From positions 7,755-71,754 of the forward strand of contig JBAYKK010000002.1 of NCBI GenBank assembly GCA_041664625.1: DNA of 64,000 nt. Direction: 5' to 3'. How positions within the stretch are numbered: position 1 is the first letter of the stretch; each line of letters begins with the position of its first letter. This document shows, one piece after another, positions 1 to 64,000 of the stretch. Both the position numbers and the translations under genes were made by a program. This DNA is from Minisyncoccota bacterium (lineage in GTDB: Bacteria; Patescibacteriota; Minisyncoccia; Phycocordibacterales; WO2-35-19). The notes beneath the pieces were generated by a model. It saw only the letters and a list, made by a program, of their open reading frames with translations, had not been told where the DNA came from and searched no databases.

Positions 1-63
1 GGCCTCGATTTTTTCGAGGATTTCGAAGTTAAAATAAGCTTTTTTGTTTTGAATTAAGGACAT
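1..63 (-). CDS. smpB: SsrA-binding protein SmpB, first 21 codons only (gene continues beyond window start)
   Basis: Reverse-strand ATG at 61-63; translation MSLIQNKKAYFNFEILEKIEA fits the conserved SmpB N-terminus (NKKA-aromatic-E-I-E-EAG pattern). Confidence 0.45.
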   Translation of the reverse strand, partial: MSLIQNKKAYFNFEILEKIEA

Positions 64-122
64 ATTCTAATAATAGCAGTTTTGTGATAAAATATTAACT
101 TCAACAGATTAAATAAATCAAT

Positions 123-2027
123 ATGTCAAAACCAAAACCCACTAAAAAAAATATAGAAAAAAAGCCAAATGGAGTAATTAAAAATTCTTTTTTTGCTAAT
201 TTTGCTATCAGTATTTTGATATTATTTTTCGTAGTCTCTATTTATTCTTTGGTATCAAATAACAAAAATAAACCAGAAATCAGTATTTCTGAGTTAGCCA
301 AAGCGGTACAAGTGGGGGATGTGAAAGAAATCGCTGTTAAAAGTACTTCCATAGAAGCCACATTTAAAGATGGGGTTATAAAAACTTCAAAAAAAGAAGA
401 TGGGACAAACATTATCGAGACTTTAGCGGCTTATGGTGTAACGACCGAAGAGATTAGTAAATTAAAAGTCAGTGTCAATCAAGGTGGTGGATTTTTCTAT
501 TGGTTGGTCAATCTCTCCCCTATAATTTTCCCCGTACTTTTTATTGCTATTTTTATATGGATGATGACCCGCCAGATCAAAGGGGCTGGTATGCAAGCTT
601 TTTCTTTTGGTCAATCAAGAGCCAGACTCACCAATCCTGATGATCAAAAACAAAAAGTAACTTTCAAAGATGTGGCTGGCTGTAAAGAAGCCAAAGAAGA
701 ACTTTCAGAAATTGTAGATTTTCTTAAAAACCCTAAAAAGTTTTTTGAAATTGGCGCAAGAATTCCCAAAGGCATACTTCTTATGGGTGCACCGGGTACT
801 GGCAAAACGCTTTTGGCTAGAGCAGTGGCTGGTGAAGCGGGGGTAGCTTTCTTTTCGATCTCCGGTTCTGAGTTTGTGGAAATGTTTGTAGGAGTGGGAG
901 CTTCGCGGGTCCGTGATCTTTTTGATCTTGCCAAAAAAACCGCCCCAGCCATTATTTTCATGGACGAGATTGACGCCGTGGGTAGAGTGCGTGGGGGTGG
1001 TATGGGTGGCGGGAACGATGAAAGAGAACAAACTCTTAATCAGATTTTGGTAGAGATGGATGGTTTCGAACCAGCCGAAAAAGTGGTGGTCATGGCTGCT
1101 ACCAACCGGCCTGATGTTTTGGACCCAGCTCTTTTACGCCCCGGTAGATTTGATAGACGGGTGACTATTGATTTACCTGATAGAGCCGACAGGGAAGAAA
1201 TATTAAAAATTCATTCCAAAACCAAACCTTTTGCTGAAGATGTCAATTTGGTGATCATAGCTGAACGCACCCCTGGGTTTTCGGGTGCTGATCTTTATTC
1301 TCTTATGAACGAAGCGGCTATTTTGGCCGCTCGAGAAAATCGTACCAAAGTGGCCCAGTTTGACTTAGTGCGTTCTATTGAGAAAGTAATGCTTGGTCCA
1401 GAGCGAAGAAGTCATATTTTATCTAAAAAAGAAAAGGAAATCACTGCTTATCACGAAGCGGGGCATGCTTTGGTAGCTTCAGTTTTGCCTTATGCTGACC
1501 CGGTACACAAGATTTCTATTATTTCCCGTGGTCGTGCGGCTGGCTATACTCTGAAATTACCAATCGAAGATCACAGGTTGCAATCCAAAAATGAATTTTT
1601 GGATGATATTGCTATGTCTTTAGGTGGCTTTGTTACTGAAAAAATGATTTTTGGCGATTTGACTACCGGTCCATCCAATGATTTGCAGGTTTCTACGGCT
1701 CTGGCTCGTGATATGGTGACCAAATATGGTATGTCTGAAAGCCTAGGGCCCATAGCTTTGGAAGGGTCAGAAGGCAAAGCTCTCTTTGGTCGAGGAGTAA
1801 ATGATAAAGAATATTCTGAAGAAGTAGGAGCTCTCATAGACAAAGAAGTTTCTAAAATAATGAAAGAAGCACATGATAAAGCTGAAAAGATTCTCACCGA
1901 GCATAGGCCGTTACTTGATATAATAGCCAAAAGATTGATGGAAACTGAATCAATTGAAAGGGAAGAATTCGAAAATATGTTAGTTGCTAACGGTATAGAA
2001 CTTAAGAAAAAAGAGGTTTTGAATTAA
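123..2027 (+). CDS. ftsH: ATP-dependent zinc metalloprotease FtsH
   Basis: N-terminal TM, AAA+ Walker A GAPGTGKT, second-region-of-homology, HEAGHA zinc-binding motif; 634 aa. Confidence 0.95.
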
Positions 2028-2080
2028 AAGTTATTAACATAAAATATTGCCCGGTTTTTTGATTGGTCTAAAATGAAATT

Positions 2081-2551
2081 ATGAATAATAATCTATATTT
2101 TAGATCGGGCTTTACTTTAATAGAATTATTAGTGGTCATCGCTATCATAGGTGTCCTTTCTTCTATGGTTTTAGCTTCCTTAAATAATTCTCGAGTTAAG
2201 GCTAATGATGCTAAGATAAAAACCCAACTTTCTTCTTTGCGTGGGGCTGCTGAATTATATTATGGCGAAACCAACAGTACTTACGGTACTGCTGTGGTAG
2301 GGTCTGAAGCAGTAGGATTATCTATCGGTACTGGTTGTGCTTCAAATATGTTTGGTAATGCTAGAGTTTCTCCTTATACTCTCCTGGCCAATTACCCCTC
2401 TTATTCAAATGGTGGTAAGTGCACAACAAATGGGACAGATTATGCAGTTTCTGCTGAACTCAACGACGGCACGTTTTGGTGCGTTGATAGCAAAGGCAAA
2501 TCAAGACCCGAAGCTGCTCTGCAAGCCAATTCGGTTTACGTCTGTTCTTAA
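2081..2551 (+). CDS. type IV pilin-like protein (prepilin N-terminal cleavage/methylation motif)
   Basis: N-terminus ...RSGFTLIELLVVIAIIGVL: class III signal with G|FTLIEL, Glu5 and hydrophobic helix. Confidence 0.8.
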   Translation: MNNNLYFRSGFTLIELLVVIAIIGVLSSMVLASLNNSRVKANDAKIKTQLSSLRGAAELYYGETNSTYGTAVVGSEAVGLSIGTGCASNMFGNARVSPYTLLANYPSYSNGGKCTTNGTDYAVSAELNDGTFWCVDSKGKSRPEAALQANSVYVCS

Positions 2552-2681
2552 TTTTAAATTTTCAAACTTATTTTTTTGTGCACGCGGTAGGGATCTCTCG
2601 CCTTACAGGCGCAGTGCATCTTTTATATTTTTTCGTAGCGAAGCTACTCAAAAATTTATTCAAGATTTTCTCATCCTACCC

Positions 2682-2703
2682 GCAAGCAAAGCAGTTTGCT
2701 TGC
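2682..2703. terminator. GC-rich hairpin gcaagcaaa-gcag-tttgcttgc between pilin gene and tRNA
   Basis: 9-bp perfect stem seen directly; no clear U-run, so terminator function uncertain. Confidence 0.25.
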
Positions 2704-2745
2704 TCGCGTGCACAAAAAACACCAGCAAAGCTGGGTTTTATTTTG

Positions 2746-2818
2746 TGCACGCGGTAGGGCTCGAACCTACGACCACCGAGGTATAAGCTCGGCGCTCTAC
2801 CAACTGAGCTACGCGTGC
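2746..2818 (-). tRNA. tRNA-Ile, anticodon UAU (TAT)
   Basis: Hand-folded cloverleaf: acceptor GCACGCG/CGCGTGC, D-arm GCTC-AGTTGGTA-GAGC, anticodon arm CCGAG-CTTATAC-CTCGG, T-arm GTAGG-TTCGAGC-CCTAC, discriminator A; no encoded CCA. Confidence 0.75.
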
Positions 2819-2861
2819 GATGGTAATCTTAGAATAATACATATGGGCTAAAATTTCAATT

Positions 2862-5021
2862 TTACTCCATATGAACTACGTTTTTTGAAGCTATGTATTT
2901 GGCTAGGATCGGGTAGTTTTTTAATTCAAAATCTTCTTCAATTAAAGATCGGGCTTCGGTGCGAGCCGCCTCTACCATTTTGATGTTACGAAGCGCTTCC
3001 ATGGCCAAATCCGAAACACCCCACTGTTTGGCACCAGCCAAATCGCCAGTTCCTCTTTGTTGTAAATCAGCTTCAGCTAATTCAAAACCATTGCTGGAAG
3101 TGCTAAAAGATTTTAATCTGGCGATGGTTTTGGCCGATTTGCTATCAGCAAAAACAAAACAATATGGTTTGAAAGAGCTTCGCAAGACTCGGCCTCGCAG
3201 TTGGTGGAGTTGAGCCAAGCCAAATCGCTCGGCATTTTCAATGATAATGACGGTGGCGTTGGGCACGTTGACCCCCACTTCTATCACTGATGTGGCCACT
3301 AGTATATCTGTTTTGTGATCTTTGAAATCTCGCATTATTTTTTCTTTATCGGCCGGTTTCATTTGCCCAGTGATGGCCGATACTTTGAATTCTGGGAAAA
3401 CTTTATCTTGTAGTCTTTCGGTTTCTGATTTTACAGATTTGGCGTTCAAAGTATTTTCTTTGTCTGGATCAGGATCATTCACTCGCGGGCAAATGACGAA
3501 AACTTGCCGACCAGTTTGAAGCTCTAATCGTACTTTTTCGTAAGTTTCGGCTCTTTCGTGAGGTAAAACTATTTTGGTTTGGGGTAGTTGTCTACCAGGA
3601 GGCAATTCATCAAGTAGAGATAAATCTAGGTCTCCAAAAATAGTTAGAGCTAAGGTGCGAGGTATTGGTGTAGCGGTCATGGAGAGCAAGTGGGGAGCGA
3701 TGTCATGTTTGCGTCTGAGTTGCATACGTTGTTTGACCCCAAACCGATGTTGTTCATCAATTATTATAAGCGCCAAATTTTTAAATTTAACTGTTTTTTG
3801 GATAAGTGAATGGGTGCCGATAAGGATAGGGATTTCACCGTTTTCTACCCATTTCAAAAGTTGAGGTTTTGATATTTTGGTCCAAGTTTCTCTGTTGGTT
3901 TTGGAAGGGAATTTTTTGGCACCACTGCCAGTTATAAGCCCGATTGGCATTTTGTATTTAGCGAAATATTCTATAAAAGATTCAAAATGCTGTTCGGCTA
4001 GTATTTCAGTAGGGGCCATGTAAGCCACTTGCAGATTGCCGAATTCGCGGTTTGGGGGCAAGGTGGAAATAGCGGCGAAACTAGCAGTGGCAGCTACGGC
4101 AGTTTTGCCACTACCCACATCTCCTTCCAAAAGTCGAGACATGGGTGGCCCAGCTTTGAAATCATTTAATACTGCTTCTATTGATTTATTTTGAGCAGAA
4201 GTGAGTGGAAAAGGAAAAGTTTTTACAAATTCTTTTATTTCTTCTGGTTTTTTTGAAATTAAAAAAGATTTTTCTTTGGTTGCTAAATATTTTTCTTTCT
4301 GGCGATCAAGTTGGATGAAAAATATTTCTTCAAAAGCAAATCTTTTCCTCGCAATCTCGGCGTCTTCTTTTTTTCTAGGTGAGTGTATCCAGATCAAAGC
4401 GGTTTTCAAAGATGGTAGGCTATATTTTTTTAAAATATCAGCAGGGATAGGGTCTTCTATATTTTCTAACACTTCACTCCTGAATATTTTTTGCAAACAA
4501 TGATAAATCCAATTGGAAGAAATCCCTCGGCTTTCTGGATAAACCGGAGAAAGATTGAAATTGTCTTCGCCGGGGAACAACGAATCAGAAGTGCCTTCAG
4601 GTATTTCCGTGACTTTTTCTATTTTGGGATTAGAAAAATTAAGACTACCGTCTTTTTTGGCTGAAACTCGGCCTTCTACTCTCACCAACATACCCTCAAA
4701 AAACATTTTGGCGATATAAGGTTGGGAAAACCAAATGATGTTTATTTTACCGGTAGAATCTTCTACTTCGGCTGTTGAAATCGCCACTCTGGATTTGAAA
4801 GTTTTGCCGGTTTTTAATTTTGATATTTTACCAAAAACCACCACGTCTTCGCCGGCATTTAAAAATTCAATAGCTTTCACACTGCCAGCTTCACCGTATC
4901 TGGTAGGGAAGTGCCTTAAAATATCGCTTACTTTTTTGAGAGACATTTTGGCTAATGCCTTTTTTTGAAAAAGTGAGAGTTTTTGGATTGATTCGATAGG
5001 AGTATCTAAATTAATGATCAT
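2862..5021 (-). CDS. recG: ATP-dependent DNA helicase RecG
   Basis: N-terminal wedge/OB region, SF2 helicase motifs (GDVGSGKT, DEQHRFGV, SMTATPIPRTL, QLRGRV), 719 aa. Confidence 0.9.
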   Translation of the reverse strand: MIINLDTPIESIQKLSLFQKKALAKMSLKKVSDILRHFPTRYGEAGSVKAIEFLNAGEDVVVFGKISKLKTGKTFKSRVAISTAEVEDSTGKINIIWFSQPYIAKMFFEGMLVRVEGRVSAKKDGSLNFSNPKIEKVTEIPEGTSDSLFPGEDNFNLSPVYPESRGISSNWIYHCLQKIFRSEVLENIEDPIPADILKKYSLPSLKTALIWIHSPRKKEDAEIARKRFAFEEIFFIQLDRQKEKYLATKEKSFLISKKPEEIKEFVKTFPFPLTSAQNKSIEAVLNDFKAGPPMSRLLEGDVGSGKTAVAATASFAAISTLPPNREFGNLQVAYMAPTEILAEQHFESFIEYFAKYKMPIGLITGSGAKKFPSKTNRETWTKISKPQLLKWVENGEIPILIGTHSLIQKTVKFKNLALIIIDEQHRFGVKQRMQLRRKHDIAPHLLSMTATPIPRTLALTIFGDLDLSLLDELPPGRQLPQTKIVLPHERAETYEKVRLELQTGRQVFVICPRVNDPDPDKENTLNAKSVKSETERLQDKVFPEFKVSAITGQMKPADKEKIMRDFKDHKTDILVATSVIEVGVNVPNATVIIIENAERFGLAQLHQLRGRVLRSSFKPYCFVFADSKSAKTIARLKSFSTSSNGFELAEADLQQRGTGDLAGAKQWGVSDLAMEALRNIKMVEAARTEARSLIEEDFELKNYPILAKYIASKNVVHME

Positions 5022-5281
5022 TGTAGATTTGAACTAGTGGCGTTTATGGTGCCATCTTCAAATATTGTGCCGGGTGGTATTGGGCAAGCTTCAAAATCGC
5101 AGTTTGGTCCACTACGGCCCACGTAGCTCCCATCGGGGCAAAGCATCGCTTCCATGGTGCAGGCTACTGGTTTTTGTTCGTTAGGATTTTGGTATTCGGT
5201 AGGTGCCGGATTATATATATAAAGCAGGCCCCCAAAAATGAAGACCACTATGATAAACACAAATACGAAATTTTTATTCAT
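5018..5281 (-). CDS. small secreted/membrane Cys-rich hypothetical protein
   Basis: 87 aa, N-terminal hydrophobic segment, 4 Cys; no recognisable family. Confidence 0.45.
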   Translation of the reverse strand: MNKNFVFVFIIVVFIFGGLLYIYNPAPTEYQNPNEQKPVACTMEAMLCPDGSYVGRSGPNCDFEACPIPPGTIFEDGTINATSSNLQ

Positions 5282-5346
5282 AAGAGTATTTTAGCATATT
5301 TTCAATGTCTTACTAAAACATTGGGTATGATTTTTTAACAAAAAAT

Positions 5347-5374
5347 TTGCAACTTTATTTATATATTGTATAAT
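5347..5374 (+). promoter_or_regulatory. sigma70-like promoter TTGCAA-N16-TATAAT (TG immediately upstream of -10)
   Basis: Hexamers read directly; followed by AAGGAGA RBS and start at 5440. Confidence 0.4.
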
Positions 5375-5439
5375 ATAGTTTAGGTGATCTGGTTGCCAAA
5401 AGCGCCAGACAAAAGAACCTTATAAGGAGAATGCTTGTG

Positions 5440-6048
5440 ATGAGCGAAGACCGAAAGAAGTTTCTTCTTGATCAGCGTTTAGCAAACGGATTAAGCCTGA
5501 TCGTAGTGTGTAGTACAGTATATGCTACACTTGGTGGCAAGACTCACATCTTGACCAACCGGAACGGCATTATTTCCAAGAAACACGGCAGTATCGATTT
5601 GCGTTACGCAGAAGATAGCTGGGGCGTCGTCAGACATCGCACAGTAAGTCGCTGTGCCACACAGATTCTTTTCATTCCGCCTAAAAAACGGATGAATGTC
5701 AGCAATGGCGCTTTCAAGGTTATGGACGTGAATTACCAGAGCTTTGTTGAGGCTCACCACGCCGGAATTATCACAAACCCGCAGGACAAAACGGGAAAAG
5801 ATCGTGTGGAATTCGGCCACAAATTCGTGTGGTGCTCGCAATTCGGATGCTGGGAATGTAACAAGGGAAACACTAAAGTCTTTGTTTCTTGTCATCCAGA
5901 AGAACCTTTTTGGAGAGTCAGCGATCCGGCCGATTCCTCCAATAGCACGGTGTGCGGTTTCAAGTGTATCTACATGATAGGCGGAAACAGCATCAAGTCG
6001 GAATACAAAGCGTTTGAAGGGGCCGTAAAATACTTAGAGAATAAGTGA
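5440..6048 (+). CDS. hypothetical protein, compositionally GC-enriched orphan gene
   Basis: ORF-track frame 5431..6048; RBS AAGGAGA at 5424-5430 favours ATG 5440 (MSEDRKK...); visibly higher GC than flanks; own promoter and terminator. Confidence 0.6.
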   Translation: MSEDRKKFLLDQRLANGLSLIVVCSTVYATLGGKTHILTNRNGIISKKHGSIDLRYAEDSWGVVRHRTVSRCATQILFIPPKKRMNVSNGAFKVMDVNYQSFVEAHHAGIITNPQDKTGKDRVEFGHKFVWCSQFGCWECNKGNTKVFVSCHPEEPFWRVSDPADSSNSTVCGFKCIYMIGGNSIKSEYKAFEGAVKYLENK

Positions 6049-6061
6049 CGGCCCAAAGGTC

Positions 6062-6095
6062 CCGCAGAACACTGCGGGACCTTCGTTTTATGTTA
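6062..6095 (+). terminator. rho-independent terminator (aaggtcccgcag-aacact-gcgggacctt + T-rich)
   Basis: 11-bp GC stem followed by cgtttta. Confidence 0.6.
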
Positions 6096-6120
6096 TAAAC
6101 TTTTGTGGTATAAATTAAGT

Positions 6121-6750
6121 ATGAAAAATGAGGTTATATTTGATTATTCCGTGCAAGATGAGTGTGCCCGAGTAATAAAAACTCTCAAAAGGAGTGCTTG
6201 GTACAAAGAGCAGGGATACAAACCCAAATACCCTGATTTATTACAGAAAAAACTGGAAAAAGATGAAAAAATAAATGATCAAGATGTGCTGGAAGCCGTT
6301 TCGGCAGAATTCGATGAAAAATTTTATGCTAATGAAGTTGCAAAAATAAAAAACGATTGGGACCTAATAGAAGAAAAATTTTTTGAAAACCTCAAAAATC
6401 TCGGACAACCATTACAAGAAAAATATTATGTTTGTTTGACTAAATATGGCACCGTTGGTAGCTATGGCTGGCCAAGCGATATTCAAATAAATATAAATCA
6501 AAATAGGAGTAATTCAGCATCAAAAACATTGGCTCACGAAATTGTTCACCTGACTATAGAGCCGTTTATCAAACAATATAATATTGAACATTGGACAAAA
6601 GAGAGATTGGTAAACCTAACCATGAATAAATTTTTTCCTGAAACTCCAATATTACAGAGAGACCCTGAAAATGCAGAAAAAATTAACGAGGTTTTTGAAA
6701 GAGAATTTCCTAATATAGAAAATATAATAATTGGGATATCAACATTATAA
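6121..6750 (+). CDS. hypothetical protein with HExxH motif (AHEIVH), possible metallopeptidase-like
   Basis: ORF 6103..6750; TGGTATAAA -10-like box overlaps 6103 so ATG 6121 preferred; HEIVH seen. Confidence 0.5.
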   Translation: MKNEVIFDYSVQDECARVIKTLKRSAWYKEQGYKPKYPDLLQKKLEKDEKINDQDVLEAVSAEFDEKFYANEVAKIKNDWDLIEEKFFENLKNLGQPLQEKYYVCLTKYGTVGSYGWPSDIQININQNRSNSASKTLAHEIVHLTIEPFIKQYNIEHWTKERLVNLTMNKFFPETPILQRDPENAEKINEVFEREFPNIENIIIGISTL

Positions 6751-6957
6751 ATACCTCAAAAAAGCAATTTGGGGCTTCTGATTCCAAAAACTAAAGGCGG
6801 GGGGGAGGGAATTTCGGTCATTACATGACCAGTATCCCGATTGGATAATTTGTTTCGCGTAGCTCACAAATTATGCTCAATCGGGCTTCGAATCCCCCAC
6901 GAAAGTGCTCCCAGCACTTTCTCCTCTCCGCAGATTTTTCACTGCGTTTAAAATCTG

Positions 6958-7046
6958 CGGAGGGGGAGGGATTCGAACCCTCGGTACCTTTTAAAGGGTA
7001 CGCATCTTTAGCAAAGATGCACGATAGACCACTCTGACACCCCTCC
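6958..7046 (-). tRNA. tRNA-Ser, anticodon GCU (type II, long variable arm)
   Basis: Hand-folded: acceptor GGAGGGG/CCCCTCC, anticodon stem CATCT/AGATG with loop TTGCTAA, variable-arm helix GGTACC-loop-GGTACC, T-arm GAGGG-TTCGAAT-CCCTC, discriminator G. Confidence 0.8.
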
Positions 7047-7135
7047 ATCGGATGGCCAAAGCTTTAGCGAAGGCATCCAGTGGCTTATATTCTTACATAA
7101 GCCAGAGCTTTTATCAAAGGATTTCTAACATTTGA

Positions 7136-7201
7136 CCCAGTAGTGAATTTTGGCATTAGTTTCACTATGCACTTTGTGCCATGCCAAAATCTACTACTGG
7201 G
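7136..7201. repeat. MITE-like palindromic element, copy G (arms CCAGTAGTGAATTTTGGCAT / ATGCCAAAATCTACTACTGG)
   Basis: Shares conserved terminal inverted repeats with 6 other copies; flanked by TTGAC on both sides. Confidence 0.7.
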
Positions 7202-7236
7202 TTTGACTATTTTGTTTGTATTTGGTAGCTTTAGAG

Positions 7237-7258
7237 AAGCCCGTCAGAGGGCTTTTTA
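7237..7258 (+). terminator. hairpin aagcccgtcagagggctt + TTTTT immediately upstream of rpsN
   Basis: 6-bp GC stem plus U-run seen directly; terminator or attenuator. Confidence 0.4.
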
Positions 7259-7270
7259 ATAGAATTATAT

Positions 7271-7456
7271 ATGGCAAAAACTTCAGTAAAAGCAAGAGCT
7301 CTCAAAAAACCGAAATTTAGCACTCGGGCAGTTAAACGCTGTTTTAAGTGCGGTAGAGGCAGAGCTTATATGGGAGATTTCGGTCTTTGCCGAATTTGTT
7401 TCAGAGAACTTGCCAATGACGGCAAGATTCCCGGAGTTAAAAAATCATCATGGTAA
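7271..7456 (+). CDS. rpsN: 30S ribosomal protein S14 type Z (zinc-binding)
   Basis: 61 aa, CxxC...CxxC (CFKCGR...CRIC), conserved S14 C-terminal motif. Confidence 0.9.
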
Positions 7457-7848
7457 CAGACTCAATAGGAGATTTAATAATAAGGATCAAAAATGCAGGA
7501 AACACTGGTAAACAAAATGTTTCGGTGCCTTTTTCTAAAATGAAATTTGCTGTAGCCGAATTGCTTTCGGCTAAAGGTTTTGTTGGTGAAGTTTCTAAAA
7601 AGGGCAAAGGGGAAGTCTTTAGAACAATCGATATAGACTTGCTTTATACCAAAGACGGGGAGCCCATAATTTCCGGTGTCAAAAGAATATCAAAACCTTC
7701 TAGAAGACTTTATGAGAATTCTAAAAATCTCAAAGCTTTCCGCAAGGGTTATGGTATGTCAGTTTTGTCTACTCCCAAAGGGATTATGGCTGATGTAGAT
7801 GCTAAAAAAGGCAACTTAGGAGGAGAATTGTTATTTAATATTTGGTAG
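7450..7848 (+). CDS. rpsH: 30S ribosomal protein S8
   Basis: [17 protein letters not shown]... classic S8 N-terminus. Confidence 0.9.
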
Positions 7849-7962
7849 TTAAAGATACAAATATGCGAATGTTACAAATGCAACAAATGAATACAAATAA
7901 GAAAAATAGATTCGTAGCTATTAGTATAATTAGTACAATTCGTATATTGGTATCATAATATT

Positions 7963-8496
7963 ATGTCAAGAATAGGAAAAAAAGGAATAGTAATACCGGA
8001 CAAAACAGAAGTCACTATGAATTCTGGTGTTATTTTGGTGAAAGGACCAAAAGGTTCTTTGGAGAAGATTTTTCGTTCTGATATTTTGGTTACTATAAAT
8101 GAAAAAGATATTTCTTTGACTCTAGCTAAAGAAAACAAACAAACCAGGGCTTTGTGGGGAACTTACGCTTCTCATTTGAAAAATATGGTCAAAGGAGTAA
8201 CTGAAGGCTTCGAAAAGAAATTGATTTTGGAAGGAGTGGGTTTCAAATCTCAAGTGACTGGCAACAAACTGATTTTGGCTCTCGGATTTTCTCATCCAGT
8301 AGAGGTGGAGATACCAGAAGGATTGAGCGTAAAAGCCGAAAAAAACATAGTAACCGTATCAGGTATTGATAAAGAATTGGTTGGTAGTTTCTCTGCTAAA
8401 ACTAGAGCATTGAAAAAACCAGAACCATATAAAGGCAAAGGTTTTCGTTATTTTGATGAAGTTATAAGGAGAAAACAAGGTAAACGATCAGTATAA
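7963..8496 (+). CDS. rplF: 50S ribosomal protein L6
   Basis: MSRIGKKGIVIPDKTEVT...VKGPKG motif. Confidence 0.9.
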   Translation: MSRIGKKGIVIPDKTEVTMNSGVILVKGPKGSLEKIFRSDILVTINEKDISLTLAKENKQTRALWGTYASHLKNMVKGVTEGFEKKLILEGVGFKSQVTGNKLILALGFSHPVEVEIPEGLSVKAEKNIVTVSGIDKELVGSFSAKTRALKKPEPYKGKGFRYFDEVIRRKQGKRSV

Positions 8497-8512
8497 TTGA
8501 AAATTAAAAAAC

Positions 8513-8860
8513 ATGGATACCAAAGTTAAAAAAATACAAAGAGAAAGAAGGAAAAAGCGCATCAGAGCCAAGGTTTTTGGTGTGAACGCTAAACCTAGAC
8601 TTTCGGTATTTAGATCAAACAAATACATCACCGCCCAACTTATAGATGACACAAAAGGTTTGACTTTGGCTTCTGCTACTAGTAAGAATATGAAAGGCAA
8701 AAGTGTATTAGAAAAAGCCAAAGCGGTAGGTTCGAGTGTCGCCGAACAAGCCAAAACCAAAAAAATTGAAACAGCAGTGTTTGATAGAGGCGGTTATCTT
8801 TATACTGGTTCAGTCAAAGCGGTGGCTGATGGGGCTAGAGAATCTGGTCTTAAATTTTAA
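8513..8860 (+). CDS. rplR: 50S ribosomal protein L18
   Basis: RKKRIRAKV...PRLSVFRSNKYIYAQLIDD pattern. Confidence 0.9.
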   Translation: MDTKVKKIQRERRKKRIRAKVFGVNAKPRLSVFRSNKYITAQLIDDTKGLTLASATSKNMKGKSVLEKAKAVGSSVAEQAKTKKIETAVFDRGGYLYTGSVKAVADGARESGLKF

Positions 8861-8872
8861 TTAAATAATATT

Positions 8873-9505
8873 ATGCCTAACGAAGAAGAAAAAAAAGAAA
8901 TAGAAGGAATAGAAGAAGCGGTTGAGGAAACCATCATACCTTCTGAAATAGTGAAAGAAGCTTCTCCTGTAGCTCCTATTAATTTTACGCCAAACAACCG
9001 AGATAGACGCAAAAATGAACGCCGACCTTCTCGAAGACCAGAGCGAGCCAGACAAGAATTTGATAATAAAATCATAAGTGTAAGGAGAGTGACTCGTGTG
9101 GTTGCCGGAGGTCGTAGATTCAGTTTCAGTATCGCTATAGTTATCGGTGACAAAAAGGGCCGAGTAGGTGTAGGTATCGGCAAAGCGACAGATACTCCAA
9201 TCGCTATTGAAAAAGCTACTCAAGCAGCCAAAAAAAGCATGATCACTGTACGTTTGAACAAGAAAAATTCTATCAGCCACCCAGTCGAAGCCAAATACTC
9301 AAGCGCAATAGTTTCTATAATGCCGGCTCCAGGGAAGGGGGTGATCGCTGGAAGCGCTACTCGTGTAGTCTTGGAATTGGCTGGAGTGAAAGAAGTTTCT
9401 TCTAAAATCCTTTCCAGATCCAAAAACAAATTGAATATAGCTAGAGCTACCATCCAAGCTCTTCAGCAATTAAAAAATTTAAAGATTGAAAAATTAAAAA
9501 ATTAA
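8873..9505 (+). CDS. rpsE: 30S ribosomal protein S5 with ~60-aa acidic/basic N-terminal extension
   Basis: Core RVTRVVAGGRRFSFSIAIVIGDKKGRVGVGIGKA; extension EEKKEIEGIEE... Confidence 0.9.
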   Translation: MPNEEEKKEIEGIEEAVEETIIPSEIVKEASPVAPINFTPNNRDRRKNERRPSRRPERARQEFDNKIISVRRVTRVVAGGRRFSFSIAIVIGDKKGRVGVGIGKATDTPIAIEKATQAAKKSMITVRLNKKNSISHPVEAKYSSAIVSIMPAPGKGVIAGSATRVVLELAGVKEVSSKILSRSKNKLNIARATIQALQQLKNLKIEKLKN

Positions 9506-9551
9506 ACAAAATCATTCAATCTTTTAATATTTCAATTATTTAATCAAAAGT

Positions 9552-9971
9552 ATGCAACTCAACAATTTAAAAAAGAATAAATCAAACAGGAAAGCCAAAC
9601 AAGTTGGCCGAGGTGGTGCCCGTGGCAAAACTTCTGGTCGTGGGACCAAAGGTCAAAATGCTAGAGCTGGTAGAAAGAAAAGACCAGAAATGCGAGACAT
9701 CATTAAAAGATTGCCAAAATTAAGAGGTAGAGGAAAAAACTTCTTAAAATCTAGATTAGAAGAAAATACAGTCGTTAAATTCTCAGCTCTGGTTGAAGCT
9801 TTCAAAGTTGGCGAAACTGTCAGCCCTAAAGTTTTGCTTGAAAAAGGTCTCGTAAAAATAAGAAATGGTAAGATTCCAAAAATAAAAATCTTGGCCGATA
9901 ACCAAGTCAAAAAATCTTTTATCTTTGAAGGAGTTAAGGTTTCAGAAAATGTCAAAAAATTGGTGGTTTAA
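9552..9971 (+). CDS. rplO: 50S ribosomal protein L15
   Basis: GRGGARGKTSGRGTKGQ motif; only 46 bp after S5 so no L30 gene. Confidence 0.9.
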   Translation: MQLNNLKKNKSNRKAKQVGRGGARGKTSGRGTKGQNARAGRKKRPEMRDIIKRLPKLRGRGKNFLKSRLEENTVVKFSALVEAFKVGETVSPKVLLEKGLVKIRNGKIPKIKILADNQVKKSFIFEGVKVSENVKKLVV

Positions 9972-9982
9972 TTTATAACATA

Positions 9983-11254
9983 ATGAATAATTTTATTCAT
10001 AAAACAAAGTTAGTATTTGGAGATAAGATTTTAAGGGGTAGGATAATGTTCACCCTCTTAGTTTTGGTATTGTTTCGTTTGATGGCGGTGATCCCTATCC
10101 CTGGTATAGATACTTTGAGACTTGAGCAATTTTTGACTGGTAATGACTTCTTTGGCTTACTCAACATATTTTCTGGTGGTGGTCTTTCCAACTTGTCTAT
10201 CATAATGCTCGGAGTGAGCCCTTACATCACTTCTTCTATCATCATGCAACTTATGACGGTCATGTTCCCTAAACTCAAAGCTATGTATCAAGAAGAAGGG
10301 GACGCTGGTCGCAAGAAGTTTTCACAATATTCCAGACTTCTGACTGTGCCTTTGGCATTGATGCAAGGTTTTGCTTTTATCACTTTGCTTCAAAGTCAGG
10401 GTATTTTGGCTAAACTTTCTACTTTTGATTTGGTTACCAACTTGGTAGTTATAAGCACCGGTTCTATATTGCTTATGTGGTTGGGTGAACTTATTTCTGA
10501 ATTTGGTATCGGCAACGGTGTCTCGCTTATCATCTTCGCGGGTATCGTTTCGGTTTTGCCAGGTTCTATAAGCAAGCTTATCGTAGCTTTTGACCCATCA
10601 CAATTGCCAGCTTACCTTGGTTTCTTGGTAGCGGCTTTGGTAGTTATCTGGGGTGTGGTGGTGATCACTGAAGCGGAAAGACCAATACCAGTCACTTATG
10701 CCAAACAAGTCAGAGGCAACAAAGTCTATGGTGGAGTTTCTACTTATTTGCCACTGAGAGTGAACCAAGCGGGCGTGATACCTATCATCTTCGCTCTCTC
10801 TATTTTGCTTTTCCCTCAAATGATAATGAAGTTTTTGGTCAATATTAATATTGCTATCGTACAATCTATCTCTAATTTCTTGTTAGCTCTTTTGGAAAAT
10901 CAGTTGTTTTATGGAGTTGCTTATTTCCTTTTGGTTTTCATTTTTACTTATTTTTACACCGCGATCACTTTTGATCCAGATTCAATTTCCAAAAACTTGC
11001 AAAGGAGCGGAGCCTTTATACCTGGCATTCGCCCTGGTGTTCCTACTTCTCAATACATTGCCAACACTCTTTTCCGTTTGACTATGGTTGGGGCACTTTT
11101 CCTCGGTATCATCGCGGTCTTGCCGTTGGTGGTCAAATACTTCACTGGTATCAGCGCGGTGGCTATCGGTGGTACAAGCCTCCTCATCGTAGTTTCAGTT
11201 GTGATTGATCTCATCAAAAAAGTTGACGCCCAAATTTCCGCTAGGGAATATTAA
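9983..11254 (+). CDS. secY: preprotein translocase subunit SecY
   Basis: 10 TM pattern, conserved LFRLMAVIPIPGID N-terminal region, 423 aa. Confidence 0.9.
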   Translation: MNNFIHKTKLVFGDKILRGRIMFTLLVLVLFRLMAVIPIPGIDTLRLEQFLTGNDFFGLLNIFSGGGLSNLSIIMLGVSPYITSSIIMQLMTVMFPKLKAMYQEEGDAGRKKFSQYSRLLTVPLALMQGFAFITLLQSQGILAKLSTFDLVTNLVVISTGSILLMWLGELISEFGIGNGVSLIIFAGIVSVLPGSISKLIVAFDPSQLPAYLGFLVAALVVIWGVVVITEAERPIPVTYAKQVRGNKVYGGVSTYLPLRVNQAGVIPIIFALSILLFPQMIMKFLVNINIAIVQSISNFLLALLENQLFYGVAYFLLVFIFTYFYTAITFDPDSISKNLQRSGAFIPGIRPGVPTSQYIANTLFRLTMVGALFLGIIAVLPLVVKYFTGISAVAIGGTSLLIVVSVVIDLIKKVDAQISAREY

Positions 11255-11345
11255 AAACAAAAATAAAAAACAAATTCTTCCTCCCTAAAGGGTTCCCACA
11301 GAATTTGTTTTTTATTTTTGTTTTTACTTACTTATTTGCTATACT

Positions 11346-11996
11346 GTGAAAGAATTCGGTCGTGCTCCAATGGACGTATCGCACGACATGATTTCGCTAA
11401 ATCATATGACACCACAAACATTTATATTTTTTGGACCATCGGGTTCAGGTAAAGGCACTCAAGCCAAACTTTTACAAGACGAAATTAAAAAAAGAGATCC
11501 AGAACGCAATATCCTTTATATAGAAACTGGCCAAAAATTTAGAGAGTTGGCTCAGGGTGATTCTTTCACGGCTCAAAAAATAAAAGAAGTGATAGAAACC
11601 GGCGGGCTTTTGCCTGAGTTTTTGCCAGTCTGGGTGTGGACGGGGATTATGATTGAAAACATCAAAGGCGATGAGCACATTTTCACAGATGGACTTTCTC
11701 GTCAGCCCAAAGAAGCACCGGTTTTGGATTCGGCTATGAAATTTTATAAAAGAGAAAGACCAAAAGTTATTTCCATTGAAGTTTCCGACGAGTGGGCTAC
11801 CAAACTTTTGAAAGGCCGAGGTCGCGGGGATGATAATGACGCCGAAATAACCAAGAGATTGGGTTGGTACAAAGAAAATGTGATGCCTGCCATAGAATAT
11901 TTCAAAAACAATGATTATTATGAGTTTATAGCTATCGACGGCGAGCATACTATCGAAGAAGTGCATCAAGATATAATGACAAAAGTAGGTCTATGA
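11346..11996 (+). CDS. adk: adenylate kinase (true start possibly downstream ATG near 11406)
   Basis: P-loop FFGPSGSGKGTQA, LID region with R..DD. Confidence 0.85.
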   Translation: MKEFGRAPMDVSHDMISLNHMTPQTFIFFGPSGSGKGTQAKLLQDEIKKRDPERNILYIETGQKFRELAQGDSFTAQKIKEVIETGGLLPEFLPVWVWTGIMIENIKGDEHIFTDGLSRQPKEAPVLDSAMKFYKRERPKVISIEVSDEWATKLLKGRGRGDDNDAEITKRLGWYKENVMPAIEYFKNNDYYEFIAIDGEHTIEEVHQDIMTKVGL

Positions 11997-12766
11997 TTAA
12001 ATACAAAAAAGAGGAAGAGATAGCCATAATGAGAGAAGGAGGCAAGATCCATGCGCGCATTTTGCAAGAGGTGGCTAAAAAGGTTAAGCCAGGAGTCAAA
12101 ACTGATGCTTTGAATACTTACGCTGAACAACTTATCGATGAGGTCGGAGGCGTAGCTTCTTTCCTTGGTTACCAACCATATGACGCCAAAAGACCTTACC
12201 CTGCAGCGCTTTGCGTCTCTATCAATGAAGAAATCGTGCATGGTATCCCCAACGATGGTAACGAAAGGATTTTGTTTGAAGGTGATATTGTGACTTTGGA
12301 TTTGGGTTTAACTTACAAAGGCTTCATTACTGATGCGGCTATCACTGTGCCGGTCGGTAAAATAACCAAAGAGGTTGAGACTTTGGTTAGGGCTACCAAA
12401 GAAGCGTTGGACAGGGGCATAAAAGCTATGCGTCTGCATGGTCACATCGGAGATATCGGAGACGCTATCATGCAGGTAGCAATGAAGTATGATTTTGGTA
12501 TTATAGAAGGGCTCTCGGGTCATGGAGTGGGTTATAGTGTACATGAAGAGCCTTATGTGCCCAATAAAGCTAAGCGTGGCGAAGGCCCGGAGCTCAAAGA
12601 AGGTTTAGTTATCGCGATTGAACCGATGCTTTCGATGGGTAGTCGGGATATCAAAAGATTGTCAGATGGTTATACTTTCATCACACGTGACAAATCGCTT
12701 TCGGCGCATTTTGAACACACGGTGGTAATGACTAAAAGTGGTGTGGAAATATTAACAAAATTATAA
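11993..12766 (+). CDS. map: methionine aminopeptidase type I
   Basis: Pita-bread fold metal ligands (D..D..H..E..E pattern), 257 aa, overlaps adk stop by 4 nt. Confidence 0.9.
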   Translation: MIKYKKEEEIAIMREGGKIHARILQEVAKKVKPGVKTDALNTYAEQLIDEVGGVASFLGYQPYDAKRPYPAALCVSINEEIVHGIPNDGNERILFEGDIVTLDLGLTYKGFITDAAITVPVGKITKEVETLVRATKEALDRGIKAMRLHGHIGDIGDAIMQVAMKYDFGIIEGLSGHGVGYSVHEEPYVPNKAKRGEGPELKEGLVIAIEPMLSMGSRDIKRLSDGYTFITRDKSLSAHFEHTVVMTKSGVEILTKL

Positions 12767-12783
12767 TTAATAGTTCGCTAAAA

Positions 12784-13326
12784 ATGAATGAATTAACTTT
12801 CATTACAGGTAATGCTGGCAAAGCTAAATATCTTAGTGACTATTTTCATATTTCAATCGAACATCAAAAGCTCGATCTGATAGAAATACAATCTCTAAAT
12901 TTAAAAGAAATTGTGGAAGATAAAGCAAGGAGAGCTTACGAAATAATAAAAAGTCCTGTGATTGTAGAAGATGTTTCTTTAATTTTTAATGGAATGAAAA
13001 AGCTTCCAGGACCTCTTATAAAATGGTTTTTTGAAACTCTGGGTAATGATGGATTGATAAAATTAGTTGACTCATTAGATACTAGAGATGCTTTTGCAGA
13101 AGTTGAGTTTGCTATTTGTGATGAGTCTGGAGTGTATACGTTTAGTGGTTCAATGGAAGGAGTCATTTCAGATTTTCCTAGAGGAGAAATGGGATTTGGT
13201 TGGGACCCTATATTTATTCCTAAAGGCTATAACAAAACTTGGGCTGAAATGACAGATGATGAAAAGCATAAGACTTCTATGCGAAAAATTGCATTAGAAA
13301 AAATGTCAGAATTTTTAAAAAATTAA
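12784..13326 (+). CDS. rdgB: non-canonical purine NTP pyrophosphatase (Ham1/RdgB/ITPase family)
   Basis: FITGNAGK N-terminus and GFGWDPIF signature. Confidence 0.8.
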   Translation: MNELTFITGNAGKAKYLSDYFHISIEHQKLDLIEIQSLNLKEIVEDKARRAYEIIKSPVIVEDVSLIFNGMKKLPGPLIKWFFETLGNDGLIKLVDSLDTRDAFAEVEFAICDESGVYTFSGSMEGVISDFPRGEMGFGWDPIFIPKGYNKTWAEMTDDEKHKTSMRKIALEKMSEFLKN

Positions 13327-13398
13327 GTGAAAATAATTAGATTATTTGCTTTTCGATCTATATTAATATAGTATAAAAAATATAATTCAATTAAAATT

Positions 13399-13983
13399 AT
13401 GCAACATCCAAAAGAAGAACGTACATATGTAATGTTAAAACCAGACGGAGTCCGAAAGGGTCTTATCGGAGAAGTGATTAAACGTCTTGAGCAACGCGAT
13501 TTGAAGATCGTGGCACTTGAGATGTTTCAACCAACACTTGATCAAATTGATAATCATTATCCAAAAAATAAAGAATGGGTTACTAGATTAGGCACCAAAA
13601 CTTTGGGTACTTATGAAAAATATGGTTATGATGCGATGGCCGATTTTGGTACTATTGATCCAGCGTTAATTGGTCCTGAAATTCGTAAATGGTTACTTGA
13701 TTACATGATGTCTGCTCCCTTGGTTAAGGTGGTGGTACAAGGTATACATGCCGTAGATGTCGTCCGTAAGATTGCTGGGCCAACTTTGCCATATTTGGCT
13801 GATATGGGTACTATCCGTGGAGATTTTTCTATTGATTCCCCAGCTTTAGCAAATGCAGAAAAACGGGCAGTTATGAATATAATGCATTGTTCTGAAACTC
13901 CAGAAGAAGCCGAACACGAAATTAAACACTGGTTTGGCGATCAAAAAACCTTTAATTACAAACGATTCGGAGTTGATGAATAA
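13399..13983 (+). CDS. ndk: nucleoside diphosphate kinase-like protein (long form with insertions)
   Basis: ERT..MLKPDGVRKGLIGEVIKRLE, NIMHCSE (NIIHGSD-like) active-site region; 194 aa versus ~140 typical. Confidence 0.7.
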   Translation: MQHPKEERTYVMLKPDGVRKGLIGEVIKRLEQRDLKIVALEMFQPTLDQIDNHYPKNKEWVTRLGTKTLGTYEKYGYDAMADFGTIDPALIGPEIRKWLLDYMMSAPLVKVVVQGIHAVDVVRKIAGPTLPYLADMGTIRGDFSIDSPALANAEKRAVMNIMHCSETPEEAEHEIKHWFGDQKTFNYKRFGVDE

Positions 13984-13995
13984 AAACTGGTAATT

Positions 13996-14004
13996 TGGTA
14001 TAAT
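13996..14004 (+). promoter_or_regulatory. extended -10 promoter element TGgTATAAT
   Basis: Read directly; weak -35 TTGATG 19 bp upstream. Confidence 0.4.
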
Positions 14005-14019
14005 ACAAGCAGGGTTACT

Positions 14020-14172
14020 TGGATATTTTCTAACTTGCACATATTCAGGGAGGCTAACTTTTTTCGACGTAAAGTCGTAATCGAGGCCACCCACCTAATA
14101 TTTTTCAATTAGGGAATAAGTCCGGGTAGCCCTATGGAGAATCCGTCTCGTTTGTGCGAGACGGATTTTGCT
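14020..14172 (+). ncRNA. candidate ~150-nt structured leader / small RNA ending in intrinsic terminator
   Basis: Promoter upstream, internal hairpins (cgacgtaaagtcg, gggtagccc), terminator aatccgtctcg-tttgtg-cgagacggatt+TTTTG at 14140-14172; no ORF. Confidence 0.35.
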
Positions 14173-14228
14173 TGTCTCGCCGAAGCTCGAGCGTAGCGAG
14201 AAGCGGAGGAGGATGTTAAAATAACTTT

Positions 14229-14657
14229 ATGTTTAGAAAGCCGCTTTTTTTGGAAACTTTTATTTTACTTGCGACTGTTGGTATTCTTAATTATTTCGCT
14301 ACCCGTTATCATCTCTACTGGTCAACTTACGAATTTGATTCTCTAGTCCATTTTTTGGGTGGAGCCACTTTGTCTGCCTTTTTCTTGTGGGCTTACTTTT
14401 TTTCTGGTTTTTTTGATCCGCAAAAAAGAAAACTCAAAAACTTTTTGTTGGTCGCTTTTTTGGGGGCAATGTCGGTGGCTATAATTTGGGAGATTTATGA
14501 AATTTTTCTAGGCGAAGTGGCCGTGAGTGGAGCCGAATATCCGTACGATACTATGATGGATTTGATTATGGATTTTTTGGGTATTATGGCTTTTTGTTTT
14601 TACGGTTACATGAGAGAGTATAATCAAAAAATGATTATAAAAAATCAAAATGAATAA
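14229..14657 (+). CDS. hypothetical integral membrane protein (4 predicted TM)
   Basis: 142 aa, four hydrophobic segments; no recognisable family. Confidence 0.6.
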   Translation: MFRKPLFLETFILLATVGILNYFATRYHLYWSTYEFDSLVHFLGGATLSAFFLWAYFFSGFFDPQKRKLKNFLLVAFLGAMSVAIIWEIYEIFLGEVAVSGAEYPYDTMMDLIMDFLGIMAFCFYGYMREYNQKMIIKNQNE

Positions 14658-16119
14658 TTTAAAAATCACATTTTTTGGTGGGGCCGGTTCTACTACTGGG
14701 GCTAACATAATGCTTGAAGTTGGAAGTAATCCCACTTCGCCAAAGCTTCGCGGGACAAGAATTTTGGTGGATTGCGGACTTTTGCAAGGTGCTCGATTCG
14801 CTGAAGATAAAAATTTTGAAAATTTCAAATATAACCCAGCTGAAATTGATTTTCTTTTGATTACTCATGCTCATATGGATCATATAGGCAAAGTGCCCAA
14901 ATTGGTGCGTGATGGTTTCAAAGGCAAAATAATATCTACGGTGGAAACTATGGAACTGGCTCGACCGATGCTCGTAGATGCTCTGAAAGTGATGCAAGCT
15001 CGTCACCCCAACCAAACTCTTTTTGAAGAAGCTGATATAAACAAATCTTTTGCTTTGTGGGAAGGCCGAAGTTATGAAGAGAAAATAAATCTTTTTGAAA
15101 ATTGTAGTTTATTTATGCAAGATGCTGGGCATATATTGGGTTCGGCTATTTGCAATGTCACTTGTGGAGTGGGGGAAGAATCAAAGACCATAGCCTTCAC
15201 TGGGGACTTGGGTAATTCGCCTTCGCCTATTTTGCCAGATACCGAGACCCCAAAAGGAGTTGATTATTTGGTTATGGAGAGTGTCTATGGAGATAGGAAT
15301 CATGAAAGCAAAGACGAAAGAAGACAAAAATTAAAACAAGCTATTTTGAATGGCCAAGAAAGAGGGGGTACTATAGTGATCCCGGCTTTTTCCATAGAGC
15401 GGACTCAGGTTTTGCTTTATGAGTTGAATAATATGATTGAAGATCAAGAGATCCCCAAGGTGCCAGTTTTTTTGGACTCTCCTTTAGCTCTCAAAGTAAC
15501 TGATATTTATAAAAAATATCAAAAAGATTTCAAACCATCAGTCCAACAAGAAATACAATCGGGCGATGATATTTTTGATTTCCCTGGTTTACAAATAGTG
15601 AGGAATACCAGAGAGTCAGAAGAAATAGAAAAATTGGCCGGGCCTAAAATAATTTTGGCCGGTTCAGGTATGTCTGAAGGGGGGAGAGTGGTCAGTCATG
15701 AAGCTCGATTTTTGCCCGATCCTACGGCTACTATTATTTTAGTCGGTTATCAGTCAGTCGGTTCATTGGGTAGAGCGATTCAAGATGGAGTCAAAGAGGT
15801 TTTCATAGAGACTGATGGTGACAAGAGCAACGGTAAAGAAAAAGTAAAAGTCAGAGCCACTATTGAAAACATAACTGGTTATTCATCGCACAAAGATTCG
15901 GAGCATTTGCTGGAGTTCGTCGAAAAAGTAAATGACTCGACCTCACCCCCAACCCCTCTCCTTGCGAAGGAGAGGGGAGAAGGAAAAAAAGGATTGAAGA
16001 GGGTTTTCGTTATAATGGGCGAACCCAAATCATCCCTTTTCCTCACTCAACGCATCCGCGATTATCTCGATATTGACGCAGTTTATCCAGAAGAAAATAA
16101 AGAATACGAATTAAAATAA
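14650..16119 (+). CDS. metallo-beta-lactamase fold ribonuclease, beta-CASP family (RNase J-like)
   Basis: HAHMDH motif 2, D...H motifs, beta-CASP motif GYSSHKDSEHL; contains an in-frame hairpin-repeat insertion (TSPPTPLLAKERGEGKKG). Confidence 0.8.
   Translation: MNNLKITFFGGAGSTTGANIMLEVGSNPTSPKLRGTRILVDCGLLQGARFAEDKNFENFKYNPAEIDFLLITHAHMDHIGKVPKLVRDGFKGKIISTVETMELARPMLVDALKVMQARHPNQTLFEEADINKSFALWEGRSYEEKINLFENCSLFMQDAGHILGSAICNVTCGVGEESKTIAFTGDLGNSPSPILPDTETPKGVDYLVMESVYGDRNHESKDERRQKLKQAILNGQERGGTIVIPAFSIERTQVLLYELNNMIEDQEIPKVPVFLDSPLALKVTDIYKKYQKDFKPSVQQEIQSGDDIFDFPGLQIVRNTRESEEIEKLAGPKIILAGSGMSEGGRVVSHEARFLPDPTATIILVGYQSVGSLGRAIQDGVKEVFIETDGDKSNGKEKVKVRATIENITGYSSHKDSEHLLEFVEKVNDSTSPPTPLLAKERGEGKKGLKRVFVIMGEPKSSLFLTQRIRDYLDIDAVYPEENKEYELK
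15940..15977 (+). repeat. R-family hairpin repeat copy R1, inside the beta-CASP CDS, in frame
   Basis: acctcacccccaacccctctc-cttgcgaag-gagagggg matches intergenic family consensus. Confidence 0.7.
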
Positions 16120-16174
16120 CCTCACCCCGTTTTCCTTACGGAAAACTGCCCCTCTCCTAGACGCAGGGGAGGGG
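16118..16174 (+). repeat. R-family hairpin repeat copy R2 (double-hairpin variant)
   Basis: aacctcacccc + gttttccttacggaaaac + cccctctc-ctagacgcag-gggagggg. Confidence 0.7.
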
Positions 16175-16194
16175 AAAAATAAAAAATAAAACAG

Positions 16195-16242
16195 AAAAAC
16201 CCGCCGAGAGGGCAGAGATTTCTGCCGCCGTAGGCGGGTTCT
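16195..16242. terminator. bidirectional terminator between convergent genes (aacccgcc...ggcgggtt)
   Basis: Long GC stem flanked by A-run on plus and T-run on minus reading. Confidence 0.55.
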
Positions 16243-16244
16243 AG

Positions 16245-16787
16245 CTAGAGCAGGCTTCTGCCAGAGAAACTGTGGAAGCCGAGGAGTTCGCCATTGAGTT
16301 TGTCTTCGATTTCCTCACGGCCTAGAAATCTTTCAAAGTCTCCAGACCAGATATTGTTGTATTCAATACCAGAGTCATTATACCTGGCAGGCCCTCGTCC
16401 TCCATTGAAAATTTCCATTTCATAGGATTGACGTATGGCACTTTTCAAAAACGGGATAACGTTTTTGTAGTAAAAGCCATTGTATTCCATCCACCATACC
16501 GGAACCCAAATCAGGTTCACTCGGTAAAAAATCGTGGTGGTGCCAGCCGACCAGTCGGAGAGTGGGGTGGTGCAATAACGATCCACTACCCTGTACTTAC
16601 TATCTTCGGTGGTGTAAGTGATGGTCGTATAACCATCGTTACCGCTTGTTTTGATGGACTTACGGTTTTCGCCGCCGGCGTAACCGTCGAGCATGGCTTC
16701 GAAGAAAGCGGCCTTAGCCCCTTTCAAAATATCCACTTTCAAAACATCTGCTTTTTCCTGATATGTCATGAGAACCTTCCTGGGCAA
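16245..16787 (-). CDS. hypothetical protein (moderately GC-enriched)
   Basis: 180 aa, W/Y/G-rich; no family recognised by eye. Confidence 0.55.
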   Translation of the reverse strand: MPRKVLMTYQEKADVLKVDILKGAKAAFFEAMLDGYAGGENRKSIKTSGNDGYTTITYTTEDSKYRVVDRYCTTPLSDWSAGTTTIFYRVNLIWVPVWWMEYNGFYYKNVIPFLKSAIRQSYEMEIFNGGRGPARYNDSGIEYNNIWSGDFERFLGREEIEDKLNGELLGFHSFSGRSLL

Positions 16788-16806
16788 AATACTACCACAA
16801 CATTAC

Positions 16807-18336
16807 TTATCTCGCAAATTCAATAGTTCGAGATTCACGAATAACAACCACGCGGATTTCACCTGGGTATTTGAGTTCGTTTTCGATGCGGACGGCGATG
16901 TCGCGGGCCATACTTTTGGCTTCAACATCATTGACTTGAGAAGGGGTGACAAACACTCTGAGCTCTCTACCAGCTTGTAGAGCGTAAGCTTTTTCTACAC
17001 CAGTTACAGTAGTAGCGATGGCTTCTAGGTCACCCAAGCGTTTCAAGTAATTTTCTACGCTATCGCGTCTCGCTCCAGGTCTAGCACCAGAAATCGCATC
17101 AGCCGATTGGACGATATAAGATTCCAAAGTAGAGTAGGGGTATTCACCGTGGTGGGATTCCATGGCTCTGATTATTTTTTCATCAGCACCAAATTTCTGA
17201 AGGATGCGACGACCGATGTCTACGTGGGTACCAGCTATTTCATGATCTACCGCTTTGCCGATATCATGGAGCAATGCTCCGGCTTTGGCGACGGCTACAT
17301 TGGCACCGATCTCGGTAGCGAGCATACCAGCGATGTGGGACATTTCAATTGAGTGTTGCAAAACGTTTTGACCGTAAGAAGTCCGGAAATGTAATCGGCC
17401 CAAAATAGAAACTATGCGTGAGTCGAGGTTGAAAACTCCACACTCGTAAGCCGCCGCTTCGCCTTTTTCTCTCATTATTTTATTGATGTCTTGTTTGGCT
17501 TTTTCTATCATTTCTTCAATTTTGGCAGGTTGAATACGCCCGTCGGAAATTAAGTTTTCTAAAGCTACTCTAGCTATTTGTCTACGAACTGAATCGTAAG
17601 AAGAGATAGTGATAAGTCCTGGAGTATCGTCCACGATGACTTCTACTCCGGAAGCTCTCTCAAAAGCTTTGATGTTTCGGCCTTCTTTACCGATGATTTT
17701 ACCTTTGATTTCATCGGAAGGGATGGTGACAGTAGTAGAAAATACTTCGGAAGATACTGAGTTGGCCAATCTTTGGATAGAAGTGGTGAGTATTTCTTTG
17801 GCTTTGGCCTCAATCTTTTCGCTACCATCTTTTTCTAATTTCTGCATTCTCACTACGATATCTTCCTCGTGTTTTTTGGCTATTTCTCTGAGTAAGACTT
17901 CTTTGGCTTCTTCTTCGGTGAGGTTGGAGATTTTTTGTAACTCGTTAGATTTTTGTTTTTCCAAATTTTCTACCTTTTCTTTGATAGTTTTTACTTCGGA
18001 AACTTTTTCTTTAACTTGTTCTATTTCCTTGTCTATATCTACTTGTCTTTTATCCAAAAATTCCTCTTTTTTGATGAGGCGGTCTTCGGTTTTTTTAATT
18101 TTGTCTTCTTTTTCTTTAAACTCTACTCGGGTTTCTTTCAAAGTTTCTTCGGCTTTTTTCTCGGCTTCTTCGGTGATTTTCTTGGCTTCTTCCCTCGCGT
18201 GGAGCTCCATCTGCTTGATACGAAGTTCTACTGAACCGCGTTGACCTAAAGAGATTATCCATCGCAAGAAATAACCGAAACCGACTCCAACCAAAGCAGC
18301 TAATCCAGCTAGGAGTACTGCTAATTTTAATGACAT
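16807..18336 (-). CDS. rny: ribonuclease Y
   Basis: N-terminal TM, long coiled coil, KH domain, HD domain (LLHDIGKAVDHE). Confidence 0.9.
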   Translation of the reverse strand: MSLKLAVLLAGLAALVGVGFGYFLRWIISLGQRGSVELRIKQMELHAREEAKKITEEAEKKAEETLKETRVEFKEKEDKIKKTEDRLIKKEEFLDKRQVDIDKEIEQVKEKVSEVKTIKEKVENLEKQKSNELQKISNLTEEEAKEVLLREIAKKHEEDIVVRMQKLEKDGSEKIEAKAKEILTTSIQRLANSVSSEVFSTTVTIPSDEIKGKIIGKEGRNIKAFERASGVEVIVDDTPGLITISSYDSVRRQIARVALENLISDGRIQPAKIEEMIEKAKQDINKIMREKGEAAAYECGVFNLDSRIVSILGRLHFRTSYGQNVLQHSIEMSHIAGMLATEIGANVAVAKAGALLHDIGKAVDHEIAGTHVDIGRRILQKFGADEKIIRAMESHHGEYPYSTLESYIVQSADAISGARPGARRDSVENYLKRLGDLEAIATTVTGVEKAYALQAGRELRVFVTPSQVNDVEAKSMARDIAVRIENELKYPGEIRVVVIRESRTIEFAR

Positions 18337-18517
18337 ATATTTTGTTGTAATTCCGTCTTAGTTTAGACGAGTGCGGAGGCCTTTTTCTTTGTTTTTTGGA
18401 AAATTTAGGTTCATTTTGTTTAAAAATTGGGCATTCTTCACTGTTTATATAACGAAATTACTTGTTTAATAGTAATGCCTTAATTATACAGAATTTGCCT
18501 AAAATACGCAAATCAAA

Positions 18518-18574
18518 AACCTCACCCCACTTTCCTTCGGAAAGTTGCCCCTCTCTTATATTAAGAGAGGGGAG
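18518..18574 (+). repeat. R-family hairpin repeat copy R3 (double-hairpin variant)
   Basis: aacctcacccc + actttccttcggaaagt + cccctctc-ttatattaa-gagagggg. Confidence 0.7.
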
Positions 18575-18592
18575 TTCCGCCATAAATGAGTT

Positions 18593-19186
18593 TTATAGTA
18601 TTTTATCAACTATACCATAACGTTTAGCTTCATCGGCGGTCATGAAGAAGTCGCGTTCAACGTCGGCAGAAATTTTGGAGATTGTCTGGCCAGTATTTTC
18701 GGCGAGCATTTTGTTTAAATTTTCTCGAGTTTTCAAAATATGTTTGGCACGGATAGCGATGTCGGTAGCTTGACCTTCGGCTCCGCCAATAGGTTGGTGG
18801 ATCATCACTTCGGCATTTTTCAAAATAAATCTTTTACCTTTGGTACCAGCTGAAAGTACGATGGCGGCACCCGATGCGGCGATACCCACACAAAAAGTCG
18901 AGACATCTGGTTTGATGAATTTCATAGTGTCTACGATAGCTAAGGTAGAGGTGACTGAGCCACCAGGGGAGTTTATATAAAGCGAAATTTCTTTTTTGGA
19001 ATCTTCAGATTGCAAGAAAAGGAGTTGGGCGATGATGAGGTTGGCCATCGTGTCTTCGATTTCACCACCCAAAAATATGATGCGGTCTTTGAGAAGTCTT
19101 GAATAAATATCATAAGCTCGCTCACCGTTGTGAGTTTTTTCTATAACGGTGGGGACTAATATTGAGTTTTTTTCTGTGTTTTTCAT
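18593..19186 (-). CDS. clpP: ATP-dependent Clp protease proteolytic subunit
   Basis: Ser-His-Asp catalytic-region motifs ([11 protein letters not shown]..., MIHQP). Confidence 0.9.
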
Positions 19187-19193
19187 ATTTTTA

Positions 19194-20255
19194 TTAGTTT
19201 TCTAATAATTTGAGTACTTCAGAATTGATGAGGATGGTAGAAACATAAATACGGGCATTGGTTTCGGAAGCGCTAGGGTAGTGCTTCATAACTTCTTTAA
19301 CTTCGTTTTCCAAAATTTCTTTGTTTGGCTCTAGTTTTTCTGCTTCAGCGATTTTATTAAATATGAGTTGGATTTTGGCCTTTTTTTCAGAACTGTCCTT
19401 CAAATCTTTTTTCAAGTCATCTTCACTCTTTTTGATCTGGGTCAAATAATCGGCAAATTTACCACCCGCTCTTTCTATTTCATCTTTCATTTGGGCCAAA
19501 GATTTTTCGGTCTCGCTCTCTACTAATATATTAGGCAATTCGATATCGGTTTTTTTGACCAAAGCTTCCATGATTTGAGCTCTAGTTTTTTCTATGTTTC
19601 TGGCCTTCTTTTCGGCTACTATGTTTTCTTTTACTTTTTCTTTGAGTTCAGCCAAACTTTTAAAATTACCAGCTACTTTGGCGAATTCATCATCCAAAGC
19701 TGGTAAATCCTCATCTTTGATTTCTGGGTGGTTGTGGCCCGTCTCATCTTTATGAGCTTCATGCCAATCAAAATGCGCCTTGTTCCTTCGGATTTGCAAA
19801 AGTACATCTTCTAATTCTTTGTCTGTTGCCTCAGTTTTTTCTTCCTTGCTTGCTACTTGCTGCTTGCTACTTGCTGCTATTTTCTTATAGTCTGGCAATG
19901 TGAATTCTGGCATCACAGCAAAAACTACTTTGAATTCAACTGGATTGCCCAAGGCCAATTTGGTGATAGAAACTTTAGGTTGGCCGATTATGTCCAATTT
20001 GGCCTCGCTTATGATTTTAGGGAAGTGTTCTTTGAGTAATATATCAGCCGCTTCTCCCAATATTTCTCCTTCGTCTATTTTTTCAATTACTACGTTTTCT
20101 GGTATATGGCCTTTTCTAAAACCGGGGACGTCTAGAGATACACCAAACATATTTATGGCTTTTTTGCGGGCGGATACCAAAAAATCAGCGGGTATGGATA
20201 CTTCCATTTCCACTTCTGATTTTGGTAATTTTTTTATTTTGAATTCGTACGACAT
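19194..20255 (-). CDS. tig: trigger factor
   Basis: N-terminal ribosome-binding domain, PPIase region GFRKGHIP; 353 aa (short form). Confidence 0.8.
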
Positions 20256-20320
20256 CCCGTAGTAGATTTTGGCTATGTTATCACGATTCCGTAGGAATTA
20301 TAGCCAAAATTCACTACGGG
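20256..20320. repeat. MITE-like palindromic element, copy A, abutting tig start codon
   Basis: cccgtagtagattttggc...gccaaaattcactacggg. Confidence 0.7.
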
Positions 20321-20361
20321 AACACCGCACTAGTCTATCAAAATATGATTATTCCGACAAG

Positions 20362-20676
20362 TTATTGCAACTGTGCGTCGATGACTGCGGCGCCTTGGTC
20401 CAAATTGTTTATGTCGGTGGCGTTGAGGTCGGCTTGAATTGAGTCTAATTGATCAGAAGTGCTTTGAGTATTTAATGAAGCGGTTACAGAATCGATATTA
20501 TTTGTTTCTGAGACAGGCATGTAGGGGGTAGCTGGAGTCCTTTGTTTAAGGAAATACAAACCGGCAATTATTATAAGGGCCAAGATAATAATTACTGCTA
20601 TGAGTGGTCCAACTGATTTTTTTTCTACGACCTCTCCAGACATTGGGGGCATTTGATTTGGATTGAATGTGTCCAT
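20362..20676 (-). CDS. small single-pass membrane protein, hypothetical
   Basis: 104 aa, one TM (LIAVIIILALIIIAGLYFL). Confidence 0.5.
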   Translation of the reverse strand: MDTFNPNQMPPMSGEVVEKKSVGPLIAVIIILALIIIAGLYFLKQRTPATPYMPVSETNNIDSVTASLNTQSTSDQLDSIQADLNATDINNLDQGAAVIDAQLQ

Positions 20677-20706
20677 TTTTTTTAATTAAATTTATAATTT
20701 GTTTTT

Positions 20707-21405
20707 TTAATCTTCAATTTTATTAGTGGTTGTGGCAGTAGAAGTAGCTGAAGCGTGTTCTTTTTCAAATTTGTTTTGCCCCCTTTTAAGATTTTCAACT
20801 ACGTTCACTAATGCCTCATGAGCTTTTTTGATATCTTCTTTGACTTTTTCAATTTGTTTTTTGAGAGCTTCAAAATCTTTTTTTATGGTTTGGACTGTGG
20901 TTGAAGCGGCTGATACTGTCGTAGAAGCTGTGCTGGTAGAAATACCAATCAAACTAATACTGGTTTTGGCTATTTCTATTTTGGCCCTGGCTACAGTCAT
21001 GAGTTCTTTGGCTTTAGCCACATCAATTTTTTCGGCTTCCATTTTTGTTATCCTGGAATCTATACGATCGGCCAATTTCACTAATCTGTTTAAGGCGGCG
21101 CCAAACCTCTCTTGTGTGTTTTTAAAAAATTTGTCTACCTGTTCTTTTATTTTACCTACGACGTTTTGTCTTCTTTCTTCAATTGTGTTTTTAACTTCCT
21201 CTTTTTTTTGTTCCACTTCTTGTTTCAAATTTTCTCTTTGAGCTTCTATACCATCTTTGATGGTCTCTCTCTTTTGTTCCATTTCTTGTTTTCTGATTTC
21301 ATTTTGTTCTTGGTTATCGTCGGTAGAAGTGCTAGTTTCACCGAAAGTTAAAACAGGTGATACTAATAAAGCCATAAAAACTAAAAATGTTATTTTTTTA
21401 ATCAT
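20707..21405 (-). CDS. secreted coiled-coil protein, hypothetical
   Basis: Signal peptide MIKKITFLVFMALLVSPVLTFG then E/K/Q-rich heptad-like sequence; start chosen at internal ATG 21403-21405. Confidence 0.55.
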   Translation of the reverse strand: MIKKITFLVFMALLVSPVLTFGETSTSTDDNQEQNEIRKQEMEQKRETIKDGIEAQRENLKQEVEQKKEEVKNTIEERRQNVVGKIKEQVDKFFKNTQERFGAALNRLVKLADRIDSRITKMEAEKIDVAKAKELMTVARAKIEIAKTSISLIGISTSTASTTVSAASTTVQTIKKDFEALKKQIEKVKEDIKKAHEALVNVVENLKRGQNKFEKEHASATSTATTTNKIED

Positions 21406-21487
21406 TTTATTTTTGTTAGATAATAAAGTTCTACGCTGAACATGTTCAATTATACTACAAAAACAAAATTGCAAAAATAAAATGTGT

Positions 21488-22624
21488 TTATTCGGCCACT
21501 TCCAGTTCTTCGCCTTTGGTAGATTTTATATCTATTCTCCAGCCGGTGAGTTTGGCTGCCAGTCTCACGTTTTGACCACCTTTACCGATTGCAAGTGATT
21601 GCTGATCTTCAGAGACCACTACATTGGCTTGGTGGCTTTCTTCGTCCACTTCAATTGATGAGATTTTGGCAGGGGAGAGAGCGTCTTCAATGAATTCCAT
21701 TGGGTTTTCTGACCACTCTATGATGTCTATCTTTTCGCCGCCCAACTCAGATGTCACGGTTGCTACTCTTACGCCACGTTGGCCAACTAGTGAGCCGACT
21801 GGATCAATGTAGTTATCGTTTGAACCGACTGCTACTTTAGAACGTGAACCGGCTTCTCTGGCTACTGATTTTATTTCAATTGTGCCGTTGGCAAGTTCAG
21901 GAGCTTCGTTTTCAAAAAGTTTTATAAGGAATTTCGGATGTGAACGAGAAAGGCGCAAAGAAACACCTTTTGGACCATCTTCTACTCGATACAAATAAGC
22001 TCTGACTCTTTCTCCTTGAGCGAATCTTTCGCCAGGCATCTGTTCTTCGTAAGGCAAAATACCGACCGATCGGCCGACATCTACAAAAATATTTCCTCGT
22101 TCTACTCTCTGGACTGTGCCAGAAATAATTTCTCCTTCTCGGGCACCAAATTCTTTCAATACAGAAGATCTCTCGGCTTCTCGTATTTTTTGCATGATAA
22201 CTTGTTTGGCAGTTTGGCTTGCGATGCGACCGTAATCTCCTTTGGATTCAATTGGGAAAATAATCTCATCACCCACGGAAGTACCTTTTTTAATTTTTTG
22301 AGCGTCAGGCAAAAGAATATGGTGTTCAGGGTTGAAGAGCACTCGGTCATCATCTTTAGCCTCGGCTTCTTCCAAGGCTTCTTCCAAGGCCTCTTTGTCC
22401 ATGAATACTTTGGTGTCATCCACTACGATTTTGACTTGGCTCATCTCTACCCCACCACTGCGCAAATCGAAATTAGCCCGGATGATCTGGCCGCGTTTGC
22501 CGTATTCTTTTTTGTAAGCAGTCGCCAAAGCCATTTCTATAGCTTCTATAACTTTGTCTTTTGGTATACCTCGCTCTTCTTCTAATTGATCAAGGACTGA
22601 ATGTATAACTTTTAAATCAAACAT
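21488..22624 (-). CDS. nusA: transcription termination/antitermination factor NusA
   Basis: N-terminal domain, S1 and tandem KH domains, 378 aa. Confidence 0.85.
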   Translation of the reverse strand: MFDLKVIHSVLDQLEEERGIPKDKVIEAIEMALATAYKKEYGKRGQIIRANFDLRSGGVEMSQVKIVVDDTKVFMDKEALEEALEEAEAKDDDRVLFNPEHHILLPDAQKIKKGTSVGDEIIFPIESKGDYGRIASQTAKQVIMQKIREAERSSVLKEFGAREGEIISGTVQRVERGNIFVDVGRSVGILPYEEQMPGERFAQGERVRAYLYRVEDGPKGVSLRLSRSHPKFLIKLFENEAPELANGTIEIKSVAREAGSRSKVAVGSNDNYIDPVGSLVGQRGVRVATVTSELGGEKIDIIEWSENPMEFIEDALSPAKISSIEVDEESHQANVVVSEDQQSLAIGKGGQNVRLAAKLTGWRIDIKSTKGEELEVAE

Positions 22625-22647
22625 AATATGCGAATTAACGAATAAAA

Positions 22648-22685
22648 TAACTCACCCCCAACCCCTCTCTTACATTAAGAGAGGG
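22648..22685 (+). repeat. R-family hairpin repeat copy R4
   Basis: aactcacccccaacccctctc-ttacattaa-gagagggg. Confidence 0.7.
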
Positions 22686-22783
22686 GAAAACGAATAAATA
22701 AGAAAGAAAAAATCCGCGGGTAATGCGGAGTGACAATCTTTCAGTATTAAAACCATTATATACCCAAGAGGGTAAACAGTCAA

Positions 22784-22852
22784 CCCCGTAGTAGATTTTG
22801 GCATTGTGGCAAAGCCACCGCACGAAGTGCAATGCCAAAATTCACTACGGGG
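22784..22852. repeat. MITE-like palindromic element, copy B (flanked by GTCAA direct repeat)
   Basis: ccccgtagtagattttggcattg...caatgccaaaattcactacgggg. Confidence 0.7.
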
Positions 22853-22916
22853 TCAAGCCTGCTTTATCTACAGGTGCGCTTTGTTATTTAAATAACCTTA
22901 CCGTATAATTTGAAAC

Positions 22917-25900
22917 ATGAGTAATGAATCTCCCCAAAATCCACAACCTCAATATCCAGAAGGCTACGAAAATTGGCCTCAGGACGACAAAGAAGCTTTT
23001 GTAAAACTAAAAGAAAAGTTAGCCGATGCCGGTATAAAAATACAAATTGTAGAAGCCCAGATGAATCAGGGTATGTACAATGAAGACGAAAAAATTTTTA
23101 AGATTCGTCAAGACGCTAATGATGTCGACTACTTAACTGATTGTGCAGAAAATTCTATTTTTAAAGAACAAGATGGGGTGGATCAGCTGCCAGATCCGGG
23201 ACAAGTAGAAGATATTCACGAAGATCAAGAAGAAGAAACTGAAAAAGAAGATGATGAAGTAGAAGAAAATCGCGTGTTTGGTGGTGAAAAAGACGATGGG
23301 AGTATTGATAATAAAGTTTCTCCAGAACCAGCGATCGTTTCAGCCCCAGCCCCAGCCCCAGCCTCAACTCCGGAACTCCAAACAGAACCAAACACGAATC
23401 CAACTATTGAAGAATCAGGACTGGAAGGAGAAAAATTAGATAATTTTTTAAAAAAAATAGGTATTGCTTTTTTTGTTCACGGAGACGAGTTAGAAAATTT
23501 TAAAAAACTGTATCCTGGTCTTTTGGGAGAAAAATACAAAGAAATAAGAGAAGCATTTGAAGCTTTCTCTGGTAATGAAACTTTAAGAGAAAAGTTTTCC
23601 ACGGTAGTTTTGACTTATCCAAAGGAGTTGTATTATCCAAAAGTTTCTATTGAGCAAGAGATTAGGTTGTATGTAGATCTCAGGGCAACCAAAGAAGATA
23701 TAAGTGATTATCTCAATAATTTACCAGCTGAGGTACCGGGATCCCCAGAGCCGGGTCCATCAGAAATAAAAGAGGCTCTTGGTAAAAATGGAGAAACCAT
23801 AAAAGTGGGTGATAAAGTTGAGTGGGACAGTTTTACGGGTGAAGGGGTGGGTATGCTGGTTTCTTTTGAGAAAACCCCAGGCTCGCACATAAAAGCAATT
23901 ATTGATATCGGCTCAGATCGACAAATGGAAGTGTATGCAGACGAACTTTCTATTGTCAAAGATAATCCAGAGTTTGGGGCTGTGGTTCTGAGGTTGGTAG
24001 AAGAGGGCACAGAAAAAGAAAAACTTTTTGTAAGTCTCGACGAAATAAAAAGTATTATTAGTATTCAGCTTGGTCAGAGTGCAAAAATTGAAGAATTAAA
24101 TTTATCAGAAACTACTGAGGGTTTGCAATTAATGGTTAAACTGAATGCTGGAATGATGGGAGGTAAAATATCAATGGAAGGTAAAATAGTTAATATTGGA
24201 AATGATATCGCGGTTCAGGATTTGAATATTCAGGCTCGGGGTTATGTTAAATCTCAGATTGAAAGTAATGTTGCAAGCTTTAGTTCGATAATAAAAACAT
24301 ATTTTGAAAAACAAAAAGGAAAATCTGTATCAGGCCTACAAATAAGTGGTTCAGGATTAGTTGTAGAATTTGAAAATAAAAAAGCTCTAAAACCAACAGC
24401 AGTTACTTCTGAGTCTGATATTCCACCAGCCGCAGTTTCTACTGGAGAGAATCAGCCTGGTAATGGAGAGGAGTGGCAAAACTGGGAAGATTGGACGGAG
24501 TTTGAAAAAACGAGAGCTAGGAGAGCTAAAGGAGAAGTTGAGCATAGTCAAATAAGTGAAATCATAGATGGTATATATAAATCCCAAAAAAATAATATTG
24601 CTAAAAAAATAGAAGAAACTCTTAGGAAAAATGCCGGAGAAAATTTGACACCCGAACAAGAATTGGAACTGCGATCAAAAATAAACGACAAGATTTTTGA
24701 AGAGTTGGTCCAAAAGGAAAATGAGGCGTACTTAACGGTTTTGAAAGAAGCTCGAGGCGAAACTAAGATGGGTAAAGTGCTTGAAGGTGCCAAAAGTTTG
24801 CTCAGCACCAAAGCGGTGCAGTGGTATTTGGGGCTTTCTAAGACGCAGAGAATAGGGGTAAGTTTGGCGATTGGTGGTTTTGCTGGTTTTGCTATTGGTG
24901 GAGCGACTATAGGTGCGCTGGGGGTGGGAGGTTATTTAGGAAAAAGAGCTCTCACTGCTGTCACTGGTGCTGGAATGGGAGAATTGGTAAACAAAAAAAA
25001 GAGCTGGTCATTGGAAGAAATAAATAAAAATGAAGCAGAAGAAATTGAAGGTTTAAAAAAATCAGATTTTGATTTGGAAAAAAAATCAGAAAAATCTGCT
25101 GAAATAGATAAAAAATATAAAAAAGCAAGATTGAAAGCGGCTGCTTGGAAATTTGGTTTAACTGTCGCAGCTGGTGCTGGCACGAGTCTTTTGGCTAATC
25201 TTGCTGAAGGTGCATTTGTGGGTGTTGGTAGTGGTGGTGCTACCAAATCGGCTTTGGAATCAAAAGGTGGTAAATCTGCTCCTATTCAAGAAAGATTACC
25301 AAGAAAAGGTTTTGAACCAGGCCAAAAAACAGCTTCAGCTCCTGAAGGTTCTGTCTCAAAAACAACTGAATCTGTCGAGCCAACAAAATCATCTAGCCCT
25401 AGACCAGCCGAGGCCGTTATGCCAGAACCACAAATTGTGGCTAGACCAATACCATTCAAAGAAGTGCCAACTGAATCGGTGGTGATAAAGACACCAGCCG
25501 TATTGGAAATGTCAGAGCCATCAGCTCCAGAACCTGTGGTTTTAGAAAAAATATTTGATAATCCAGAAGTTTTGATACACGAAGTGAAAGCGGGGGATTC
25601 CACTTGGAATATTTTGAAAGAAACGCTGAATAATAACGAACAATTTAAAGGGTTAACCGAAGCCCAGCAGACTTATGTTTTGAGTAGTTTAACCAATAAA
25701 GTACTCCAAAATCCGCAGGATTACGGTTTGGGTGATGAGGGGGCTATCCAAATTGGAGATAAAACAGATTTCACTAAACTTTTTGAAAATACCAAAGAAG
25801 TAAATGCGATTTTTGAAAAAGCTAGTCAGACCATAACAGCCGGTGGCCCACAAGAAGTTTCTATTTTAGCCAACAATGCAAAGATCGCCAATTGGGTCAA

Positions 25901-26669
25901 CGCTCATCCAAATGAAGCTCTTACTGAAGACAAAGTAACTGAAATTTTAAGTACCAAAGAAATTTTGAGAGCCAAATATATAAATATGCCAATGCCAGAA
26001 GTTGCGACTGAACCATCGGTCACACAGACACCGGAAGTGCTAGAATTTTCAAAAGAACCAGATATTTTGCCAGAAGCCCTGGGGACACCAGAGGCACCAT
26101 TAGGGAAACCAACAGTAGATATGAATCCGGGGGAAACTGTCATGGCGGGGACCGGCTTAGCTGCCATGGGGCTTCTAAATAAAAACAATAGAAATCAATT
26201 AGAGGAGGAAATCAGGCAAGCCAAAGATAGATTGGGCGTACTTGAGGGCGGAAGAGCTAAAAACCCTAATTTGGAAAGGACTATGATGTCAGATTCTAAA
26301 TTTAACCAAGAGTTAGAAATGGCCTTTTTGGGCGAAATAGACAGTATATATGGCAAAAGTGGTTTGTTGGGTATAGGCCGAACACCGGGGATAAAGACCA
26401 AAGAATGGGCAGAAATGGCCAAAATTCCGGCTGTTAAGTTGGTAGAATATTATACCGGCGATTCTACAAAGGCTGGGCTTGCTCCAGACATTATCAAAAA
26501 ACTCACTATGAAAAATCATCAAACTTTGATGAGACAAATGGCGGGTCTCATGGAACAATCAAATGGAGCGGTCAAGCCGTTTGAAAATGAAAACGTAGAA
26601 CAATTTATTAGAAGATTGGGGGGCTATGTTTTGAGGACTCATTCTCAAAATTTAGCCAAAGCGGCATAA
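22917..26669 (+). CDS. giant hypothetical protein (1250 aa) with acidic/Pro-rich low-complexity, coiled coils and a Gly-rich TM cluster
   Basis: Single long ORF; PAPAPAPA and E/K-rich tracts; IGGFAGFAIGGATIGALGVGGYLG hydrophobic region. Confidence 0.7.
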   Translation: MSNESPQNPQPQYPEGYENWPQDDKEAFVKLKEKLADAGIKIQIVEAQMNQGMYNEDEKIFKIRQDANDVDYLTDCAENSIFKEQDGVDQLPDPGQVEDIHEDQEEETEKEDDEVEENRVFGGEKDDGSIDNKVSPEPAIVSAPAPAPASTPELQTEPNTNPTIEESGLEGEKLDNFLKKIGIAFFVHGDELENFKKLYPGLLGEKYKEIREAFEAFSGNETLREKFSTVVLTYPKELYYPKVSIEQEIRLYVDLRATKEDISDYLNNLPAEVPGSPEPGPSEIKEALGKNGETIKVGDKVEWDSFTGEGVGMLVSFEKTPGSHIKAIIDIGSDRQMEVYADELSIVKDNPEFGAVVLRLVEEGTEKEKLFVSLDEIKSIISIQLGQSAKIEELNLSETTEGLQLMVKLNAGMMGGKISMEGKIVNIGNDIAVQDLNIQARGYVKSQIESNVASFSSIIKTYFEKQKGKSVSGLQISGSGLVVEFENKKALKPTAVTSESDIPPAAVSTGENQPGNGEEWQNWEDWTEFEKTRARRAKGEVEHSQISEIIDGIYKSQKNNIAKKIEETLRKNAGENLTPEQELELRSKINDKIFEELVQKENEAYLTVLKEARGETKMGKVLEGAKSLLSTKAVQWYLGLSKTQRIGVSLAIGGFAGFAIGGATIGALGVGGYLGKRALTAVTGAGMGELVNKKKSWSLEEINKNEAEEIEGLKKSDFDLEKKSEKSAEIDKKYKKARLKAAAWKFGLTVAAGAGTSLLANLAEGAFVGVGSGGATKSALESKGGKSAPIQERLPRKGFEPGQKTASAPEGSVSKTTESVEPTKSSSPRPAEAVMPEPQIVARPIPFKEVPTESVVIKTPAVLEMSEPSAPEPVVLEKIFDNPEVLIHEVKAGDSTWNILKETLNNNEQFKGLTEAQQTYVLSSLTNKVLQNPQDYGLGDEGAIQIGDKTDFTKLFENTKEVNAIFEKASQTITAGGPQEVSILANNAKIANWVNAHPNEALTEDKVTEILSTKEILRAKYINMPMPEVATEPSVTQTPEVLEFSKEPDILPEALGTPEAPLGKPTVDMNPGETVMAGTGLAAMGLLNKNNRNQLEEEIRQAKDRLGVLEGGRAKNPNLERTMMSDSKFNQELEMAFLGEIDSIYGKSGLLGIGRTPGIKTKEWAEMAKIPAVKLVEYYTGDSTKAGLAPDIIKKLTMKNHQTLMRQMAGLMEQSNGAVKPFENENVEQFIRRLGGYVLRTHSQNLAKAA

Positions 26670-26694
26670 ATTAAAAAATAACTCAAAAATAGAG

Positions 26695-26994
26695 ATGAAC
26701 GAAGAATTTAACAAAAAAATAATCGAAGATTTTGGGCTGAGTAGCATGGATTCTAGGGAACAGGAGCGGATGATCGAAAAAATAGGCAATTTGCTTTTTG
26801 AATCTGTGGTAGAAAGGGCGGTGGATGTCATGGATGAAAATACCATGAATGATTTTGACGAGGCTGTGGGCAATGCTGGCAGTGATTATCAAAAAATTAT
26901 TGGTTTTCTCAAATCTCGTGTTTCTGGCTTTGATACTATAGTTTCCCAAGAGCTTTCCCGCCTCAAACGGGCTACTTCAGGTATTTTTGCTTGA
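26695..26994 (+). CDS. hypothetical small acidic protein
   Basis: 99 aa ORF, no family recognised. Confidence 0.45.
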   Translation: MNEEFNKKIIEDFGLSSMDSREQERMIEKIGNLLFESVVERAVDVMDENTMNDFDEAVGNAGSDYQKIIGFLKSRVSGFDTIVSQELSRLKRATSGIFA

Positions 26995-27018
26995 CACTCT
27001 ATTTTTGTTTGCTATGAT
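26991..27018 (+). promoter_or_regulatory. sigma70-like promoter TTGACA-N16-TATGAT upstream of tuf
   Basis: Hexamers read directly. Confidence 0.4.
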
Positions 27019-27088
27019 ATAAAATATTGTAAATAAGCAGGTTTTTAATTGCCTGCAAAAATTTATTATTTAATTTAATCAAAATATT

Positions 27089-28291
27089 ATGGCAGAAGCT
27101 TTTGATCGTTCTAAACCTCACGTAAACGTCGGTACCATTGGTCACGTCGACCATGGTAAGACTACTTTGACCGCATCAATTTTGAGAATCCTCGATATGA
27201 AAAAAGGCGAGGGTTATGGTGCTCGCGTTGAAGCCGTCGATAACATTGACAACGCTCCTGAAGAAAAGGCCCGAGGGATTACCATCGCCTTGCACCACAG
27301 TGAATATTGGACTCCTACTAGACATTACGCTCACATCGACGCTCCAGGTCACGCCGACTACATTAAAAACATGATTACTGGTGCTGCTCAGATGGATGGT
27401 GCCGTGCTCGTCGTTGCCGCTACTGATGGTGTGATGCCTCAAACTCGTGAACACATCCTTTTGGCTCACCAAGTGGGTGTGCCTAAGATTATCGTTTTCT
27501 TGAACAAATGCGATATGGTACCCGAACAAGATCTTATTGATTTGGTGGAAGAAGAAATTCGTGAACTTTTGACCAAAAACCATTATGACGGTGCTGCCAC
27601 TCCTATCATCCGTGGTTCAGGTCTCAAAGCTTTGGAAGCTAAAGATTTGGAAGACCCTTACGCTAAAGCGGTAGTAGAATTGGTCAACGCTCTCGATACT
27701 TACATCCCAATGCCAGATCGTGAACTTGATAAACCTTTCCTTATGCCAATTGAAGACATCTTCTCCATTGAAGGTAGAGGAACTGTGGTTACTGGTAAAA
27801 TCGAAAGGGGTGTCGTAAAAGTCGGTGAAGACGTAGACGTCATCGGTTTGCATGATGCTCAAAAAACTACTGTTACCGGTATTGAAATGTTCAATAAACA
27901 ACTTGAAAGAGGAGAAGCGGGGGATAACGCCGGCATCTTGCTCCGAGGTTTGAAAAAAGACGACGTGCATCGTGGTCAGGTTATTGCTAAACCAGGAAGC
28001 GTCACCCCTCATACAGACTTTGAATCAGAAGTTTACATTTTGAAGAAAGAAGAAGGTGGTAGACACACTCCATTTTTCACTGGTTACAAACCTCAGTTCT
28101 ACATCAGAACTACTGACGTGACTGGTGAAGTGACTTTGAAAGAAGGAGTAGAAATGGTTATGCCTGGAGACACCGCAACCTTCAAAGTCAAATTGGTAGC
28201 CCCAGTGGCCCTTGAAGAAAAACAAAAGTTTGCTATCCGCGAAGGAGGCAAGACTGTGGGAGCGGGTTTCGTAACCAAAATAGTTGCATAA
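27089..28291 (+). CDS. tuf: elongation factor Tu
   Basis: [25 protein letters not shown] motifs; 400 aa. Confidence 0.97.
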
Positions 28292-28293
28292 AA

Positions 28294-28361
28294 ACACCTC
28301 ACCCCTAGCCCCTCTTCATCGTCTGTTCGATTCTGCTGAATCGCCTAGATTAGGAGAGGGG
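28294..28361 (+). repeat. R-family hairpin repeat copy R5 (expanded, extra inner hairpin)
   Basis: acacctcacccctagcccctcttc...cgattctgctgaatcg...ggagagggg directly after tuf stop. Confidence 0.65.
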
Positions 28362-28385
28362 AAAAGGAAAGGAACAAAAGATAAT

Positions 28386-28757
28386 ATGACAGAGAGTACA
28401 TTAAAAAAAGAAAAGAAAACAACAAAGGCTAAGGTCAAAAAAGAAGACCCTATCTCTAAGTTGCGCATCAGAGTCATGGCCTATGAATATAAAGTGCTTG
28501 ATATTTCGGTCAAGCAAATCATAGACACGGCTATGCGTTATGATGCCAAGATCGTCGGCCCGATACCTTTGCCAACTGAAATCAAAAAATGGACAGTCAA
28601 CCGTTCACCTTTCGTTTACAAAAATGCTCGTGAGCAGTTTGAAATGAGAGTCCATCGCCGAGTGATTGATATAGTGAACCCAAGCCCAAAAATAATGGAT
28701 TCACTGACCAATCTTTCTCTACCAAGTGGTGTGAGTATCGACGTGAAAATCATCTAA
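28386..28757 (+). CDS. rpsJ: 30S ribosomal protein S10 with N-terminal K/E-rich extension
   Basis: Core IRIRVMAYEYKVLDISVKQIIDTAMRYDAKIVGPIPLPT; start moved to ATG 28386 (RBS GGAAAGGAA) because track ORF start runs through repeat R5. Confidence 0.85.
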   Translation: MTESTLKKEKKTTKAKVKKEDPISKLRIRVMAYEYKVLDISVKQIIDTAMRYDAKIVGPIPLPTEIKKWTVNRSPFVYKNAREQFEMRVHRRVIDIVNPSPKIMDSLTNLSLPSGVSIDVKII

Positions 28758-28811
28758 TACGAAGTAACGAATAGATTACGAATTGCAACGAAAATTACTA
28801 CGAATCAAATC

Positions 28812-28838
28812 AAAAAACCGCTGAGAGGCGGTTTTTGG
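28812..28838 (+). terminator. rho-independent terminator aaccgctgagaggcggtt + TTTT
   Basis: Read directly after rpsJ. Confidence 0.65.
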
Positions 28839-28984
28839 TTATCAACAGCGGGTCTTGCGCTTATTTGGGGTTTGTGATATACTTAATTATGTGAGTGTGG
28901 GAAAGCAATTTTCAGCACAAATGAATGTCTGCGAAAGCGCCACCCTCGGGTGGCATTTTCGTTGGTTTTTGGCTATAAATTTGA

Positions 28985-29051
28985 CCCGGTAGTAGATTTT
29001 GATATCGCACTTAAAGTGCCGGCAAGGCCAATATCAAAATTCACTACTGGG
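28985..29051. repeat. MITE-like palindromic element, copy C (flanked by TTGAC direct repeats)
   Basis: cccggtagtagattttgatatc...gatatcaaaattcactactggg. Confidence 0.7.
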
Positions 29052-29079
29052 TTGACTTTATTTTTTGAGGGAGTATAAT
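29052..29079 (+). promoter_or_regulatory. strong sigma70-like promoter TTGACT-N16-TATAAT; -35 box lies in the MITE target-site duplication
   Basis: Hexamers read directly. Confidence 0.5.
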
Positions 29080-29099
29080 TAAAGCACAGTTTAAAAGAT

Positions 29100-29120
29100 C
29101 CCCCGAAAGGGGTTTTTTCT
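29100..29120 (+). terminator. hairpin ccccgaaagggg + TTTTTT shortly after promoter (attenuator-like)
   Basis: Read directly. Confidence 0.5.
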
Positions 29121-29164
29121 AAACAAAATTTTATTTTATAATATAAATAAATTAACAAACCATT

Positions 29165-29341
29165 ATGTCATTAATAAATTATTTTAAAGAAACTAAAGTT
29201 GAGCTTACTCATGTCAATTGGCCAACCAGGAAACAGTCGATAGTCTTTTCTATCGTGGTGGTTATCATCTCAATTTTGACTGCTTTCTTTTTGGGACTAT
29301 TTGATTTTATTTTTTCTAGGATTTTGAATTTATTCATTTAA
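29165..29341 (+). CDS. secE: preprotein translocase subunit SecE (58 aa; below the ORF-track length cutoff)
   Basis: Translated by hand: MSLINYFKETKVELTHVNWPTRKQSIVFSIVVVIISILTAFFLGLFDFIFSRILNLFI; conserved V.EL..V.WP...E + single TM; precedes nusG. Confidence 0.75.
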   Translation: MSLINYFKETKVELTHVNWPTRKQSIVFSIVVVIISILTAFFLGLFDFIFSRILNLFI

Positions 29342-29456
29342 GTAAGATACAAATATACGAATGGTGCGAATGAAACAAATAGTTAAATCATACGAATCAA
29401 AAAATTTTATTTGTAGTCATTAGTATCATTTGTATAATTAGTATATTAGTATCATT

Positions 29457-30002
29457 ATGTCAAAACAACAAACACAAGAAAGTCGAAATTGGTATGCTAT
29501 CCATACCTACTCTGGCTATGAAAATGCCGTTTTAAGGAACTTGAAACAGCGCATTGAATCTTTGGGCATGGAAGACAAAATCTTCAATGTTTTGGTGCCA
29601 GTGGAGAAAAAAATAAAAATAAAAGGTAATAAACGAGTAGAAGAAGAGGAAAAAATCTATCCGGGTTATGTCTTGGTAGATATGATAGTGACTGATGATT
29701 CTTGGTATGTCGTCCGTAACACTCCTCGTGTGACTGGTTTCGTCGGAGCGGGAGTTTTCCCAGTGCCACTTGATCCCAAAGAAGTAGAAGAACTTTTCAA
29801 GAGGATGAGTTCTGAGAAGGTCAAACACAACATTGATCTTTCGCTTGATGATGCGGTAAAGATTGTTGATGGGCCATTCAAAGATTTGGAGGGCAAAGTT
29901 GGGGAAGTAGATGAGGAACGAGGCAAGGTCAAAGTCTTGGTGCCTATGTTTGGCCGTGAGACTCCGGTAGAATTGGACTTCTTGCAAGTTAAAAAGATTT
30001 AA
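29457..30002 (+). CDS. nusG: transcription termination/antitermination factor NusG
   Basis: NWYAIHTYSGYEN NGN domain, C-terminal KOW (KVGEVDEERGKVKVLVPMFGRETPVELDF). Confidence 0.9.
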   Translation: MSKQQTQESRNWYAIHTYSGYENAVLRNLKQRIESLGMEDKIFNVLVPVEKKIKIKGNKRVEEEEKIYPGYVLVDMIVTDDSWYVVRNTPRVTGFVGAGVFPVPLDPKEVEELFKRMSSEKVKHNIDLSLDDAVKIVDGPFKDLEGKVGEVDEERGKVKVLVPMFGRETPVELDFLQVKKI

Positions 30003-30019
30003 GGTAAGGTATAACCCGT

Positions 30020-30439
30020 ATGGCAAAAAAAATAACAAAAAAAATAAAATTGGTTATAACGGCTAAAAAGGCCACTCCAGCACCTCCAGTAGGTACTGCG
30101 CTTGGTCCAGCTGGTATAAACATTGGTGAATTCGTCACCAAATTCAACGAGGCCACCAAAGACATGGAAGGTTTGGTGCCAGCCGAAATTACTGTTTATG
30201 AAGACCGAACTTTTGATTTCGTATTGAAAACTCCTCCGGCTTCGAGCCTCATAATGAAAGCTTTGGGTATCGAAAAAGGAGCTGGTAAAGCACCTAGTCA
30301 AAAAGTGGGCACTATCACTAAAAAACAACTAGAAGAAATCGCTCAAATAAAAATGGTGGATTTAAACGCTAACGACTTAGAGGCAGCTGTCAAAATAATC
30401 GCTGGTCAGTGTAGGAGTATGGGCGTTGAGGTGAAATAG
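30020..30439 (+). CDS. rplK: 50S ribosomal protein L11
   Basis: [29 protein letters not shown] motif. Confidence 0.9.
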
Positions 30440-30446
30440 GCAACCT

Positions 30447-31112
30447 CTATAAAAGATATTTTTCTATATCTAATAAATTATTTAATTGTAGACATTCTAC
30501 GTTTGAATCGGGAGTTTTTAGGTTTACCAAAATGCTTTGAATCCCAAGTTTTCTGGGTTGTTCGTAGTCGGAAGACACTCGATCACCAATATAAAGAAAA
30601 TTTTCTGTTTTATAATCTGAATAAAAACTGAACCATAAATTAAACGCAGAAAGATCAGATTTTGATCCGTTATCTGCTGTAATAACATTTGAAAAAGTTT
30701 GTTTGGGAATTTCTAATTTCTCTAATTTAATTGTTGCATTGCTTTTATTTGATCCAGTAATCAAATCAATAAATTTATATTTGGTTTTTAGATTATTTAG
30801 CAAATCAAGCACTTTTTTATTTGGTTTCAGAAATTTGGCAATTGGAGCGTTTTCCAATGCTTCCTGAATTATTTCTCCGGCTCTTTCAATAGGGAATCCA
30901 AGGACAACAAGACTCTTGCTTCCACTCAAACCTTTTCCTTTTTTATATAAACCATCAAATTTTTTTCTCGCAGTTTCTTTATCCATTTTAAAATTTTTAG
31001 CAATTTGATCATAAATATATGTTTGTATAGCATCATCTATTTCTGGTGATTTTGGATAAAGTGTTTGATCAAGATCAAAACCGATTATTTTTATTTCATT
31101 AAAATCTTTCAT
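30447..31112 (-). CDS. HAD-superfamily hydrolase
   Basis: Motif I FDLDQTLY, later K and DxxxD-like motifs. Confidence 0.7.
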   Translation of the reverse strand: MKDFNEIKIIGFDLDQTLYPKSPEIDDAIQTYIYDQIAKNFKMDKETARKKFDGLYKKGKGLSGSKSLVVLGFPIERAGEIIQEALENAPIAKFLKPNKKVLDLLNNLKTKYKFIDLITGSNKSNATIKLEKLEIPKQTFSNVITADNGSKSDLSAFNLWFSFYSDYKTENFLYIGDRVSSDYEQPRKLGIQSILVNLKTPDSNVECLQLNNLLDIEKYLL

Positions 31113-31202
31113 TTATTTAAGTATTTTGCCATAAATATTGAGTATAATCTAGTTTTACATTTAATTGTTAAACAGGTAATCTGTGGGCAGAGAGGAAAAT
31201 AT

Positions 31203-31841
31203 ATGCAAATCATTAAACATGAGCTTTTGTCTAAAACTGAGTTATTGAGACGTCTCAAAGAAACTCGATTGAGAGGTTTTGATAAATTTCCTGTGTATCA
31301 AAATGCCACCTTGGAAGTTTTGGAGCAGGTTGATACGGAATTGTTGGTTCCCCCACAAAAGTATGTGTTGGTGGAAGGGGTCAAGACCATTTTGGATTTA
31401 GCCAGAAAATTTGCCGAAAGAGGAGTAGACATTTTTTCTTTGCAGGGAGCTCTTTTGTTTTGGCTTGAAGGATCTGATCCAGACAATGATCCACCCATTC
31501 CGTTTCTCCCGCCGGTGGTGGAAGAATCTTGGGAAAAAGATGAGCGAATGGTACCGCTCATTAACGATGGTATGCACCGAGTGTATACTGCTCGTAAGTT
31601 GGGGCGAAAGATCAACATTGTTTTGGTCAGAAATGTTCCAAAGGAATATCCTTACTACGCCTATGCGTTGGCGGATGGTTGGTCTCAGGTGGAGGAAATT
31701 CCAGAGCTTACGGATGGATACAAGAAAAAAGAGTATCGTAATCCGGATAATTACAAAGCTTTGTTCAGGGATTTCAACGCTGTGTTTGAAGGGGTTCAGA
31801 AGGATCGGAAAAAAACCAATCCGATTGAAATCAAGGCGTGA
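31203..31841 (+). CDS. ParB/sulfiredoxin-like domain protein (hypothetical), GC-enriched island gene 1
   Basis: In-frame ATG 31203 (MQIIKHELL) with RBS; LINDGMHRVYTARKLG resembles ParB/Srx DGHHR..A..LG motif. Confidence 0.5.
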   Translation: MQIIKHELLSKTELLRRLKETRLRGFDKFPVYQNATLEVLEQVDTELLVPPQKYVLVEGVKTILDLARKFAERGVDIFSLQGALLFWLEGSDPDNDPPIPFLPPVVEESWEKDERMVPLINDGMHRVYTARKLGRKINIVLVRNVPKEYPYYAYALADGWSQVEEIPELTDGYKKKEYRNPDNYKALFRDFNAVFEGVQKDRKKTNPIEIKA

Positions 31842-31924
31842 GTGCTTGTGTGTGGGGTCGTATCATACGGCCCCACTTTCTTTTTATATAAAAAAATGTA
31901 AGCTAGTACTCAGAGGAGAACTTT

Positions 31925-32539
31925 ATGGGATTTCAACGACCATCTTGGGACGAAATGTTTATGCTCAACGCGATTCTTGCTGGAGTGAGATCGTCGTGTC
32001 TTGTTCGGCAAGTTGGAGCTTCACTCGTGAAAGGAAAGAGGATTGTCGCTTCTGGATACAATGGCGCACCAAAGAATGTAATCACTTGTCTTGATAAGGG
32101 AGAGTGTTACTATCAGCGCCTTGCCTACGACGATTCGCTAAAGGGGCACGGAGACTTCACTGTTCTTAAAGAAGAGCGGAAACAATTTTGTAGTGCTATC
32201 CATGCAGAACAGAATGCTCTGAACCAGTGTCTGGAACACGGGGTGGAACCAAAAGGATCAACTCTATTTGTGACTAACGATCCTTGTCCGGGGTGTACGA
32301 AAAACATCATTCAAGCAGAAGTTGCTAAGGTTGTTGTTTGGAAAGATTATCTTCGTAATAAATTACTCACGGAAGATGAGTATAGTGTATCTCGGTACTG
32401 GCTAGCTCAAGCAGGTGTGGCGGTGACCAAACTGGATCTTTCAAGAGAAAGAATTCAGGAAATATTTTCTCTTGCACTGTCAGTTGGTGATCGGACCTTG
32501 TATCAATTTGTTGGTATGCTCACACCTCCCCAATCTTAA
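31925..32539 (+). CDS. dCMP deaminase family (cytidine/deoxycytidylate deaminase, ComEB-like)
   Basis: PSWDEMFM, C..RQVGA..V, GYNGAP, HAEQNAL and PCPGC zinc ligands. Confidence 0.85.
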   Translation: MGFQRPSWDEMFMLNAILAGVRSSCLVRQVGASLVKGKRIVASGYNGAPKNVITCLDKGECYYQRLAYDDSLKGHGDFTVLKEERKQFCSAIHAEQNALNQCLEHGVEPKGSTLFVTNDPCPGCTKNIIQAEVAKVVVWKDYLRNKLLTEDEYSVSRYWLAQAGVAVTKLDLSRERIQEIFSLALSVGDRTLYQFVGMLTPPQS

Positions 32540-32606
32540 TGATTGCGGGAGGTGGTTTTTTTATAATATAAAAAGTGGTATAAACAATCAGGGAGGATCT
32601 TTGATT

Positions 32607-34109
32607 ATGAAATTTGAACCACTGTATTATGAGGGGCGTCTCAGGGTGGTAAACCCTGAAGGTGATGTGGGCGTAGTAACTCTGTGGTCTAAGGTTGATT
32701 CGGCTATTCAAGTAATGTTGGAAGCTGGAGTCGACCTCTGTGAACAAACTTCGCGGGTTGCGATAGTGGCTAACCTATACGGTAATGGGTTGCAACAAAT
32801 GCTTCGTAACTTGCTATGGAATCCGCAGATTCAGCATATCTTAATTTTGGGGAAGAATCTGTCAGGCTCGCAGGAATCGCTCGTCAACTTTTTCGCATAT
32901 GGTCTGGAGGAAGTTGAATTTTTGGGAGCAAAGGCCTTTCAGATTCGTAATACCACCAGAAAAATTGATGGAGAACTGCAGGCAGACCGTTTCAAATCGG
33001 TTCCAAAGTTTTCTGTCTTGGGAGACTTGGGGAGTTCTGAAACTAAGGATGGGTTGGTGAAGTATTTCCAAAATCTTCTGACCCGTTTTCAAGGTGAAAT
33101 GGTACGCATTGAACCGCCACCAATTCCTGAGCCCGTTATTACTCGTTTTCCGTCTGAAGTTCGGTCACAGACGATTGTTCGGCGGACACCAATGGAGGCA
33201 TGGTCGGAACTGATTTTCCGTCTGTATCGTTTTGGTCATCGCAATAAAGTGACCAAAAGGACGGGAGAAGAGACTCGGATCGAACTTCTGAACACTCATG
33301 TGGTAGTGGAAGAACCATTTGAGGAGACGGAAAAATGTCTTTCTGAGTATGGTTTTAGTTTGGAAAAGTTTAGAGAATATCAGGATCGTTTCTTGGATTC
33401 TCAAAAACCTTCCGATCTTGACTACACTTACGGCAATCGATTGCGTGGACATTTCCATCGGGGCGATGTGATCGTTGATTCGCCACTCATTGTCGCTGAT
33501 CGGCTTCGAGAGTCGCCAGACTCTCGTCACTGTTATATTGCTCTTTGGGATAATCGACTAGATTTGCCCGAAGGCACTAAGTGTCCATGTTTCGTTTCTG
33601 CTTTCTTTCGTCATTTTGATGGCAAGCTCAACTTGACGGCAAACTTTCGAACTCACAACGCTATGGATGCTTGGCCAGAAAACCTTTATGGTCTGATGGC
33701 ATTACAGCGTTTCGTGGCTGGGCATGCTTCAATGCAAGTTGGACCCATCACAGTGATTAGCCACTCCATCAGCATTGATCCTATTGCTTTGGAAAAAGCG
33801 AAAGGAGTGGTTGAAAACAAAAAGACAGATGAGGTTATGGATCCTTCGATCGGAAAGTATGGTCCAAGAATGGATCCAAACGGGGAATTTACAGTTACTT
33901 TGGACACCATTTCATTTGAAATAGTTGTCGAACATTCCTACGGTGGAATGAAAATCGGAGAGTATAGAGGCAAAACTTCCGAAGAAATCGAACGACAGCT
34001 GGCTCGAGATGTGGCACTTTCTCAAATTTCCCATGCTCTTTACTTGGGGCGAGAATTGGCTCGTAAACAAATCCAGCTGGATGCAATACGAGCAAAAAAG
34101 CTTCTTTAA
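32607..34109 (+). CDS. fusion protein: ~220-aa N-terminal domain of unknown function + C-terminal thymidylate synthase (ThyA) family domain
   Basis: ATG 32607 with GGGAGG RBS; ThyA-family motifs KRTGEETR (RTGTGT-like), YGNRLRGH (YG..WR), PDSRH (PDSRR), KCPCF (PCH Cys nucleophile), DGKLNL, FRTH (QRS), NLYGL (NIASY). Confidence 0.7.
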   Translation: MKFEPLYYEGRLRVVNPEGDVGVVTLWSKVDSAIQVMLEAGVDLCEQTSRVAIVANLYGNGLQQMLRNLLWNPQIQHILILGKNLSGSQESLVNFFAYGLEEVEFLGAKAFQIRNTTRKIDGELQADRFKSVPKFSVLGDLGSSETKDGLVKYFQNLLTRFQGEMVRIEPPPIPEPVITRFPSEVRSQTIVRRTPMEAWSELIFRLYRFGHRNKVTKRTGEETRIELLNTHVVVEEPFEETEKCLSEYGFSLEKFREYQDRFLDSQKPSDLDYTYGNRLRGHFHRGDVIVDSPLIVADRLRESPDSRHCYIALWDNRLDLPEGTKCPCFVSAFFRHFDGKLNLTANFRTHNAMDAWPENLYGLMALQRFVAGHASMQVGPITVISHSISIDPIALEKAKGVVENKKTDEVMDPSIGKYGPRMDPNGEFTVTLDTISFEIVVEHSYGGMKIGEYRGKTSEEIERQLARDVALSQISHALYLGRELARKQIQLDAIRAKKLL

Positions 34110-34111
34110 AA

Positions 34112-34155
34112 TGGTCCGTCGCTTCTATTTGGAGTGACGGGCCTTCTTTTTTAAA
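34112..34155 (+). terminator. rho-independent terminator ggtccgtc...gacgggcc + TTCTTTTTT closing the GC-rich island
   Basis: 8-bp stem with one G-U wobble then U-run. Confidence 0.5.
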
Positions 34156-34190
34156 ATAGAAAAAAATCAATTATGTGGTATATTTTGGGC

Positions 34191-35399
34191 ATGAAAGATA
34201 CACAAATTAAAAAACTAATAGAAAGTGAAAAGAAGAGACAAAAGCAAGTCATAAACCTTATTGCCTCCGAAAATTATGTCTCCAAAGATGTGCTGGAAGC
34301 GTTGGGCTCAGAGTTGACCAACAAATATGCCGAAGGTTATGCGGGCGCTAGATATTATGGGGGGAATGGGTTTGTGGATAAAATAGAAAATTTGTGTAAA
34401 GAAAGAGCACTCAAACTTTTTGGGCTATCAAATAAAAAATGGCATGTGAACGTCCAACCACTTTCTGGTTCACCGGCTAATTTGGCAGTTTATTTGGGCC
34501 TAGTGCCAGTGGGGGGCAAAATCATGGGTATGAATTTACAAGATGGAGGGCATTTAACACATGGCTACAAAGTTTCGATTACTGGTAAAGTCTGGCAACA
34601 AGTCCCTTTTGGAGTAGACAGTAAGACTGAGGTTATTGATTATGATGAATTGAAAAAAATGGCAATAAAAGAAAAACCTCAGATTATCGTGGCTGGGTTT
34701 ACGGCTTATCCAAGAATAGTTGATTTCAAAAAGTTTAGAGAGATAGCAGACTTGTCACGCCGAAGCGATGCGAAGGCGGATGCGCCGTATCTCATGGTGG
34801 ATATGTCGCATTTTGCTGGATTGGTGGCTGGCGGAGTCTACCCGACACCTTTCAAATATGCCGATGTGGTCACGACTACTACCCACAAAACTTTGCGTGG
34901 GCCAAGATCTGCCATGATTTTTTCTAAAATTGATGAGAGAGAAATTTATAAAAAAATAGACAAAGCGGTTTTCCCAGGGATTCAAGGCGGTCCACATTTA
35001 AATCAGATAGCAGGTATCGCAGTTGCTTTGAAAGAGGCTTCTGGCCCAAGTTTTCAAAAATACGCCAAGCAAATTATAAAAAATGCCGATACTCTAGCCA
35101 AAGAATTAAAAAAATTGGGTTGGCGAATAGTCTCTGGTGGGACTGATACGCACTTGATATTGGTAGACACTTGGATGGATGGGAAGGGGATCGGAGGCAA
35201 AGAGGCAAGTGATAAGTTGGAAGCAGCTGGGATTATAGTCAATAAAAATACTATCCCAGGGGATACGCGGTCACCGGTTGATCCATCTGGTATCCGACTT
35301 GGTACTGCCGCCGAAACTACTCGTGGCAAAAAAGAAAAAGACTTCGTAGTGATAGCTCAAAAAATCGATAAGGTTTTGAGATCAAAAATGGTAAAATAA
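34191..35399 (+). CDS. glyA: serine hydroxymethyltransferase
   Basis: ASENYVS, GYAGARYYGG, THKTLRGPR (PLP Lys) motifs; start chosen at MKDTQIKK. Confidence 0.9.
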   Translation: MKDTQIKKLIESEKKRQKQVINLIASENYVSKDVLEALGSELTNKYAEGYAGARYYGGNGFVDKIENLCKERALKLFGLSNKKWHVNVQPLSGSPANLAVYLGLVPVGGKIMGMNLQDGGHLTHGYKVSITGKVWQQVPFGVDSKTEVIDYDELKKMAIKEKPQIIVAGFTAYPRIVDFKKFREIADLSRRSDAKADAPYLMVDMSHFAGLVAGGVYPTPFKYADVVTTTTHKTLRGPRSAMIFSKIDEREIYKKIDKAVFPGIQGGPHLNQIAGIAVALKEASGPSFQKYAKQIIKNADTLAKELKKLGWRIVSGGTDTHLILVDTWMDGKGIGGKEASDKLEAAGIIVNKNTIPGDTRSPVDPSGIRLGTAAETTRGKKEKDFVVIAQKIDKVLRSKMVK

Positions 35400-35403
35400 A
35401 AGA

Positions 35404-35934
35404 ATGAAAATGAACGAAAGGAAAATTGCGATGGTTGATTTGGAAACCAGTGGGGACGTTTTTGGGGTGCATGAAATATTAGAGATCGGCCTGGTAGTTT
35501 TTGATCAAAATACTTTTGAAATAACAGATACTTTGAATGTAAAAGTTAAACCGCTTAATATCGAAAATGCAGTGCCAGCCGCTATTGCTAAAAATGGTTA
35601 TAAAGCAGAAGATTGGCAGGATGCAATTGATTTGAAAGAAGCAGTACAAATGTTTGCTGACAAAACTCACGATGCTATTTTTTGTGCTTACAACGCTACT
35701 TTTGATTGGGGTTTTATGAATGATGCTTTTAGGAAGACTGGGGTCAAAGATATGATGGATTATCACCGTTTAGATTTGCTCTCCATCGCTTGGGATAAAG
35801 GCTTAGCTAAAAATGAAAGTTGGAGTCTCAAAACCGCTTGCGATATGTTTGGTATTTCGCCTGAACCTGCTGTCCATAGAGCTTTGAATGGTGCCATGAT
35901 AGCGTATGAGCTTTATAAAAAACTCATGCAGTGA
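35404..35934 (+). CDS. 3'-5' exonuclease, DnaQ-like DEDDh family
   Basis: Exo I VDLETSG, Exo II FDWGF region, Exo III HRALNGA. Confidence 0.75.
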   Translation: MKMNERKIAMVDLETSGDVFGVHEILEIGLVVFDQNTFEITDTLNVKVKPLNIENAVPAAIAKNGYKAEDWQDAIDLKEAVQMFADKTHDAIFCAYNATFDWGFMNDAFRKTGVKDMMDYHRLDLLSIAWDKGLAKNESWSLKTACDMFGISPEPAVHRALNGAMIAYELYKKLMQ

Positions 35935-35948
35935 TGTAAAATAAATAT

Positions 35949-37631
35949 ATGAAAATTCAAGAAAAAATTAAAAAATGGATAAAAGAAACTTTGGAGATAG
36001 AAGGGGATTTTGTGTTGGCTCATCCCAAAGATTTGAAAAATGGTGATTATTCTTTCTTTGCTACGTCGAAGCTTTCAGCGAAAGCGAGTACTCCAGAAGA
36101 AGCGGTAAATATTTTAAATGAAAATAAAATTCCAGAAATAGAAAAAATAGAAGTAGTGGGCAAGTTTATAAATTTTTATTTATCCAAAGGTTTTTTTGTC
36201 GATTCGGTTAAAGAAATTTTAGATAAAAAAGAAAATTATGGCAAAAATAATTTGCTTGAGGGTCAAAAAATCTTGATTGAGCATACTCAACCCAATCCGT
36301 TCAAAGAATTTCATATTGGGCATTTGATGAACAATGCAGTAGGAGAATCAGTTTTTAGAATTTTGGATGCAAACGGAGCAGAGATTACGGCCGTTGGTTA
36401 TCATGGGGATGTGGGGCTTCACGTAGCCAAAACTATTTGGGGCAAAATGCAAAAACCGGAACTCTCTTGGGGAGAGGCTTATGCCTATGGTTCTCAAAAT
36501 TTTGACGATCATAAAATAGAGATAACCGAAATAAACAAAAAAGTTTACGAAAAATCAGATCAGGAAATAAATAAATTATATGAAAATGGTAAAAAAGATT
36601 GTTTAGATTATTTTGAATCGCTTTATAAAAGATTAGACAGTCATTTTGATTTTCATTTTTTTGAAAGTGAAACTGGGGAAGTAGGGCAGGCTTTGGTAAT
36701 GCAAAATGTGGGTAAAGTTTTTGAAAATGGTGAGGGCGGGGCGGTGATTTTCAAAGGTGAAAATTTTCAGCCCCAGACTCATACTCGAGTCTTCATAAAT
36801 TCAGAAGGTATTCCCACTTATGAAGCCAAAGAAGTAGGTTTGGCTAAAATTAAAAAGGAAAAATATGATTATGATAAATCCATTACTGTCACCGCTAACG
36901 AACAGGATGCATTTTTTGATGTGACTGAGGTGGCGATCGGTGAAGTGAGGCCAGAACTCAAAGGCAAACTCAAACATCTTTCACATGGTATGTTGCGATT
37001 ACCGAGTGGTAAAATGTCTAGTCGCACTGGAGAGGTGATTACTGCGGAAAATTTGATTGAGCAGGTGAAAGAAAAAGTTTTTGAAAAAATAAAAGATCGG
37101 GAATTTGATGAGAATGAAAAACAAGAGATTGCGGAGATAGTGGCGGTCGGTGCCATTAAGTATTCCGTCTTAAGGCAAGCTATCGGGGGAGACATTATTT
37201 TTGATTTTGATAAATCAATTTCATTCGAAGGGGATTCGGGCCCTTATCTGCAGTATGCTTGTGTGCGCGCTAATTCGGTTTTGGAAAAAGCTAAAGCAGC
37301 CAAAATGATTTCTTCTGTCGGCTTCGCTGATTTTCCTTCGGAAAATACGACTCTAGAAATCATTTTGGCTGCTTCCGCGACTGAATTAGAAAAAATATTG
37401 TATCGATTTGAAGAAGTAGTAGAGCGAGCAGGGCAGGAGTATGCTCCACATCATATCGTGACTTACTTGACCGAGCTCGCCAGTGTTTTCAATAGTTTTT
37501 ATGCTAATAATAAAATTATAGACGGGAGTGACACGACTTCACCTTATAAAATTGCTCTGACTACCGCAGTAGCTCATACTCTCAGATCCGGTCTCCATAT
37601 TTTGGGTATCAAAGTGCCGGAGAAAATGTGA
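35949..37631 (+). CDS. argS: arginine--tRNA ligase
   Basis: Class I HIGH (FHIGHLMN), C-terminal DALR anticodon-binding region ending ...VPEKM. Confidence 0.9.
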   Translation: MKIQEKIKKWIKETLEIEGDFVLAHPKDLKNGDYSFFATSKLSAKASTPEEAVNILNENKIPEIEKIEVVGKFINFYLSKGFFVDSVKEILDKKENYGKNNLLEGQKILIEHTQPNPFKEFHIGHLMNNAVGESVFRILDANGAEITAVGYHGDVGLHVAKTIWGKMQKPELSWGEAYAYGSQNFDDHKIEITEINKKVYEKSDQEINKLYENGKKDCLDYFESLYKRLDSHFDFHFFESETGEVGQALVMQNVGKVFENGEGGAVIFKGENFQPQTHTRVFINSEGIPTYEAKEVGLAKIKKEKYDYDKSITVTANEQDAFFDVTEVAIGEVRPELKGKLKHLSHGMLRLPSGKMSSRTGEVITAENLIEQVKEKVFEKIKDREFDENEKQEIAEIVAVGAIKYSVLRQAIGGDIIFDFDKSISFEGDSGPYLQYACVRANSVLEKAKAAKMISSVGFADFPSENTTLEIILAASATELEKILYRFEEVVERAGQEYAPHHIVTYLTELASVFNSFYANNKIIDGSDTTSPYKIALTTAVAHTLRSGLHILGIKVPEKM

Positions 37632-37780
37632 TTTTGCCACCAGCAAAATCATCCTGAGCTAAACAAATAATTTTGATTATTTTTTAGCGAAGGGTAAATT
37701 TTGCCACCAGCAAAATCATCCTGAGCTAAACAAATAATTTTGATTATTTTTTAGCGAAGGGTAAATTTTGCCACCAGCAA
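37631..37780 (+). repeat. perfect tandem direct repeat, 67-bp unit x2.2 (attttgccaccagcaaaatcatcctgagctaaacaaataattttgattattttttagcgaagggtaa)
   Basis: Units 37631-37697, 37698-37764 identical; partial third 37765-37780; between argS stop and next ATG. Confidence 0.9.
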
Positions 37781-37787
37781 TAAAAAT

Positions 37788-38054
37788 ATGAAAATATTAG
37801 TTAAAGCCAAGACGGGAGCCAAGGAAAGCAAAATAAAAAAACTGAAAGATTCTCAAAATCTTTTTGGTGAAATTAAGTCTGAGTTAGATACATATGCTGT
37901 TTGGGTCAAAGAGCGGCCAGTGGCCGGCCAGGCCAATCTGGCCATAATTAAGCTTTTGGCTGAATATTTTGAAATCTCTCAATCTGAGGTGGTTTTGGTT
38001 TCTGGCGCTTCAACCAAAACCAAGGTGTTTGATATAGTCAGTTTGCTAAGATAG
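37788..38054 (+). CDS. small conserved protein, DUF167/YggU-like
   Basis: 88 aa; KAK.GA....I....L.V....P..G.AN..II..LA pattern. Confidence 0.5.
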   Translation: MKILVKAKTGAKESKIKKLKDSQNLFGEIKSELDTYAVWVKERPVAGQANLAIIKLLAEYFEISQSEVVLVSGASTKTKVFDIVSLLR

Positions 38055-38065
38055 TCTCATTTGAT

Positions 38066-38132
38066 CCAGTAGTAGATTTTGACATTACACTTCATGCTGT
38101 GGCTTTGCCACGATGTCAAAATTCACTACTGG
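38066..38132. repeat. MITE-like palindromic element, copy D (TTGAT / TTGAC flanks)
   Basis: ccagtagtagattttgacat...atgtcaaaattcactactgg. Confidence 0.7.
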
Positions 38133-38133
38133 A

Positions 38134-38161
38134 TTGACAATAAAACGTTATTTGGTAGTAT
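38134..38161 (+). promoter_or_regulatory. promoter TTGACA-N16-(TGg)TAGTAT upstream of rpsS; -35 adjacent to MITE end
   Basis: Read directly. Confidence 0.4.
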
Positions 38162-38200
38162 ATTACCTATCCGCCCCAGGCGGATTAAATTTGTAATAAT

Positions 38201-38545
38201 ATGTCACGATCACTCAAAAAAGGCCCTTACGTTGACCCAAGGGTTATCAAAAAAATAGAAGGCAAAAAGCCTCAGGATACTGGGGTTATTAAGACTTGGT
38301 CTAGAGCTTGTACTATTTCACCAGAGATGGTGGGTTTCACTTTTGGCGTGCACAATGGCCGAGATCATATCGAAGTTTTCGTCACTGAAGATTTGGTAGG
38401 TCACAAATTGGGTGAATTTTCTTTGACTCGCAAATTTATAAAACACGGAGGAAAGATGCAAAAAGATTTGGAGGCTAAGAAAAAAGACGATGAAATAAAC
38501 GCTGCTAAAGCTGCTAAAGCTTCGGTGGATGCCAAGAAAAAATAA
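38201..38545 (+). CDS. rpsS: 30S ribosomal protein S19 with K/A-rich C-terminal extension
   Basis: SLKKGPYVD...[23 protein letters not shown] core. Confidence 0.9.
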
Positions 38546-38560
38546 AATACTCAAAACAAA

Positions 38561-38929
38561 ATGAACGAAATAACCGCACAGCTAAATAGTTACAGACAAT
38601 CACCAAGAAAAGTGAGAGTAGTCGCAGATGCACTGAGGGGTAAGTCTATAAAAGAAGCCAAAAGTAGATTGGATTTTATAATCAAACGCGCTACTGGCCC
38701 ATTGCACAAACTGCTCAATTCAGCTGTCGCTAATGCCAAAAATTTGGGAGCCGATGTTGATAAACTTTTTGTTAAATCTATTTCAGTAGATGCCGGTAAA
38801 ATTTTATACAGAAGGATGCCAGTTTCTCATGGTTCAGCCCACACTATCCATAAACGCACTTCTCATATCAAAATAGTTTTGGCTGAGAAATTTAAAGCAG
38901 TAAAAAATAAAGATAATAAGAAAAAATAA
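38561..38929 (+). CDS. rplV: 50S ribosomal protein L22
   Basis: R.SPRKVR.V.D.IRGK pattern. Confidence 0.85.
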   Translation: MNEITAQLNSYRQSPRKVRVVADALRGKSIKEAKSRLDFIIKRATGPLHKLLNSAVANAKNLGADVDKLFVKSISVDAGKILYRRMPVSHGSAHTIHKRTSHIKIVLAEKFKAVKNKDNKKK

Positions 38930-38933
38930 TTTT

Positions 38934-39608
38934 ATGACACACACAGTACATCCATATGCTCATAGATTAGGTATCATTCGTGACTGGAAGTCACGTTGGT
39001 TTAGTGTCAAAGACAAATACCGAGAAAATTTGAAAAGTGATGTTTTGGTTTTTGAATATTTAAAAAAGAGATTAAAAAATTGTTTTGTTAATACTACTGA
39101 AATAGAAAGAAGCGCCAAAGTTTTTAGAATCATCATCGAAACTTCTCGTCCTGGTTTTATAATCGGCCGAAGCGGTGAGGGGATGGTGAAGCTCAGAGAA
39201 GATATCATCCGTTTTATGAAAAGACGCAAGTTGAATTTGGCCGAAGAGCTCAAAATAGACGTCAAAGAAGTTAAATCTCCAGAATCCAGCTCTATGATCG
39301 CGGCTCAGATGGTGGCCGAAGGATTGGAAAAAAGATTGCCTTTCCGCCGAGTCATCAAGACTATGATCGAAAAAGCTTATGCTAACCGTGATGTCAAAGG
39401 AGTGAAGATTACTCTTTCCGGTATTATGGGCGGTTCGGCTATGGCGAGGATAGAGACCAAAAAGGTAGGGCGTATCCCTTTGCAGACTTTGCGTGCTGAT
39501 ATTGACTATGCACTTTATGAAGCTCATCTACCGCTTGGTAAAATTGGTATAAAAGTTTGGATTTATAAAGGCGATATTTTCGAAAAAGATAAAAGTGTAA
39601 AATCATAA
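38934..39608 (+). CDS. rpsC: 30S ribosomal protein S3
   Basis: HPYAHRLGI..DW.SRWF, KH domain, C-terminal domain. Confidence 0.9.
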   Translation: MTHTVHPYAHRLGIIRDWKSRWFSVKDKYRENLKSDVLVFEYLKKRLKNCFVNTTEIERSAKVFRIIIETSRPGFIIGRSGEGMVKLREDIIRFMKRRKLNLAEELKIDVKEVKSPESSSMIAAQMVAEGLEKRLPFRRVIKTMIEKAYANRDVKGVKITLSGIMGGSAMARIETKKVGRIPLQTLRADIDYALYEAHLPLGKIGIKVWIYKGDIFEKDKSVKS

Positions 39609-39617
39609 TTTAATATC

Positions 39618-40037
39618 ATGTTATTCCCAAAAAAAGTTAAATACAGAAAATGGCATACCATGCGCGAAAATCCTGACAAAGTGAGTCCGGCTACTCGTGG
39701 TATCAAAGTGTCTTTTGGTTCTCATGGCCTCAAAGCCATGGTACCCGGCAGGATCACTTCCAAACAAATCGAAGCGGCTAGAAAAGCCATCACTCACAAT
39801 TTGGGTAAAACTGGTAGAGTTTGGATACGTATTTTCCCAGATATGCCTTTCACCAAAAAGCCAGCCGAAGTGAAAATGGGTAAAGGTAAAGGTGATATAG
39901 AAGGTTACTTGGTCAGAGTTTTGGCTGGGCAAGTGATGTTTGAAGTAGATGGAGCAGTTGATGCTGTGGCCGTAGAATCATTGCGCAAAGGCGGTACCAA
40001 GATGCCAGTGAAGACTAAGATTGTGGCTAGAATATAA
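39618..40037 (+). CDS. rplP: 50S ribosomal protein L16
   Basis: [13 protein letters not shown]... Confidence 0.9.
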
Positions 40038-40075
40038 CACCCCCCAACCCCCCTCTTACATTAAGAGGGGGAGAG
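40037..40075 (+). repeat. R-family hairpin repeat copy R6 (between rplP and rpmC)
   Basis: acaccccccaacccccctct-tacattaa-gagggggagag. Confidence 0.7.
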
Positions 40076-40098
40076 AAAAGAAAAAACAAAACAAAAAA

Positions 40099-40281
40099 AT
40101 GAAAAAAGAATTAGCAAAAAAGAATAAAGCAGATTTGCAAAAAGAACTTGACGAAAAGCGAGTAGCAGTTCATAGTATACGCTTTAACATGGCTGGTAGT
40201 AAAAGTAAAAATGTTAAGGAACAAAAGAACATCAAAAAAGATATAGCCAGAATCAAGACTGAATTAAGAATTATGAATTAA
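40099..40281 (+). CDS. rpmC: 50S ribosomal protein L29
   Basis: MKKELAKKNKADLQKELDEKRVAVHSIRF; internal in-frame ATG used because track ORF start lies in repeat R6. Confidence 0.8.
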   Translation: MKKELAKKNKADLQKELDEKRVAVHSIRFNMAGSKSKNVKEQKNIKKDIARIKTELRIMN

Positions 40282-40286
40282 GAATT

Positions 40287-40562
40287 ATGGATAAAAAGAA
40301 AGAAAAAAAGAATACAGAAGCAACAGAGACTATTTCCAGAGCCAAGACTTTGACTGGGGTAGTGGTATCAGACAAGATGAAAGACACTTGCGTGGTTTCT
40401 ATCACTCGATTTGTTAAACACACCAAATACAAAAAATATTATAAAGTTAGCAAGAAATACAAAGTGCATGATGTTGGCAATATCAAAAAGATTGGCGATA
40501 AAGTAGAAATAATTTCTTGCCGACCGATTTCCAAAGATAAGCATTTCATAATTGTAAGTTAA
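40287..40562 (+). CDS. rpsQ: 30S ribosomal protein S17
   Basis: LTGVVVSDKMKDTCVV core. Confidence 0.9.
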   Translation: MDKKKEKKNTEATETISRAKTLTGVVVSDKMKDTCVVSITRFVKHTKYKKYYKVSKKYKVHDVGNIKKIGDKVEIISCRPISKDKHFIIVS

Positions 40563-40566
40563 AAAC

Positions 40567-40944
40567 ATGATTCAACCACAAACAATAGTTAAAGTAGCCG
40601 ATAACTCAGGAGCCAAGATAGGTCGCGTTTTCAAGATACTCGGCAGTTCCAAAAAAAGATACGCTGGCATAGGCGAGTTGGTTATTTTTTCTGTTCAAAA
40701 AGCTGAACCCCGAAAAGAAATAAAAAAGAAAGCCGTTCTTTTGGGATTGGTGGTTCGTCAAAAAGCGCCATTACGACGCAAAGACGGTTCTTATATCCGT
40801 TTCGATGAAAACGCAGTGATCGTAGTAGATCAAAAAAAGGGTGAGATCGTACCAAAAGCCGGACGTATCTTTGGTCCAATACCTAGAGAAATTGCTGAGG
40901 CTGGTCACCAAGCTATAGTTTCGTTAGCCCCGGAAGTGATTTAA
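40567..40944 (+). CDS. rplN: 50S ribosomal protein L14
   Basis: MIQPQTIVKVADNSGAK. Confidence 0.9.
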   Translation: MIQPQTIVKVADNSGAKIGRVFKILGSSKKRYAGIGELVIFSVQKAEPRKEIKKKAVLLGLVVRQKAPLRRKDGSYIRFDENAVIVVDQKKGEIVPKAGRIFGPIPREIAEAGHQAIVSLAPEVI

Positions 40945-40948
40945 GATA

Positions 40949-40989
40949 ACACCCCCCAACCCCCCTCTTACATTAAGAGGGGGGAGGGA
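40949..40989 (+). repeat. R-family hairpin repeat copy R7 (between rplN and rplX)
   Basis: acaccccccaacccccctct-tacattaa-gaggggggaggg. Confidence 0.7.
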
Positions 40990-41016
40990 AAAGAAAAAAC
41001 AAATAAAAACAAAAAC

Positions 41017-41238
41017 ATGAAAATAAAAAAAGGAGACAAAGTAATGGTGATCACAGGTAAAGACAAAGGCAAATCAGGTCCTGTGGTTAAAGCTTTTCCT
41101 AAAAACGATATGGTTTTGGTAGAAGGAGTCAACAAACACAAATTACACAAAAGACCAAGGAAAAGTAATGAGAAAGGCAAGATTATAGAGCAGGCTACGC
41201 CGGTACATGTTTCCAATGTTAAGAAAGTAACCAAATAA
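41017..41238 (+). CDS. rplX: 50S ribosomal protein L24
   Basis: [23 protein letters not shown] motif. Confidence 0.9.
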
Positions 41239-41280
41239 AAACCTCACCCCCAGCCCCTCTCCTAGATGCAGGAGAGGGGA
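41239..41280 (+). repeat. R-family hairpin repeat copy R8 (between rplX and rplE)
   Basis: aacctcacccccagcccctctc-ctagatgcag-gagagggg. Confidence 0.7.
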
Positions 41281-41309
41281 GAAGGGAGAGAAAAAATAAC
41301 AAAAACAAT

Positions 41310-41858
41310 ATGAAATTAATGAAAGAAAAAACCAAAGACGCCTTCAAAGAACTCAAAGAAAAATTGGGTATGAAAAATGTCATGCAGTCTCCCAAGATTG
41401 TGAAAGTGGTAGTGAATTCCGGAGTTGGTTCTTTCAATGATAAAAAGAAAATTGATATCGTTATCGACCGATTGGCCAAAATCACTGGTCAAAAACCGAT
41501 CAAAAGGGGAGCCAAACAATCAGTCGCATCTTTCAAATCTAGACAAGGTGATATCGTAGGAGTGCAGATCACTTTGCGTGGCGAAAAAATGTGGAGTTTT
41601 TTGGATCGTCTTTTTCATATCGCGTTGCCTCGTACCAAAGACTTCAGAGGGATTTCAGAGACTGCCGTAGATGAAATGGGTAACTACACACTTTCCATCA
41701 AAGAGCATGTCGTGTTCCCAGAAACTGCTGATGAAGATTTGAAAGACGTTTTTGGTTTTTCAGCTACTTTGGTCACCAATCTCAAAAACTCAAAAGATGC
41801 ACTCGAATTTTTCAAAGCTCTAGATTTTCCTTTCAAAAAAACTTCTCTTAAGAAATAA
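41310..41858 (+). CDS. rplE: 50S ribosomal protein L5
   Basis: NVMQSPKIVKVVVN... L5 pattern, 182 aa. Confidence 0.9.
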   Translation: MKLMKEKTKDAFKELKEKLGMKNVMQSPKIVKVVVNSGVGSFNDKKKIDIVIDRLAKITGQKPIKRGAKQSVASFKSRQGDIVGVQITLRGEKMWSFLDRLFHIALPRTKDFRGISETAVDEMGNYTLSIKEHVVFPETADEDLKDVFGFSATLVTNLKNSKDALEFFKALDFPFKKTSLKK

Positions 41859-41870
41859 TTTTTTCCCAGA

Positions 41871-41908
41871 GGGTGACCCTTGAAGACCCTGCCCCAAAGG
41901 GTCACCCT
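41871..41908. repeat. inverted repeat agggtgaccct ... agggtcaccct (hairpin) after rplE
   Basis: Arms are reverse complements and each is self-palindromic. Confidence 0.5.
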
Positions 41909-41921
41909 CAGATTCTTAATA

Positions 41922-41954
41922 ACACACCCAACCCCCTCTTATTTTAAGAGGGGG
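41922..41954 (+). repeat. R-family hairpin repeat copy R9
   Basis: acacacccaaccccctct-tatttta-agaggggg. Confidence 0.65.
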
Positions 41955-41967
41955 CACTGGAACACAA

Positions 41968-42000
41968 AAAGCTCAACGACTCTCTCGTTGAGCTTTTTCG
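41968..42000 (+). terminator. rho-independent terminator agctcaacg-actctct-cgttgagct + TTTTT
   Basis: Read directly; ends r-protein transcription unit. Confidence 0.65.
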
Positions 42001-42039
42001 TTAATATACGCGCAAAAACAAGGACTTTTTGCGATTTAG

Positions 42040-42090
42040 TTGACAATCACTTGACAATTGAATACAGATTGGTTTACAATTGACTTGTAA
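42040..42090 (+). promoter_or_regulatory. operator-like region: direct repeats TTGACAAT x2 and perfect palindrome TTACAA-TTGAC-TTGTAA abutting ATG of downstream regulator
   Basis: Read directly at 42040-42047, 42051-42058 and 42074-42090. Confidence 0.4.
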
Positions 42091-43146
42091 ATGAAAAACA
42101 AGGAAAAAATACTAGAGATAATAAACAAACAAGGGAGGGTGACTTCTGCTGAAATCGCCTCTGAATTAGGCGTATCTCGCCAGTATGTAAATATGGTTAT
42201 TTCTGATCTGATTGCTGATAAAAAAATTATTAAAATAGGAGGAACTCGCAATGCCTTTTACATATCTTATACATTTGCAAAAAACCATCCTGAGACATTT
42301 CCTTCTGTATTTAAAAAAACTTATAAGAATCAATCGCTTGAGGAACACAAAGTTTTGGTTGAGATGGAAGAAAAACTTCCTCAAATTTTGAACTTGCCCG
42401 AAAATTTAAAAAGTATCATTACCTTTGCATTTTCTGAAATATTTAATAATGCTATCGAGCACTCACTATCAAAAAATATTTCGGTAGAAGTGGCTATGAG
42501 AGATAATAAACTTTCTTTTATTATTTTAGATTCTGGTATTGGGGTTTTTAGAAATATTATGGAAAAAAGAGGATTACATTCAGAAATTGAAGCTATCCAA
42601 GATCTACTCAAGGGCAAAACTACTACAATGCCAAAATCACATTCAGGTGAAGGTATTTTCTTTACTTCGAAATCGGCAGATTTATTTATTTTAGACAGTT
42701 TCGGCTACCAATTAACCATAAACACAAAGACAGACGGTGTTTCGATTAAAGATGTACCTGTTCTCAAAAAGGGTACACGGGTTATATTTGAAATTGATAC
42801 AAATTCAGAAAGACATCTCAATCAAGTATTCGAGAAATTCACCAATTTGGTGAATGAAGGAGAATATGGTTTTGATAAGACTGAAATCCGAGTCAAACTA
42901 TACACGATGGGCGGTGTGCACATATCACGTTCGCAGGCTCGTAGAATTCTCTCCGGATTAGAAAAATTCAAAATAATATTGTTTGATTTCGAAAATGTTC
43001 CTATTGTTGGACAGGCTTTTGCAGATGAAGTATACAGAGTTTTTCAGCATAAATATCCAGATATTAAACTTGAAGAAGAAAACATGTCCGAGGGTGTCCG
43101 CTTTATGATTGAGCGAGCCAAAAACGAGGTCAAAAAGTCATTGTAA
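42091..43146 (+). CDS. putative regulator: N-terminal HTH + GHKL/anti-sigma-factor-like ATPase + C-terminal DUF4325 (STAS-like)
   Basis: ILEIINKQGRVTSAEIASELGVSRQYVNMVI HTH; AFSEIFNNAIEHS / ILDSGIG N and G1 boxes; C-terminal KIILFDFENVPIVGQAFADEV. Confidence 0.6.
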   Translation: MKNKEKILEIINKQGRVTSAEIASELGVSRQYVNMVISDLIADKKIIKIGGTRNAFYISYTFAKNHPETFPSVFKKTYKNQSLEEHKVLVEMEEKLPQILNLPENLKSIITFAFSEIFNNAIEHSLSKNISVEVAMRDNKLSFIILDSGIGVFRNIMEKRGLHSEIEAIQDLLKGKTTTMPKSHSGEGIFFTSKSADLFILDSFGYQLTINTKTDGVSIKDVPVLKKGTRVIFEIDTNSERHLNQVFEKFTNLVNEGEYGFDKTEIRVKLYTMGGVHISRSQARRILSGLEKFKIILFDFENVPIVGQAFADEVYRVFQHKYPDIKLEEENMSEGVRFMIERAKNEVKKSL

Positions 43147-43194
43147 ATTTGATGAATATTGGGGATACCCAAGCTGTTTTTTGTCGAGGTTAAA

Positions 43195-43222
43195 AATCAT
43201 TCGCCTTGTAAGGAGAATGATT
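43195..43222. repeat. 28-bp palindromic element aatcattc-gccttgtaagga-gaatgatt (left copy)
   Basis: Inverted partner at 43523-43550; together they bracket the ArsR-like gene. Confidence 0.6.
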
Positions 43223-43239
43223 GGGAGTATAATTAGATT

Positions 43240-43515
43240 ATGGTTGCGATCAATTTTAAAGAATTGGAAAAAGAATTTGAAATATTTGCTAACGAGCATC
43301 GGTTAGCGATTCTAAAATGTTTAAAAAATGGCAAAAGTAAATGTGTAGGCGGGATATCGGATGAAATAAATCTCTCTTTTAAAATTACTTCCAAACATCT
43401 GTTGTATTTGGCCGAGCAGGGGATTTTGAGTAGGCACTATGATGGGCCGTTTGTGCTCTATAGTATTTCGGATAATTTATCTAGTTTAAATAAAACGATT
43501 ATTTCATATCTCTAA
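43240..43515 (+). CDS. ArsR/SmtB-family HTH transcriptional regulator-like protein
   Basis: HRLAILKCLKNGKSKCVGGISDEINLSFKITSKHLLYLAEQGIL fits ArsR wHTH pattern. Confidence 0.6.
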   Translation: MVAINFKELEKEFEIFANEHRLAILKCLKNGKSKCVGGISDEINLSFKITSKHLLYLAEQGILSRHYDGPFVLYSISDNLSSLNKTIISYL

Positions 43516-43522
43516 TTCCTCA

Positions 43523-43550
43523 AATCATTCTCCGTGCAAGGCGAATGATT
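43523..43550. repeat. 28-bp palindromic element aatcattc-tccgtgcaaggc-gaatgatt (right copy, inverted)
   Basis: Reverse complement of left copy except central 5 nt. Confidence 0.6.
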
Positions 43551-43719
43551 GGTTGGGCTTTCAAAATGCATAGGTTAGCCCTGTGCATTTTGATTAATGT
43601 CAGTTTGGAAAATGAGGAGAAAAGTTGTAAAATTTGGAGAGATATATTTAGGCCTGCCCGCCACGACTTCGTCATAGGCGATTCGGGTGGGTATATATTT
43701 AAATACTAATTTAAATTTT

Positions 43720-43893
43720 ATGTTAAGAAAAACCGAAGATCAAAATATAAGGAAACTTATGCGCTTGGGCAAAACTTCGCTCGGCATCACTTTGCCGGTC
43801 GCTCTCTTAAACCAGCTCGGCTGGCGCGAGAAGCAAAAACTCGTGGTCAAAAAAGTCCGCGGTGGCCTCACCATCAAAGATTGGCGTAAATAA
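43720..43893 (+). CDS. AbrB/MazE/SpoVT-type DNA-binding protein (antitoxin-like), orphan
   Basis: LGKTSLGITLPVALLNQLGW...LVVKKVRGGLTI resembles swapped-hairpin AbrB domain; start at in-frame ATG 43720. Confidence 0.45.
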   Translation: MLRKTEDQNIRKLMRLGKTSLGITLPVALLNQLGWREKQKLVVKKVRGGLTIKDWRK

Positions 43894-44178
43894 TTCCACC
43901 TTTATTGGAATTTTCCAGAATACCCTGAAGCTTTGTTTCAGGGGTGAATGGAAATGTAAAAGAAGTGTAAGCGGAGCTTGCTCTATACCAACAAAGTTGC
44001 CCTGATGTTGCTTGCCTAATAACCCGTCTGCTTTGCGGCGGGGATTAGGACAAGTAACCAACTTTATTTTTAGGGGTAAATGTGGTAGGGTTTGGGGTAT
44101 TATGATATTGGAGTGCAGACAAAAACTACATATAAAATAAAGGAGATGGATGAGGATTTCTTTGTTGAATAAATTAAT

Positions 44179-45270
44179 ATGAGCAACAATAACCACGAGA
44201 TTATAATTAATAAACAAGATGTTGTTCCATACATCTATTTTGTATGCTCAATGGCTCAGCGAGGCAGGATGTATGGAGGTCTGAGTGGAAAAAGTGATTA
44301 TATTGGAGGGGTATTTGATCGTTGGATTAATATAATACCTGAAAGTGTGATTTTTAATAAATATTTTCTTCCCAAGATAGCAGATAAGCTAGAAGTTATA
44401 TCTGATTATTATGAATATAACCCTAAAAAATCTGGGATTGCCCCAGATGTTTTGGGTGTAAAAATTGGAACAAAAGCAATACCATTTGTTGAATATGTAA
44501 ATAAATGGCAAGCACTAAATGATGCTCCGCAAATTGAAGTTAAATCATTCAAAAAAGGACAATATATGGTTAGTTTGAGAAATCAAGGTTATGACAAGCA
44601 ATATCTTGTGATGGTTGAAACGAATCTTGATAGCGACTATTTATTGCCTTTTTTCGAGGAAATTGCTACTAGCGAAGATATTTATAACAAATTAAAAATG
44701 GATGATAGTGTTTTCATTAAAAAAAATGAGAATAAAGATTTATCACCAGTCACAAAGATCAGGCGAGATAACACAAATTTGGGTTCTCTAAAACTTATTA
44801 CAGTTTGTTTGGCGAGTGACTTTATGCAATATTCAAACTTATGCAAAGGAGGAGAAAGTCCATTTTATATAAAAGAGATAAATATAACTCGTACTCCAAA
44901 AAAATTCCCGCGAGCATTATCTTTTTCAAATTTAGTAAATAAAAATAATAATAATGATATATATAAATGGAATGGAAAAAATATGTTAGATAAAAATATA
45001 AAACATAAATTACTTGATATTTATATTGAAAATATAGGTAAAATTCAATTTTTAAAAAATAGTAAAAGCTCGATCACAATCCACACAATTGGTAACGCGC
45101 AAATAAATAACACTGTATTAGAAGCAAATAAAACTTATATCGTGAAGCTCCAATTACTAGATAGATCCAAATCAAAGGGTGGTGAATATTTTATGCATAA
45201 ATCGATCATTGATAAAATTCCAAGCAAGGAGGATATTATGATTGACAATATAAGTAAATATATAAAATAA
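44179..45270 (+). CDS. hypothetical protein; candidate type II restriction endonuclease partner of adjacent m5C methyltransferase
   Basis: 363 aa, very AT-rich codon usage, convergent and 5 bp from MTase gene; no motif confidently recognised. Confidence 0.4.
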   Translation: MSNNNHEIIINKQDVVPYIYFVCSMAQRGRMYGGLSGKSDYIGGVFDRWINIIPESVIFNKYFLPKIADKLEVISDYYEYNPKKSGIAPDVLGVKIGTKAIPFVEYVNKWQALNDAPQIEVKSFKKGQYMVSLRNQGYDKQYLVMVETNLDSDYLLPFFEEIATSEDIYNKLKMDDSVFIKKNENKDLSPVTKIRRDNTNLGSLKLITVCLASDFMQYSNLCKGGESPFYIKEINITRTPKKFPRALSFSNLVNKNNNNDIYKWNGKNMLDKNIKHKLLDIYIENIGKIQFLKNSKSSITIHTIGNAQINNTVLEANKTYIVKLQLLDRSKSKGGEYFMHKSIIDKIPSKEDIMIDNISKYIK

Positions 45271-45275
45271 TTTTC

Positions 45276-46856
45276 TTACTCCATCGCTTTCATCATTTGC
45301 TTTGCTACAGCCTCAACAACAGGGACACTTACAGAATTTCCTGCTTGTTTGTATAATGATGAATCCGAAATTTTAGGTAAAATATATCCCTTAGGGAAAC
45401 CTTGTATTCTAAAACATTCTAGTGGTGTGAGTTTTCTTATACCTTTTTTGTCTTTAATAATTGGCACATTATGTCCGCCAGTACCCATGTTTGCGGTTAA
45501 AGTAGGGCATACACCGCTTTTATTTTCTCTCACATACTGTCTACGCCACTGGTATACTTTACCTTCTTCTCTAACAAAATTTTTTAGTCTGTCAAAAAGT
45601 GGTTTGCCGTTATAGTAGTATTTTTCCGGAACATTTTTTTCTAGTAAATTAGTGATTTTTTTGGTTAATTCAACCGACTCTGGGAATGAAAAATTGTCCG
45701 AATGCTCCTTATTTTTAAAACCAACGATATACACACGCTCCCTGTTTTGAGGAACATTCCCATATTCCATTGTGTTTAAAACTTTATATTTAATATGATA
45801 ACCAAAACCTTCCAGTGTTTCTCTGATTACTCGGAAAGTTTTCCCTTCATCATGGCTTGCTAAATTTTTTACATTTTCCAACAAAAATCCTTGTGGTTTT
45901 CTTGCCTCAATTATCCTCGCTATATCAAAAAATAAATTTCCTCTACCTTTTTCATCCTTAAAACCTTGCCTGTATCCTGCAATTGAAAATGCCTGACATG
46001 GAAATCCACCCAAAAGGAAATCAAATTCCGGTAAATCATCTATTCCTATTTTTCGTATATCCTCCACCACAAGTTTGGATGTTGGAAAATTCAAATCATA
46101 TGTCTTTTTACAATTTGGCTCAAAATCATTTGAAAAAACAGTTTCAAAACCAGCTTGCTCAAATCCAAGTCTTATTCCACCAACACCAGCAAAAAGATCT
46201 ATCGTTCCAAAGTTACTTTTAGATTTTGTTTTTGTTGGAGCAATTTTTAAATTATTAATATTGCGGATTACTTGAGCGACAACTCCTCGCACCTCCACCT
46301 CTTTTCTATAAATAGGGAAGAGAGTAGGGTTTGCGGGCTGGAGCCTAAATCTGCCATCTTCGCGGTACAACTTTTTTAAAGTAGTTTGATCTTCGTCAAT
46401 AATAGCGACTACAGTTTGACCATTTTCGGCAACTGATTGTTTTTTAATAACGACAACATCACCATCAAAAATTCCTTCATCTATCATGCTGTCGCCTGCC
46501 ACTCTCAAAGCGTAATAGCCATTCGAATTTCGAATGCTAGGATTCACAATTGAGATAGTTTCCTGATGATCCTCTATCACTTCAATTGGTTGCCCAGCAG
46601 CTATTGTCCCAATGATTGGGATTTTTACAAGTAAGTCGGTGTATTTAACATCAATTGAACGCTTCTGATTTTTTTTGTTTTTTTCTAAATGGCCAGCTTT
46701 TCTCATTTCCTCAACATGCTGGTGGATTGTAGATACAGACCGCAGTTTTAGTTTTTTCTTTATTTCTTCTAGAGAAGGGGAATAACCTTTGTTTTCAGAG
46801 TAAAGGTTTATAAAGTCCAGTATTTTCTTTTTTTGTGGAGTTAAACTTTTTTGCAT
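45276..46856 (-). CDS. LexA repressor (wHTH + S24 self-cleaving peptidase) fused to C-terminal DNA (cytosine-5)-methyltransferase
   Basis: N-term: IPIIGTIAAGQP (Ala-Gly cleavage site), RVAGDSMIDEGIFDGD (Ser), NGQTVVAIIDEDQTTLKKL (Lys), VIRNI; C-term: motif I DLFAGVGG, IV GFPCQAFS, VI ENV, VIII QNRERV, X GNSVSVPV; one continuous 526-aa ORF. Confidence 0.8.
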   Translation of the reverse strand: MQKSLTPQKKKILDFINLYSENKGYSPSLEEIKKKLKLRSVSTIHQHVEEMRKAGHLEKNKKNQKRSIDVKYTDLLVKIPIIGTIAAGQPIEVIEDHQETISIVNPSIRNSNGYYALRVAGDSMIDEGIFDGDVVVIKKQSVAENGQTVVAIIDEDQTTLKKLYREDGRFRLQPANPTLFPIYRKEVEVRGVVAQVIRNINNLKIAPTKTKSKSNFGTIDLFAGVGGIRLGFEQAGFETVFSNDFEPNCKKTYDLNFPTSKLVVEDIRKIGIDDLPEFDFLLGGFPCQAFSIAGYRQGFKDEKGRGNLFFDIARIIEARKPQGFLLENVKNLASHDEGKTFRVIRETLEGFGYHIKYKVLNTMEYGNVPQNRERVYIVGFKNKEHSDNFSFPESVELTKKITNLLEKNVPEKYYYNGKPLFDRLKNFVREEGKVYQWRRQYVRENKSGVCPTLTANMGTGGHNVPIIKDKKGIRKLTPLECFRIQGFPKGYILPKISDSSLYKQAGNSVSVPVVEAVAKQMMKAME

Positions 46857-46987
46857 ATGTTTATTATAAATTCTATTTGTTTATAGACCTAAAAAATCTG
46901 TGGATAACTTTCGGTTTTCTTTCGGTATTTATATAATGATTATGGTATAATACAAAAATTACAGGTAATTAAAAAATATTTTGATAC

Positions 46988-47677
46988 ATGGAATATAATT
47001 TACAAATTGAATTTATAAGTAGAAGGGGAGGAGTATTAGGACTATTTATTAAATCAGATGTCATACAGACTTTACCTTTTGAATTTGGTTTTAGACTAAA
47101 GAATATAGGTAATGAACCTATTAAGAATATAAATGTTTCTAATATTTTTTGGAAATCAGCTAATGGACAAGATATTGTTTTTAATGCAAACAAAAAATAC
47201 TATTTTGATATAATAAATCCAGGAGAAGAAATAGAGAGGTGGGTAGAAAAAGTTGGCACTTATGCTCATGGACTTTGTAATTTTAATTTGGGCGTAAAAT
47301 CAATTGACCCTAAAATTCTAGTTAAAACTTTCCAGGTTGATCCTTTTACAAAGAACTCTAGTTTTTGTGCGGACAACAATTTTGTAGACTTCTTTTTTGT
47401 AAGGAGTAAAAATGAATATGAGCAAAATTCGGCTAATAATTATATGTTACTTTTCGCGGTAATAACAACTGTTCTAACTGTTTTTACTTTTTATTTAAAC
47501 AAGCAACAGGTTTATTATACGGAAGTACAGAGTAGATCTGAACGAATTATCCAAGCTAGACAAGAATTAGAAGCGATTGAGCGTTGCAAACAATCGCCAG
47601 AATTAGAAGATTCTGGTCTATACGACACTTCTAGTGGAAAGCCCGCATCATGCAAAGAAGTACTTTCAGGGAGATAA
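46988..47677 (+). CDS. hypothetical protein with C-terminal TM segment
   Basis: 229 aa ORF. Confidence 0.5.
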   Translation: MEYNLQIEFISRRGGVLGLFIKSDVIQTLPFEFGFRLKNIGNEPIKNINVSNIFWKSANGQDIVFNANKKYYFDIINPGEEIERWVEKVGTYAHGLCNFNLGVKSIDPKILVKTFQVDPFTKNSSFCADNNFVDFFFVRSKNEYEQNSANNYMLLFAVITTVLTVFTFYLNKQQVYYTEVQSRSERIIQARQELEAIERCKQSPELEDSGLYDTSSGKPASCKEVLSGR

Positions 47678-47704
47678 AACTCTAAATAAAGTTTTTAAAT
47701 ATGT

Positions 47705-47754
47705 AGTCCGAATTTGGCTAAAATGTCATTTGACATTTTAGCCAAATTCGGACT
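47705..47754. repeat. perfect 50-bp palindrome (24-bp arms agtccgaatttggctaaaatgtca / tgacattttagccaaattcggact, 2-nt centre)
   Basis: Read directly; covers the start codon region of the downstream ORF. Confidence 0.85.
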
Positions 47755-48211
47755 TGAAAACAAGATTACAAGCCAACAAATTTGTGTTGAAAGTAATAAT
47801 TTAGAAATAGATACCAGTGATCTTTTGGAAAACATAAAAATATTGTTACAATATATTATATCACAAAAATCTAAATTAAGAAATAAATATATGGGATTAT
47901 TTGAATGGGGAGAAAAAAGATTTGCTCGTGGAATAGCAAAAGCTATGATACGAAGTTATAAATTATATAAAAAAACTTATCCAAATTTAAGTGAATTTGA
48001 ATTAATAAAAAATACATTGTCTGATCGTCCTGGTGATCCGGCCAAAAAATTACTCAATGATATTGAAGATGAAAATTTTTACCAAGATATTGGTGGTAAT
48101 TTTTTTGAAATCACGTATGTACTGATTCGTCTCGAATATATTGAATATATGCACGGAACATTAGATGAAGAAGATAAAAAACGAACGCAGTTTTTAGGAA
48201 TGTTCTCTTAG
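47723..48211 (+). CDS. hypothetical protein (track start 47714 is TTG; ATG 47723 preferred)
   Basis: ORF-track frame; MSFDILAKFGL... Confidence 0.5.
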   Translation: MSFDILAKFGLENKITSQQICVESNNLEIDTSDLLENIKILLQYIISQKSKLRNKYMGLFEWGEKRFARGIAKAMIRSYKLYKKTYPNLSEFELIKNTLSDRPGDPAKKLLNDIEDENFYQDIGGNFFEITYVLIRLEYIEYMHGTLDEEDKKRTQFLGMFS

Positions 48212-48233
48212 AAGAATTAGAAAAAGCAAATTT

Positions 48234-48479
48234 ATGAACAATACTGAAGTTTGTCCGATTTGTCAGAAACCTTACACTGATAAAAATATAAAAGTTGAGT
48301 ATCACTTAAGATATAATCCCATTCCAAAAACTATACATGCTTGTCAGGCCTGTAATTATGCAGAATTTTTGACAAGACATTGGAAAAGACATCTAAAACC
48401 CTGGCAATGGTGGAGAATAGCACGAGTTAGAGAATTTAATAAAGAAAACGGATATTTATTTGATAAAATAACTACCTAA
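48234..48479 (+). CDS. small zinc-ribbon protein, hypothetical
   Basis: CPICQ...CQAC Cys pairs. Confidence 0.5.
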   Translation: MNNTEVCPICQKPYTDKNIKVEYHLRYNPIPKTIHACQACNYAEFLTRHWKRHLKPWQWWRIARVREFNKENGYLFDKITT

Positions 48480-48500
48480 ATATATATTTAAATAAAACTT

Positions 48501-49157
48501 ATGAAATTACTACTTACATCGGGGGGATTGACCAATAAAAAAATAGTGGAGGCGCTGTTTGATTTGGTGGGGAAGAAACCAGAAGATACTTCGCTGGTTT
48601 TTATACCAACTGCCGCTAATGTGGAAAAAGGAGATAAGGGGTGGCTTATAGATGATTTGAAAAATTTGCAGAAGCAAAATTTTAAGCAAATAGATATTGC
48701 TGATATTTCCGCTGTTCCAGAAAGTGTTTGGAAGCCAAAATTTGAAGAAGCGGACGTAATGTTTTTTGAGGGTGGCAATACCTATCACCTGATGGAATGG
48801 ATAAACAAATCGGGACTTGTAAAATTATTGCCGGAATATCTAAAAACAAAAGTGTGGGTGGGTTTAAGCGCCGGAAGCATGGTTACGAATCCGGATTTGG
48901 CTAGAAAAATTTCCCAAGTGGTATATGAAGAAGATTTCGATAAGGACAGAGATATGGAAGGTCTTAATTATGTAGATTTTTATTTTCTACCCCATCTAAA
49001 CTCCCCATATTTTCCTCTGCTTAAGGAAAAAAATATCAGAAAAGCAACAAAGGATATGGTTAAAAAAGTTTACGCGATGGATGACCAATCGGCTTTAAAA
49101 GTGGTTGATGGAAAAATTGAAGTTGTAAGTGAGGGTAAGTGGTTTGTTATAAATTAA
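48501..49157 (+). CDS. peptidase E-like (S51 family / class I glutamine amidotransferase-like)
   Basis: LLTSGG..., GGNTYHLM, VGLSAGSMV (Ser nucleophile context). Confidence 0.65.
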   Translation: MKLLLTSGGLTNKKIVEALFDLVGKKPEDTSLVFIPTAANVEKGDKGWLIDDLKNLQKQNFKQIDIADISAVPESVWKPKFEEADVMFFEGGNTYHLMEWINKSGLVKLLPEYLKTKVWVGLSAGSMVTNPDLARKISQVVYEEDFDKDRDMEGLNYVDFYFLPHLNSPYFPLLKEKNIRKATKDMVKKVYAMDDQSALKVVDGKIEVVSEGKWFVIN

Positions 49158-49168
49158 TCTCTAACGGG

Positions 49169-49414
49169 ATGAAAAAATTGGAAATTGGTGGATTGTATGA
49201 GCATTATAAGGGGACGAAGGTGAGGGTGATTTGCGAAGCGACACACTCGGAGACTTTGGAACCGATGGTGGTTTATATGCATCTGGAAGATGGGGGAATG
49301 TGGGCTCGGCCTAGAAAGATGTTTTTGGAAACTATTATAAAAAATGGTAAAAAAGTGGAGCGGTTTAAAAAAATAAACCAGAAGCTTTCAATAAAGCCAA
49401 ATAAGAGAAAATAA
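49169..49414 (+). CDS. DUF1653-like small protein
   Basis: LYEHYKGTKVRVI...SETLEPMVVYMHLEDGGMWARP pattern; internal ATG chosen to avoid overlap. Confidence 0.5.
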   Translation: MKKLEIGGLYEHYKGTKVRVICEATHSETLEPMVVYMHLEDGGMWARPRKMFLETIIKNGKKVERFKKINQKLSIKPNKRK

Positions 49415-49561
49415 ATTTTTAAAATCAAACATATTTGAAGTAATTAAAAAATGAAAGTTATCAACATCTGGTACTTTTATTGGGTAGAAAATTATATAAT
49501 TAAGCTAGTTAATAAGACTCAATACATATTTACAAAGCAAGTAGAATGTATTATTATATAG

Positions 49562-50068
49562 ATGACTAATAAAAACAAAACTATGGCGGAATTAAATAAA
49601 TTAAAATATAGAAATGCAATTTTGTATTTTATAAAATATTGCAACAATAAATATTTGGGGGCGACAAAACTCAATAAGCTTTTGTATTATTTAGATTTTA
49701 TAAATTACCGAGACAGACAAATGTCTGTTACTGGGGATTTTTATATTCACAATAATTACGGACCGACCCCGATTGAAGTCGAAAGAATAATTTCTGAAAT
49801 GAAAGACAAAGAAATAAATATAAAGGAAGATCCTTTTGAAAATTCGCGCAAGATTTCTTTTGAGTTAAAAAAAGGAGTAGATGTTGATGAAACGCTTTTT
49901 AGCGAAGAAGAAAAAGAATTATTAAAAAGTATTTGCAAAGAATTTTCAGATTGGTCTACAGAAAAAATTGTTGAGCAAACCCACTTGGAATCTCCTTGGT
50001 TTTATTCAAAACCTTTTGAAAAAGTTGATTACAAATATTCGTCTGACATAGATTTTTTTACCGAATAG
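49562..50068 (+). CDS. Panacea-domain (DUF4065) antitoxin-like protein
   Basis: KLNKLLYYLDF...GDFYIHNNYGPTPIEV matches DUF4065/SocA-like pattern. Confidence 0.55.
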   Translation: MTNKNKTMAELNKLKYRNAILYFIKYCNNKYLGATKLNKLLYYLDFINYRDRQMSVTGDFYIHNNYGPTPIEVERIISEMKDKEINIKEDPFENSRKISFELKKGVDVDETLFSEEEKELLKSICKEFSDWSTEKIVEQTHLESPWFYSKPFEKVDYKYSSDIDFFTE

Positions 50069-50072
50069 ACTT

Positions 50073-50471
50073 ATGGAAATCGAATGGGATGTTATTGAAA
50101 CAGAGAATTTCATTCGTTCTTGCGAACGAAACAATGTATCCCAGGAAGTGAAAGAGTCTTTGAGGGTATGGGCTAAGTCAGTGAGAAGACAGATAACACC
50201 AAGAAATGCAAGGCCATTTATTTCTCCTCGTAATATTTTTGAAATATGGATAGCGGGAATCGGAAACCCTGATACTAATAAAGGCAAAAGTGGGGGTTAT
50301 CGTTTTATGTATTATATTTTGATTTCTGAAAAGAAATTGGTTATAGATATAATAGAAGAAAGGAACGATTTAAAATTTAAGGGCTCAAGCGGTAAAAAAC
50401 AAAAAAATTGGGATAAGCATTTTATTGAGCTAAAAAAGGAACTTCTAAATAAATACGAAAAATTAAAATAA
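50073..50471 (+). CDS. RelE/ParE-superfamily toxin-like protein
   Basis: GKSGGYRFMYYILISEKKLVIDIIEERNDL resembles RelE/ParE core; 4 bp after antitoxin gene. Confidence 0.45.
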   Translation: MEIEWDVIETENFIRSCERNNVSQEVKESLRVWAKSVRRQITPRNARPFISPRNIFEIWIAGIGNPDTNKGKSGGYRFMYYILISEKKLVIDIIEERNDLKFKGSSGKKQKNWDKHFIELKKELLNKYEKLK

Positions 50472-50524
50472 CTACTTAAATATATATTTAAATCACATGA
50501 AAAAATTATAACTAATTAAATACA

Positions 50525-50845
50525 ATGTTTGAAAAATTTTTTGGGCCAAAAAATGAAGAGGAAGTGGAAAGAGCTCTTTTTGAGGTGGGGAGCAAGGAAT
50601 TAGAGGTTGGGGTAAATGGTCCCACAATGTTCCATGCGTTTAATGCGATGAGGGAGGAGAATAAGAAAAAAGGATATGGTTTTACTAATAACCATATCTT
50701 GAAGGTGGTCAGAGAGTGTGCTTTTGGACATGTTTCTGAAATTGAGGATTCATTAATGGGTGGGCGAGATGAAGTGTATAAAAAGATTGATTCAGAGATT
50801 GAAAGGTTGCATCAAGATTTACCAGAATCAGAGCGAGGGGTTTAA
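50525..50845 (+). CDS. hypothetical protein
   Basis: 106 aa ORF. Confidence 0.4.
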   Translation: MFEKFFGPKNEEEVERALFEVGSKELEVGVNGPTMFHAFNAMREENKKKGYGFTNNHILKVVRECAFGHVSEIEDSLMGGRDEVYKKIDSEIERLHQDLPESERGV

Positions 50846-51059
50846 GAAAAGAAAAATTATTCTAAAAAAGGAAATAAATTTATGGTCATAGATATAGAAC
50901 TCACATTGAATAGGTTTGGATTAGGAAAGATTGCCGAGAATAAATTTCAATTTTTTTGGTTGAGGTTTTCTAAGTGGCAGATCCCAGGAAAATATTCAAT
51001 TTCTTTTGAAATAAACTGGAAGATGAAAGATAAATAAGAGATAAAATGCTGCTATTAGT

Positions 51060-51330
51060 TGGGGGAATGGTACTTGTCATGGGTCTCAAGGGAAGCATCG
51101 CTTCCCGGTGGCTGGAAACTTTCCAGCGAAGGGTTCATGCGCTTTCGGCCCGGACCTCGTGCGGCAGCAGGTGAGCCACAGCTTATCCTGCGGCATCCGA
51201 AAATTCGGCACACCCAGTTTGTGTCGGAATTCTGGATGATCGGCACACAGCCGACGATCCGCCTTGGAGTTCAATTCTCCAAGTAAATCAAAACCCCCGT
51301 CTCTTCAAGGAGAGCGGGGGTTTTCTCATT
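51060..51330 (+). ncRNA. GC-rich structured non-coding region of unknown identity ending in intrinsic terminator
   Basis: Three mutually overlapping stop-free frames (non-coding signature), hairpins gggaagc-atc-gcttccc, ctggaaa/tttccag, ccgaa-aa-ttcgg, T-arm-like TGGAG-TTCAATT-CTCCA, terminator aaacccccgtctc-ttcaag-gagagcgggggttt+TCTC. Confidence 0.35.
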
Positions 51331-51349
51331 AAAATGTTATAATAAGTTT

Positions 51350-51712
51350 ATGGAATTAAATAAATTAACTGCAGAGGAAAAGAAAGTGATAATTGATAAG
51401 GGCACTGAAGCGCCTTTTTTGGGTGAGTATGTCAACAATAAAGCCACTGGAGTATATGTTTGCAGACAGTGCGAGGCGCCTTTGTATAATTCTCAAGATA
51501 AATTTGAGAGCAGTTGCGGTTGGCCGAGTTTTGATGATGAAATAGAGGGGGCAGTCAAGCATGTGCCCGATGCAGACCAGGTGCGAACTGAGATTATTTG
51601 TGCTCGTTGCGGTGGACATTTGGGTCATGTATTTTTGGGGGAAAATTTGACTGATAAAAATATTCGACATTGTGTCAATTCGATCTCATTAAAATTTGTT
51701 AGTGGGCGATAA
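51350..51712 (+). CDS. msrB: peptide methionine sulfoxide reductase MsrB
   Basis: [31 protein letters not shown] zinc/catalytic Cys motifs. Confidence 0.85.
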
Positions 51713-52370
51713 ATAGGCCGATGATGCGGTGGGCACCGGCGTCGAGCAGGGCGCGGCGAGCTTCGTCTAGAGAGGCGCCGGTGGTGTAGACGTCGTCCAA
51801 GACGATAACGGTGGGGAGATGGCCGGCCCGCGGTAGCGGGCCGGCCATCATTGAGTCTTTAACATTTTCTTTTCTTTCTTCTTTGCTTAAGGTGGTTTGT
51901 CTTCGGGTTTCCCTCACTTTTTTCAAAGTGTTATAAGAAACGATTATGTTTTCGCCCCCTATTTTTTTAATTTCTTTAACTAATTCTTCACACTGATTAA
52001 ATCCTCGCTCTCTTTTTTCTTTTTGGCTCATAGGCATAGGCACAAGCAGGGGTGGGGAGCCTTCAAAAAGAGCGATCTCTGATGAGAGTTCCATCATTTC
52101 TTCATATAAATACAAAGCTATGCGCTTCCTTAGGTTAGCGTTGTTTTTGTATTTGATAGATTTGACGATCAATCGGACGACTTGGTTTTGATAATCAAAA
52201 AGTACAAAAATATCTTTTGAATAAACTGGTGATTTGGGTAGAAGGTCTCGCAAAAGGTTGGGGTCAAGCCTCAAGAGTTTTTGGACCTTCGTGCTTTCGG
52301 GCACCAAGAGGTTTTGACAAAATTCAATCAATTGCTTCCACCACATCACTATTGTTCGGGTGAATTTCAT
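51699..52370 (-). CDS. comFC: ComF-family phosphoribosyltransferase (ComFC-like)
   Basis: C-terminal PRTase motif [14 protein letters not shown]; start at internal ATG 52368-52370; 3' ~170 nt strongly GC-enriched. Confidence 0.65.
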
Positions 52371-52394
52371 TATGTTATAATAATACATCATGAG

Positions 52395-52528
52395 TCCCGT
52401 AGTAGAAAATGGCATGGGAAAGTTTTTATTGTTTAGATTAAGAATGTTATTATTAATGAATAGATTATTATGTGTTTTAACTATAAAAATGGCACTTTCC
52501 AAAAACAATGCCATTTTTCACTAACGGG
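52395..52528. repeat. MITE-like palindromic element, copy E (expanded ~134 bp; arms cccgtagtagaaaatggcat / atgccatttttcactaacggg), flanked by ATGAGT direct repeat
   Basis: Coordinates +/-1; right arm ends at pilM start codon. Confidence 0.65.
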
Positions 52529-53632
52529 ATGAGTTTCATTTCTGACATTTTTGAAAAGAAAAATACGAGCGCTATTGGTATCGATATTGGCTCTTCTTCT
52601 ATCAAAGTAGTTCAACTTCATAAAAAGGGTGATAAAGCTATACTTGACACTTACGGTGAGCTTTCTTTGGGTCCGTATGGGGGTGTTTCAATCGGCCAAT
52701 CTACCAATTTGCCCACCGAAAAAATAGTGCAAGCGGTCAGAGATCTCTTGGCCGAAAAAGAAGTTGCCATTACTACCAAAGTTTGTGGTTTGGCCATCCC
52801 TTTCAAAGCTTCTCTGCTCTCTATTATAGAAATGCCGGCCATAGGTATGAAAGAGCTCGGTATGATGATACCGATTGAAGCTCGTAAATATATACCGGTG
52901 CCGATATCAGACGTGACCATCGATTGGTCGGTAGTACCCAAATCCGAAGTTGAAGATATCCCTGTTATGAAGGGTGAAAATAAAGTCAAAACAGTCGATA
53001 TACTTTTGGTGGCTATCCATAATAATATTATCAATCAATATCGGGATGTTGTTTCCAAGGCTGGTTTAGAGGCCAAATTTTTTGAAATCGAAGTTTTCAG
53101 TTCTATGAGAGCTATTTTGGAAGGGGTGCAAGGGGCGGTCATGATTTTTGATATGGGGGCGTCAACTACCAAATTGTATATGATAGATAGAGGTTTGGTA
53201 CATCATTCTCACACTATAAATCGAGGCTCTCAAGACATAACCGCCAATATCGCGAGATCTCTCAATATTTCAACTGAAGAAGCTGAGGTAATAAAAAGAT
53301 CTGCTGGTTCCGGCAAAACATCAGAGGGCTTCGACCTTTCAGAATCGGTGGCCAATGTGGCAGACAGTATATTTTCTGAGGCCAATAGATTTTTGTTTGA
53401 ATTTCAGAAAAAAAGAAATCAAAATATCAAATCAGTATTTTTGACTGGCGGAGGTTCGGCTCTGCGGGGTTTCAGAGATTTGGCAGCAGCCAATTTCAAA
53501 GTTGAAGTGATATCCAGTAATCCATTTGAAAAAGTAGAAGTACCAGCATTTTTGGAAAATATCCTCAAAGAAACTGGCCCAGAATTCACCGTCGCAGTCG
53601 GCGCTGCTCTGCGTTGTCTCCAAGAATTATAA
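52529..53632 (+). CDS. pilM: type IV pilus assembly protein PilM
   Basis: Actin-like ATPase fold pattern IGIDIGSSSIKVV; start at ATG 52529 (MSFISDIF), in frame with the track ORF. Confidence 0.8.
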   Translation: MSFISDIFEKKNTSAIGIDIGSSSIKVVQLHKKGDKAILDTYGELSLGPYGGVSIGQSTNLPTEKIVQAVRDLLAEKEVAITTKVCGLAIPFKASLLSIIEMPAIGMKELGMMIPIEARKYIPVPISDVTIDWSVVPKSEVEDIPVMKGENKVKTVDILLVAIHNNIINQYRDVVSKAGLEAKFFEIEVFSSMRAILEGVQGAVMIFDMGASTTKLYMIDRGLVHHSHTINRGSQDITANIARSLNISTEEAEVIKRSAGSGKTSEGFDLSESVANVADSIFSEANRFLFEFQKKRNQNIKSVFLTGGGSALRGFRDLAAANFKVEVISSNPFEKVEVPAFLENILKETGPEFTVAVGAALRCLQEL

Positions 53633-53697
53633 AAATAAGTAATCAACAATATTTGTTTACACTGGGGTCTTGTTTTAGAGTATAATTAGTATTAATT

Positions 53698-54267
53698 ATG
53701 GCACCCAATTTTCAATCATCATTTATTCCCAAAGAACCGGTTACCGAGGAGGTTTTTAAAAGGAAAAAAACTGGCATCGCTGGGGTCTTGGCGGTTTCTT
53801 TGTTGATTGCTTCGATCATTATTTCTATAGGTCTTTATGTTTATAAGGGTATGGTTAAAAATGAGATTCAAAATCTAGAGTCAGAATTATCGACAGCTGA
53901 ACAAAACATCGATAAAAAAACTATCGCAGAAATGTCTCAGTTCAGCAAAAAACTGAGCCTTACCAAAAGTGTAGTGCTTAAACACCAAGTGCTTTCCAAA
54001 TTTTTGGAGGCCCTCGCTTCTTCCACAGTCAGTTCGGTGCAGTTTACGAGTTTTGATTATGGCAATATGGAGCAAGGCAAATTAAACGTTAGTTTGAAAG
54101 GTAAGGCGACCGGCTATGCTAGTGTAGCTTTGCAAGAACAAATATTTTCCCAAAATAAATATTTTAAATCTCTATCGTTTTCCAATTTGAATTTGACTGA
54201 TAAAGGCTTGGTTTCTTTTGATCTGGCTATTTCAGTTGATCCGCAAATTTCTACTTATTCCCCATAA
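53698..54267 (+). CDS. pilN: type IV pilus assembly protein PilN-like
   Basis: Single N-terminal TM then coiled-coil, position after pilM. Confidence 0.6.
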   Translation: MAPNFQSSFIPKEPVTEEVFKRKKTGIAGVLAVSLLIASIIISIGLYVYKGMVKNEIQNLESELSTAEQNIDKKTIAEMSQFSKKLSLTKSVVLKHQVLSKFLEALASSTVSSVQFTSFDYGNMEQGKLNVSLKGKATGYASVALQEQIFSQNKYFKSLSFSNLNLTDKGLVSFDLAISVDPQISTYSP

Positions 54268-54275
54268 TTTATTAT

Positions 54276-54818
54276 ATGAGTAATATTTCAATAATCGCGT
54301 ATTTAATAATTTCTGTTTCCATCGGGTATACTTTTGCGTACTCTTCGTTTGGAGAGGTAACTAAATTGTTAGATCAAAAACAAAAATATGAGAATTCTCT
54401 GGCCATGATCCTCAGTGTGGAAAACAAAAAAAACGAACTATTGACGGAGTTCAATGCGATATCTGATGCCGATAAAAAAAATATAGACACAGTCTTGCCA
54501 AGTTCTCTGGATTTTGTGAGATTGGTTTCTCAGATTGACGCGGTGGCTGCAAATTATGGCATATCTATAGGCAAAATATCTTCAAGAGAAGTGGGGACTT
54601 CCGCGGGTGCTTCAATAGAGACTACGGCGCCTACCAAAAGTTATGGTTCTTCGATTATTCAATTTTCTTTTGATTCGTCTTACGATAATTTCAATAAGTT
54701 TTTGACTGATTTGGAAAAAAGTTTGAGAATTTTGGACATTAGATCCATCAAATTAGAAACTCAAGACAAAGGAGTTTATGCTTATACAGTGGAGTTCGAA
54801 ACTTATTGGCTTAAATAA
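54276..54818 (+). CDS. pilO: type IV pilus assembly protein PilO-like
   Basis: N-terminal TM, coiled-coil, gene order. Confidence 0.55.
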   Translation: MSNISIIAYLIISVSIGYTFAYSSFGEVTKLLDQKQKYENSLAMILSVENKKNELLTEFNAISDADKKNIDTVLPSSLDFVRLVSQIDAVAANYGISIGKISSREVGTSAGASIETTAPTKSYGSSIIQFSFDSSYDNFNKFLTDLEKSLRILDIRSIKLETQDKGVYAYTVEFETYWLK

Positions 54819-54820
54819 TT

Positions 54821-55117
54821 ATGAAAAATTCAAAAAACAAAAGAACAATCGTACTAGCCGTCATTTTGTTGGGGCTTTTGGTTGTGGCTTACAAAACAAT
54901 GTTTGTTTCAAGCAATAACGATCTGCTGGTTAGCGATGAAAACGTATTGGCGGGGGAGAGAGTCGAAACAATCTTGAAAGAAATCGAGGGTATAAATTTT
55001 GATTTAAGTGTAATGGAAAATGAAAGTTTCAAATCTCTTAAAAGTATTGAAACTCCGCTCGTGTCTTTGCCTGTCGGCAGACCAAATCCATTTTCTTTAG
55101 TTTCTGGTTCAAATTAG
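54821..55117 (+). CDS. small single-TM protein (PilP-like position), hypothetical
   Basis: 98 aa, N-terminal TM; gene order only. Confidence 0.4.
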   Translation: MKNSKNKRTIVLAVILLGLLVVAYKTMFVSSNNDLLVSDENVLAGERVETILKEIEGINFDLSVMENESFKSLKSIETPLVSLPVGRPNPFSLVSGSN

Positions 55118-55128
55118 ATATATAAACT

Positions 55129-56901
55129 ATGAGTATTTTAGATGTTTTAATAAAACAAGGGGTAATTGAAACCAAAGATCTTTCTGGTATCAAAGAAAAG
55201 GTCGAAGTTTCGGGAGAAAACCTGGACGAAACTCTTTTGTCGTTTGGTATAAGTGAAGAAGATATTTTGAGAGCAAAGTCTGATTTTTATTCTATGCCTG
55301 TCAAAAAGATTGATGTTTCTTTGGTAACAAGTAAAATTCTTGATTATGTACCCGAAGAAGCGGCTGTCTATTATCAATTCGTGCCAATAGGAGTGGCCGA
55401 TGGGGTTTTGGAAGTCGGAGTCATAAATCCAGACAATATTTCGGCTCGCGATGCTCTCAATTTCATATCATCAAAAATAAATTTATCTTATAAAACTTTT
55501 ATTATTTCCAAAGAAGATTTTAATAAGGTTATAACTTTGTATAAAGGACTATCGGGTGAAGTGACCAAAGCTCTTTCTGAACTTGAAACTGAATTTGTAT
55601 CAGATTTAAAAAAAGAAGACAAAAATGATGAAAATGAAGAAAAAAAAGTGGAAGATGAAAACGAAAACGAAAACAATCTAAACTCTTCCGAATCGGATGA
55701 TACTAAGGGTACAAAAGTTATAGAGAATGCTCCAGTCACCAAAATAGTGGCTACTATTTTGAGGTACGCTATTGATGGGAGAGCTTCGGATATCCATATA
55801 GAACCAATGTCGGCCAATGTGCGTATACGTTTCAGAGTAGATGGCATCATGAACACTAGTATTGTCTTGCCTTTGAGGGTACACAGCGCCGTGGTAGCGA
55901 GGATAAAAATTATGTCCAACATGCGTCTTGATGAAAAAAGAAAACCGCAAGATGGCCGTTTCAGTGCAAAATTAGATAAGAGAAAAGTGGATTTCCGAGT
56001 TTCAACTTTCCCGACTTACTTTGGTGAAAAAGTGGTTATCCGTATTTTGGACCAAGAAAAGGGTATAAAAAAACTGAGTGAATTGGGTTTAAGCAAACAA
56101 AATCTCGAGCAGATCATGGGCGCCATTGATCGACCTTATGGACTGATTCTCATATCAGGGCCTACCGGCTCAGGTAAATCGACCACTTTGTATTCAATGA
56201 TGAATGAAGTCGATAGGGATCACAAAAACGTGCTTTCTTTGGAAGATCCCATAGAATACAACATGGAGGGTATGAGTCAGTCTCAAGTGATGCCTGAAAT
56301 CGGTTATACCTTTGCTTCTGGACTGCGTACTACTTTGCGTCAGGACCCCGACATCATAATGGTGGGTGAGATCCGTGATAAAGAAACCGCTCAATTGGCC
56401 ATCCAAGCCGCTTTGACTGGTCACTTGGTATTTTCGACTATCCACACCAACACGGCGATAGGAGTGGTGCCCCGTTTGATTGATATGGGTGTGGACCCTT
56501 ATTTGATTGCGCCTACTCTCATATTGGCTATCGCCCAAAGATTGGCCCGATCTTTTGCGCCAGGTGCTGGTAAGCCGATACCTATAGATGCAAGTATAAA
56601 AATGATGATTGATAAACAAATCCTGGATTTGCCAGAAGCTTACAAAAAAGAAATACCAATCGGCAAAGAATTTTATGGTATTTCTGCTGGGCCCAATTCA
56701 CCAAGTGGCATTTCGGGCCGAGTTGCCATCATGGAAGTTTTGGAAATAGATAAAGAACTAAGACAAATTATTTTGAAGACTCCAACCGAACAAGAAATTT
56801 GGAAACATGCCAGATCAAAAGGCATGCTCACTATGAAGGATGATGCACTGATCAAAGCTTTTGGCAAAATTATACCGTATGAAGAGTTTAATTCTTTTTA
56901 A
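55129..56901 (+). CDS. pilB: type IV pilus assembly ATPase PilB (GspE family)
   Basis: N-terminal GSPII_N-like domain, Walker A SGPTGSGKSTT, Asp box, His box, Walker B. Confidence 0.9.
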   Translation: MSILDVLIKQGVIETKDLSGIKEKVEVSGENLDETLLSFGISEEDILRAKSDFYSMPVKKIDVSLVTSKILDYVPEEAAVYYQFVPIGVADGVLEVGVINPDNISARDALNFISSKINLSYKTFIISKEDFNKVITLYKGLSGEVTKALSELETEFVSDLKKEDKNDENEEKKVEDENENENNLNSSESDDTKGTKVIENAPVTKIVATILRYAIDGRASDIHIEPMSANVRIRFRVDGIMNTSIVLPLRVHSAVVARIKIMSNMRLDEKRKPQDGRFSAKLDKRKVDFRVSTFPTYFGEKVVIRILDQEKGIKKLSELGLSKQNLEQIMGAIDRPYGLILISGPTGSGKSTTLYSMMNEVDRDHKNVLSLEDPIEYNMEGMSQSQVMPEIGYTFASGLRTTLRQDPDIIMVGEIRDKETAQLAIQAALTGHLVFSTIHTNTAIGVVPRLIDMGVDPYLIAPTLILAIAQRLARSFAPGAGKPIPIDASIKMMIDKQILDLPEAYKKEIPIGKEFYGISAGPNSPSGISGRVAIMEVLEIDKELRQIILKTPTEQEIWKHARSKGMLTMKDDALIKAFGKIIPYEEFNSF

Positions 56902-56939
56902 TGATGGTTTAGAATCTTTATTGGTGTATAATTTATTTT

Positions 56940-57329
56940 ATGACAGAACCAGAAAAAAAATACAAAATTATAATAGTAGATGATGACGATTTTTTGATTA
57001 ACATGTATTCAACCAAATTTGGTAATAGTGGAGTTTTGGTAGATGCCTGTAAATCCGGACAAGCTTTGTTGGAAAAATTAAGTGCCGGAGCCAAAGCGGA
57101 TCTCATACTCTTGGATATAATAATGCCTAACCTTAGTGGGGTAGAAACATTAAAAATGATGCGTAAACAAAAAATAGGCGCTGATATCCCCGTGATGGTA
57201 CTGACCAATCAAAATGATGAAAAAGACATAGAAGAAACCAAAAAATTGGGGGTAGTTGGTTATGTGGTCAAAGCGGCGGCGACGCCAACGGAGGTTTTGG
57301 AAGAAGTAATGAAAATCATCAAAAAATAA
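56940..57329 (+). CDS. stand-alone response-regulator receiver (REC) domain protein
   Basis: IIIVDDD...DLILLDIIMP...VLTN pattern with phospho-acceptor Asp. Confidence 0.75.
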   Translation: MTEPEKKYKIIIVDDDDFLINMYSTKFGNSGVLVDACKSGQALLEKLSAGAKADLILLDIIMPNLSGVETLKMMRKQKIGADIPVMVLTNQNDEKDIEETKKLGVVGYVVKAAATPTEVLEEVMKIIKK

Positions 57330-57330
57330 A

Positions 57331-58380
57331 ATGGAAGATTTAGACACACTTATAGAACTTTTGGTTAAAGAAGGAGCTTCAGATTTGCATATTTCTGAAG
57401 ATCGGAATCCCCATATAAGGATTTCTGGTCAGCTCATGCCTTTACTCAAATATCCAAAATTCACTAAAGCTTTGATGCAAAATATTTTAAGCAAAACTCT
57501 TTCTGAATTGAAAAGTGCTACTTTCAAAACTTCGCAGAGTGCAGATTTTGCTTATAGTCATAAAGGCGAAAGATTCCGAGTCCATTCGTATGTTGATCAA
57601 CAAAAGATTTGTATGACTTTTAGACATATTCCCAAGAAAATACCTTCTTTGTCTGACCTAAGCTTGCCTGATGCTTTGACTAATTTTGCTCGGTTAAAAT
57701 CAGGTTTTTTCCTCGTGGTTGGACCAACCGGTCATGGTAAATCAACCACTCTTGCTTCGTTGGTGGAAGTTATAAATATAGAAAGATTAGAAAATATTAT
57801 TACCATAGAAGATCCGGTGGAATATTTGTTTACCCCTAAAAAATCAGTGATTCATCAAAGAGAAGTCGGTATAGATACGCCAAGTTTTGCTTCTGCTTTA
57901 CATGATTGTTTCCGGGCGGATGTAAACGTGATAATGGTAGGAGAAATGAGGGATGCTGATACCATCTCTACAGCAGTTTCAGCTGCCGAAACTGGGCATT
58001 TGGTATTTTCTACTTTGCACACCAACAATGCTGCTCAGACCGTAGATCGCATTATTGATTCTTTTGATCCTTCCCAACAAAATCAAATCCGCATTCAACT
58101 AGCCGCTTCTCTTTCTGGTATTTTTTCCCAAAGATTGATACCCAAAATATCAGGGGGTTTAACTCCGGCTTATGAGCTTATGTTAAATAATGTCGCCGTA
58201 TCCAATCTTATAAGAGACAAGCGTACTCACGAATTAAATACTGTGATTGAGACCAGCTCCGGTGAGGGCATGATAGATTTCAATAGATGTTTAGTAGAAA
58301 AAGTAAACAAAGGTGAAATTACGGTTGAAAATGCTTATCTTTATTCCACCAATCCGAAATCTTTAGAAAAACTTTTGTAA
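57331..58380 (+). CDS. pilT: twitching-motility ATPase PilT
   Basis: Walker A VGPTGHGKSTT, AIRNLIRE-like C-terminal motif (SNLIRDKR). Confidence 0.85.
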   Translation: MEDLDTLIELLVKEGASDLHISEDRNPHIRISGQLMPLLKYPKFTKALMQNILSKTLSELKSATFKTSQSADFAYSHKGERFRVHSYVDQQKICMTFRHIPKKIPSLSDLSLPDALTNFARLKSGFFLVVGPTGHGKSTTLASLVEVINIERLENIITIEDPVEYLFTPKKSVIHQREVGIDTPSFASALHDCFRADVNVIMVGEMRDADTISTAVSAAETGHLVFSTLHTNNAAQTVDRIIDSFDPSQQNQIRIQLAASLSGIFSQRLIPKISGGLTPAYELMLNNVAVSNLIRDKRTHELNTVIETSSGEGMIDFNRCLVEKVNKGEITVENAYLYSTNPKSLEKLL

Positions 58381-58384
58381 TCTT

Positions 58385-59596
58385 ATGCTTTTTTTATACA
58401 AAACCATAAATAAAAACGGTGAAAGAGAAGAGGGTAGCGTAGAGGCTTTAAACGTGGACGTGGCTATAACTTCTTTGCAAAGGAGAGGTTTGGCAGTTTC
58501 TTCTATAAAAGCTAAAGACGGTGATGACGGCGATATTCTCAAAAAAATTCCTTTTTTAAACAAAGTTTCTAACAAAGATATTGTTATTTTGTCTAGACAG
58601 ATGTCTACTCTTTTTGAAGCTCAGGTTTCGGCTCTGAGGATTTTTAAACTTATCGGAACCGAAGCCGAAAATCCTACTTTAAGAAAACATTTATTGGAGA
58701 TCGTAGATGATTTGCAAGGTGGAGCTTATATATCGGCCGCTCTCTCAAAACACCCAGAAATATTTTCTGATTTTTACGTCAACATGGTTAAATCCGGAGA
58801 AGAATCTGGTCATATAGATCAGACTTTCGCTTATCTAGCCGATTATATGGATCGTAACTATGAAGTCACTTCTAAGGCTAAAAATGCTTTGATTTATCCG
58901 GCTTTTGTGATTTTCACTTTTTTGTCAGTGATGGTGCTCATGTTTACAGTTATTGTGCCAAAAATTGGCGCGATTATAAAAGAATCTGGTCAAGATGTTC
59001 CTATATATACTAAAATAGTTTTTTGGGTGAGTGACCTCTTTGTTAACAATTGGCTGGTTATGTTGGTAGGGGTGATAGCTGTGATAGGGGGTTTGATTTG
59101 GTACGGTGGGACCAAAGAAGGTAAGAGATGGATTTCTAATACTAGACTTTACGTGCCTTTCGTCGGTGATTTGTATAGAAAACTTTATCTTTCTCGTTTT
59201 TCCGACAACATGAGCACCATGGTACTTTCTGGTATACCAATGCTCAAAGCTATTGAAGTCACTTCTTCTATTATAGAAAATGAAATTTATAAAGAGATTT
59301 TGGATGGAGCTCTGGTCAAGGTCAAAGCTGGGCAAGCTCTTTCGGTAGCTTTGGCTGATAAAAAAGAGATACCCAATATTTTGATTCAAATGGTCAGAGT
59401 AGGTGAGGAGACCGGCGAGCTTGGTAATATTTTGAAAACTATGTCCAAGTTTTATCAAAGAGAAGTGATGAACGCTGTCGATACTTTGGTCAGTATGATT
59501 GAGCCTATAATGATCGTGGCCTTGGGTATTGGTGTCGGTATTTTGCTTGCTTCAGTCCTCATGCCTATTTATAATATAGCTTCATCAGCGACATGA
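58385..59596 (+). CDS. pilC: type IV pilus platform protein PilC (GspF family)
   Basis: Two GspF repeats, 3 TM, 403 aa. Confidence 0.85.
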   Translation: MLFLYKTINKNGEREEGSVEALNVDVAITSLQRRGLAVSSIKAKDGDDGDILKKIPFLNKVSNKDIVILSRQMSTLFEAQVSALRIFKLIGTEAENPTLRKHLLEIVDDLQGGAYISAALSKHPEIFSDFYVNMVKSGEESGHIDQTFAYLADYMDRNYEVTSKAKNALIYPAFVIFTFLSVMVLMFTVIVPKIGAIIKESGQDVPIYTKIVFWVSDLFVNNWLVMLVGVIAVIGGLIWYGGTKEGKRWISNTRLYVPFVGDLYRKLYLSRFSDNMSTMVLSGIPMLKAIEVTSSIIENEIYKEILDGALVKVKAGQALSVALADKKEIPNILIQMVRVGEETGELGNILKTMSKFYQREVMNAVDTLVSMIEPIMIVALGIGVGILLASVLMPIYNIASSAT

Positions 59597-60069
59597 TTAA
59601 AAAAATAAAAAATAAAGGACACGTCCTGAGTTTATCGAACGGATTTTCTTTGGTTGAACTGCTCATAGTTATTTGTATTATTGGTATTTTGTCTACTATT
59701 GTGTTGAGTAGTGTTTCTAATTCTAGGGCTCGGGCCTATGATTCAAAAATAAAACAACAACTTTCTAGTTTCCGTACGGCCGCTGAAATATATTTTTCCA
59801 ATCAGATTCCTCCCAATTATGGACCAACCACTTCAGTCTGCAGTAGCGGTATTTTCAATGACGTCAGTGCTGACAATGGGGCTCCGGGTTTGTATATAGC
59901 CGCTGGCAACATCCCTAGTTTTTCGGATATAAAGTGTGGTTCAAATGGAGTAGATTATGCTATTAAAGCTAGTCTTTATTCCGGTAATGAATATTGGTGT
60001 ATAGACAATAAAGGTTCTTCAAGAATAATCACCGGAGCTATAGGAGACTCTGCTACTTTTTGTTTATAA
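59593..60069 (+). CDS. type IV pilin (prepilin)
   Basis: Leader MIKKIKNKGHVLSLSNG|FSLVELLIV; class III signal. Confidence 0.8.
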   Translation: MIKKIKNKGHVLSLSNGFSLVELLIVICIIGILSTIVLSSVSNSRARAYDSKIKQQLSSFRTAAEIYFSNQIPPNYGPTTSVCSSGIFNDVSADNGAPGLYIAAGNIPSFSDIKCGSNGVDYAIKASLYSGNEYWCIDNKGSSRIITGAIGDSATFCL

Positions 60070-60170
60070 AAACAGATATCCACATATTTGTTACCAAAAA
60101 ATTATCCTTTGTTTATAATGTAGTTAAGGCTTGAAAGATATTAAATATTAAGGTCGATACAATCAAGCTT

Positions 60171-60184
60171 CTCTCTCGAGAGAG
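60171..60184. promoter_or_regulatory. 14-bp perfect palindrome CTCTCTCGAGAGAG ~25 bp upstream of pilin gene
   Basis: Read directly. Confidence 0.3.
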
Positions 60185-60209
60185 TAATTAATTAAATTCA
60201 TTTAAAATT

Positions 60210-60680
60210 ATGTTTAAAAATAAAAAAGGTTTTACACTTATTGAACTTTTGGTGGTTATAGCTATTATTGGTATTTTGTCTTCAGTTGTTTTGGCTTCCC
60301 TAAACACCGCAAGAGCAAGAGGTAATATGGCAAAAGTTAAAGCACAATTGGCTGGAGCCCGTGCAGCAGCTGAATTATATTATGACACTGCAGGTGGTTA
60401 TGCAGCTGGAACTTGTGCAGCCGCTCCTACAGGGATGTTTGCCGATACAAACTCTGGTTTGAATCAATACGCGGATACGGATAATTATCCATCTGGAACA
60501 ACTATGGACTGTGGTGGTTCAGGCACAGCTTATTCTATGGCGGCTGCTTTAGGAGGTAGTGTATGGTGTGTTGACAGTTTAGGTATTTCTAGAGACAAAA
60601 CATCAGCTGGAGTTACTTACACAGCTCTTACTGGTGCTACAGGTGCTCATGCAGTTGCAGCAGGTACAGTTTGTCAATAG
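60210..60680 (+). CDS. pilA: type IV pilin (candidate major pilin PilA)
   Basis: MFKNKKG|FTLIELLVVIAIIGIL; Ala/Gly/Thr-rich C-terminus with Cys pair. Confidence 0.8.
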   Translation: MFKNKKGFTLIELLVVIAIIGILSSVVLASLNTARARGNMAKVKAQLAGARAAAELYYDTAGGYAAGTCAAAPTGMFADTNSGLNQYADTDNYPSGTTMDCGGSGTAYSMAAALGGSVWCVDSLGISRDKTSAGVTYTALTGATGAHAVAAGTVCQ

Positions 60681-60707
60681 TATACAAAATTATATTTTGT
60701 CTAAAAT

Positions 60708-60736
60708 CAAAACCCCGCTGTTGCGGGGTTTTGTGT
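60708..60736 (+). terminator. rho-independent terminator aaccccgc-tgtt-gcggggtt + TTTG
   Basis: Read directly. Confidence 0.7.
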
Positions 60737-60756
60737 TATTATTTAAATAATGCAAT

Positions 60757-60827
60757 CCCGTAGTGAATTTTGACTATAATTCCTGCGGAATCAGTTAAAA
60801 ATTAACATAGTCAAAATCTACTACGGG
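60757..60827. repeat. MITE-like palindromic element, copy F, flanked by 7-bp direct repeat ATGCAAT (second copy is the pilD start)
   Basis: cccgtagtgaattttgactat...atagtcaaaatctactacggg; TSD at 60750-60756 and 60828-60834. Confidence 0.75.
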
Positions 60828-61688
60828 ATGCAATATATTTTTGGGGTACTTATATTTTTTGTCGGTACTGCTTTGGGGAGTTTTATCGCCGTGATTGCCG
60901 ATCGCTACAACACAGGGCTACCCTGGACCAAAGGCCGGTCAATTTGTTTTTCTTGTGATACTGAACTTAAAAATAAAGATCTTTTCCCTTTGTTTTCTTT
61001 TTTGTGGCTCAAGGGCAAATGCCGATATTGCCAAAGCAAAATTCCTAGAGAGACTTTTTTTGTGGAAATTTTGATGGGCGCTCTCACAGTTTTAGCTGTT
61101 TTTAAATCTGGTTTTTTGGGTTTTGATTTTTCTTCCTTAATTCTTAATTCATACTTCATAATTCAATTTTTACTTTTAACTGCTATTTTTGGAAATATCC
61201 TTCTGATTTCTATTTATGATCTTAAGCATTTCATTATTCCCGACGTTTTTTTAATTTGTTTCTTTGTTTTTGCTTTTATTCTTAATTCCTACTTCATAAT
61301 TCATAATTCACTTTCTTATTTTTTCATAATTCAAAATCTGCTTTCTGGTCTTGTTTTAACTTTACCGTTTCTTCTAATATTTTTGATTTCACGAGGGGCT
61401 TGGTTTGGATTTGGGGACGTGAAGTATATTGCGGTTTTGGGGTTTTTCCTTGGTCTGGTGCAGGGTTTGTCAGCGGTAGTTTTGGCTTTTTGGATTGGAG
61501 CGGTTTTTGCTGTTTTGGCACTGGTTTTTAAAAAAATTACACCCTATATAAATTTGCCTCTGTTTAAAAATAATCTTACAATTAAGTCTGAAATACCATT
61601 TGGACCTTTCCTTTCTTTGGGGATAATAATAAGTTTTTATTTGAGTCTAGATTTATTTTACATAAATGAAATATTTAAATTTTTCTAA
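60828..61688 (+). CDS. pilD: prepilin peptidase PilD (A24 family)
   Basis: N-terminal CxxC...CxxC zinc motif, multiple TM, conserved GFGDVK Asp region. Confidence 0.85.
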   Translation: MQYIFGVLIFFVGTALGSFIAVIADRYNTGLPWTKGRSICFSCDTELKNKDLFPLFSFLWLKGKCRYCQSKIPRETFFVEILMGALTVLAVFKSGFLGFDFSSLILNSYFIIQFLLLTAIFGNILLISIYDLKHFIIPDVFLICFFVFAFILNSYFIIHNSLSYFFIIQNLLSGLVLTLPFLLIFLISRGAWFGFGDVKYIAVLGFFLGLVQGLSAVVLAFWIGAVFAVLALVFKKITPYINLPLFKNNLTIKSEIPFGPFLSLGIIISFYLSLDLFYINEIFKFF

Positions 61689-62256
61689 AAATAAAGGATT
61701 CACATTGCTTGAGTTGATGGTGGTTATCACTATAGCCACAGCAGTAATAACTTCTTTGGTCTTTCAACAAAATAAATGGAACGACAGTTTAACTGTCAAT
61801 TCTCAAGCCTATGAATTAGCTTTGATGATCCGGCAATCCCAGATTTATAGTCTGGGAGTAAGAGAATATGTTGGTGGTACTGGTGATAAATTCAACATAG
61901 GTTATGGAGTTTACTTTAGTCAGAGTAATTTGAATGGATACGTGTTTTTTGCCGATAAAAATGGCAATCAAAAATATGATGCGGGAGAAAGTATAGAAAC
62001 CAAAACCTTCACTAGAGGTGTAACCATAAAAGATGTTTGTGGTGAAGACACCAATGGCTGTTTCCCTGGTAGTGGGCCTTTGACAAGTGTAAGCATTTCG
62101 TTTTTTAGACCAGAGATTAAAGCTAATATGAGTCTTTTGAATGCCGGCGGAGGTTCAACTGGTGACCCTCCTGTTACCATTCGTTTGCAATCTGTGGGTG
62201 GTAAGTATTCTTCGGTCAAAGTAGATTCTAACGGCCAGGTCTCTATAATACAATGA
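61666..62256 (+). CDS. minor pilin / pseudopilin (GspH/FimT-like)
   Basis: KNKG|FTLLELMVVI prepilin motif. Confidence 0.7.
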   Translation: MKYLNFSKNKGFTLLELMVVITIATAVITSLVFQQNKWNDSLTVNSQAYELALMIRQSQIYSLGVREYVGGTGDKFNIGYGVYFSQSNLNGYVFFADKNGNQKYDAGESIETKTFTRGVTIKDVCGEDTNGCFPGSGPLTSVSISFFRPEIKANMSLLNAGGGSTGDPPVTIRLQSVGGKYSSVKVDSNGQVSIIQ

Positions 62257-62834
62257 TAATTAAAAAATCTTCAATCTTCAATTTTCAATTTTCAATTCCC
62301 GCGAAGCGAAGTGGAGGCTTCACTTTGGTAGAACTTCTGGTTGCGGTCTCTTTGTTTGTGGTAGTGGCCACTATTTCTATTGGTGCTATTTTGAGTGTTT
62401 TTAATGCCAACAAAAAAGCCCAATCATCCAAAACAGTGGTAGACAATTTTAATCTTTCTATTGAAAATATGTCTAGGACCGTACGCTTTGGCAACAATTA
62501 TCATTGTGGCGTTAGTGGTACAATTTCTGTGCCGAGCAGTTGCCCAGGTGGAGATACTTTTTTTGCGGTTACCTTCAATGGCAGTGTCGTAGTTTATCGC
62601 TTAAATGGTACGGCAATTCAAAAATCTGATGATGGTGGAGTTAATTATACAGACATCACTGACCCAGCAGCGGTCATAGAATATTTGAAATTTTATGTTT
62701 TTGGTACTACTGTTTCAGACAATGATCAGCCTTACGTGGTGGTAGTTATCAAAGGTAAAGTTGGGAATAAAGTAATCAATCAAACCACATTTTCCATAGA
62801 AACTTTAATGTCTCAAAGATCACTTGATTTATGA
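62253..62834 (+). CDS. minor pilin / pseudopilin with 22-aa repeat-built leader
   Basis: ...KRSGG|FTLVELLVAV; leader encoded by heptamer repeats. Confidence 0.7.
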   Translation: MIIKKSSIFNFQFSIPAKRSGGFTLVELLVAVSLFVVVATISIGAILSVFNANKKAQSSKTVVDNFNLSIENMSRTVRFGNNYHCGVSGTISVPSSCPGGDTFFAVTFNGSVVVYRLNGTAIQKSDDGGVNYTDITDPAAVIEYLKFYVFGTTVSDNDQPYVVVVIKGKVGNKVINQTTFSIETLMSQRSLDL

Positions 62835-63406
62835 TAAATAAAATTTTCAATATTCAATATTCAATTTCTAATTACTCAAGAGGTTTTACTATACTTGAAT
62901 CAATAGTGGCCATTGCGGTTTTGTCACTCTCAGTTTCTGGAGCTTTTTCGGCAGTTACTCAGAGTCTTTCTCAGGCTACTATCGCCAAAGATGAAGTCAA
63001 AGCTTTTTATTTGGCTCAGGAAGCGATAGAAGTAATAAGAAACAAAAGAGATGCTAATCAACTCAGTTTATTAAATACTGGATCTGGTTTTTGGCTTGCT
63101 GGCATTGCTCAGTATGATACTGACCCTTGTTATTTTGAAAAAGTCTGTCAGATTGATGCCAATCCAATACCACCAACTTTGGTTTATTGCAACTCTTCTT
63201 CGTGGGGCAGCTGTGCTTATTTGAAACAAAACCCAACTACTTTTATGTATAATTACACTACCGGAACGGCCACCAATTTCAAAAGAGAAATAAAAATTGA
63301 ATCAGTAAATGCCAATGAAGTAGCCATAATCGTCAGAGTTTCTTGGACGAAAGGTATAATAACCAGAGAATTTAAGATAAAGAGCTATTTATTTAATTGG
63401 ATTTAA
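62831..63406 (+). CDS. minor pilin / pseudopilin (PilV/GspI-like)
   Basis: ...NYSRG|FTILESIVAI; leader encoded by heptamer repeats. Confidence 0.7.
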   Translation: MINKIFNIQYSISNYSRGFTILESIVAIAVLSLSVSGAFSAVTQSLSQATIAKDEVKAFYLAQEAIEVIRNKRDANQLSLLNTGSGFWLAGIAQYDTDPCYFEKVCQIDANPIPPTLVYCNSSSWGSCAYLKQNPTTFMYNYTTGTATNFKREIKIESVNANEVAIIVRVSWTKGIITREFKIKSYLFNWI

Positions 63407-63407
63407 T

Positions 63408-63953
63408 ATGAAATTGAAAATTGAAAATTATAAATTGAAAATTCCTGCGCAGAGGGCCGGTATGACATTGTTTATAGCGATTATGATCATGAGTGTATTA
63501 CTTTTTATAAGTTTTGCCGTGATTAATATAGGACTCAAAGCCACCACTTTCGCTACTTCGGGCAGAGATTCCCAGTATGCTTTTTATGCAGCTGACAGTG
63601 GAACGGAGTGTGCCGTGTATTGGGATTCTAAACCAGCTACTGGTAGTGCCTTTGCCACTTCTACTTCCGGGGATAGTTTAAATTTCACATGTGCCGGATC
63701 GGCCGATATGAATACTGGTCAAGCCATAGTCGGAACGTCTACGCTTTCAAGGATAGGGGGTGGAGGTAGCGCTAATCCTACCAGTATTTTTGGTTTTGTT
63801 ATGAACCAAGGATCTGATCCAGTAAATTATTGCGCTATCGTGACAGTCACCAAAAATCTGAACGGTACTACTTATATCAAATCTCGAGGTTATAACACTT
63901 GTGATACTTCAAATACTAAAAGGGTGGAAAGAGGGGTGGAGGTTACCTACTAA
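63408..63953 (+). CDS. PilX-like minor pilin / pilus-associated protein
   Basis: ...PAQRAGMTLFIAIMIM TM helix after repeat-built leader; Cys pairs in C-terminal domain. Confidence 0.5.
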   Translation: MKLKIENYKLKIPAQRAGMTLFIAIMIMSVLLFISFAVINIGLKATTFATSGRDSQYAFYAADSGTECAVYWDSKPATGSAFATSTSGDSLNFTCAGSADMNTGQAIVGTSTLSRIGGGGSANPTSIFGFVMNQGSDPVNYCAIVTVTKNLNGTTYIKSRGYNTCDTSNTKRVERGVEVTY

Positions 63954-64000
63954 AACCTCAGCTTTTTGTGATAGTATTTTGGTATGAAAACACCAAATGA

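Follow-up and report, generated by a model that had tools for sequence, protein, structure and literature searches.

The window analysed here is a 64-kb stretch of DNA from an uncultivated (CPR/Patescibacteria) bacterium. It carries, on the minus strand, an ORF with an ATG start that encodes in a single frame a full-length LexA joined by a variable linker to a complete C5 DNA methyltransferase (MTase). A candidate restriction endonuclease (REase) gene converges on this fusion gene, and a divergent ORF of unknown function shares its 131-bp control region (Table 1). The locus lies in a defence/TA island. An Rfam search of the window returned only two tRNAs, and nothing was found for a GC-rich, ORF-free stretch (50850-51360).

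Table 1. Coordinates of the features at the LexA-MTase locus (positions within the 64-kb window)
Position	Strand	Feature	Basis
45276..46856	-	LexA-C5 DNA methyltransferase fusion gene (526 aa)	ORF; three Pfam domains; lexA and dcm NCBIfam models above cutoff; identical protein in independent assemblies
46677..46850	-	LexA winged-HTH DNA-binding domain (aa 3-60); recognition helix S42-T43-I44-H45-Q46-H47, Gln46 at nt 46719-46721	PF01726; residue 46 co-varies with the operator half-site in 122/122 loci
46593..46598	-	Codons for the predicted scissile bond Ala87-Gly88	Ala 193/193 and Gly 192/193 across LexA-MTase modules; invariant in 78 C5-family members
46278..46619	-	S24 peptidase / LexA C-terminal domain (aa 80-193); Ser123 (46488-46490) and Lys161 (46374-46376)	PF00717; Ser 193/193, Lys 191/193
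46206..46256	-	Variable K/T/S-rich linker (aa 201-217)	Lowest column conservation of the protein (0.50 against 0.77-0.87 elsewhere)
45291..46205	-	C5 cytosine MTase domain (aa 218-522); catalytic PCQ at 45993-46007; target-recognition region (TRD) around aa 425-475	PF00145; M.HhaI; TRD consensus identical whatever the REase partner
46909..46926	+	Predicted operator, direct repeat TTTCGGT-N4-TTTCGGT (half-sites 46909-46915 and 46920-46926; 11-bp period); reverse-oriented relative to the fusion gene	Only exact TTCGG-N6-TTCGG and only position-matrix hit in the window; same repeat at the promoter of about 150 related genes; co-varies with helix residue 46
46899..46907	-	Perfect DnaA-box consensus 9-mer TTATCCACA abutting the operator	Perfect box in 88 of 133 related promoters at a fixed 72-77 nt from the ATG, against a background of 0.004 per 170 bp
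46928..46955	-	Predicted promoter of the fusion gene: -35 TTGTAT (46955-46950), 16-nt spacer, -10 TATAAA (46933-46928), abutting the operator	Read from the sequence; same geometry (-10 followed by a reverse-oriented repeat) in related loci L041, L087, L097, L098, L102 and L145-L166
46857..46898	-	Leader, partly conserved with the family leader (...CAAATAGA..TTTaTAAT..A.ATATG)	Comparison of upstream regions
44179..45270	+	Candidate restriction endonuclease (363 aa), convergent, 5-bp gap to the stop of the fusion gene	
44101..44172	+	Remnant (last ~23 codons plus stop) of an Mrr-like restriction endonuclease gene, just upstream of the REase candidate	91% identical to the C-terminus of the intact Mrr_cat gene at the same place in related locus L025; preceded by stop codons in frame
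46988..47677	+	Divergent 229-aa ORF of unknown function sharing the 131-bp control region; membership uncertain	ORF; no Pfam or NCBIfam hit; found only on contigs identical to the window; operator and DnaA box co-oriented with it

The observation made in the first-pass annotation, that a complete LexA is fused in one ORF to a Dcm-type MTase, was confirmed. A profile scan had been named there as a test, with a generic HTH lacking the S24 dyad as the outcome that would count against the fusion. Instead, Pfam identified LexA_DNA_bind (44.7 bits, cutoff 23.7), Peptidase_S24 (96 bits, E 1.6e-27) and DNA_methylase (313.8 bits, E 2e-93). The NCBIfam lexA equivalog TIGR00498 matched at 164.9 bits against a cutoff of 110.95, covering model positions 2-202 of 203, and TIGR00675 (dcm) matched at 342 bits. 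The motifs that the annotation had named were all present at the expected places, including IAAGQP (aa 85-90), GDSM (121-124), TLKKL (159-163), MTase motif I (220-227), PCQ (284-288), ENV (327-329), QNRER (370-374) and motif X (506-511). The conserved C5 MTase motifs I (FxGxG), IV (PCQ), VI (ENV), VIII (QxRxR) and X are present, with a TRD between VIII and IX. Solved full-length LexA proteins aligned end to end (3k2z: aa 5-198 against 3-194 of 196; 1jhh), and M.HhaI aligned over the whole MTase part (E 5e-57). The 5-bp distance to the neighbouring ORF was also as described.

A frameshift or stop separating two genes would likewise have contradicted the fusion, and continuity of the frame was therefore examined. 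The identical 526-aa protein is encoded on four contigs from independent sources (an NCBI/JGI 192-kb contig, ENA ERZ27249449, and Logan SRR18595301 and SRR6484324). Moreover, more than 100 homologues at 64-75% identity keep the same uninterrupted three-domain frame, and the linker varies in sequence but never contains a stop. A frameshift or assembly artefact is therefore excluded for practical purposes.

The fusion belongs to a large, apparently undescribed class, and at least 465 species-level CPR genomes encode the same fusion. The nearest relatives of its LexA module are all N-terminal modules of other DNA MTases, covering the N6/N4, Dam, Eco57I/TaqI, MmeI and C5 families, and the fused modules form a clade of their own, apart from ordinary LexAs. 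Short, close hits turned out to be truncated fusions, and the named nearest stand-alone LexAs are from non-CPR taxa; no conclusion on the origin of the module was reached. A phage origin was also considered, but a scan of IMG/VR found no fusion, only three weak stand-alone LexA hits. Although the LexA-MTase modules otherwise diverge to about 30% overall identity, the cleavage site and the Ser/Lys dyad are essentially invariant in 193 of them (Table 1), which shows purifying selection on self-cleavage and not merely on DNA binding.

The R-M layout proposed in the first-pass annotation was supported. The tail-to-tail slot is filled in 77 of 83 loci by seven alternative gene families, three of which are recognisable nucleases (RE_Bsp6I in 26 loci, NgoFVII-like in 7 loci, and PD-(D/E)XK). 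Other fusion classes pair with MvaI/BcnI and PvuII-like genes, whereas the ~465-488-aa N6/N4 fusions are followed co-directionally by a second MTase, so the convergent arrangement is not universal. The 363-aa partner in the window belongs to an uncharacterised family with an invariant PD...EVK motif, but Pfam, PADLOC and Foldseek searches with it were negative, so its assignment as an REase is indirect and whether a cognate endonuclease gene adjoins the MTase gene is left undecided. Many relatives carry an Xre-type C gene directly upstream of R (HTH_3, E 1e-12, in at least 16 C5-family relatives, and in many loci of other classes), and many control R through a separate C protein; the window's system has no C gene. 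The partner families point to GCNGC specificity: M.Bsp6I targets GCNGC (PMC2790894), and GCNGC is the most depleted short palindrome in the 80 pooled loci (observed/expected 0.58) and in the window (0.65). Methylation and cleavage of this sequence were not measured, and the specificity is inferred.

The fusions carry a conserved promoter cassette, consisting of a perfect DnaA-box 9-mer plus an 11-bp-period direct repeat ([T/G]TTC-N7-[T/G]TTC) over the core promoter. In about 150 related genes, the repeat lies in the -35/-10 spacer or directly after the -10, and it has the same geometry as the documented alphaproteobacterial LexA box GTTC-N7-GTTC (PMC4951493). Half-site positions 5-6 co-vary with helix residue 46 (GG with E/Q, 78/78; (T/G)A with F/H/Y, 41/41; GC with K/S, 3/3), corresponding to about 8 concordant switches on a tree built without the helix. 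Binding of the module to a repeated operator at its own promoter is thus supported, by comparative evidence only. A palindromic LexA box in 46857-46987, which had been suggested as something to look for, was not found; the conserved element is a direct repeat. The window's cassette was first read as inverted towards the neighbouring ORF, but this reading was dropped because a reverse-oriented operator directly after the -10 is a recurrent layout in other loci. Because the operator is co-oriented with the divergent 229-aa ORF, which promoter or promoters it controls is uncertain, and control of that ORF remains possible. A promoter and terminator consensus scan was not above shuffled expectation and was not used as evidence, and the promoter is therefore a prediction.

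No second operator site was detected. As had also been proposed for checking, the region upstream of the REase gene was examined, and it has no matching site. The position matrix hit only the fusion's own promoter in the window and in about 0.8 Mb of flanking DNA, with no second site in the window or in ±6 kb of 80 loci, and one-mismatch matches in the window were at chance level (4 against 3.05 expected). Control of a multi-gene SOS regulon was therefore not supported, although whole genomes were not covered and this evidence is limited. The search for a second lexA and for recA, also named beforehand, found neither in the window; no recA was seen in the fetched loci, which is a small sample, and the only additional S24 regulator was found near the fusion in related locus L055. 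With no second operator site found, the module looks like a local autoregulator and not the SOS master regulator.

We propose, with moderate confidence, that the fusion is the modification subunit of a Type II R-M system, probably specific for GCNGC, which is autorepressed and relieved by RecA-stimulated self-cleavage. In this view, a dimer held together by the S24 domains would bind the direct repeat overlapping its own core promoter and keep methylase synthesis low, as in the SsoII/EcoRII-type methylases that carry repressor domains. When RecA filaments form on single-stranded DNA, after exogenous damage or after the system's own endonuclease cuts under-methylated chromosomal sites, the Ser123/Lys161 dyad would cut the Ala87-Gly88 bond. 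The wHTH would be detached, the promoter derepressed, and methylase output would rise until protection is restored. Stronger transcription into the convergent endonuclease gene (no intervening terminator) may also lower restriction at the same time. The result would be a damage-resettable switch back to a 'high M, low R' state, that is, a restriction-alleviation or anti-autoimmunity loop, and self-restriction is a recognised cost of Type II systems (PMC12707154). The class of fusions as a whole probably lets these systems adjust self-protection when the cell's DNA is damaged.

The analysis itself shows the architecture, the conservation of the cleavage apparatus, the R-M context, the position of the operator and its co-variation with the recognition helix, whereas repression, RecA dependence, activity of the cleaved S24-MTase product, interference with R and GCNGC specificity are inferred. 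The interpretation in the first-pass annotation, which wired the R-M system to the RecA/SOS signal, was only partly supported; this wiring and the direction of the effect are inferred from conservation only, and there is no experimental evidence for binding, cleavage or induction. In E. coli, both LexA cleavage fragments are degraded, and if this also applies here, the S24-MTase product could be lost rather than increased. In addition, the interference step cannot be general, given the co-directional N6/N4 fusions.

Among the alternatives, a RecA-independent autoregulator or timer survives best but seems unlikely. The LexA module would then serve only as a dimeric autorepressor that orders expression (M first, R later) when the system enters a new cell, and self-cleavage would be slow, intrinsic turnover. 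Autorepression by MTase-fused DNA-binding domains is an established way to control R-M systems (SsoII, Ecl18kI and EcoRII; PMC12707154), the cassette moves horizontally with REase partners being swapped, so that establishment in new hosts is frequent, and RecA was not observed here. However, a plain HTH would be enough for autorepression, and near-perfect retention of Ala-Gly, Ser and Lys indicates that regulated cleavage is the selected property. In every characterised LexA, that cleavage is RecA*-stimulated.

Damage-triggered suicide (abortive infection) is somewhat less likely still. Here, self-cleavage would destabilise or inactivate the methylase through degradation of the S24-MTase fragment, and after phage-induced or other DNA damage, protection would lapse and the stable endonuclease would kill the cell. 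The conserved cleavage apparatus and the location in a defence/TA island fit this model. LexA fragments are protease substrates in E. coli, and the new C-terminus ...I-A-A resembles the LexA/ssrA-type ClpX signal. R-M systems can also kill by loss of modification, i.e. post-segregational killing (PMC12707154). However, cleavage removes the repressor's DNA-binding domain, so new full-length methylase would be made at a higher rate, which opposes loss of protection, and the operator position argues that the primary role is autorepression. Moreover, nothing indicates that the MTase needs the wHTH for activity, as the MTase domain is complete and the linker is variable.

The suggestion that the fusion might be the cell's only LexA, physically coupling the SOS regulon to the R-M system, was not supported and is very unlikely. 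It passes the lexA equivalog cutoff, NCBI names these proteins 'transcriptional repressor LexA', and the window holds no second lexA. Against this, the operator was found only at the fusion's own promoter in the window and in about 0.8 Mb of flanking DNA, operator specificity differs between fusions, two copies occur on one Vogelbacteria contig, one genome has a separate S24 regulator nearby, occurrence is patchy and island-like with REase cassette exchange, and the fused modules form a clade of their own in which every close relative is fused to an MTase. The joining of separate lexA and dcm genes by a sequencing or assembly error has no evidence in its favour and is refuted by the comparative data above.

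Several characterised systems resemble parts of this locus. M.SsoII, M.Ecl18kI, M.EcoRII and M.MspI are C5 MTases that carry an N-terminal DNA-binding domain and repress their own promoter through an overlapping operator (PMC12707154), and the fusion shares an N-terminal DNA-binding domain with an operator, here predicted, in its own promoter. Those domains are short HTH regions with no protease, whereas here a whole LexA (wHTH, S24 and scissile bond) adds a cleavable, signal-responsive switch. Pfam assigned the region to LexA_DNA_bind and Peptidase_S24 and not to an Xre-type HTH; no direct comparison with M.SsoII was made. The SsoII and Ecl18kI genes are divergent with overlapping promoters, whereas the genes here are convergent, and the same module is also fused to N6/N4, Dam-like, Eco57I/TaqI-like and MmeI-like MTases. 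The SOS repressor LexA (E. coli 1JHH/3JSO, T. maritima 3K2Z, and the alphaproteobacterial protein) matches over its full length, including the Ala-Gly site and the Ser/Lys dyad, and has a site at its own promoter, but here LexA is covalently attached to an enzyme and its operator specificity diversifies between paralogous cassettes. In C protein-regulated Type II systems (PvuII, AhdI, Esp1396I and Csp231I), a dedicated transcription factor times and balances M and R, whereas the LexA module controls the M side and can be inactivated by proteolysis; C proteins are not known to sense DNA damage. Restriction alleviation of Type I systems in E. coli, by ClpXP-dependent degradation of HsdR, has conceptually the same outcome of lowering restriction pressure on the host chromosome when DNA is damaged or unmodified sites appear, but by proteolysis of the nuclease subunit and not by the proposed derepression of the methylase. 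Bsp6I and Fnu4HI (GCNGC) and NgoFVII (GCSGC) are related through partner genes, but M.Bsp6I and M.NgoFVII have no LexA module. No description of LexA-MTase fusions was found in the literature searched, although a mention in the one paper on the Patescibacteria SOS network (Sanchez-Osuna et al. 2017, Environ Microbiol 19:3465), which was not covered, is not excluded, and a 2025 review of R-M regulation (PMC12707154) never mentions LexA.

A broader reading, which is possible but doubtful on present evidence, is that LexA-MTase fusions are a CPR-wide, previously unrecognised regulatory invention, in which a portable cassette (DnaA box, direct-repeat operator and cleavable LexA) can be attached to any class of DNA methylase. 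It would combine a replication signal (DnaA) with a damage signal (RecA*), so that a Type II R-M system senses its own autoimmunity: double-strand breaks made by its nuclease would trigger cleavage of the repressor moiety and a burst of methylase. This would be the first built-in SOS-coupled restriction-alleviation loop for Type II systems, with the MTase as the stable core around which interchangeable nucleases are swapped.

How Type II systems avoid killing their own host after DNA damage, repair synthesis or a shortfall in methylation is poorly understood, and damage-induced restriction alleviation is established only for Type I systems. A methylase carrying a complete LexA gives a concrete, testable molecular link between the RecA/SOS signal and R-M control. 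For LexA biology, the fusion shows the repressor used as a portable, cleavable module on an enzyme, with operator specificity diversifying through one helix residue (Gln/Glu versus Phe/His/Tyr at position 46), a natural specificity series that could be exploited and that provides orthogonal, damage-inducible repressor/operator pairs for engineering. Automated annotation of these proteins as 'transcriptional repressor LexA' will mislead SOS-regulon reconstructions in CPR genomes. Because the fusion is common, occurring in hundreds of CPR species and with every MTase class, it may be a main regulatory mode in a lineage that reportedly relies heavily on R-M for defence.

The minus-strand ORF of 526 aa with an ATG start was present as described in the first-pass annotation, and the observation of a LexA repressor fused in one frame to a C5 DNA methyltransferase (MTase) was confirmed. 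A scan with domain models, which had been named in advance as a way to expose a merely generic HTH, placed the Pfam domains LexA_DNA_bind at aa 3-60, Peptidase_S24 at aa 80-193 and DNA_methylase at aa 218-522, with E-values of 1e-11, 2e-27 and 2e-93, respectively. The curated NCBIfam lexA equivalog model was matched over positions 2-202 of 203 at 164.9 bits (cutoff 110.95), and the dcm model scored 342 bits. Solved full-length LexA proteins aligned end to end, and M.HhaI aligned over the whole MTase part. All the LexA and MTase motifs that the first-pass annotation had named were found at the places it had assigned, and the convergent 363-aa ORF ends 5 bp from the stop of the fusion. A frameshift or stop separating two genes had been raised beforehand as a possible refutation. 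The identical protein is encoded on four contigs from independent data sets, and hundreds of diverged homologues keep the frame. The fusion is therefore real.

A search of one genome per GTDB species found at least 465 species that encode a relative. The best 80 are all full-length fusions at 64-75% identity and come from many CPR/Patescibacteria lineages, namely Nomura-, Taylor-, Giovannoni-, Vogel-, Zambryskii-, Uhr-, Falkow-, Morani-, Staskawicz-, Nealson- and Shapirobacteria. NCBI names these proteins 'transcriptional repressor LexA', whereas JGI names them 'DNA (cytosine-5)-methyltransferase 1'. One 86-kb Vogelbacteria contig (CAIRHC010000009.1) carries two different copies of the LexA-C5 MTase fusion near its two ends (loci L013 and L034), which have different endonuclease partner families but the same operator type, so cross-regulation between them is possible.

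The LexA part alone was then used to search a library clustered at 50% identity. The top ~60 hits (44-59% identity) were almost all long proteins (279-890 aa) with the LexA module at the N-terminus, and ordinary ~200-aa LexAs appeared only at about 45% identity or less. All 53 representatives examined carry LexA_DNA_bind and Peptidase_S24, and their C-termini are N6_N4_Mtase (31), Eco57I-type (7), D12/Dam-type (5), N6_Mtase (5), C5 (4) and MmeI-type (4). Short hits of similar closeness are truncated fusions, and the named members are again Patescibacteria. One representative of 777 aa (P0258) carries a LexA module followed by two methyltransferase modules, a C5 module with a PPCQ motif and a second with an NPPF motif. 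In the 90%-identity cluster of a 512-aa LexA-Dam-type fusion (P0243), some members are annotated as 338-aa 'DNA adenine methylase' lacking the LexA part, which may be miscalled starts or genuine unfused variants. In locus L055, a stand-alone 192-aa S24 regulator, with Ala-Gly, GDSM and Lys present but an N-terminus not matched by LexA_DNA_bind, sits directly upstream of a 524-aa SPPY-type DNA methyltransferase, about 2.6 kb from the fusion, and may be an unfused counterpart of the same theme. The window protein thus belongs to a broad class of LexA-DNA methyltransferase fusions, and the LexA modules of that class form a group of their own.

Among 78 C5-family members, Ala87, Gly88, Ser123 and Lys161 are invariant. 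The S24 core is nearly as conserved as the MTase motifs, whereas the linker is the least conserved part. Across 193 modules from all classes, Ala87 is kept in 193, Gly88 in 192, Ser123 in 193 and Lys161 in 191, the two exceptions for Lys161 being alignment gaps. A DNA-binding or dimerisation role alone would not require this, indicating that the cleavage apparatus is under selection.

Upstream of nearly all C5-family genes lies a conserved cassette consisting of (C)TGTGGATAAC, a -35-like TTGnnn, the direct repeat TTTCGGT-N4-TTCGGT filling the spacer, TATAAT and a conserved leader. The same design accompanies the LexA module on other MTase classes in two layouts, in which the repeat is either co-oriented in the spacer or reverse-oriented directly after the -10. 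The window has the second layout. The first-pass annotation had proposed looking here for a LexA-box-like palindrome, but the element found is a direct repeat. It has the 11-bp period of the documented alphaproteobacterial LexA box GTTC-N7-GTTC (PMC4951493), and some loci read literally GTTCGGT-N4-GTTCGGT. The divergent 229-aa ORF shares the 131-bp control region and has no family match but a hydrophobic segment near aa 165-185. Because the operator/DnaA-box cassette is co-oriented with this ORF, it may be co-regulated by the fusion.

The half-site sequence differs between subfamilies and tracks one residue of the recognition helix (S42-T-I-H-Q46-H). TTTCGGT goes with Glu/Gln in 78/78 loci, TTTC(T/G)AT with Phe/His/Tyr in 41/41 and GTTCGCT with Lys/Ser in 3/3, with exceptions to family membership in both directions. 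On a neighbour-joining tree of the modules built without the helix, both characters need about 8 changes, and the two characters agree on all 122 leaves. This is good comparative evidence that the repeat is the cognate operator. A position matrix for the operator hit only the fusion's own promoter, with nothing else in the 64-kb window or in ±6 kb of 80 loci. The module therefore looks like a local autoregulator.

The element TGTGGATAA is the exact reverse complement of the DnaA-box consensus TTATCCACA. A perfect copy lies within 170 nt upstream of the start in 88 of 133 loci (100 if one mismatch is allowed), at a fixed 72-77 nt from the ATG, compared with a background of 0.004 per 170 bp in the same loci (about 175-fold enrichment). 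The 9-mer is thus a fixed part of the LexA-MTase promoter cassette, seen in the window and among the promoters of loci L004-L166. It stays constant while the operator half-sites change, so it is presumably read by a host factor and not by the LexA module. DnaA is the obvious candidate, although its binding was not examined, and the presence of the box suggests that the methylase gene is also tied to DnaA and replication.

In 77 of 83 loci, a convergent ORF ends within a few bp of the fusion's stop. These ORFs fall into seven families with no BLAST-level similarity to one another: RE_Bsp6I-like (26 loci; PADLOC REase_II, E 1e-25), the window's 363-aa family (15 loci), NgoFVII-like (7 loci; PADLOC REase_II, E 8e-104), PD-(D/E)XK_5 (7 loci) and three unassigned families. 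M.Bsp6I targets GCNGC (PMC2790894). NgoFVII cuts GCSGC. The target-recognition region of the MTase has the same consensus whatever the partner, so seven REase families share one MTase specificity region. GCNGC-type words are the most depleted short palindromes in the pooled loci (observed/expected 0.58) and in the window (0.65). GCNGC specificity is thus likely, but the evidence is indirect.

Partners are exchanged freely, as the nearest-neighbour fusion has the same partner family in only 23 of 73 cases. Two loci with 97% identical fusions, L031 and L040, carry a Bsp6I-like gene and a 363-aa-family gene, respectively, and DNA homology breaks exactly after the fusion's stop and resumes beyond the R gene, indicating exchange of the endonuclease gene as a precise cassette. 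In these two loci, the module (one upstream gene, fusion, REase and C) is bracketed by 131-250-nt inverted repeats that are 97-98% complementary, with a tRNA-Ser gene next to the right arm in L031. This looks island-like or mobile, whereas the window has no such repeats.

Other fusion classes pair with MvaI/BcnI-type or PvuII-like genes or are followed by a second MTase. A conserved Xre/HTH_3 controller-type (C) gene lies directly upstream of the R gene in at least 16 C5-family loci (among them L027, L069, L031, L038, L040, L022 and L005) and in many loci of other fusion classes, so that the LexA-M gene converges on R preceded by C. The window's system lacks this gene. Just upstream of its candidate R gene lies a 23-codon remnant of an Mrr-like (Mrr_cat) restriction endonuclease gene that is intact at the same place in locus L025. 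The GC-richer stretch before the remnant has no ORF and no assigned function, and it contains one of only two GCNGC sites near the locus.

The R-M pair sits in a low-GC (0.29-0.34) variable/defence island that follows a ribosomal-protein gene block ending at L5. The island also holds an HTH+HATPase+DUF4325 protein, an ArsR-type regulator flanked by 28-nt inverted repeats, a MazE/AbrB-like ORF, a peptidase S51, DUF1653, and a Panacea (SocA-like) antitoxin with a likely toxin. A perfect 24-nt inverted repeat with a 2-nt spacer (AGTCCGAATTTGGCTAAAATGTCA / TGACATTTTAGCCAAATTCGGACT) spans the start of a further ORF. Between the island and msrB, a GC-rich (~0.46) stretch has no convincing ORF, only overlapping short ORFs on both strands, and gave no Rfam match even at a permissive threshold.

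Coordinates of the features in the window and in the related loci (L025, L031, L040 and L055)
Sequence	Feature	Position	Strand
Window	LexA-C5 MTase fusion ORF (526 aa)	45276-46856	-
Window	ATG of the fusion	46856-46854	
Window	Leader (42 nt)	46857-46898	
Window	DnaA-box 9-mer TTATCCACA	46907-46899	
Window	Predicted operator half-sites	46926-46920 and 46915-46909	
Window	Predicted -10 TATAAA	46933-46928	
Window	Predicted -35 TTGTAT	46955-46950	
Window	Divergent 229-aa ORF	46988-47677	
Window	Convergent 363-aa ORF (candidate R gene)	44179-45270	+
Window	Remnant of Mrr-like gene	44101-44172	
Window	GC-richer stretch without ORF	43894-44100	
Window	GCNGC site in that stretch	44035	
Window	Low-GC variable/defence island	~42000-51000	
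Window	28-nt inverted repeats flanking ArsR-type regulator	43195-43222 / 43523-43550	
Window	Panacea (SocA-like) antitoxin	49562-50068	
Window	Likely toxin	50073-50471	
Window	Perfect 24-nt inverted repeat	47705-47754	
Window	ORF whose start the repeat spans	47714-48211	
Window	GC-rich stretch without convincing ORF	51055-51290	
L025	Intact Mrr-like gene	8699-9421	
L031	Exchanged endonuclease gene	7573-8145	
L040	Exchanged endonuclease gene	7573-8655	
L031	Inverted repeats bracketing the module	4505-4757 / 8437-8688	
L040	Inverted repeats bracketing the module	4766-4896 / 8942-9072	
L055	Stand-alone S24 regulator and SPPY-type MTase	2796-3374 and 1176-2750	- and -

In the best-supported reading, the fusion represses its own promoter through the direct-repeat operator, and RecA*-stimulated cleavage at Ala87-Gly88 then detaches the wHTH, derepresses the gene and raises methylase output. 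Whereas the fusion, the conservation of its cleavage residues and the comparative support for the operator come from the analysis itself, repression, RecA dependence and the fate of the S24-MTase product are all inferred. With a 5-bp tail-to-tail junction and no intervening terminator, stronger M transcription could also interfere with R, although this last step cannot be general because some classes are arranged differently. The mechanism would protect a chromosome that is being repaired or that is being cut by the system's own nuclease, and self-restriction is a recognised cost of efficient Type II systems (PMC12707154).

The main rivals are a RecA-independent timer and a damage-triggered loss of methylase leading to suicide. 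The idea of a global SOS repressor is much less likely, as the operator distribution in the window and in ±6 kb of 80 loci, the multiple copies per genome and the diversified specificities argue against it. The interpretation in the first-pass annotation was supported in part, being largely right except for the palindrome and the speculation that this could be the cell's only LexA.

Functionally, the closest systems are the C5 MTases with fused repressor domains (SsoII, Ecl18kI and EcoRII). By sequence, the N-terminal 200 residues show every defining feature of LexA that could be examined except control of a regulon. Literature searches found no description of a LexA-MTase fusion, although they did not extend to the text of the one paper on the Patescibacteria SOS network, and a comprehensive 2025 review of R-M biology does not contain the word LexA. 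An autorepressor borne on an MTase is already known, whereas what is new here is that it comes with an inferred self-cleaving damage sensor. The finding generalises well beyond the window, and the fusion is widespread and modular.

What the first reader, a model, noticed from the sequence alone, without database searches (positions are those of the whole stretch)
52389..52535. MITE-like copies inserted inside the first codons of pilM and pilD, with the start codon contained in the duplicated target
At pilD the sequence reads taaataATGCAAT[element]ATGCAATatattt. At pilM it reads catcATGAGT[element]ATGAGTttcatt. In both cases the insertion landed 6-7 nt after the A of the ATG. The target duplication regenerated an intact ATG and reading frame on the 3' side. 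The 5' copy of the ATG now opens a 7-codon dead-end ORF (ATG CAA TCC CGT AGT GAA TTT TGA at pilD). A stable palindrome now sits immediately upstream of each functional start codon and replaces the native 5' UTR. A third copy abuts the tig ATG with no duplication. This points to a target preference for translation-initiation regions and a likely effect on pilus-gene expression.
Basis: partly seen in the sequence, partly recalled or inferred. Interest (0 to 1): 0.65.

Follow-up and report, generated by a model that had tools for sequence, protein, structure and literature searches.

The report
Hairpin mini-transposons landing on start codons
Two pilus genes of a tiny groundwater-type bacterium (Patescibacteria) each carry a small hairpin-forming mobile element inserted exactly at the start codon, and these are stripped-down copies of an apparently undescribed ~315-bp element that encodes only a small GIY-YIG nuclease and lands with unusual precision on start codons and promoter boxes.

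Summary
A 133-bp element (52396-52528) and a 71-bp element (60757-60827) sit between perfect direct repeats, ATGAGT and ATGCAAT, which contain the pilM and pilD start codons. Close relatives have the uninterrupted sites with one copy of each repeat, so these are real insertions with target-site duplications. Both genes were leaderless (TGnTAnnAT box, 7-8 nt, ATG), so the element adds a 5' leader rather than replacing one.

The window holds 7 copies of this family. At least 114 genome loci across Patescibacteria carry it.

- About 74% of copies have flanking repeats of 4 nt or more, typically T(N2-3)A.
- Generic short copies abut the first base of -35 or TG-extended -10 boxes.
- Two subfamilies sit almost only on genuine start codons (32 of 35 long copies), in a fixed orientation (30 of 32).

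Full-length relatives (~315 bp) have the same arms around an intact 88-92-aa SLX1/UPF0213-like GIY-YIG nuclease gene. One of them is also inserted at a start codon. The source genome very probably encodes such a nuclease.

Mobilisation by that nuclease, and any effect on pilus expression, are inferred and not shown. No matching description was found in Rfam or in the literature searched.

The parts
52373..52381 (+). Native TG-extended -10 box (TGTTATAAT) of leaderless pilM, 8 nt upstream of the distal ATG
   Evidence: Sequence. Conserved in the empty-site relatives L237, L236, L234 and L235, where it lies 8 nt before the single ATG.
52390..52395 (+). Distal copy of the target-site duplication ATGAGT (the original pilM start position). 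It now opens a 44-codon ORF, 52390-52524.
   Evidence: The site is single-copy in relatives.
52396..52528 (+). Long-variant hairpin element, 133 nt. Arms are CCCGTAGTAGAAAATGGCAT and ATGCCATTTTTCACTAACGGG. The TAGA arm is distal and the TGAA arm is next to pilM.
   Evidence: 87% identical to L102 185-321. Predicted RNA fold -38.4 kcal/mol, z = -4.6. Absent from relatives.
52529..52534 (+). Proximal copy of the duplication. It holds the functional pilM start codon (pilM is 52529-53632, 367 aa).
   Evidence: Pfam PilM_2, 2e-38. An identical 367-aa protein was called in a public assembly, and 120 homologues are almost all 363-374 aa.
60734..60742 (+). Native TG-extended -10 box (TGTTATTAT) of leaderless pilD, 7 nt upstream of the distal ATG and just after the terminator hairpin of the preceding pilin gene (60708-60733)
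60750..60756 (+). Distal copy of the target-site duplication ATGCAAT. It opens a 7-codon dead-end ORF, 60750-60773.
   Evidence: L236 has the sequence once (ATGCAATATG).
60757..60827 (+). Short hairpin element, 71 nt, of the 'TATAATTCC' subfamily. It contains an inward-facing TATAAT at 60775-60780 that points towards pilD.
   Evidence: Predicted RNA fold -35.6 kcal/mol, z = -7.6.
60828..60834 (+). Proximal copy of the duplication. It holds the functional pilD start codon (pilD is 60828-61688, 286 aa).
   Evidence: Pfam A24_N_bact plus Peptidase_A24.
20256..20320 (-). Short element of the same 'TATAATTCC' subfamily, abutting the tig start codon (CAT at 20253-20255; tig is 19194-20255 on the minus strand). 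Only a 3-nt flanking repeat is present.
   Evidence: 93% identical to the copy at the pyrG start codon in L042.
7137..7200 (.). Generic short copy at the -35 box (TTGACT) of the rpsN/rpsH promoter. The flanking repeat is TTTGAC.
   Evidence: An orthologous copy is in L019. A copy in the opposite orientation occupies the same site in L054. A 92%-identical paralogue is in L243.
22785..22851 (.). Generic short copy at the -35 box of the leftward nusA promoter. The flanking repeat is GTCAA.
   Evidence: L002 has a copy at the same promoter.
28986..29050 (.). Generic short copy abutting TTGACT-16 nt-TATAAT, upstream of nusG. The flanking repeat is TTGAC.
38066..38132 (.). Generic short copy at the -35 box (TTGACA) of the rpsS promoter. 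The flanking repeat is TTGA.
   Evidence: The site is empty in L234, L235 and L236, which have a single TTTGACAAT.

Best explanation
The sequences in front of pilM and pilD are non-autonomous copies (MITEs) of a mobile-element family of Patescibacteria (class Paceibacteria) for which I found no prior description.

The full-length form is about 315 bp. It has a left arm (N-CCN-GTAGTAGAAT...), an 88-92-aa stand-alone GIY-YIG nuclease gene of the SLX1/UPF0213 type, and a right arm (...AAATTTCACTAC-NGG-N'). The two arms pair into a hairpin of about 21 bp that carries a conserved A.C/G.T mismatch.

The element inserts with a short staggered target duplication, mostly 4-5 bp of the form T(N2-3)A. 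Insertion points are very non-random:
- the first base of -35 or TG-extended -10 promoter boxes (generic short copies);
- the TGRA of start codons (two subfamilies and one full-length copy);
- occasionally stop codons and DnaA-box-like sites.

Because the duplication regenerates the interrupted motif next to the gene, pilM, pilD and tig keep an intact ATG and reading frame.

Inferred steps:
1. The small structure-specific-type nuclease, supplied in trans from the copy that very probably lies elsewhere on the source contig, recognises the arms as a hairpin or cruciform and makes the cuts. Host repair fills the gaps.
2. At start codons only one orientation persists. In that orientation the distal arm carries a -10-like box (TAGAAT, the nuclease gene's own promoter, or TATAAT in the short subfamily) that reads through the element into the gene. 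This would give a roughly 35-40-nt leader lacking the left arm.
3. Transcripts from the native leaderless promoter instead start at the distal ATG. They translate a dead-end peptide and bury the real AUG at the foot of a -35 to -38 kcal/mol hairpin, so pilus-gene expression is probably altered.
For: SHOWN

Insertion and duplication:
- The sequence shows the repeats.
- Empty sites exist in relatives for pilM, pilD and the rpsS promoter.

Family and flanking repeats:
- 7 copies in the window.
- At least 114 loci in Nomura-, Zambryski-, Wolfe-, Taylorbacteria and Paceibacterota genomes.
- Flanking-repeat enrichment is 74% against 8.5%.
- Under a symmetric end model the repeat lengths are 4 nt (52 copies), 5 nt (27) and 3 nt (17). 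T...A ends occur in 65 of 82.

Targeting:
- The -35 box starts exactly 4 nt after CTAC in 22 flanks, and no more than 2 at any offset beyond 6.
- TGnTAnnnT starts at the same offset in 17.
- 21 of 27 TTGA-flanked copies are promoter-like, against 15.6% of intergenic TTGA sites.
- 32 of 35 long copies have ATG-containing repeats at starts of real ORFs. All 10 tested are housekeeping genes whose Pfam match starts at residue 1-9 in eight and at the domain's usual later position in two.
- Only ATG-R-A is conserved in the target.
- In the same loci, ATGRA occurs 120 times at ORF starts and 177 times at non-start intergenic sites.
- Orientation is fixed in 30 of 32.

Hairpin:
- Stem positions 14-17 and the N of CCN covary, with 3-4 pair types at 93-97% Watson-Crick for positions 14-16, 89% at 17 and 65% plus 14% G.T at N.
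- The A.C/G.T mismatch is kept in 94% of copies.

Parent element:
- The arms directly flank intact GIY-YIG ORFs in two unrelated contexts. In L253-L262 the flanks are ATGGA, at a start codon. In L245-L252 the flanks are TAAG/TAAA, at the ruvX 3' end.
- The arms flank a decayed ORF in L087.
- Pfam GIY-YIG E-values are 1e-15 to 1e-18. The nearest solved structures are the UPF0213 proteins 1ZG2 and 1YWL and an SLX1 homologue.
- Nuclease genes lie within about 130 nt of copies in 5 of the 8 loci that have one.
- A 192,450-nt contig, the same length as the one carrying the window's Tig protein, encodes the nuclease next to a long copy at another start codon.
- Many nuclease homologues sit on contigs of 1-2 kb or less, as expected for repeats.

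No other enzyme or description:
- No transposase in the 41 window ORFs scanned.
- No Rfam family.
- Not found in the literature searched.
Against: - No experiment or co-occurrence census links the GIY-YIG nuclease to mobility. A lone 88-aa nuclease has no known strand-transfer activity. No described prokaryotic insertion-sequence family that I know of uses one (from my own knowledge).
- Full-length copies were seen in only three genomic contexts.
- Similarity between long copies and full-length elements is limited to about 15 nt at each end, plus weak 12-nt interior matches.
- Targeting cannot be fully separated from selective retention. All copies seen are survivors in very compact genomes.
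- The internal promoter is inferred only. The sigma-70 consensus scan found no full -35/-10 pair facing the genes inside the two elements.
- Only about half of the start-codon targets are clearly leaderless (15 of 32, against 33% of all ORF starts).
- That the nuclease contig and the window come from one genome rests on equal contig length and shared repeat families, not on overlapping sequence.
Confidence: 0.7

Rival explanations
1. The hairpin copies are ordinary MITEs moved by a conventional transposase (for example a DDE enzyme) encoded elsewhere and not yet identified. On this view the GIY-YIG gene between the arms is a passenger, a free-standing homing-endonuclease-like gene that invaded the loop of one copy and was then carried along.
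For: - Terminal inverted repeats plus 4-5-bp duplications with a symmetric T...A consensus are typical of DDE transposition.
- Most copies (all 7 in the window and about 35 long copies) have no nuclease gene nearby.
- From memory only: the IS1380 family has CC ends and 4-5-bp duplications.
Against: - No transposase was found in the 41 window ORFs scanned, and no arm pair 230-6000 bp apart enclosing a transposase-sized ORF was found in any of about 240 loci.
- The two arm tips covary, up to full swaps between CCC/GGG and GGG/CCC or AGG/CCT. This fits structure recognition better than sequence-specific end binding.
- The arm asymmetry (TAGAAT) is positioned as the nuclease gene's -10 box in all full-length copies. 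This argues that the gene is an original part of the element.
Confidence: 0.22
2. The palindromes are mainly host-selected regulatory hairpins, such as operator-like sites, insulators, or 5'/3' RNA stabilisers of housekeeping promoters. On this view their position at promoters and start codons reflects function and retention rather than insertion preference.
For: - Copies at the same promoters (rpsN/rpsH, rpsS, nusA) are kept across genera. Their arms are intact while loops and flanks have diverged.
- The stem covaries.
- Orientation is fixed at start codons.
Against: - Presence/absence polymorphism with clean duplications occurs among relatives at about 85% protein identity.
- Generic copies at -35 boxes show no orientation rule (tallied by eye from the table).
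- The same promoter site is occupied in opposite orientation with an unrelated loop in L054.
- Tandem arrays exist (L077, L125).
- A self-encoded nuclease gene points to selfish spread.

This reading does not exclude the main one; copies may have been co-opted.
Confidence: 0.15
3. They are REP/REPIN-type elements moved by a RAYT (a HUH/Y1 transposase), or IS200/IS605-type palindromic derivatives. The GTAG tag at the foot of the hairpin would suggest this.
For: - GTAG sits at the 5' foot of the hairpin on both strands.
- GTAG-tagged palindromes are a recognised REP superfamily (PMC3733652).
- A look-alike palindrome (GTAGTGGATTTTGCTA) occurs in a Pirellulaceae genome.
Against: - True target duplications that include site-specific bases (CAAT at pilD) are present and verified by empty sites. 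The REP survey I read (PMC3733652) reports none, and Y1 single-strand transposition leaves none (from my own knowledge).
- No Y1 transposase was found in the window.
- The ORF found between the arms is a GIY-YIG nuclease, not a RAYT.
Confidence: 0.03
4. The flanking repeats are coincidental, and the palindromes are native upstream structures of pilM and pilD.
For: None beyond the a-priori possibility.
Against: - Relatives have the uninterrupted site with one copy of the repeat.
- Family-wide repeat enrichment is 74% against 8.5%.
Confidence: 0.01

Closest known systems
Bacterial MITEs such as Correia elements (CREE/NEMIS) of Neisseria (PMC2649163, PMC10969869)
   Same: - Short, non-coding, hairpin-forming copies with inverted ends and target duplications.
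- Scattered near gene starts.
- Able to create promoters and long RNA hairpins that change expression of the adjacent gene.
- No transposase encoded in the copies.
   Different: - The sequence is unrelated and the host phylum is different.
- The duplication is T(N2-3)A of 4-5 bp, not TA.
- Insertion is phased to the first base of -35 or extended -10 boxes and to start codons.
- A candidate parent encodes a GIY-YIG nuclease.
- The 2024 review of prokaryotic MITEs has no occurrence of 'start codon', 'Patescibacteria', 'leaderless' or 'hybrid promoter'.
GTAG-tagged REP/REPIN elements with RAYT transposases (PMC3733652)
   Same: - A GTAG tetranucleotide at the foot of an imperfect palindrome.
- The hairpin shape matters.
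- Many copies between genes.
- Long-term persistence in a lineage.
   Different: - REPs are 20-40 bp and are not reported with target duplications in the survey read (PMC3733652).
- REPs are linked to a Y1 (HUH) enzyme.
- The elements here are 56-150 bp, have verified duplications, and are linked to a GIY-YIG nuclease.
Free-standing GIY-YIG homing endonuclease genes (phage T4 seg genes; the mobile GIY-YIG ORFs at the ends of fungal mitochondrial genes), cited from my own knowledge
   Same: - A selfish small gene with a GIY-YIG catalytic domain sits between, or at the very ends of, host genes.
- Insertion restores the interrupted gene end.
   Different: - Homing endonucleases copy themselves into one cognate allele by homologous repair.
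- They usually carry a DNA-binding domain.
- They have no inverted-repeat ends, no target duplication and no MITE offspring.
- Here the protein is a bare 88-92-aa catalytic domain, and many unrelated sites are hit.
SLX1 / UPF0213 (YhbQ, BH0048, EF2693) structure-specific GIY-YIG nucleases
   Same: These are the best solved-structure matches of the element-encoded protein. SLX1-type enzymes cut branched and hairpin DNA (from my own knowledge). That fits an element whose ends must pair.
   Different: Those proteins are chromosomal repair or unknown-function proteins. To my knowledge they are not known to be bracketed by inverted repeats or to be mobile.
Rickettsia palindromic elements (RPEs) (PMC10969869)
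   Same: Palindromic mobile copies in a reduced genome that are tolerated inside genes because the reading frame survives.
   Different: RPEs are translated in frame inside proteins. These elements sit before the regenerated start codon and are not part of the protein.

Membership tests
MITE (non-autonomous inverted-repeat transposable element) | Short (under about 500 bp), no coding capacity of its own | tested here: met
   Copies are 56-150 bp. The ORFs opened by the distal ATG vary in frame and length (7-44 codons).
MITE (non-autonomous inverted-repeat transposable element) | Terminal inverted repeats shared by many dispersed copies | tested here: met
   There are 7 copies in the window and at least 114 genome loci. 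The arm consensus is CCNGTAGT(AG/GA)ATTTTG.
MITE (non-autonomous inverted-repeat transposable element) | Target-site duplication, verified by empty sites | tested here: met
   Searches give the statistics. Searches show the empty sites for pilM, pilD and the rpsS promoter.
MITE (non-autonomous inverted-repeat transposable element) | A longer autonomous relative with the same ends that encodes the mobilising enzyme | tested here: inconclusive
   Elements of about 315 bp with the same arms enclose a GIY-YIG nuclease ORF. That this enzyme mobilises them is not shown.
Classical insertion sequence (DDE, DEDD, HUH, serine or tyrosine transposase) | Encodes a transposase of one of the known classes between its ends | tested here: not met
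   The only ORF between the arms is a GIY-YIG catalytic domain. No transposase domain was found in the 41 window ORFs scanned.
REP/REPIN-RAYT | GTAG- or CGTC-tagged palindrome | tested here: met
   GTAG/CTAC sits at the stem foot in all copies. The definition comes from PMC3733652.
REP/REPIN-RAYT | No target-site duplication; associated Y1 (RAYT) gene | tested here: not met
   Duplications are present. No Y1 transposase was found in the window. Content across the whole genome was not tested.
IS200/IS605-derived palindromic elements | Insertion 3' of a fixed tetra- or pentanucleotide, without duplication and without inverted ends | tested here: not met
   Both flanks match each other at each site but differ between sites, including bases beyond any core (ATGCAAT, ATGAAAT, GATGGAA).
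Integron attC site | R''/L''-L'/R' boxes (RYYYAAC...GTTRRRY) attached to a gene cassette next to intI | tested here: not met
   The arms lack these boxes. There are no cassette arrays and no integrase in the window. Only the architecture is similar: a hairpin with a conserved mismatch and a variable centre.
Correia element (Neisseria) | TA duplication and the specific 26-bp Correia inverted repeat | tested here: not met
   Duplications are T(N2-3)A of 4-5 bp. The arms have a different sequence.
Intrinsic terminator | GC-rich hairpin followed directly by a T run | tested here: not met
   The scanner calls no terminator at the two elements tested (pilM, pilD). The right ends of all seven copies are followed by ATG..., TTGAC... 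or other non-T-run sequence.
Any Rfam RNA family | Score at or above the family's gathering threshold | tested here: not met
   Only two tRNAs reach threshold in the window. At the elements there are only generic microRNA-hairpin noise hits far below threshold.
Free-standing GIY-YIG homing endonuclease | GIY-YIG catalytic domain | tested here: met
   PF01541, E = 6e-15 to 4e-18.
Free-standing GIY-YIG homing endonuclease | Homing into one cognate site; separate DNA-binding domain | tested here: not met
   Full-length copies sit at unrelated sites (a start codon, the ruvX 3' end) with short duplications. The protein is 88-92 aa, which is the catalytic domain only.

The most novel reading that the evidence does not exclude
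This would be a new class of prokaryotic transposable element. It would be the smallest autonomous unit so far (about 315 bp), and its only gene would be an SLX1-like GIY-YIG nuclease that recognises its own ends as a hairpin or cruciform. Integration would be directed to functional initiation landmarks rather than to a simple sequence: the upstream edge of -35 and extended -10 boxes, and start codons. The start-codon subfamilies would act as portable promoter/leader cassettes that rewire leaderless genes in streamlined Patescibacteria genomes.
Probability: 0.4. Interest if true: 0.9.

Novelty: new variant of a known kind. Interest (0 to 1): 0.78.

Why it matters
If this holds, it adds an enzyme class (a bare GIY-YIG nuclease) to the short list of proteins that move DNA in bacteria. 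It would also define an extremely small mobile unit.

The element's landing sites mark promoters, transcription starts and true start codons at single-base resolution in Patescibacteria. This is a huge uncultured group for which almost no promoter or start-site data exist. The copies could therefore serve as natural annotations of leaderless genes and -35/-10 boxes.

It raises a testable question: how can a DNA element find start codons and promoter edges? The candidates are true targeting and survival of only those insertions whose duplication repairs the motif.

For this genome specifically, the type IV pilus operon (pilM) and the prepilin peptidase gene (pilD) now carry strong hairpins at their 5' ends. 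Type IV pili are thought to serve host attachment and DNA uptake in these bacteria (from my own knowledge). Their expression may be altered.

Tried and rejected
- **Rfam.** Tested at curated thresholds on the whole window and at permissive thresholds on two elements. Only tRNAs and meaningless microRNA-hairpin hits appeared.
- **Longer elements by arm pairs.** I searched all loci for arm pairs 230-6000 bp apart. Only L087 (314 bp) was real, and it led to the nuclease. The other pairs were chance matches.
- **Viral contigs.** No copies of either variant.
- **Guide-type or core-homology insertion** (IS200/IS605, IS110 or integron-like). Considered because subfamilies have their own target classes and the hairpin carries a conserved mismatch. 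Rejected because the duplicated bases extend beyond any shared core and differ between sites, while the two flanks of each copy match.
- **Translational coupling through the upstream ORF.** The pilM upstream ORF ends 4 nt before the pilM ATG. This is not conserved: other copies stop after 15-26 codons, and pilD after 7.
- **A full sigma-70 promoter inside the elements facing the genes.** The scanner found none. Only -10-like boxes are present.
- **Strict link to leaderless genes.** Only 15 of 32 start-codon targets have a -10 box 5-9 nt upstream, against 33% of all ORF starts.
- **The pentamer alone as an explanation.** ATGRA is at least as common at non-start intergenic positions (177 against 120), and intergenic TTGA is promoter-like in only 15.6% of cases.
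- **IS1380-family parentage** (CC ends, 4-5-bp duplication). This is a recollection only, and no such transposase could be looked for with the scans left.
- **Literature.** Searches for the arm sequences and for MITE, GIY-YIG and Patescibacteria combinations found no description. The Halobacterium MITE paper was irrelevant.
Full report
**1. The observation**

At pilM, ATGAGT (52390-52395) is followed by a 133-nt palindromic element (52396-52528) and then ATGAGT again (52529-52534), continuing into the gene. At pilD, ATGCAAT (60750-60756) is followed by a 71-nt element (60757-60827) and then ATGCAAT (60828-60834).

Pfam confirms PilM (PF11104, 2e-38), the prepilin peptidase PilD (A24_N_bact plus Peptidase_A24) and trigger factor. 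The distal pilM ATG opens a 44-codon ORF that ends at 52524, 4 nt before the pilM ATG. A further in-frame ATG lies in the right arm at 52508.

A degenerate arm pattern matches 15 times in the window against 1.4 expected. This defines seven complete copies:
- 7137-7200
- 20256-20320
- 22785-22851
- 28986-29050
- 38066-38132
- 52396-52528
- 60757-60827

**2. The insertions are real**

PilM has many close homologues. I fetched the DNA around five of them.

- L237 (86% protein identity) has an upstream sequence identical to the window's (ttcattatgttataataatacatc), followed by a single ATGAGTTTT.
- L236, L234, L235 and L238 also have one ATGAG(T/C) and no element.
- For pilD, L236 reads ...gttattattaaataaATGCAATATG once. 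L235 and L234 also lack the element.
- The rpsS promoter copy (38066-38132) is absent from L234, L235 and L236, which have a single TTTGACAAT.

It supports true target-site duplication.

The same comparison shows that pilM and pilD are leaderless. A TG-extended -10 box (TGTTATAAT or TGTTATTAT) lies 8 or 7 nt before the ATG. The element therefore did not replace a 5' UTR; it created one. The native promoter now points at the distal ATG.

For tig, a relative's empty site reads TAAACT-gctttc-GTGTCATAC. The window reads TAGACT-agtgcg-GTGT-T[CCC...GGG]A-TGTCGTAC. So a 3-nt repeat is present. The A of the present tig ATG may come from the element's last base; this is inference from one relative.

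**3. The family**

These are almost all in Patescibacteria: Nomura-, Zambryski-, Wolfe- and Taylorbacteria, Paceibacterota, and bins labelled Saccharibacteria. The window's own proteins are closest to Zambryskibacteria. Its trigger factor is identical to one from an NCBI 'Candidatus Paceibacterota' genome.

Over 141 copies, flanking direct repeats of 4 nt or more occur in 74%, against 8.5% when left and right flanks are paired at random. I then defined the element symmetrically as N-CCN-GTAG...CTAC-NGG-N'. On that definition the repeat is 4 nt in 52 copies, 5 nt in 27 and 3 nt in 17. It begins with T and ends with A in 65 of 82.

The stem is maintained by compensatory changes. Positions 14-16 are 94-97% Watson-Crick, position 17 is 89%, and the N of CCN is 65% Watson-Crick plus 14% G.T, with three or four pair types at positions 14-16 and N. 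The outer triplet occurs as CCC/GGG, CCG/CGG, AGG/CCT and even GGG/CCC. An A.C plus G.T mismatch, which arises because one arm reads TAGA and the other TGAA, is kept in 94% of copies.

Predicted RNA hairpins are -35 to -40 kcal/mol, with z from -4.6 to -7.7. No Rfam family matches.

**4. Where the element lands**

*Generic short copies.* These abut promoter boxes with single-base phasing. A -35 hexamer with a -10 box at 16-18 nt (16-19) starts exactly 4 nt after CTAC in 22 flanks and 5 nt after it in 5. No offset beyond 6 has more than 2. TGnTAnnnT starts at the same offset in 17. By class, 25% of copies abut a full promoter and 15% an extended -10 box, against 2% and 1% of random positions.

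The tetranucleotide does not explain this. Only 15.6% of intergenic TTGA sites look like promoters, against 21 of 27 TTGA-flanked copies.

Four of the seven window copies are of this kind. They sit at the promoters of rpsN/rpsH, nusA, nusG and rpsS. Some of these promoter copies are shared with other genera, and in L054 the same site holds a copy in the opposite orientation with a different loop. Six other copies sit inside TGTGGATAA, a DnaA-box-like motif. One more, in a similar ATATCCACA motif, is in L243.

*The long variant (the pilM type).* A metagenome scan with its arm gave about 35 independent copies.

- 32 have ATG-containing repeats: ATGAA, ATGGA, ATGTA or ATGAG, sometimes extended by 1-2 nt.
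- 29 of the 32 lead directly into an ORF of 60 aa or more; the other three are the outer members of tandem pairs or an ORF cut off by the contig end.
- All ten tested are housekeeping genes: rnc, recR, greA, rpmE, hpf, pgk, fba, an M16 peptidase, an M50 peptidase and ftsW. In eight the Pfam match begins at residue 1-9; in two (rnc, M50 peptidase) it begins later, where that domain normally lies.
- In the target only ATG-R-A is conserved.
- In the same loci ATGRA occurs 120 times at ORF starts and 177 times at non-start intergenic positions. The exclusive association with real starts therefore goes beyond the pentamer.
- Orientation is fixed in 30 of 32: TAGA arm distal, TGAA arm next to the gene.
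- About half of the targets are clearly leaderless.

*A second start-codon subfamily.* This is short, with interior GGCTATAATTCCnnCGGAAT. It contains the pilD and tig copies, a copy at pyrG (L042) and one at a 121-aa ORF (L084). All four have the same orientation, with TATAAT facing the gene.

**5. The parent element**

A 314-bp unit in L087 has the family's arms around a decayed small GIY-YIG gene. Intact genes of 85-92 aa (PF01541, 6e-15 to 4e-18) then turned up next to copies in L003, L061, L071 and L073.

Fetching contigs for two homologues showed complete units:
- L253-L262: ATGGA|T-CCC-GTAGTAGAATTTCAGTTTGATT-ATG...(92 aa)...TGA-AATTTCACTAC-AGG|ATGGAC. This unit is inserted at the start codon of the next gene, in the same orientation as the long copies.
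- L245-L252...TAAG|T-CCG-GTAGTAGAATTTTGACTGAATT-ATG...(88 aa)...TAA-ACAAGTCAAAATTTCACTAC-GGG-A|TAAA. This unit is at the 3' end of ruvX.

In every full-length copy the TAGA arm precedes the ORF, and its TAGAAT (TAGATT in the decayed L087 copy) lies 11-12 nt before the nuclease ATG; in the arm remnants of L243 and L003 it lies 7 nt before. The conserved arm asymmetry is therefore most simply the gene's -10 box. This also explains why only one orientation is seen at start codons: the element's own promoter reads into the target gene. That last step is inference.

The protein's nearest solved relatives are UPF0213 proteins (1ZG2, 1YWL) and an SLX1 homologue. From general knowledge, that clade includes structure-specific nucleases that cut branched and hairpin DNA.

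A 192,450-nt contig, the same length as the contig carrying the window's trigger factor, encodes such a nuclease (P0246). It is followed 8 nt later by ATGGAT, a long copy, and the ATGGAA start of the next gene. That stretch also holds a 92%-identical paralogue of window copy 7137-7200 at the rplJ promoter.

No transposase domain was found in the 41 window ORFs scanned, and none lies between arm pairs 230-6000 bp apart in about 240 loci. Copies are absent from viral contigs.

**6. How it most likely works**

Shown:
- insertion with a short duplication;
- a hairpin under constraint;
- phased landing sites;
- a nuclease-encoding full-length form.

Inferred:
- The nuclease recognises the paired arms and makes the cuts, and host repair creates the duplication.
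- The duplication repairs the interrupted -35 box, extended -10 box or start codon, so the insertion is tolerated.
- Start-codon subfamilies survive only when their inward -10-like box faces the gene.

For pilM and pilD, two transcripts are then expected. One comes from the native leaderless promoter. It begins with the distal AUG and a dead-end peptide and folds into the full hairpin, with the true AUG at its foot. The other starts inside the element, lacks the left arm and has a leader of about 35-40 nt.

Whether the precise landing sites reflect targeting or survival cannot be settled from fixed copies.

**7. Comparison with known systems**

The copies meet the descriptive definition of MITEs. 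They resemble Correia elements in behaviour and REPs in having a GTAG-tagged palindrome. They fail the defining tests for REP/RAYT, IS200/IS605 derivatives, attC sites, Correia elements, intrinsic terminators and every Rfam family (see the membership table).

The candidate parent is unlike any insertion-sequence class I know, because its only gene is a bare GIY-YIG domain. It is also unlike homing endonuclease genes, because it has inverted ends, duplications, many unrelated sites and MITE offspring.

Searches of the literature library found no description of it. I searched for the arm sequences and for combinations of MITE, GIY-YIG, Patescibacteria and start codon. One paper notes only that GIY-YIG genes are among those exchanged by Patescibacteria.

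**8. Verdict**

The finding is real and is more interesting than first thought. I file it as a new variant of a known kind: a MITE family with exceptional target precision. I put the chance that it represents a new class of nuclease-driven transposon at about 0.4.

Noticed in passing
window 15940-16002, 16148-16199, 18548-18573, 22653-22711, 40039-40097, 40951-41009, 41247-41304, 41922-41970; also L240 and L242 upstream of tig, and L243 4216-4281: This is a second, unrelated repeat family. It consists of GC-rich nested palindromes (CCTCACCCC...CCCCTCTCYTTnnnnAAGRGAGGGG...) placed after genes like terminators. It is shared between genomes.
   Followed up: partly
window 37631-37764: There is a perfect 67-bp tandem duplication directly after the arginyl-tRNA synthetase gene (35949-37631).
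   Followed up: no
window 45276-46856 (minus strand): A 526-aa ORF fuses a LexA DNA-binding domain and an S24 peptidase to a C-5 cytosine DNA methyltransferase. It sits in a stretch (about 42-51 kb) that also holds an HTH/DUF4325 protein, a SocA/Panacea antitoxin-like protein and several ORFs without Pfam hits.
   Followed up: no
window 2745-2818 (minus strand): A tRNA-Ile with anticodon TAT is predicted. That is an uncommon way to read AUA without lysidine modification.
   Followed up: no
L059, L067, L076, L085, L105 (one Pirellulaceae genome): A look-alike perfect palindrome (GTAGTGGATTTTGCTA...TAGCAAAATCCACTAC) occurs at least five times in a planctomycete. It lacks the CCN/NGG ends and has no clear flanking repeats.
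   Followed up: no
L077 2211-2522; L125 2309-2539; L003 2876-3076: Tandem arrays of the element share one flanking repeat between neighbours. L077 has four identical 69-nt copies at 81-nt spacing. L125 has two long copies at one ATGAAT. L003 has a short plus a long copy at one ATGGAT.
   Followed up: partly
L006, L020, L070, L090, L098, L108, L112 and L243 6058-6117: Several copies are inserted inside TGTGGATAA/TTATCCACA-like (DnaA-box-like) sequences. Whether these lie at replication origins was not checked.
   Followed up: no
L061 1-110; L071 567-625; L073 2795-2863: A sub-group has AGG/CCT outer triplets and is flanked by GTCCA(C). In L061 that flank looks like the 3' end of a tRNA gene. 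Each of these copies lies directly upstream of an intact GIY-YIG gene.
   Followed up: partly
window and loci L234-L236 (ORF starts in general): About a third of ORF starts have a -10-like box 5-9 nt upstream, against 15% of random positions. Shine-Dalgarno-like sequences were not seen in the few upstream regions read by eye (rpsS, rpsN, pilM, pilD, tig). Leaderless expression therefore seems common in this lineage.
   Followed up: partly
window 22917-26669: A 1250-aa ORF divergent from nusA has no Pfam match at all.
   Followed up: no
window 7273-7460, 27089-28757, 38201-41858: The ribosomal-protein gene cluster is split into separate blocks (tuf-rpsJ, rpsS..., rpsN-rpsH...). Each of the two blocks examined (rpsS..., rpsN-rpsH...) has its own promoter, and each of those promoters carries a hairpin copy.
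   Followed up: no

Follow-up and report, generated by a model that had tools for sequence, protein, structure and literature searches.

The stretch of DNA analysed here (64 kb, called the window below) is part of a metagenome contig of CPR/Patescibacteria; among its genes, which include ribosomal, pilus and housekeeping ones, no transposase is listed. We detected seven copies of a short inverted-repeat element in the window (Table 1), each of 66–134 bp, without coding capacity and bounded by terminal inverted repeats 17–22 bp long. The copies lie 2–14 kb apart among the housekeeping operons and occur in both orientations. Six of the seven have identical 13-nt arms, GTAGTAGATTTTG and CAAAATTCACTAC, which end in ..GATTTTG and CAAAAT.. 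and surround unrelated interiors: when these canonical copies are compared two by two, each of the 15 pairs agrees at 26 of 26 arm positions, and the similarity of the interiors is only about 59%. For the arm motif, 13 occurrences were counted in the window where 0.46 would be expected, and a hairpin scan picked out the six canonical copies and no others, with no hit in shuffled sequence. When the copies were folded as single-stranded DNA, z-scores of −4.3 to −9.5 were obtained. Since no two interiors are alike, the window copies can be judged from their sequences to be old. An eighth copy lies just beyond the window end (L201, 18968–19031), and its interior is related to those of the copies at 20255 and 60756. 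Copies at corresponding sites were found for the one at 7136, with a near-identical interior (L021), and for the one at 38065, with the same rare outer pair TCCA/TGGA (L023).

Table 1. Element copies and other repeat features of the window
Feature	Position	Strand	Length	Flanking repeat	Setting and remarks
Element copy	7136–7201	−	66 bp	target duplication TTTGA (7131–7135, 7202–7206)	between tRNA-Ser and the rpsN (S14) promoter
Element copy	20255–20321	+	67 bp	direct repeat ACA	adjoins the ATG of the minus-strand trigger-factor gene
Element copy	22784–22852	+	69 bp	target duplication TCAA	the nusA promoter has this repeat as its −35 hexamer, TTGACT on the minus strand
Element copy	28985–29051	+	67 bp	target duplication TTGA	the right-hand TTGA runs on as TTGACT-N16-TATAAT
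Element copy	38065–38133	+	69 bp	target duplication TTGA	the right-hand TTGA runs on as TTGACA, upstream of rpsS (S19)
Element copy, long sub-family	52395–52528	+	134 bp	direct repeat (A)TGAG (52390–52394, 52529–52533)	AAATG/CATTT arms; adjoins the ATG of pilM (downstream gene is Pfam PilM_2)
Element copy	60756–60828	−	73 bp	target duplication TGCAA	adjoins the ATG of the prepilin-peptidase ORF
Uninterrupted target site	16807–16830	−			3' end of rny (RNase Y), reads GAATTTGCGAGATAA
Second repeat family	15953–15977, 16149–16174, 18548–18572, 22662–22686, 40048–40070, 40960–40984, 41254–41279, 41933–41953, 51296–51319	+			inside operons
Perfect tandem duplication	37631–37764		67-bp unit		just after the arginyl-tRNA synthetase gene

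The original prediction concerned the copy at 52395 and proposed that both of its arms had switched together, so that complementarity was kept. This is what the sequence contains: the arms read GTAGTAGAAAATGGCAT ... ATGCCATTTTTCACTAAC, three T-A pairs having become A-T on both sides, within a layout of TCCC GTAGTAGA AAATG GCAT ... ATGC CATTT TTCACTAAC GGG. A 1-nt insertion in the right arm (CTAAC) had gone unnoticed, as had the seventh copy, on the minus strand at 7136–7201; all the strings cited in the prediction are present in the window. The AAATG/CATTT sub-family was also found at four other loci (L005, L014, L080 and L087), in the first of which a long AAATG-type copy and a canonical copy share one TTGA repeat beside a GIY-YIG gene. 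Each window copy has its own complementary sub-terminal stem. The pairs ggcattg/caatgcc (22784), gacat/atgtc (38065), ggctat/atagcc (20255) and gactat/atagtc (60756) are complementary as had been claimed; in the copy at 28985 the pairing holds over 5 bp, as gatat/atatc, and the sixth pair implied by gatatc/gatatc is a C·A mismatch. The copies at 20255 and 60756 and the one just beyond the window end, all from one genome, carry GGCTAT/ATAGCC, GACTAT/ATAGTC and GGCAAT/ATTGCC round the same interior hairpin.

A second repeat family is present in the window, always on the + strand and inside operons, and was found in 8 other CPR loci as well. Its copies consist of a stop codon, (A)CCTCACCCCC, a hairpin CCCCTCTC..GAGAGGGG and a purine-rich tail, and from this layout the family looks like a hairpin of the anti-Shine-Dalgarno/Shine-Dalgarno type. 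Two copies have an extra hairpin with compensated differences, GTTTTCC/GGAAAAC in one and ACTTTCC/GGAAAGT in the other, as had been reported for positions 16118 and 18518. The 67-bp unit that is perfectly duplicated in the window is present as a single copy in a near-identical public contig (L002).

Every copy in the window is flanked by a direct repeat. Species-representative genomes were scanned with the exact two-arm pattern and, among the matches listed, it occurred in more than 113 stretches from more than 100 species-level CPR genomes, labelled Nomurabacteria, Zambryskibacteria, Wolfebacteria, Kaiserbacteria, Paceibacterota and related MAGs. Of the 119 distinct gene-less copies among these matches, 85 have a direct repeat of 4 nt or more on their flanks, compared with approximately 5% when flanks were paired at random; the commonest repeats were TTGA (15) and its complement TCAA (14), followed by TGCTA. 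In the window, the 3' end of rny represents an uninterrupted target site. At the same place other species have either a gene-less copy or an element with the GIY-YIG gene: one locus (L151) reads GAGTATG, then the element, then TATGCGAGATAA, two loci (L123 and L181) have the element with the repeat TACG, and at one (L012) the copy is gene-less. This site is an insertion hot spot, unoccupied in the window. At the occupied sites the host protein regains its Ala-Arg-stop from the first bases of the element (CCCGGTAG or CTAGGTAG). Two public contigs overlap the window; they are of the same strain, with an identity of at least 99.99%, and the same copies are found in both, without any presence/absence difference, so recent movement was not demonstrated.

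Other arrangements of gene-less copies were seen at three further loci. At L071 (2211–2522) four identical copies follow one another in tandem every 81 nt, each pair having the 4-bp repeat CAAG in common, which could be the result either of repeated insertion into a regenerated target or of unequal exchange. Minimal two-arm hairpins of 33–40 nt were found at L065 (near 5359) and L067 (1047–1079), one of them back to back with a full copy.

The same ends were found around an intact ORF of 88 aa at locus L079, and this ORF is a GIY-YIG domain (Pfam PF01541, E = 2e-17). At the loci seeded by gene-less copies, 4 of 4 genes of this nuclease sub-family lay inside an element or no more than 35 nt from one. 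Metagenome contigs were then searched by protein alone, so that the sample was unbiased for the DNA ends; 441 relatives were returned and 80 loci taken. Arms enclosed the nuclease gene at 48 of the 80 loci under the strict pattern and at 72 of 79 with a relaxed box; for the latter count the arms were defined by anchoring on a two-base irregularity of the stem, as RNA duplex folding of the gene flanks was too noisy. The association of the nuclease sub-family with these ends is near-obligate. The gene-carrying elements have a total length of about 310 bp (mostly 300–320 bp) and a single gene, which encodes an Slx1/UPF0213-type GIY-YIG nuclease of 85–93 aa. Their ends and those of the gene-less copies have the same box, the same two-base irregularity and the same 4-bp duplication; the duplication was exact in 31 of 44 distinct gene-carrying elements, most frequently as TATG. 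Approximately 90% of the nuclease ORFs are intact, and Tyr5, Tyr16, Gly18, Arg26, His30, Asn31 and Glu62, which include the catalytic Tyr, Arg, His and Glu, are conserved in 58–59 of 59 proteins. The protein consists of the catalytic domain only and lacks a C-terminal DNA-binding module. When solved relatives were ranked by sequence, the order was 1zg2 (3.6e-8), 1ywl (8.8e-6), Slx1 (9e-4) and I-TevI (0.05); the predicted fold was closest to UPF0213 and Slx1, and Foldseek gave the same order. The protein collection holds at least 1409 clusters of this nuclease at 90% identity, named just 'GIY-YIG nuclease family protein' or 'putative endonuclease'.

No GIY-YIG gene was detected in the 64-kb window despite its seven gene-less copies (the rest of the genome was not covered), and viral contigs contained neither an exact-arm copy nor a relative of the nuclease. 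One identical nuclease protein present on 24 contigs marked a single locus only, and no movement was seen. The description of the repeats as MITE-like, made in the original prediction, is borne out by the inverted ends, the target-site duplications, the gene-carrying partner and the empty orthologous site.

Several features of the gene-carrying loci were recorded in addition. The duplication TATG itself lengthens the stem. In the left ends of L116–L195 the start context of the nuclease gene, GATTATG, is conserved, with TGA or TAG just upstream. In elements with TATG as their duplication, a short leader ORF (MPRSRISN is one example) begins at the host ATG and stops 2 nt ahead of the ATG of the nuclease. 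This arrangement suggests that the nuclease may be expressed by translational coupling to the start signals of the host gene. A gene-less copy is nested inside a GIY-YIG element at L125 and L140. At L196–L199 a GIY-YIG element is located among the genes of a pilin operon (prepilin peptidase, small pilin-like genes and DNA ligase); the operon at 60210–63953 of the window is similar and has no nuclease gene. At L076 (849–912) a 16S rRNA gene is interrupted near model position 185 by a canonical gene-less copy. Within another 16S rRNA gene (L033, 323–2112), a GIY-YIG gene of a different sub-family occupies 1560–2112 and is bounded by a different inverted repeat of 21 bp, CCCAGCA[T/C]CTTTTTTATCTTA, which shares the initial CCC and contains a single mismatch, at 8 nt from the tip. 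Since the gene of this other sub-family is also located between inverted ends, the layout may be general for the GIY-YIG genes of CPR.

The ends of both forms have a common anatomy. A tip of four loosely conserved base pairs, [C/T]CCN ... NGG[G/A], is followed by a 5-bp box, GTAGT/ACTAC, then by an invariant two-base irregularity and then by about 10 more base pairs that are free in sequence and complementary all the same. The irregularity consists of AG opposite TC or GA opposite CT (one A·C and one G·T), is located 10–11 nt from each tip and looks alike on both strands. The interior holds one nuclease gene in the form of ~310 bp and usually two small palindromes in the form of 55–135 bp. Both forms have a target duplication of 4 bp (sometimes 5 bp), typically T..A or T..G.

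Pairing in the stem was analysed in the protein-seeded set of 56 distinct arm pairs (alignment A2), which is unbiased with respect to the arms. Standard pairs were observed in 93.2% of cells compared with 74.8% in shuffles, and none of 500 shuffles reached 93.2%. Of 20 stem pairs, 18 had changed on both sides, double changes were counted in 207 cells compared with 64 ± 8 in shuffles, and the covariation score of 0.50 fell to 0.16 upon shuffling and to 0.12 or less when the partners were slid by 1–3 columns. These shuffle controls ignore the relatedness of the sequences. Compensation extended to the GTAGT box, which was also found as ATAGT/ACTAT, GAAGT/ACTTC, GCAGT/ACTGC, GTTGT/ACAAC and GTAGA/TCTAC. 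In the gene-less set the four positions beside the fixed arms were Watson-Crick in 107–118 of 120 copies among the matches listed, with three or four pair types at each position and a shuffle maximum of 84. The prediction that pairing is maintained despite sequence change is thus met in 120 distinct copies (more than 100 species, among the matches listed) and, independently of the arms, in the 56 pairs ascertained via the protein.

It had been left undecided whether the hairpin matters as RNA or as DNA, and an explanation at the RNA level is the alternative that has to be weighed first. According to it, a transcribed hairpin keeps the insertion harmless, be it through loop-out from rRNA, through bringing together a ribosome-binding site and the duplicated start codon, or through removal by RNase III; or else it acts as a regulatory RNA. 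This would suit the position of the gene-carrying elements, 35 of 65 of which adjoin the ATG of a co-oriented long ORF compared with 2% of random positions, as well as the three of seven window copies that adjoin start codons, the gene-less copy and the GIY-YIG insertion located inside 16S rRNA genes, and the GIY-YIG ORFs reported in non-intron insertions of CPR rRNA genes (PMC11270868). The pairs themselves speak against it. Among 1008 stem cells read on the sense strand, 976 were Watson-Crick, 9 were G·T, 14 were A·C and 9 were of other kinds, and the mismatches in the sub-terminal stems of the gene-less copies were of the G·T type in 4 cases and of the A·C type in 10 (among the matches listed). 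An RNA stem would tolerate G·U much more readily than A·C. The interior hairpins, mostly triloops closed by C-G, were without strand bias (CAAAG 14 and CTTTG 10; CGAAG 10 and CTTCG 7), the elements occurred in both orientations relative to the neighbouring genes, and many copies were located upstream of the −35 box of the next promoter. An Rfam scan of the window at the gathering threshold detected two tRNAs only, and an E-value scan of one copy returned nothing but sub-threshold, miRNA-like hairpin noise on both strands. Fixed orientation, G·U tolerance and a match to a curated family, by which a structured RNA would be recognised, were therefore all missing. Given that G·T was no commoner than A·C and that the interior loops were strand-symmetric, the constraint looks, as far as sequence can tell, to be one on DNA that acts on both strands, and the data point to pairing within DNA, as a cruciform or in either single strand. 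Of the two levels originally proposed, it is the DNA level that the data favour. An RNA fold may matter too for the copies at start codons or inside 16S rRNA genes and is without power to explain the family-wide pattern; we consider selection on RNA an unlikely explanation, albeit not one to be disregarded.

The nuclease gene could also be mere cargo, with a conventional transposase encoded elsewhere that binds the ends as double-stranded DNA, in which case the apparent compensation would reflect sub-families derived from different master elements. The ends begin with CC and the duplications are of 4–5 bp, as in some DDE families, GIY-YIG enzymes are not known to transpose DNA, and the window has copies without the nuclease gene. 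A protein that does not read the freely varying positions would not keep them matched, and these positions stay complementary in 56 different arm pairs. The search for other genes between such ends covered about 1.07 Mb round elements and detected none: with the same ends at 150–3000 bp round gene-less copies and at 30–700 bp round nuclease genes, there were only nuclease-gene elements and nested or tandem copies. Such regular enclosure of the sub-family genes by these ends, with most ORFs intact and the catalytic residues conserved, would not be expected of dispensable cargo. We therefore rate this possibility low, next after an effect on RNA.

The original prediction had allowed for arm-to-arm conversion in place of selection, and in that case complementarity would be restored without any selection, either by template switching at quasi-palindromes or by mismatch repair in a hairpin intermediate. 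Quasi-palindromes are known to mutate through template-switch correction, and strict Watson-Crick pairing with few intermediates is what copying would produce. Such correction alone would, however, erase the mismatch of AG/TC or GA/CT, which was unchanged in 56 of 56 gene-carrying elements and in all gene-less copies. Moreover, the outermost variable pair was often mismatched (Watson-Crick in only 71 of 120 gene-less copies among the matches listed), and the small interior hairpins, which are not copies of the arms, are kept as well. Selection on the fold is favoured over conversion, which we regard as very improbable on its own.

We give equally little credence to the proposal that the repeats are domesticated host elements (promoter-proximal insulators, protein-binding sites or uptake signals) kept by selection on the host rather than by mobility. 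It would account for the identity of the arms in six old window copies, for arms kept in the corresponding-site copies of other species, and for the fact that 25 of 33 TTGA-flanked copies are placed exactly on the −35 hexamer of a TTGAC[A/T]-N16-18-TAnnnT promoter, compared with 4.5% of all TTGA sites. The comparison across species is biased, however, because the copies were found by requiring exact arms; the copies are found in settings as varied as promoters, start codons, gene 3' ends and rRNA genes and in either orientation, and the target duplications and the empty site point to insertion events. A likeness to CRISPR repeats (GTAGAT) was set aside since spacer-bearing arrays are missing, the presence of duplications led us to reject IS200/IS605-type elements and attC sites, and copying of the outer four bases from the target fitted two loci (L066 and L123) and not the set as a whole.

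The reading that we consider probable is that the repeats are non-autonomous relatives of a nuclease-encoding mini-transposon of Paceibacteria-type CPR and are recognised by shape. The family with its duplications, the uninterrupted target, the nuclease association, the strong covariation and the Watson-Crick-strict pairing without strand bias were demonstrated. The two ends change together because, apparently, the element must fold back on itself as DNA, and we infer that it would form either a cruciform or, on one or the other single strand, a hairpin. A structure-specific nuclease would then recognise the short box together with the irregularity by their sequence and the rest of the stem by its shape, and would mobilise the gene-carrying and the gene-less forms alike, a step that was inferred and is not supported by any experiment; copies that lose pairing would no longer be mobilised or maintained. 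We propose only tentatively, as a real possibility short of an expectation, that the 88-residue Slx1-like GIY-YIG nuclease is itself the mobilising enzyme, reading the ends as a folded DNA shape, with the window repeats as hitch-hiking derivatives. GIY-YIG nucleases hydrolyse DNA, and to our knowledge none performs strand transfer or leaves target duplications. A separate transposase sharing these ends cannot be excluded, considering that only ~1 Mb round elements was searched. In the literature searched, GIY-YIG elements with inverted repeats and flanking duplications did not appear, and there is a substantial chance that they form a new class of transposon.

If the nuclease moves the elements, it would represent a new class of enzyme for transposition and would set a new lower size limit of about 0.3 kb: the ~316-bp units would be the smallest autonomous transposable elements known and the first with a GIY-YIG 'transposase', and they would provide a clear case of mobile-element ends defined by DNA shape. 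The same result would re-label the clusters (at least 1409 at 90% identity) that now bear a family name only, account for the non-intron GIY-YIG insertions noted in CPR rRNA genes and revise the view of prokaryotic Slx1-like nucleases as purely housekeeping. The elements also mark promoters and start codons in unculturable genomes, and a compact nuclease that reads shape could be of use as a tool.

Among known systems, the MITEs Correia/NEMIS of Neisseria and RUP of Streptococcus pneumoniae are similarly short and non-coding, have terminal inverted repeats and target-site duplications, and are intergenic, often beside promoters, and capable of forming hairpins. Their partner, where one is known, is a DDE transposase, whereas the gene-carrying relative described here encodes only a GIY-YIG nuclease, and most of the end is conserved here as pairing and not as sequence. 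REP/REPIN elements with their RAYT enzyme (HUH Y1) also consist of short palindromic repeats that contain GTAG and need a small enzyme; in the familiar picture of REPINs, they are thought to move as folded single-stranded DNA, and their hairpin is kept by compensated changes. REPINs, in contrast to the present elements with their duplications of 4–5 bp, have no target duplication, each REP is itself a palindrome, and the enzyme is of the HUH and not the GIY-YIG type and is not enclosed by the repeat. No Y1 (RAYT) transposase was found in the Pfam lists of the window genes (whole genomes were not covered). Integron attC sites resemble the elements in that structure is conserved over sequence, with an obligatory stem irregularity, a variable centre and a variable length. 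They differ in their R/L box consensus, cassette arrays, tyrosine integrase and lack of target duplication, none of which was seen here, and the copies with GTAGTAGATTTTG and CAAAATTCACTAC arms match neither the core sites RYYYAAC / GTTRRRY nor a cassette array of one orientation.

Slx1 recognises branched DNA by its shape and cuts it. In sequence, the protein encoded within the elements matches UPF0213 (YhbQ-type) BH0048 (E = 3.6e-8) and Slx1, and its predicted fold matches with a TM of 0.65 and an rmsd of 1.4 Å over 70 columns. The prokaryotic members are seen as housekeeping, whereas the gene of the present elements has inverted repeats and duplications on either side; prokaryotic Slx1-like proteins were treated as repair enzymes in earlier work, which placed the selfish GIY-YIG genes in the UvrC/I-TevI lineage (PMC1564403). 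The GIY-YIG homing endonucleases (I-TevI, Seg) are likewise selfish genes and share the catalytic domain. They differ in having a C-terminal DNA-binding domain, in being copied by repair and in lacking inverted ends and target duplications, and the present elements do not conform to this type, having no such DNA-binding module and making 4-bp duplications at many different sites. The closest parallel comes from the rRNA genes of CPR, where GIY-YIG ORFs were described in non-intron insertions 'outside the context of homing', without mention of inverted repeats or hairpins (PMC11270868); these insertions are probably the same elements as those described here or sister elements.
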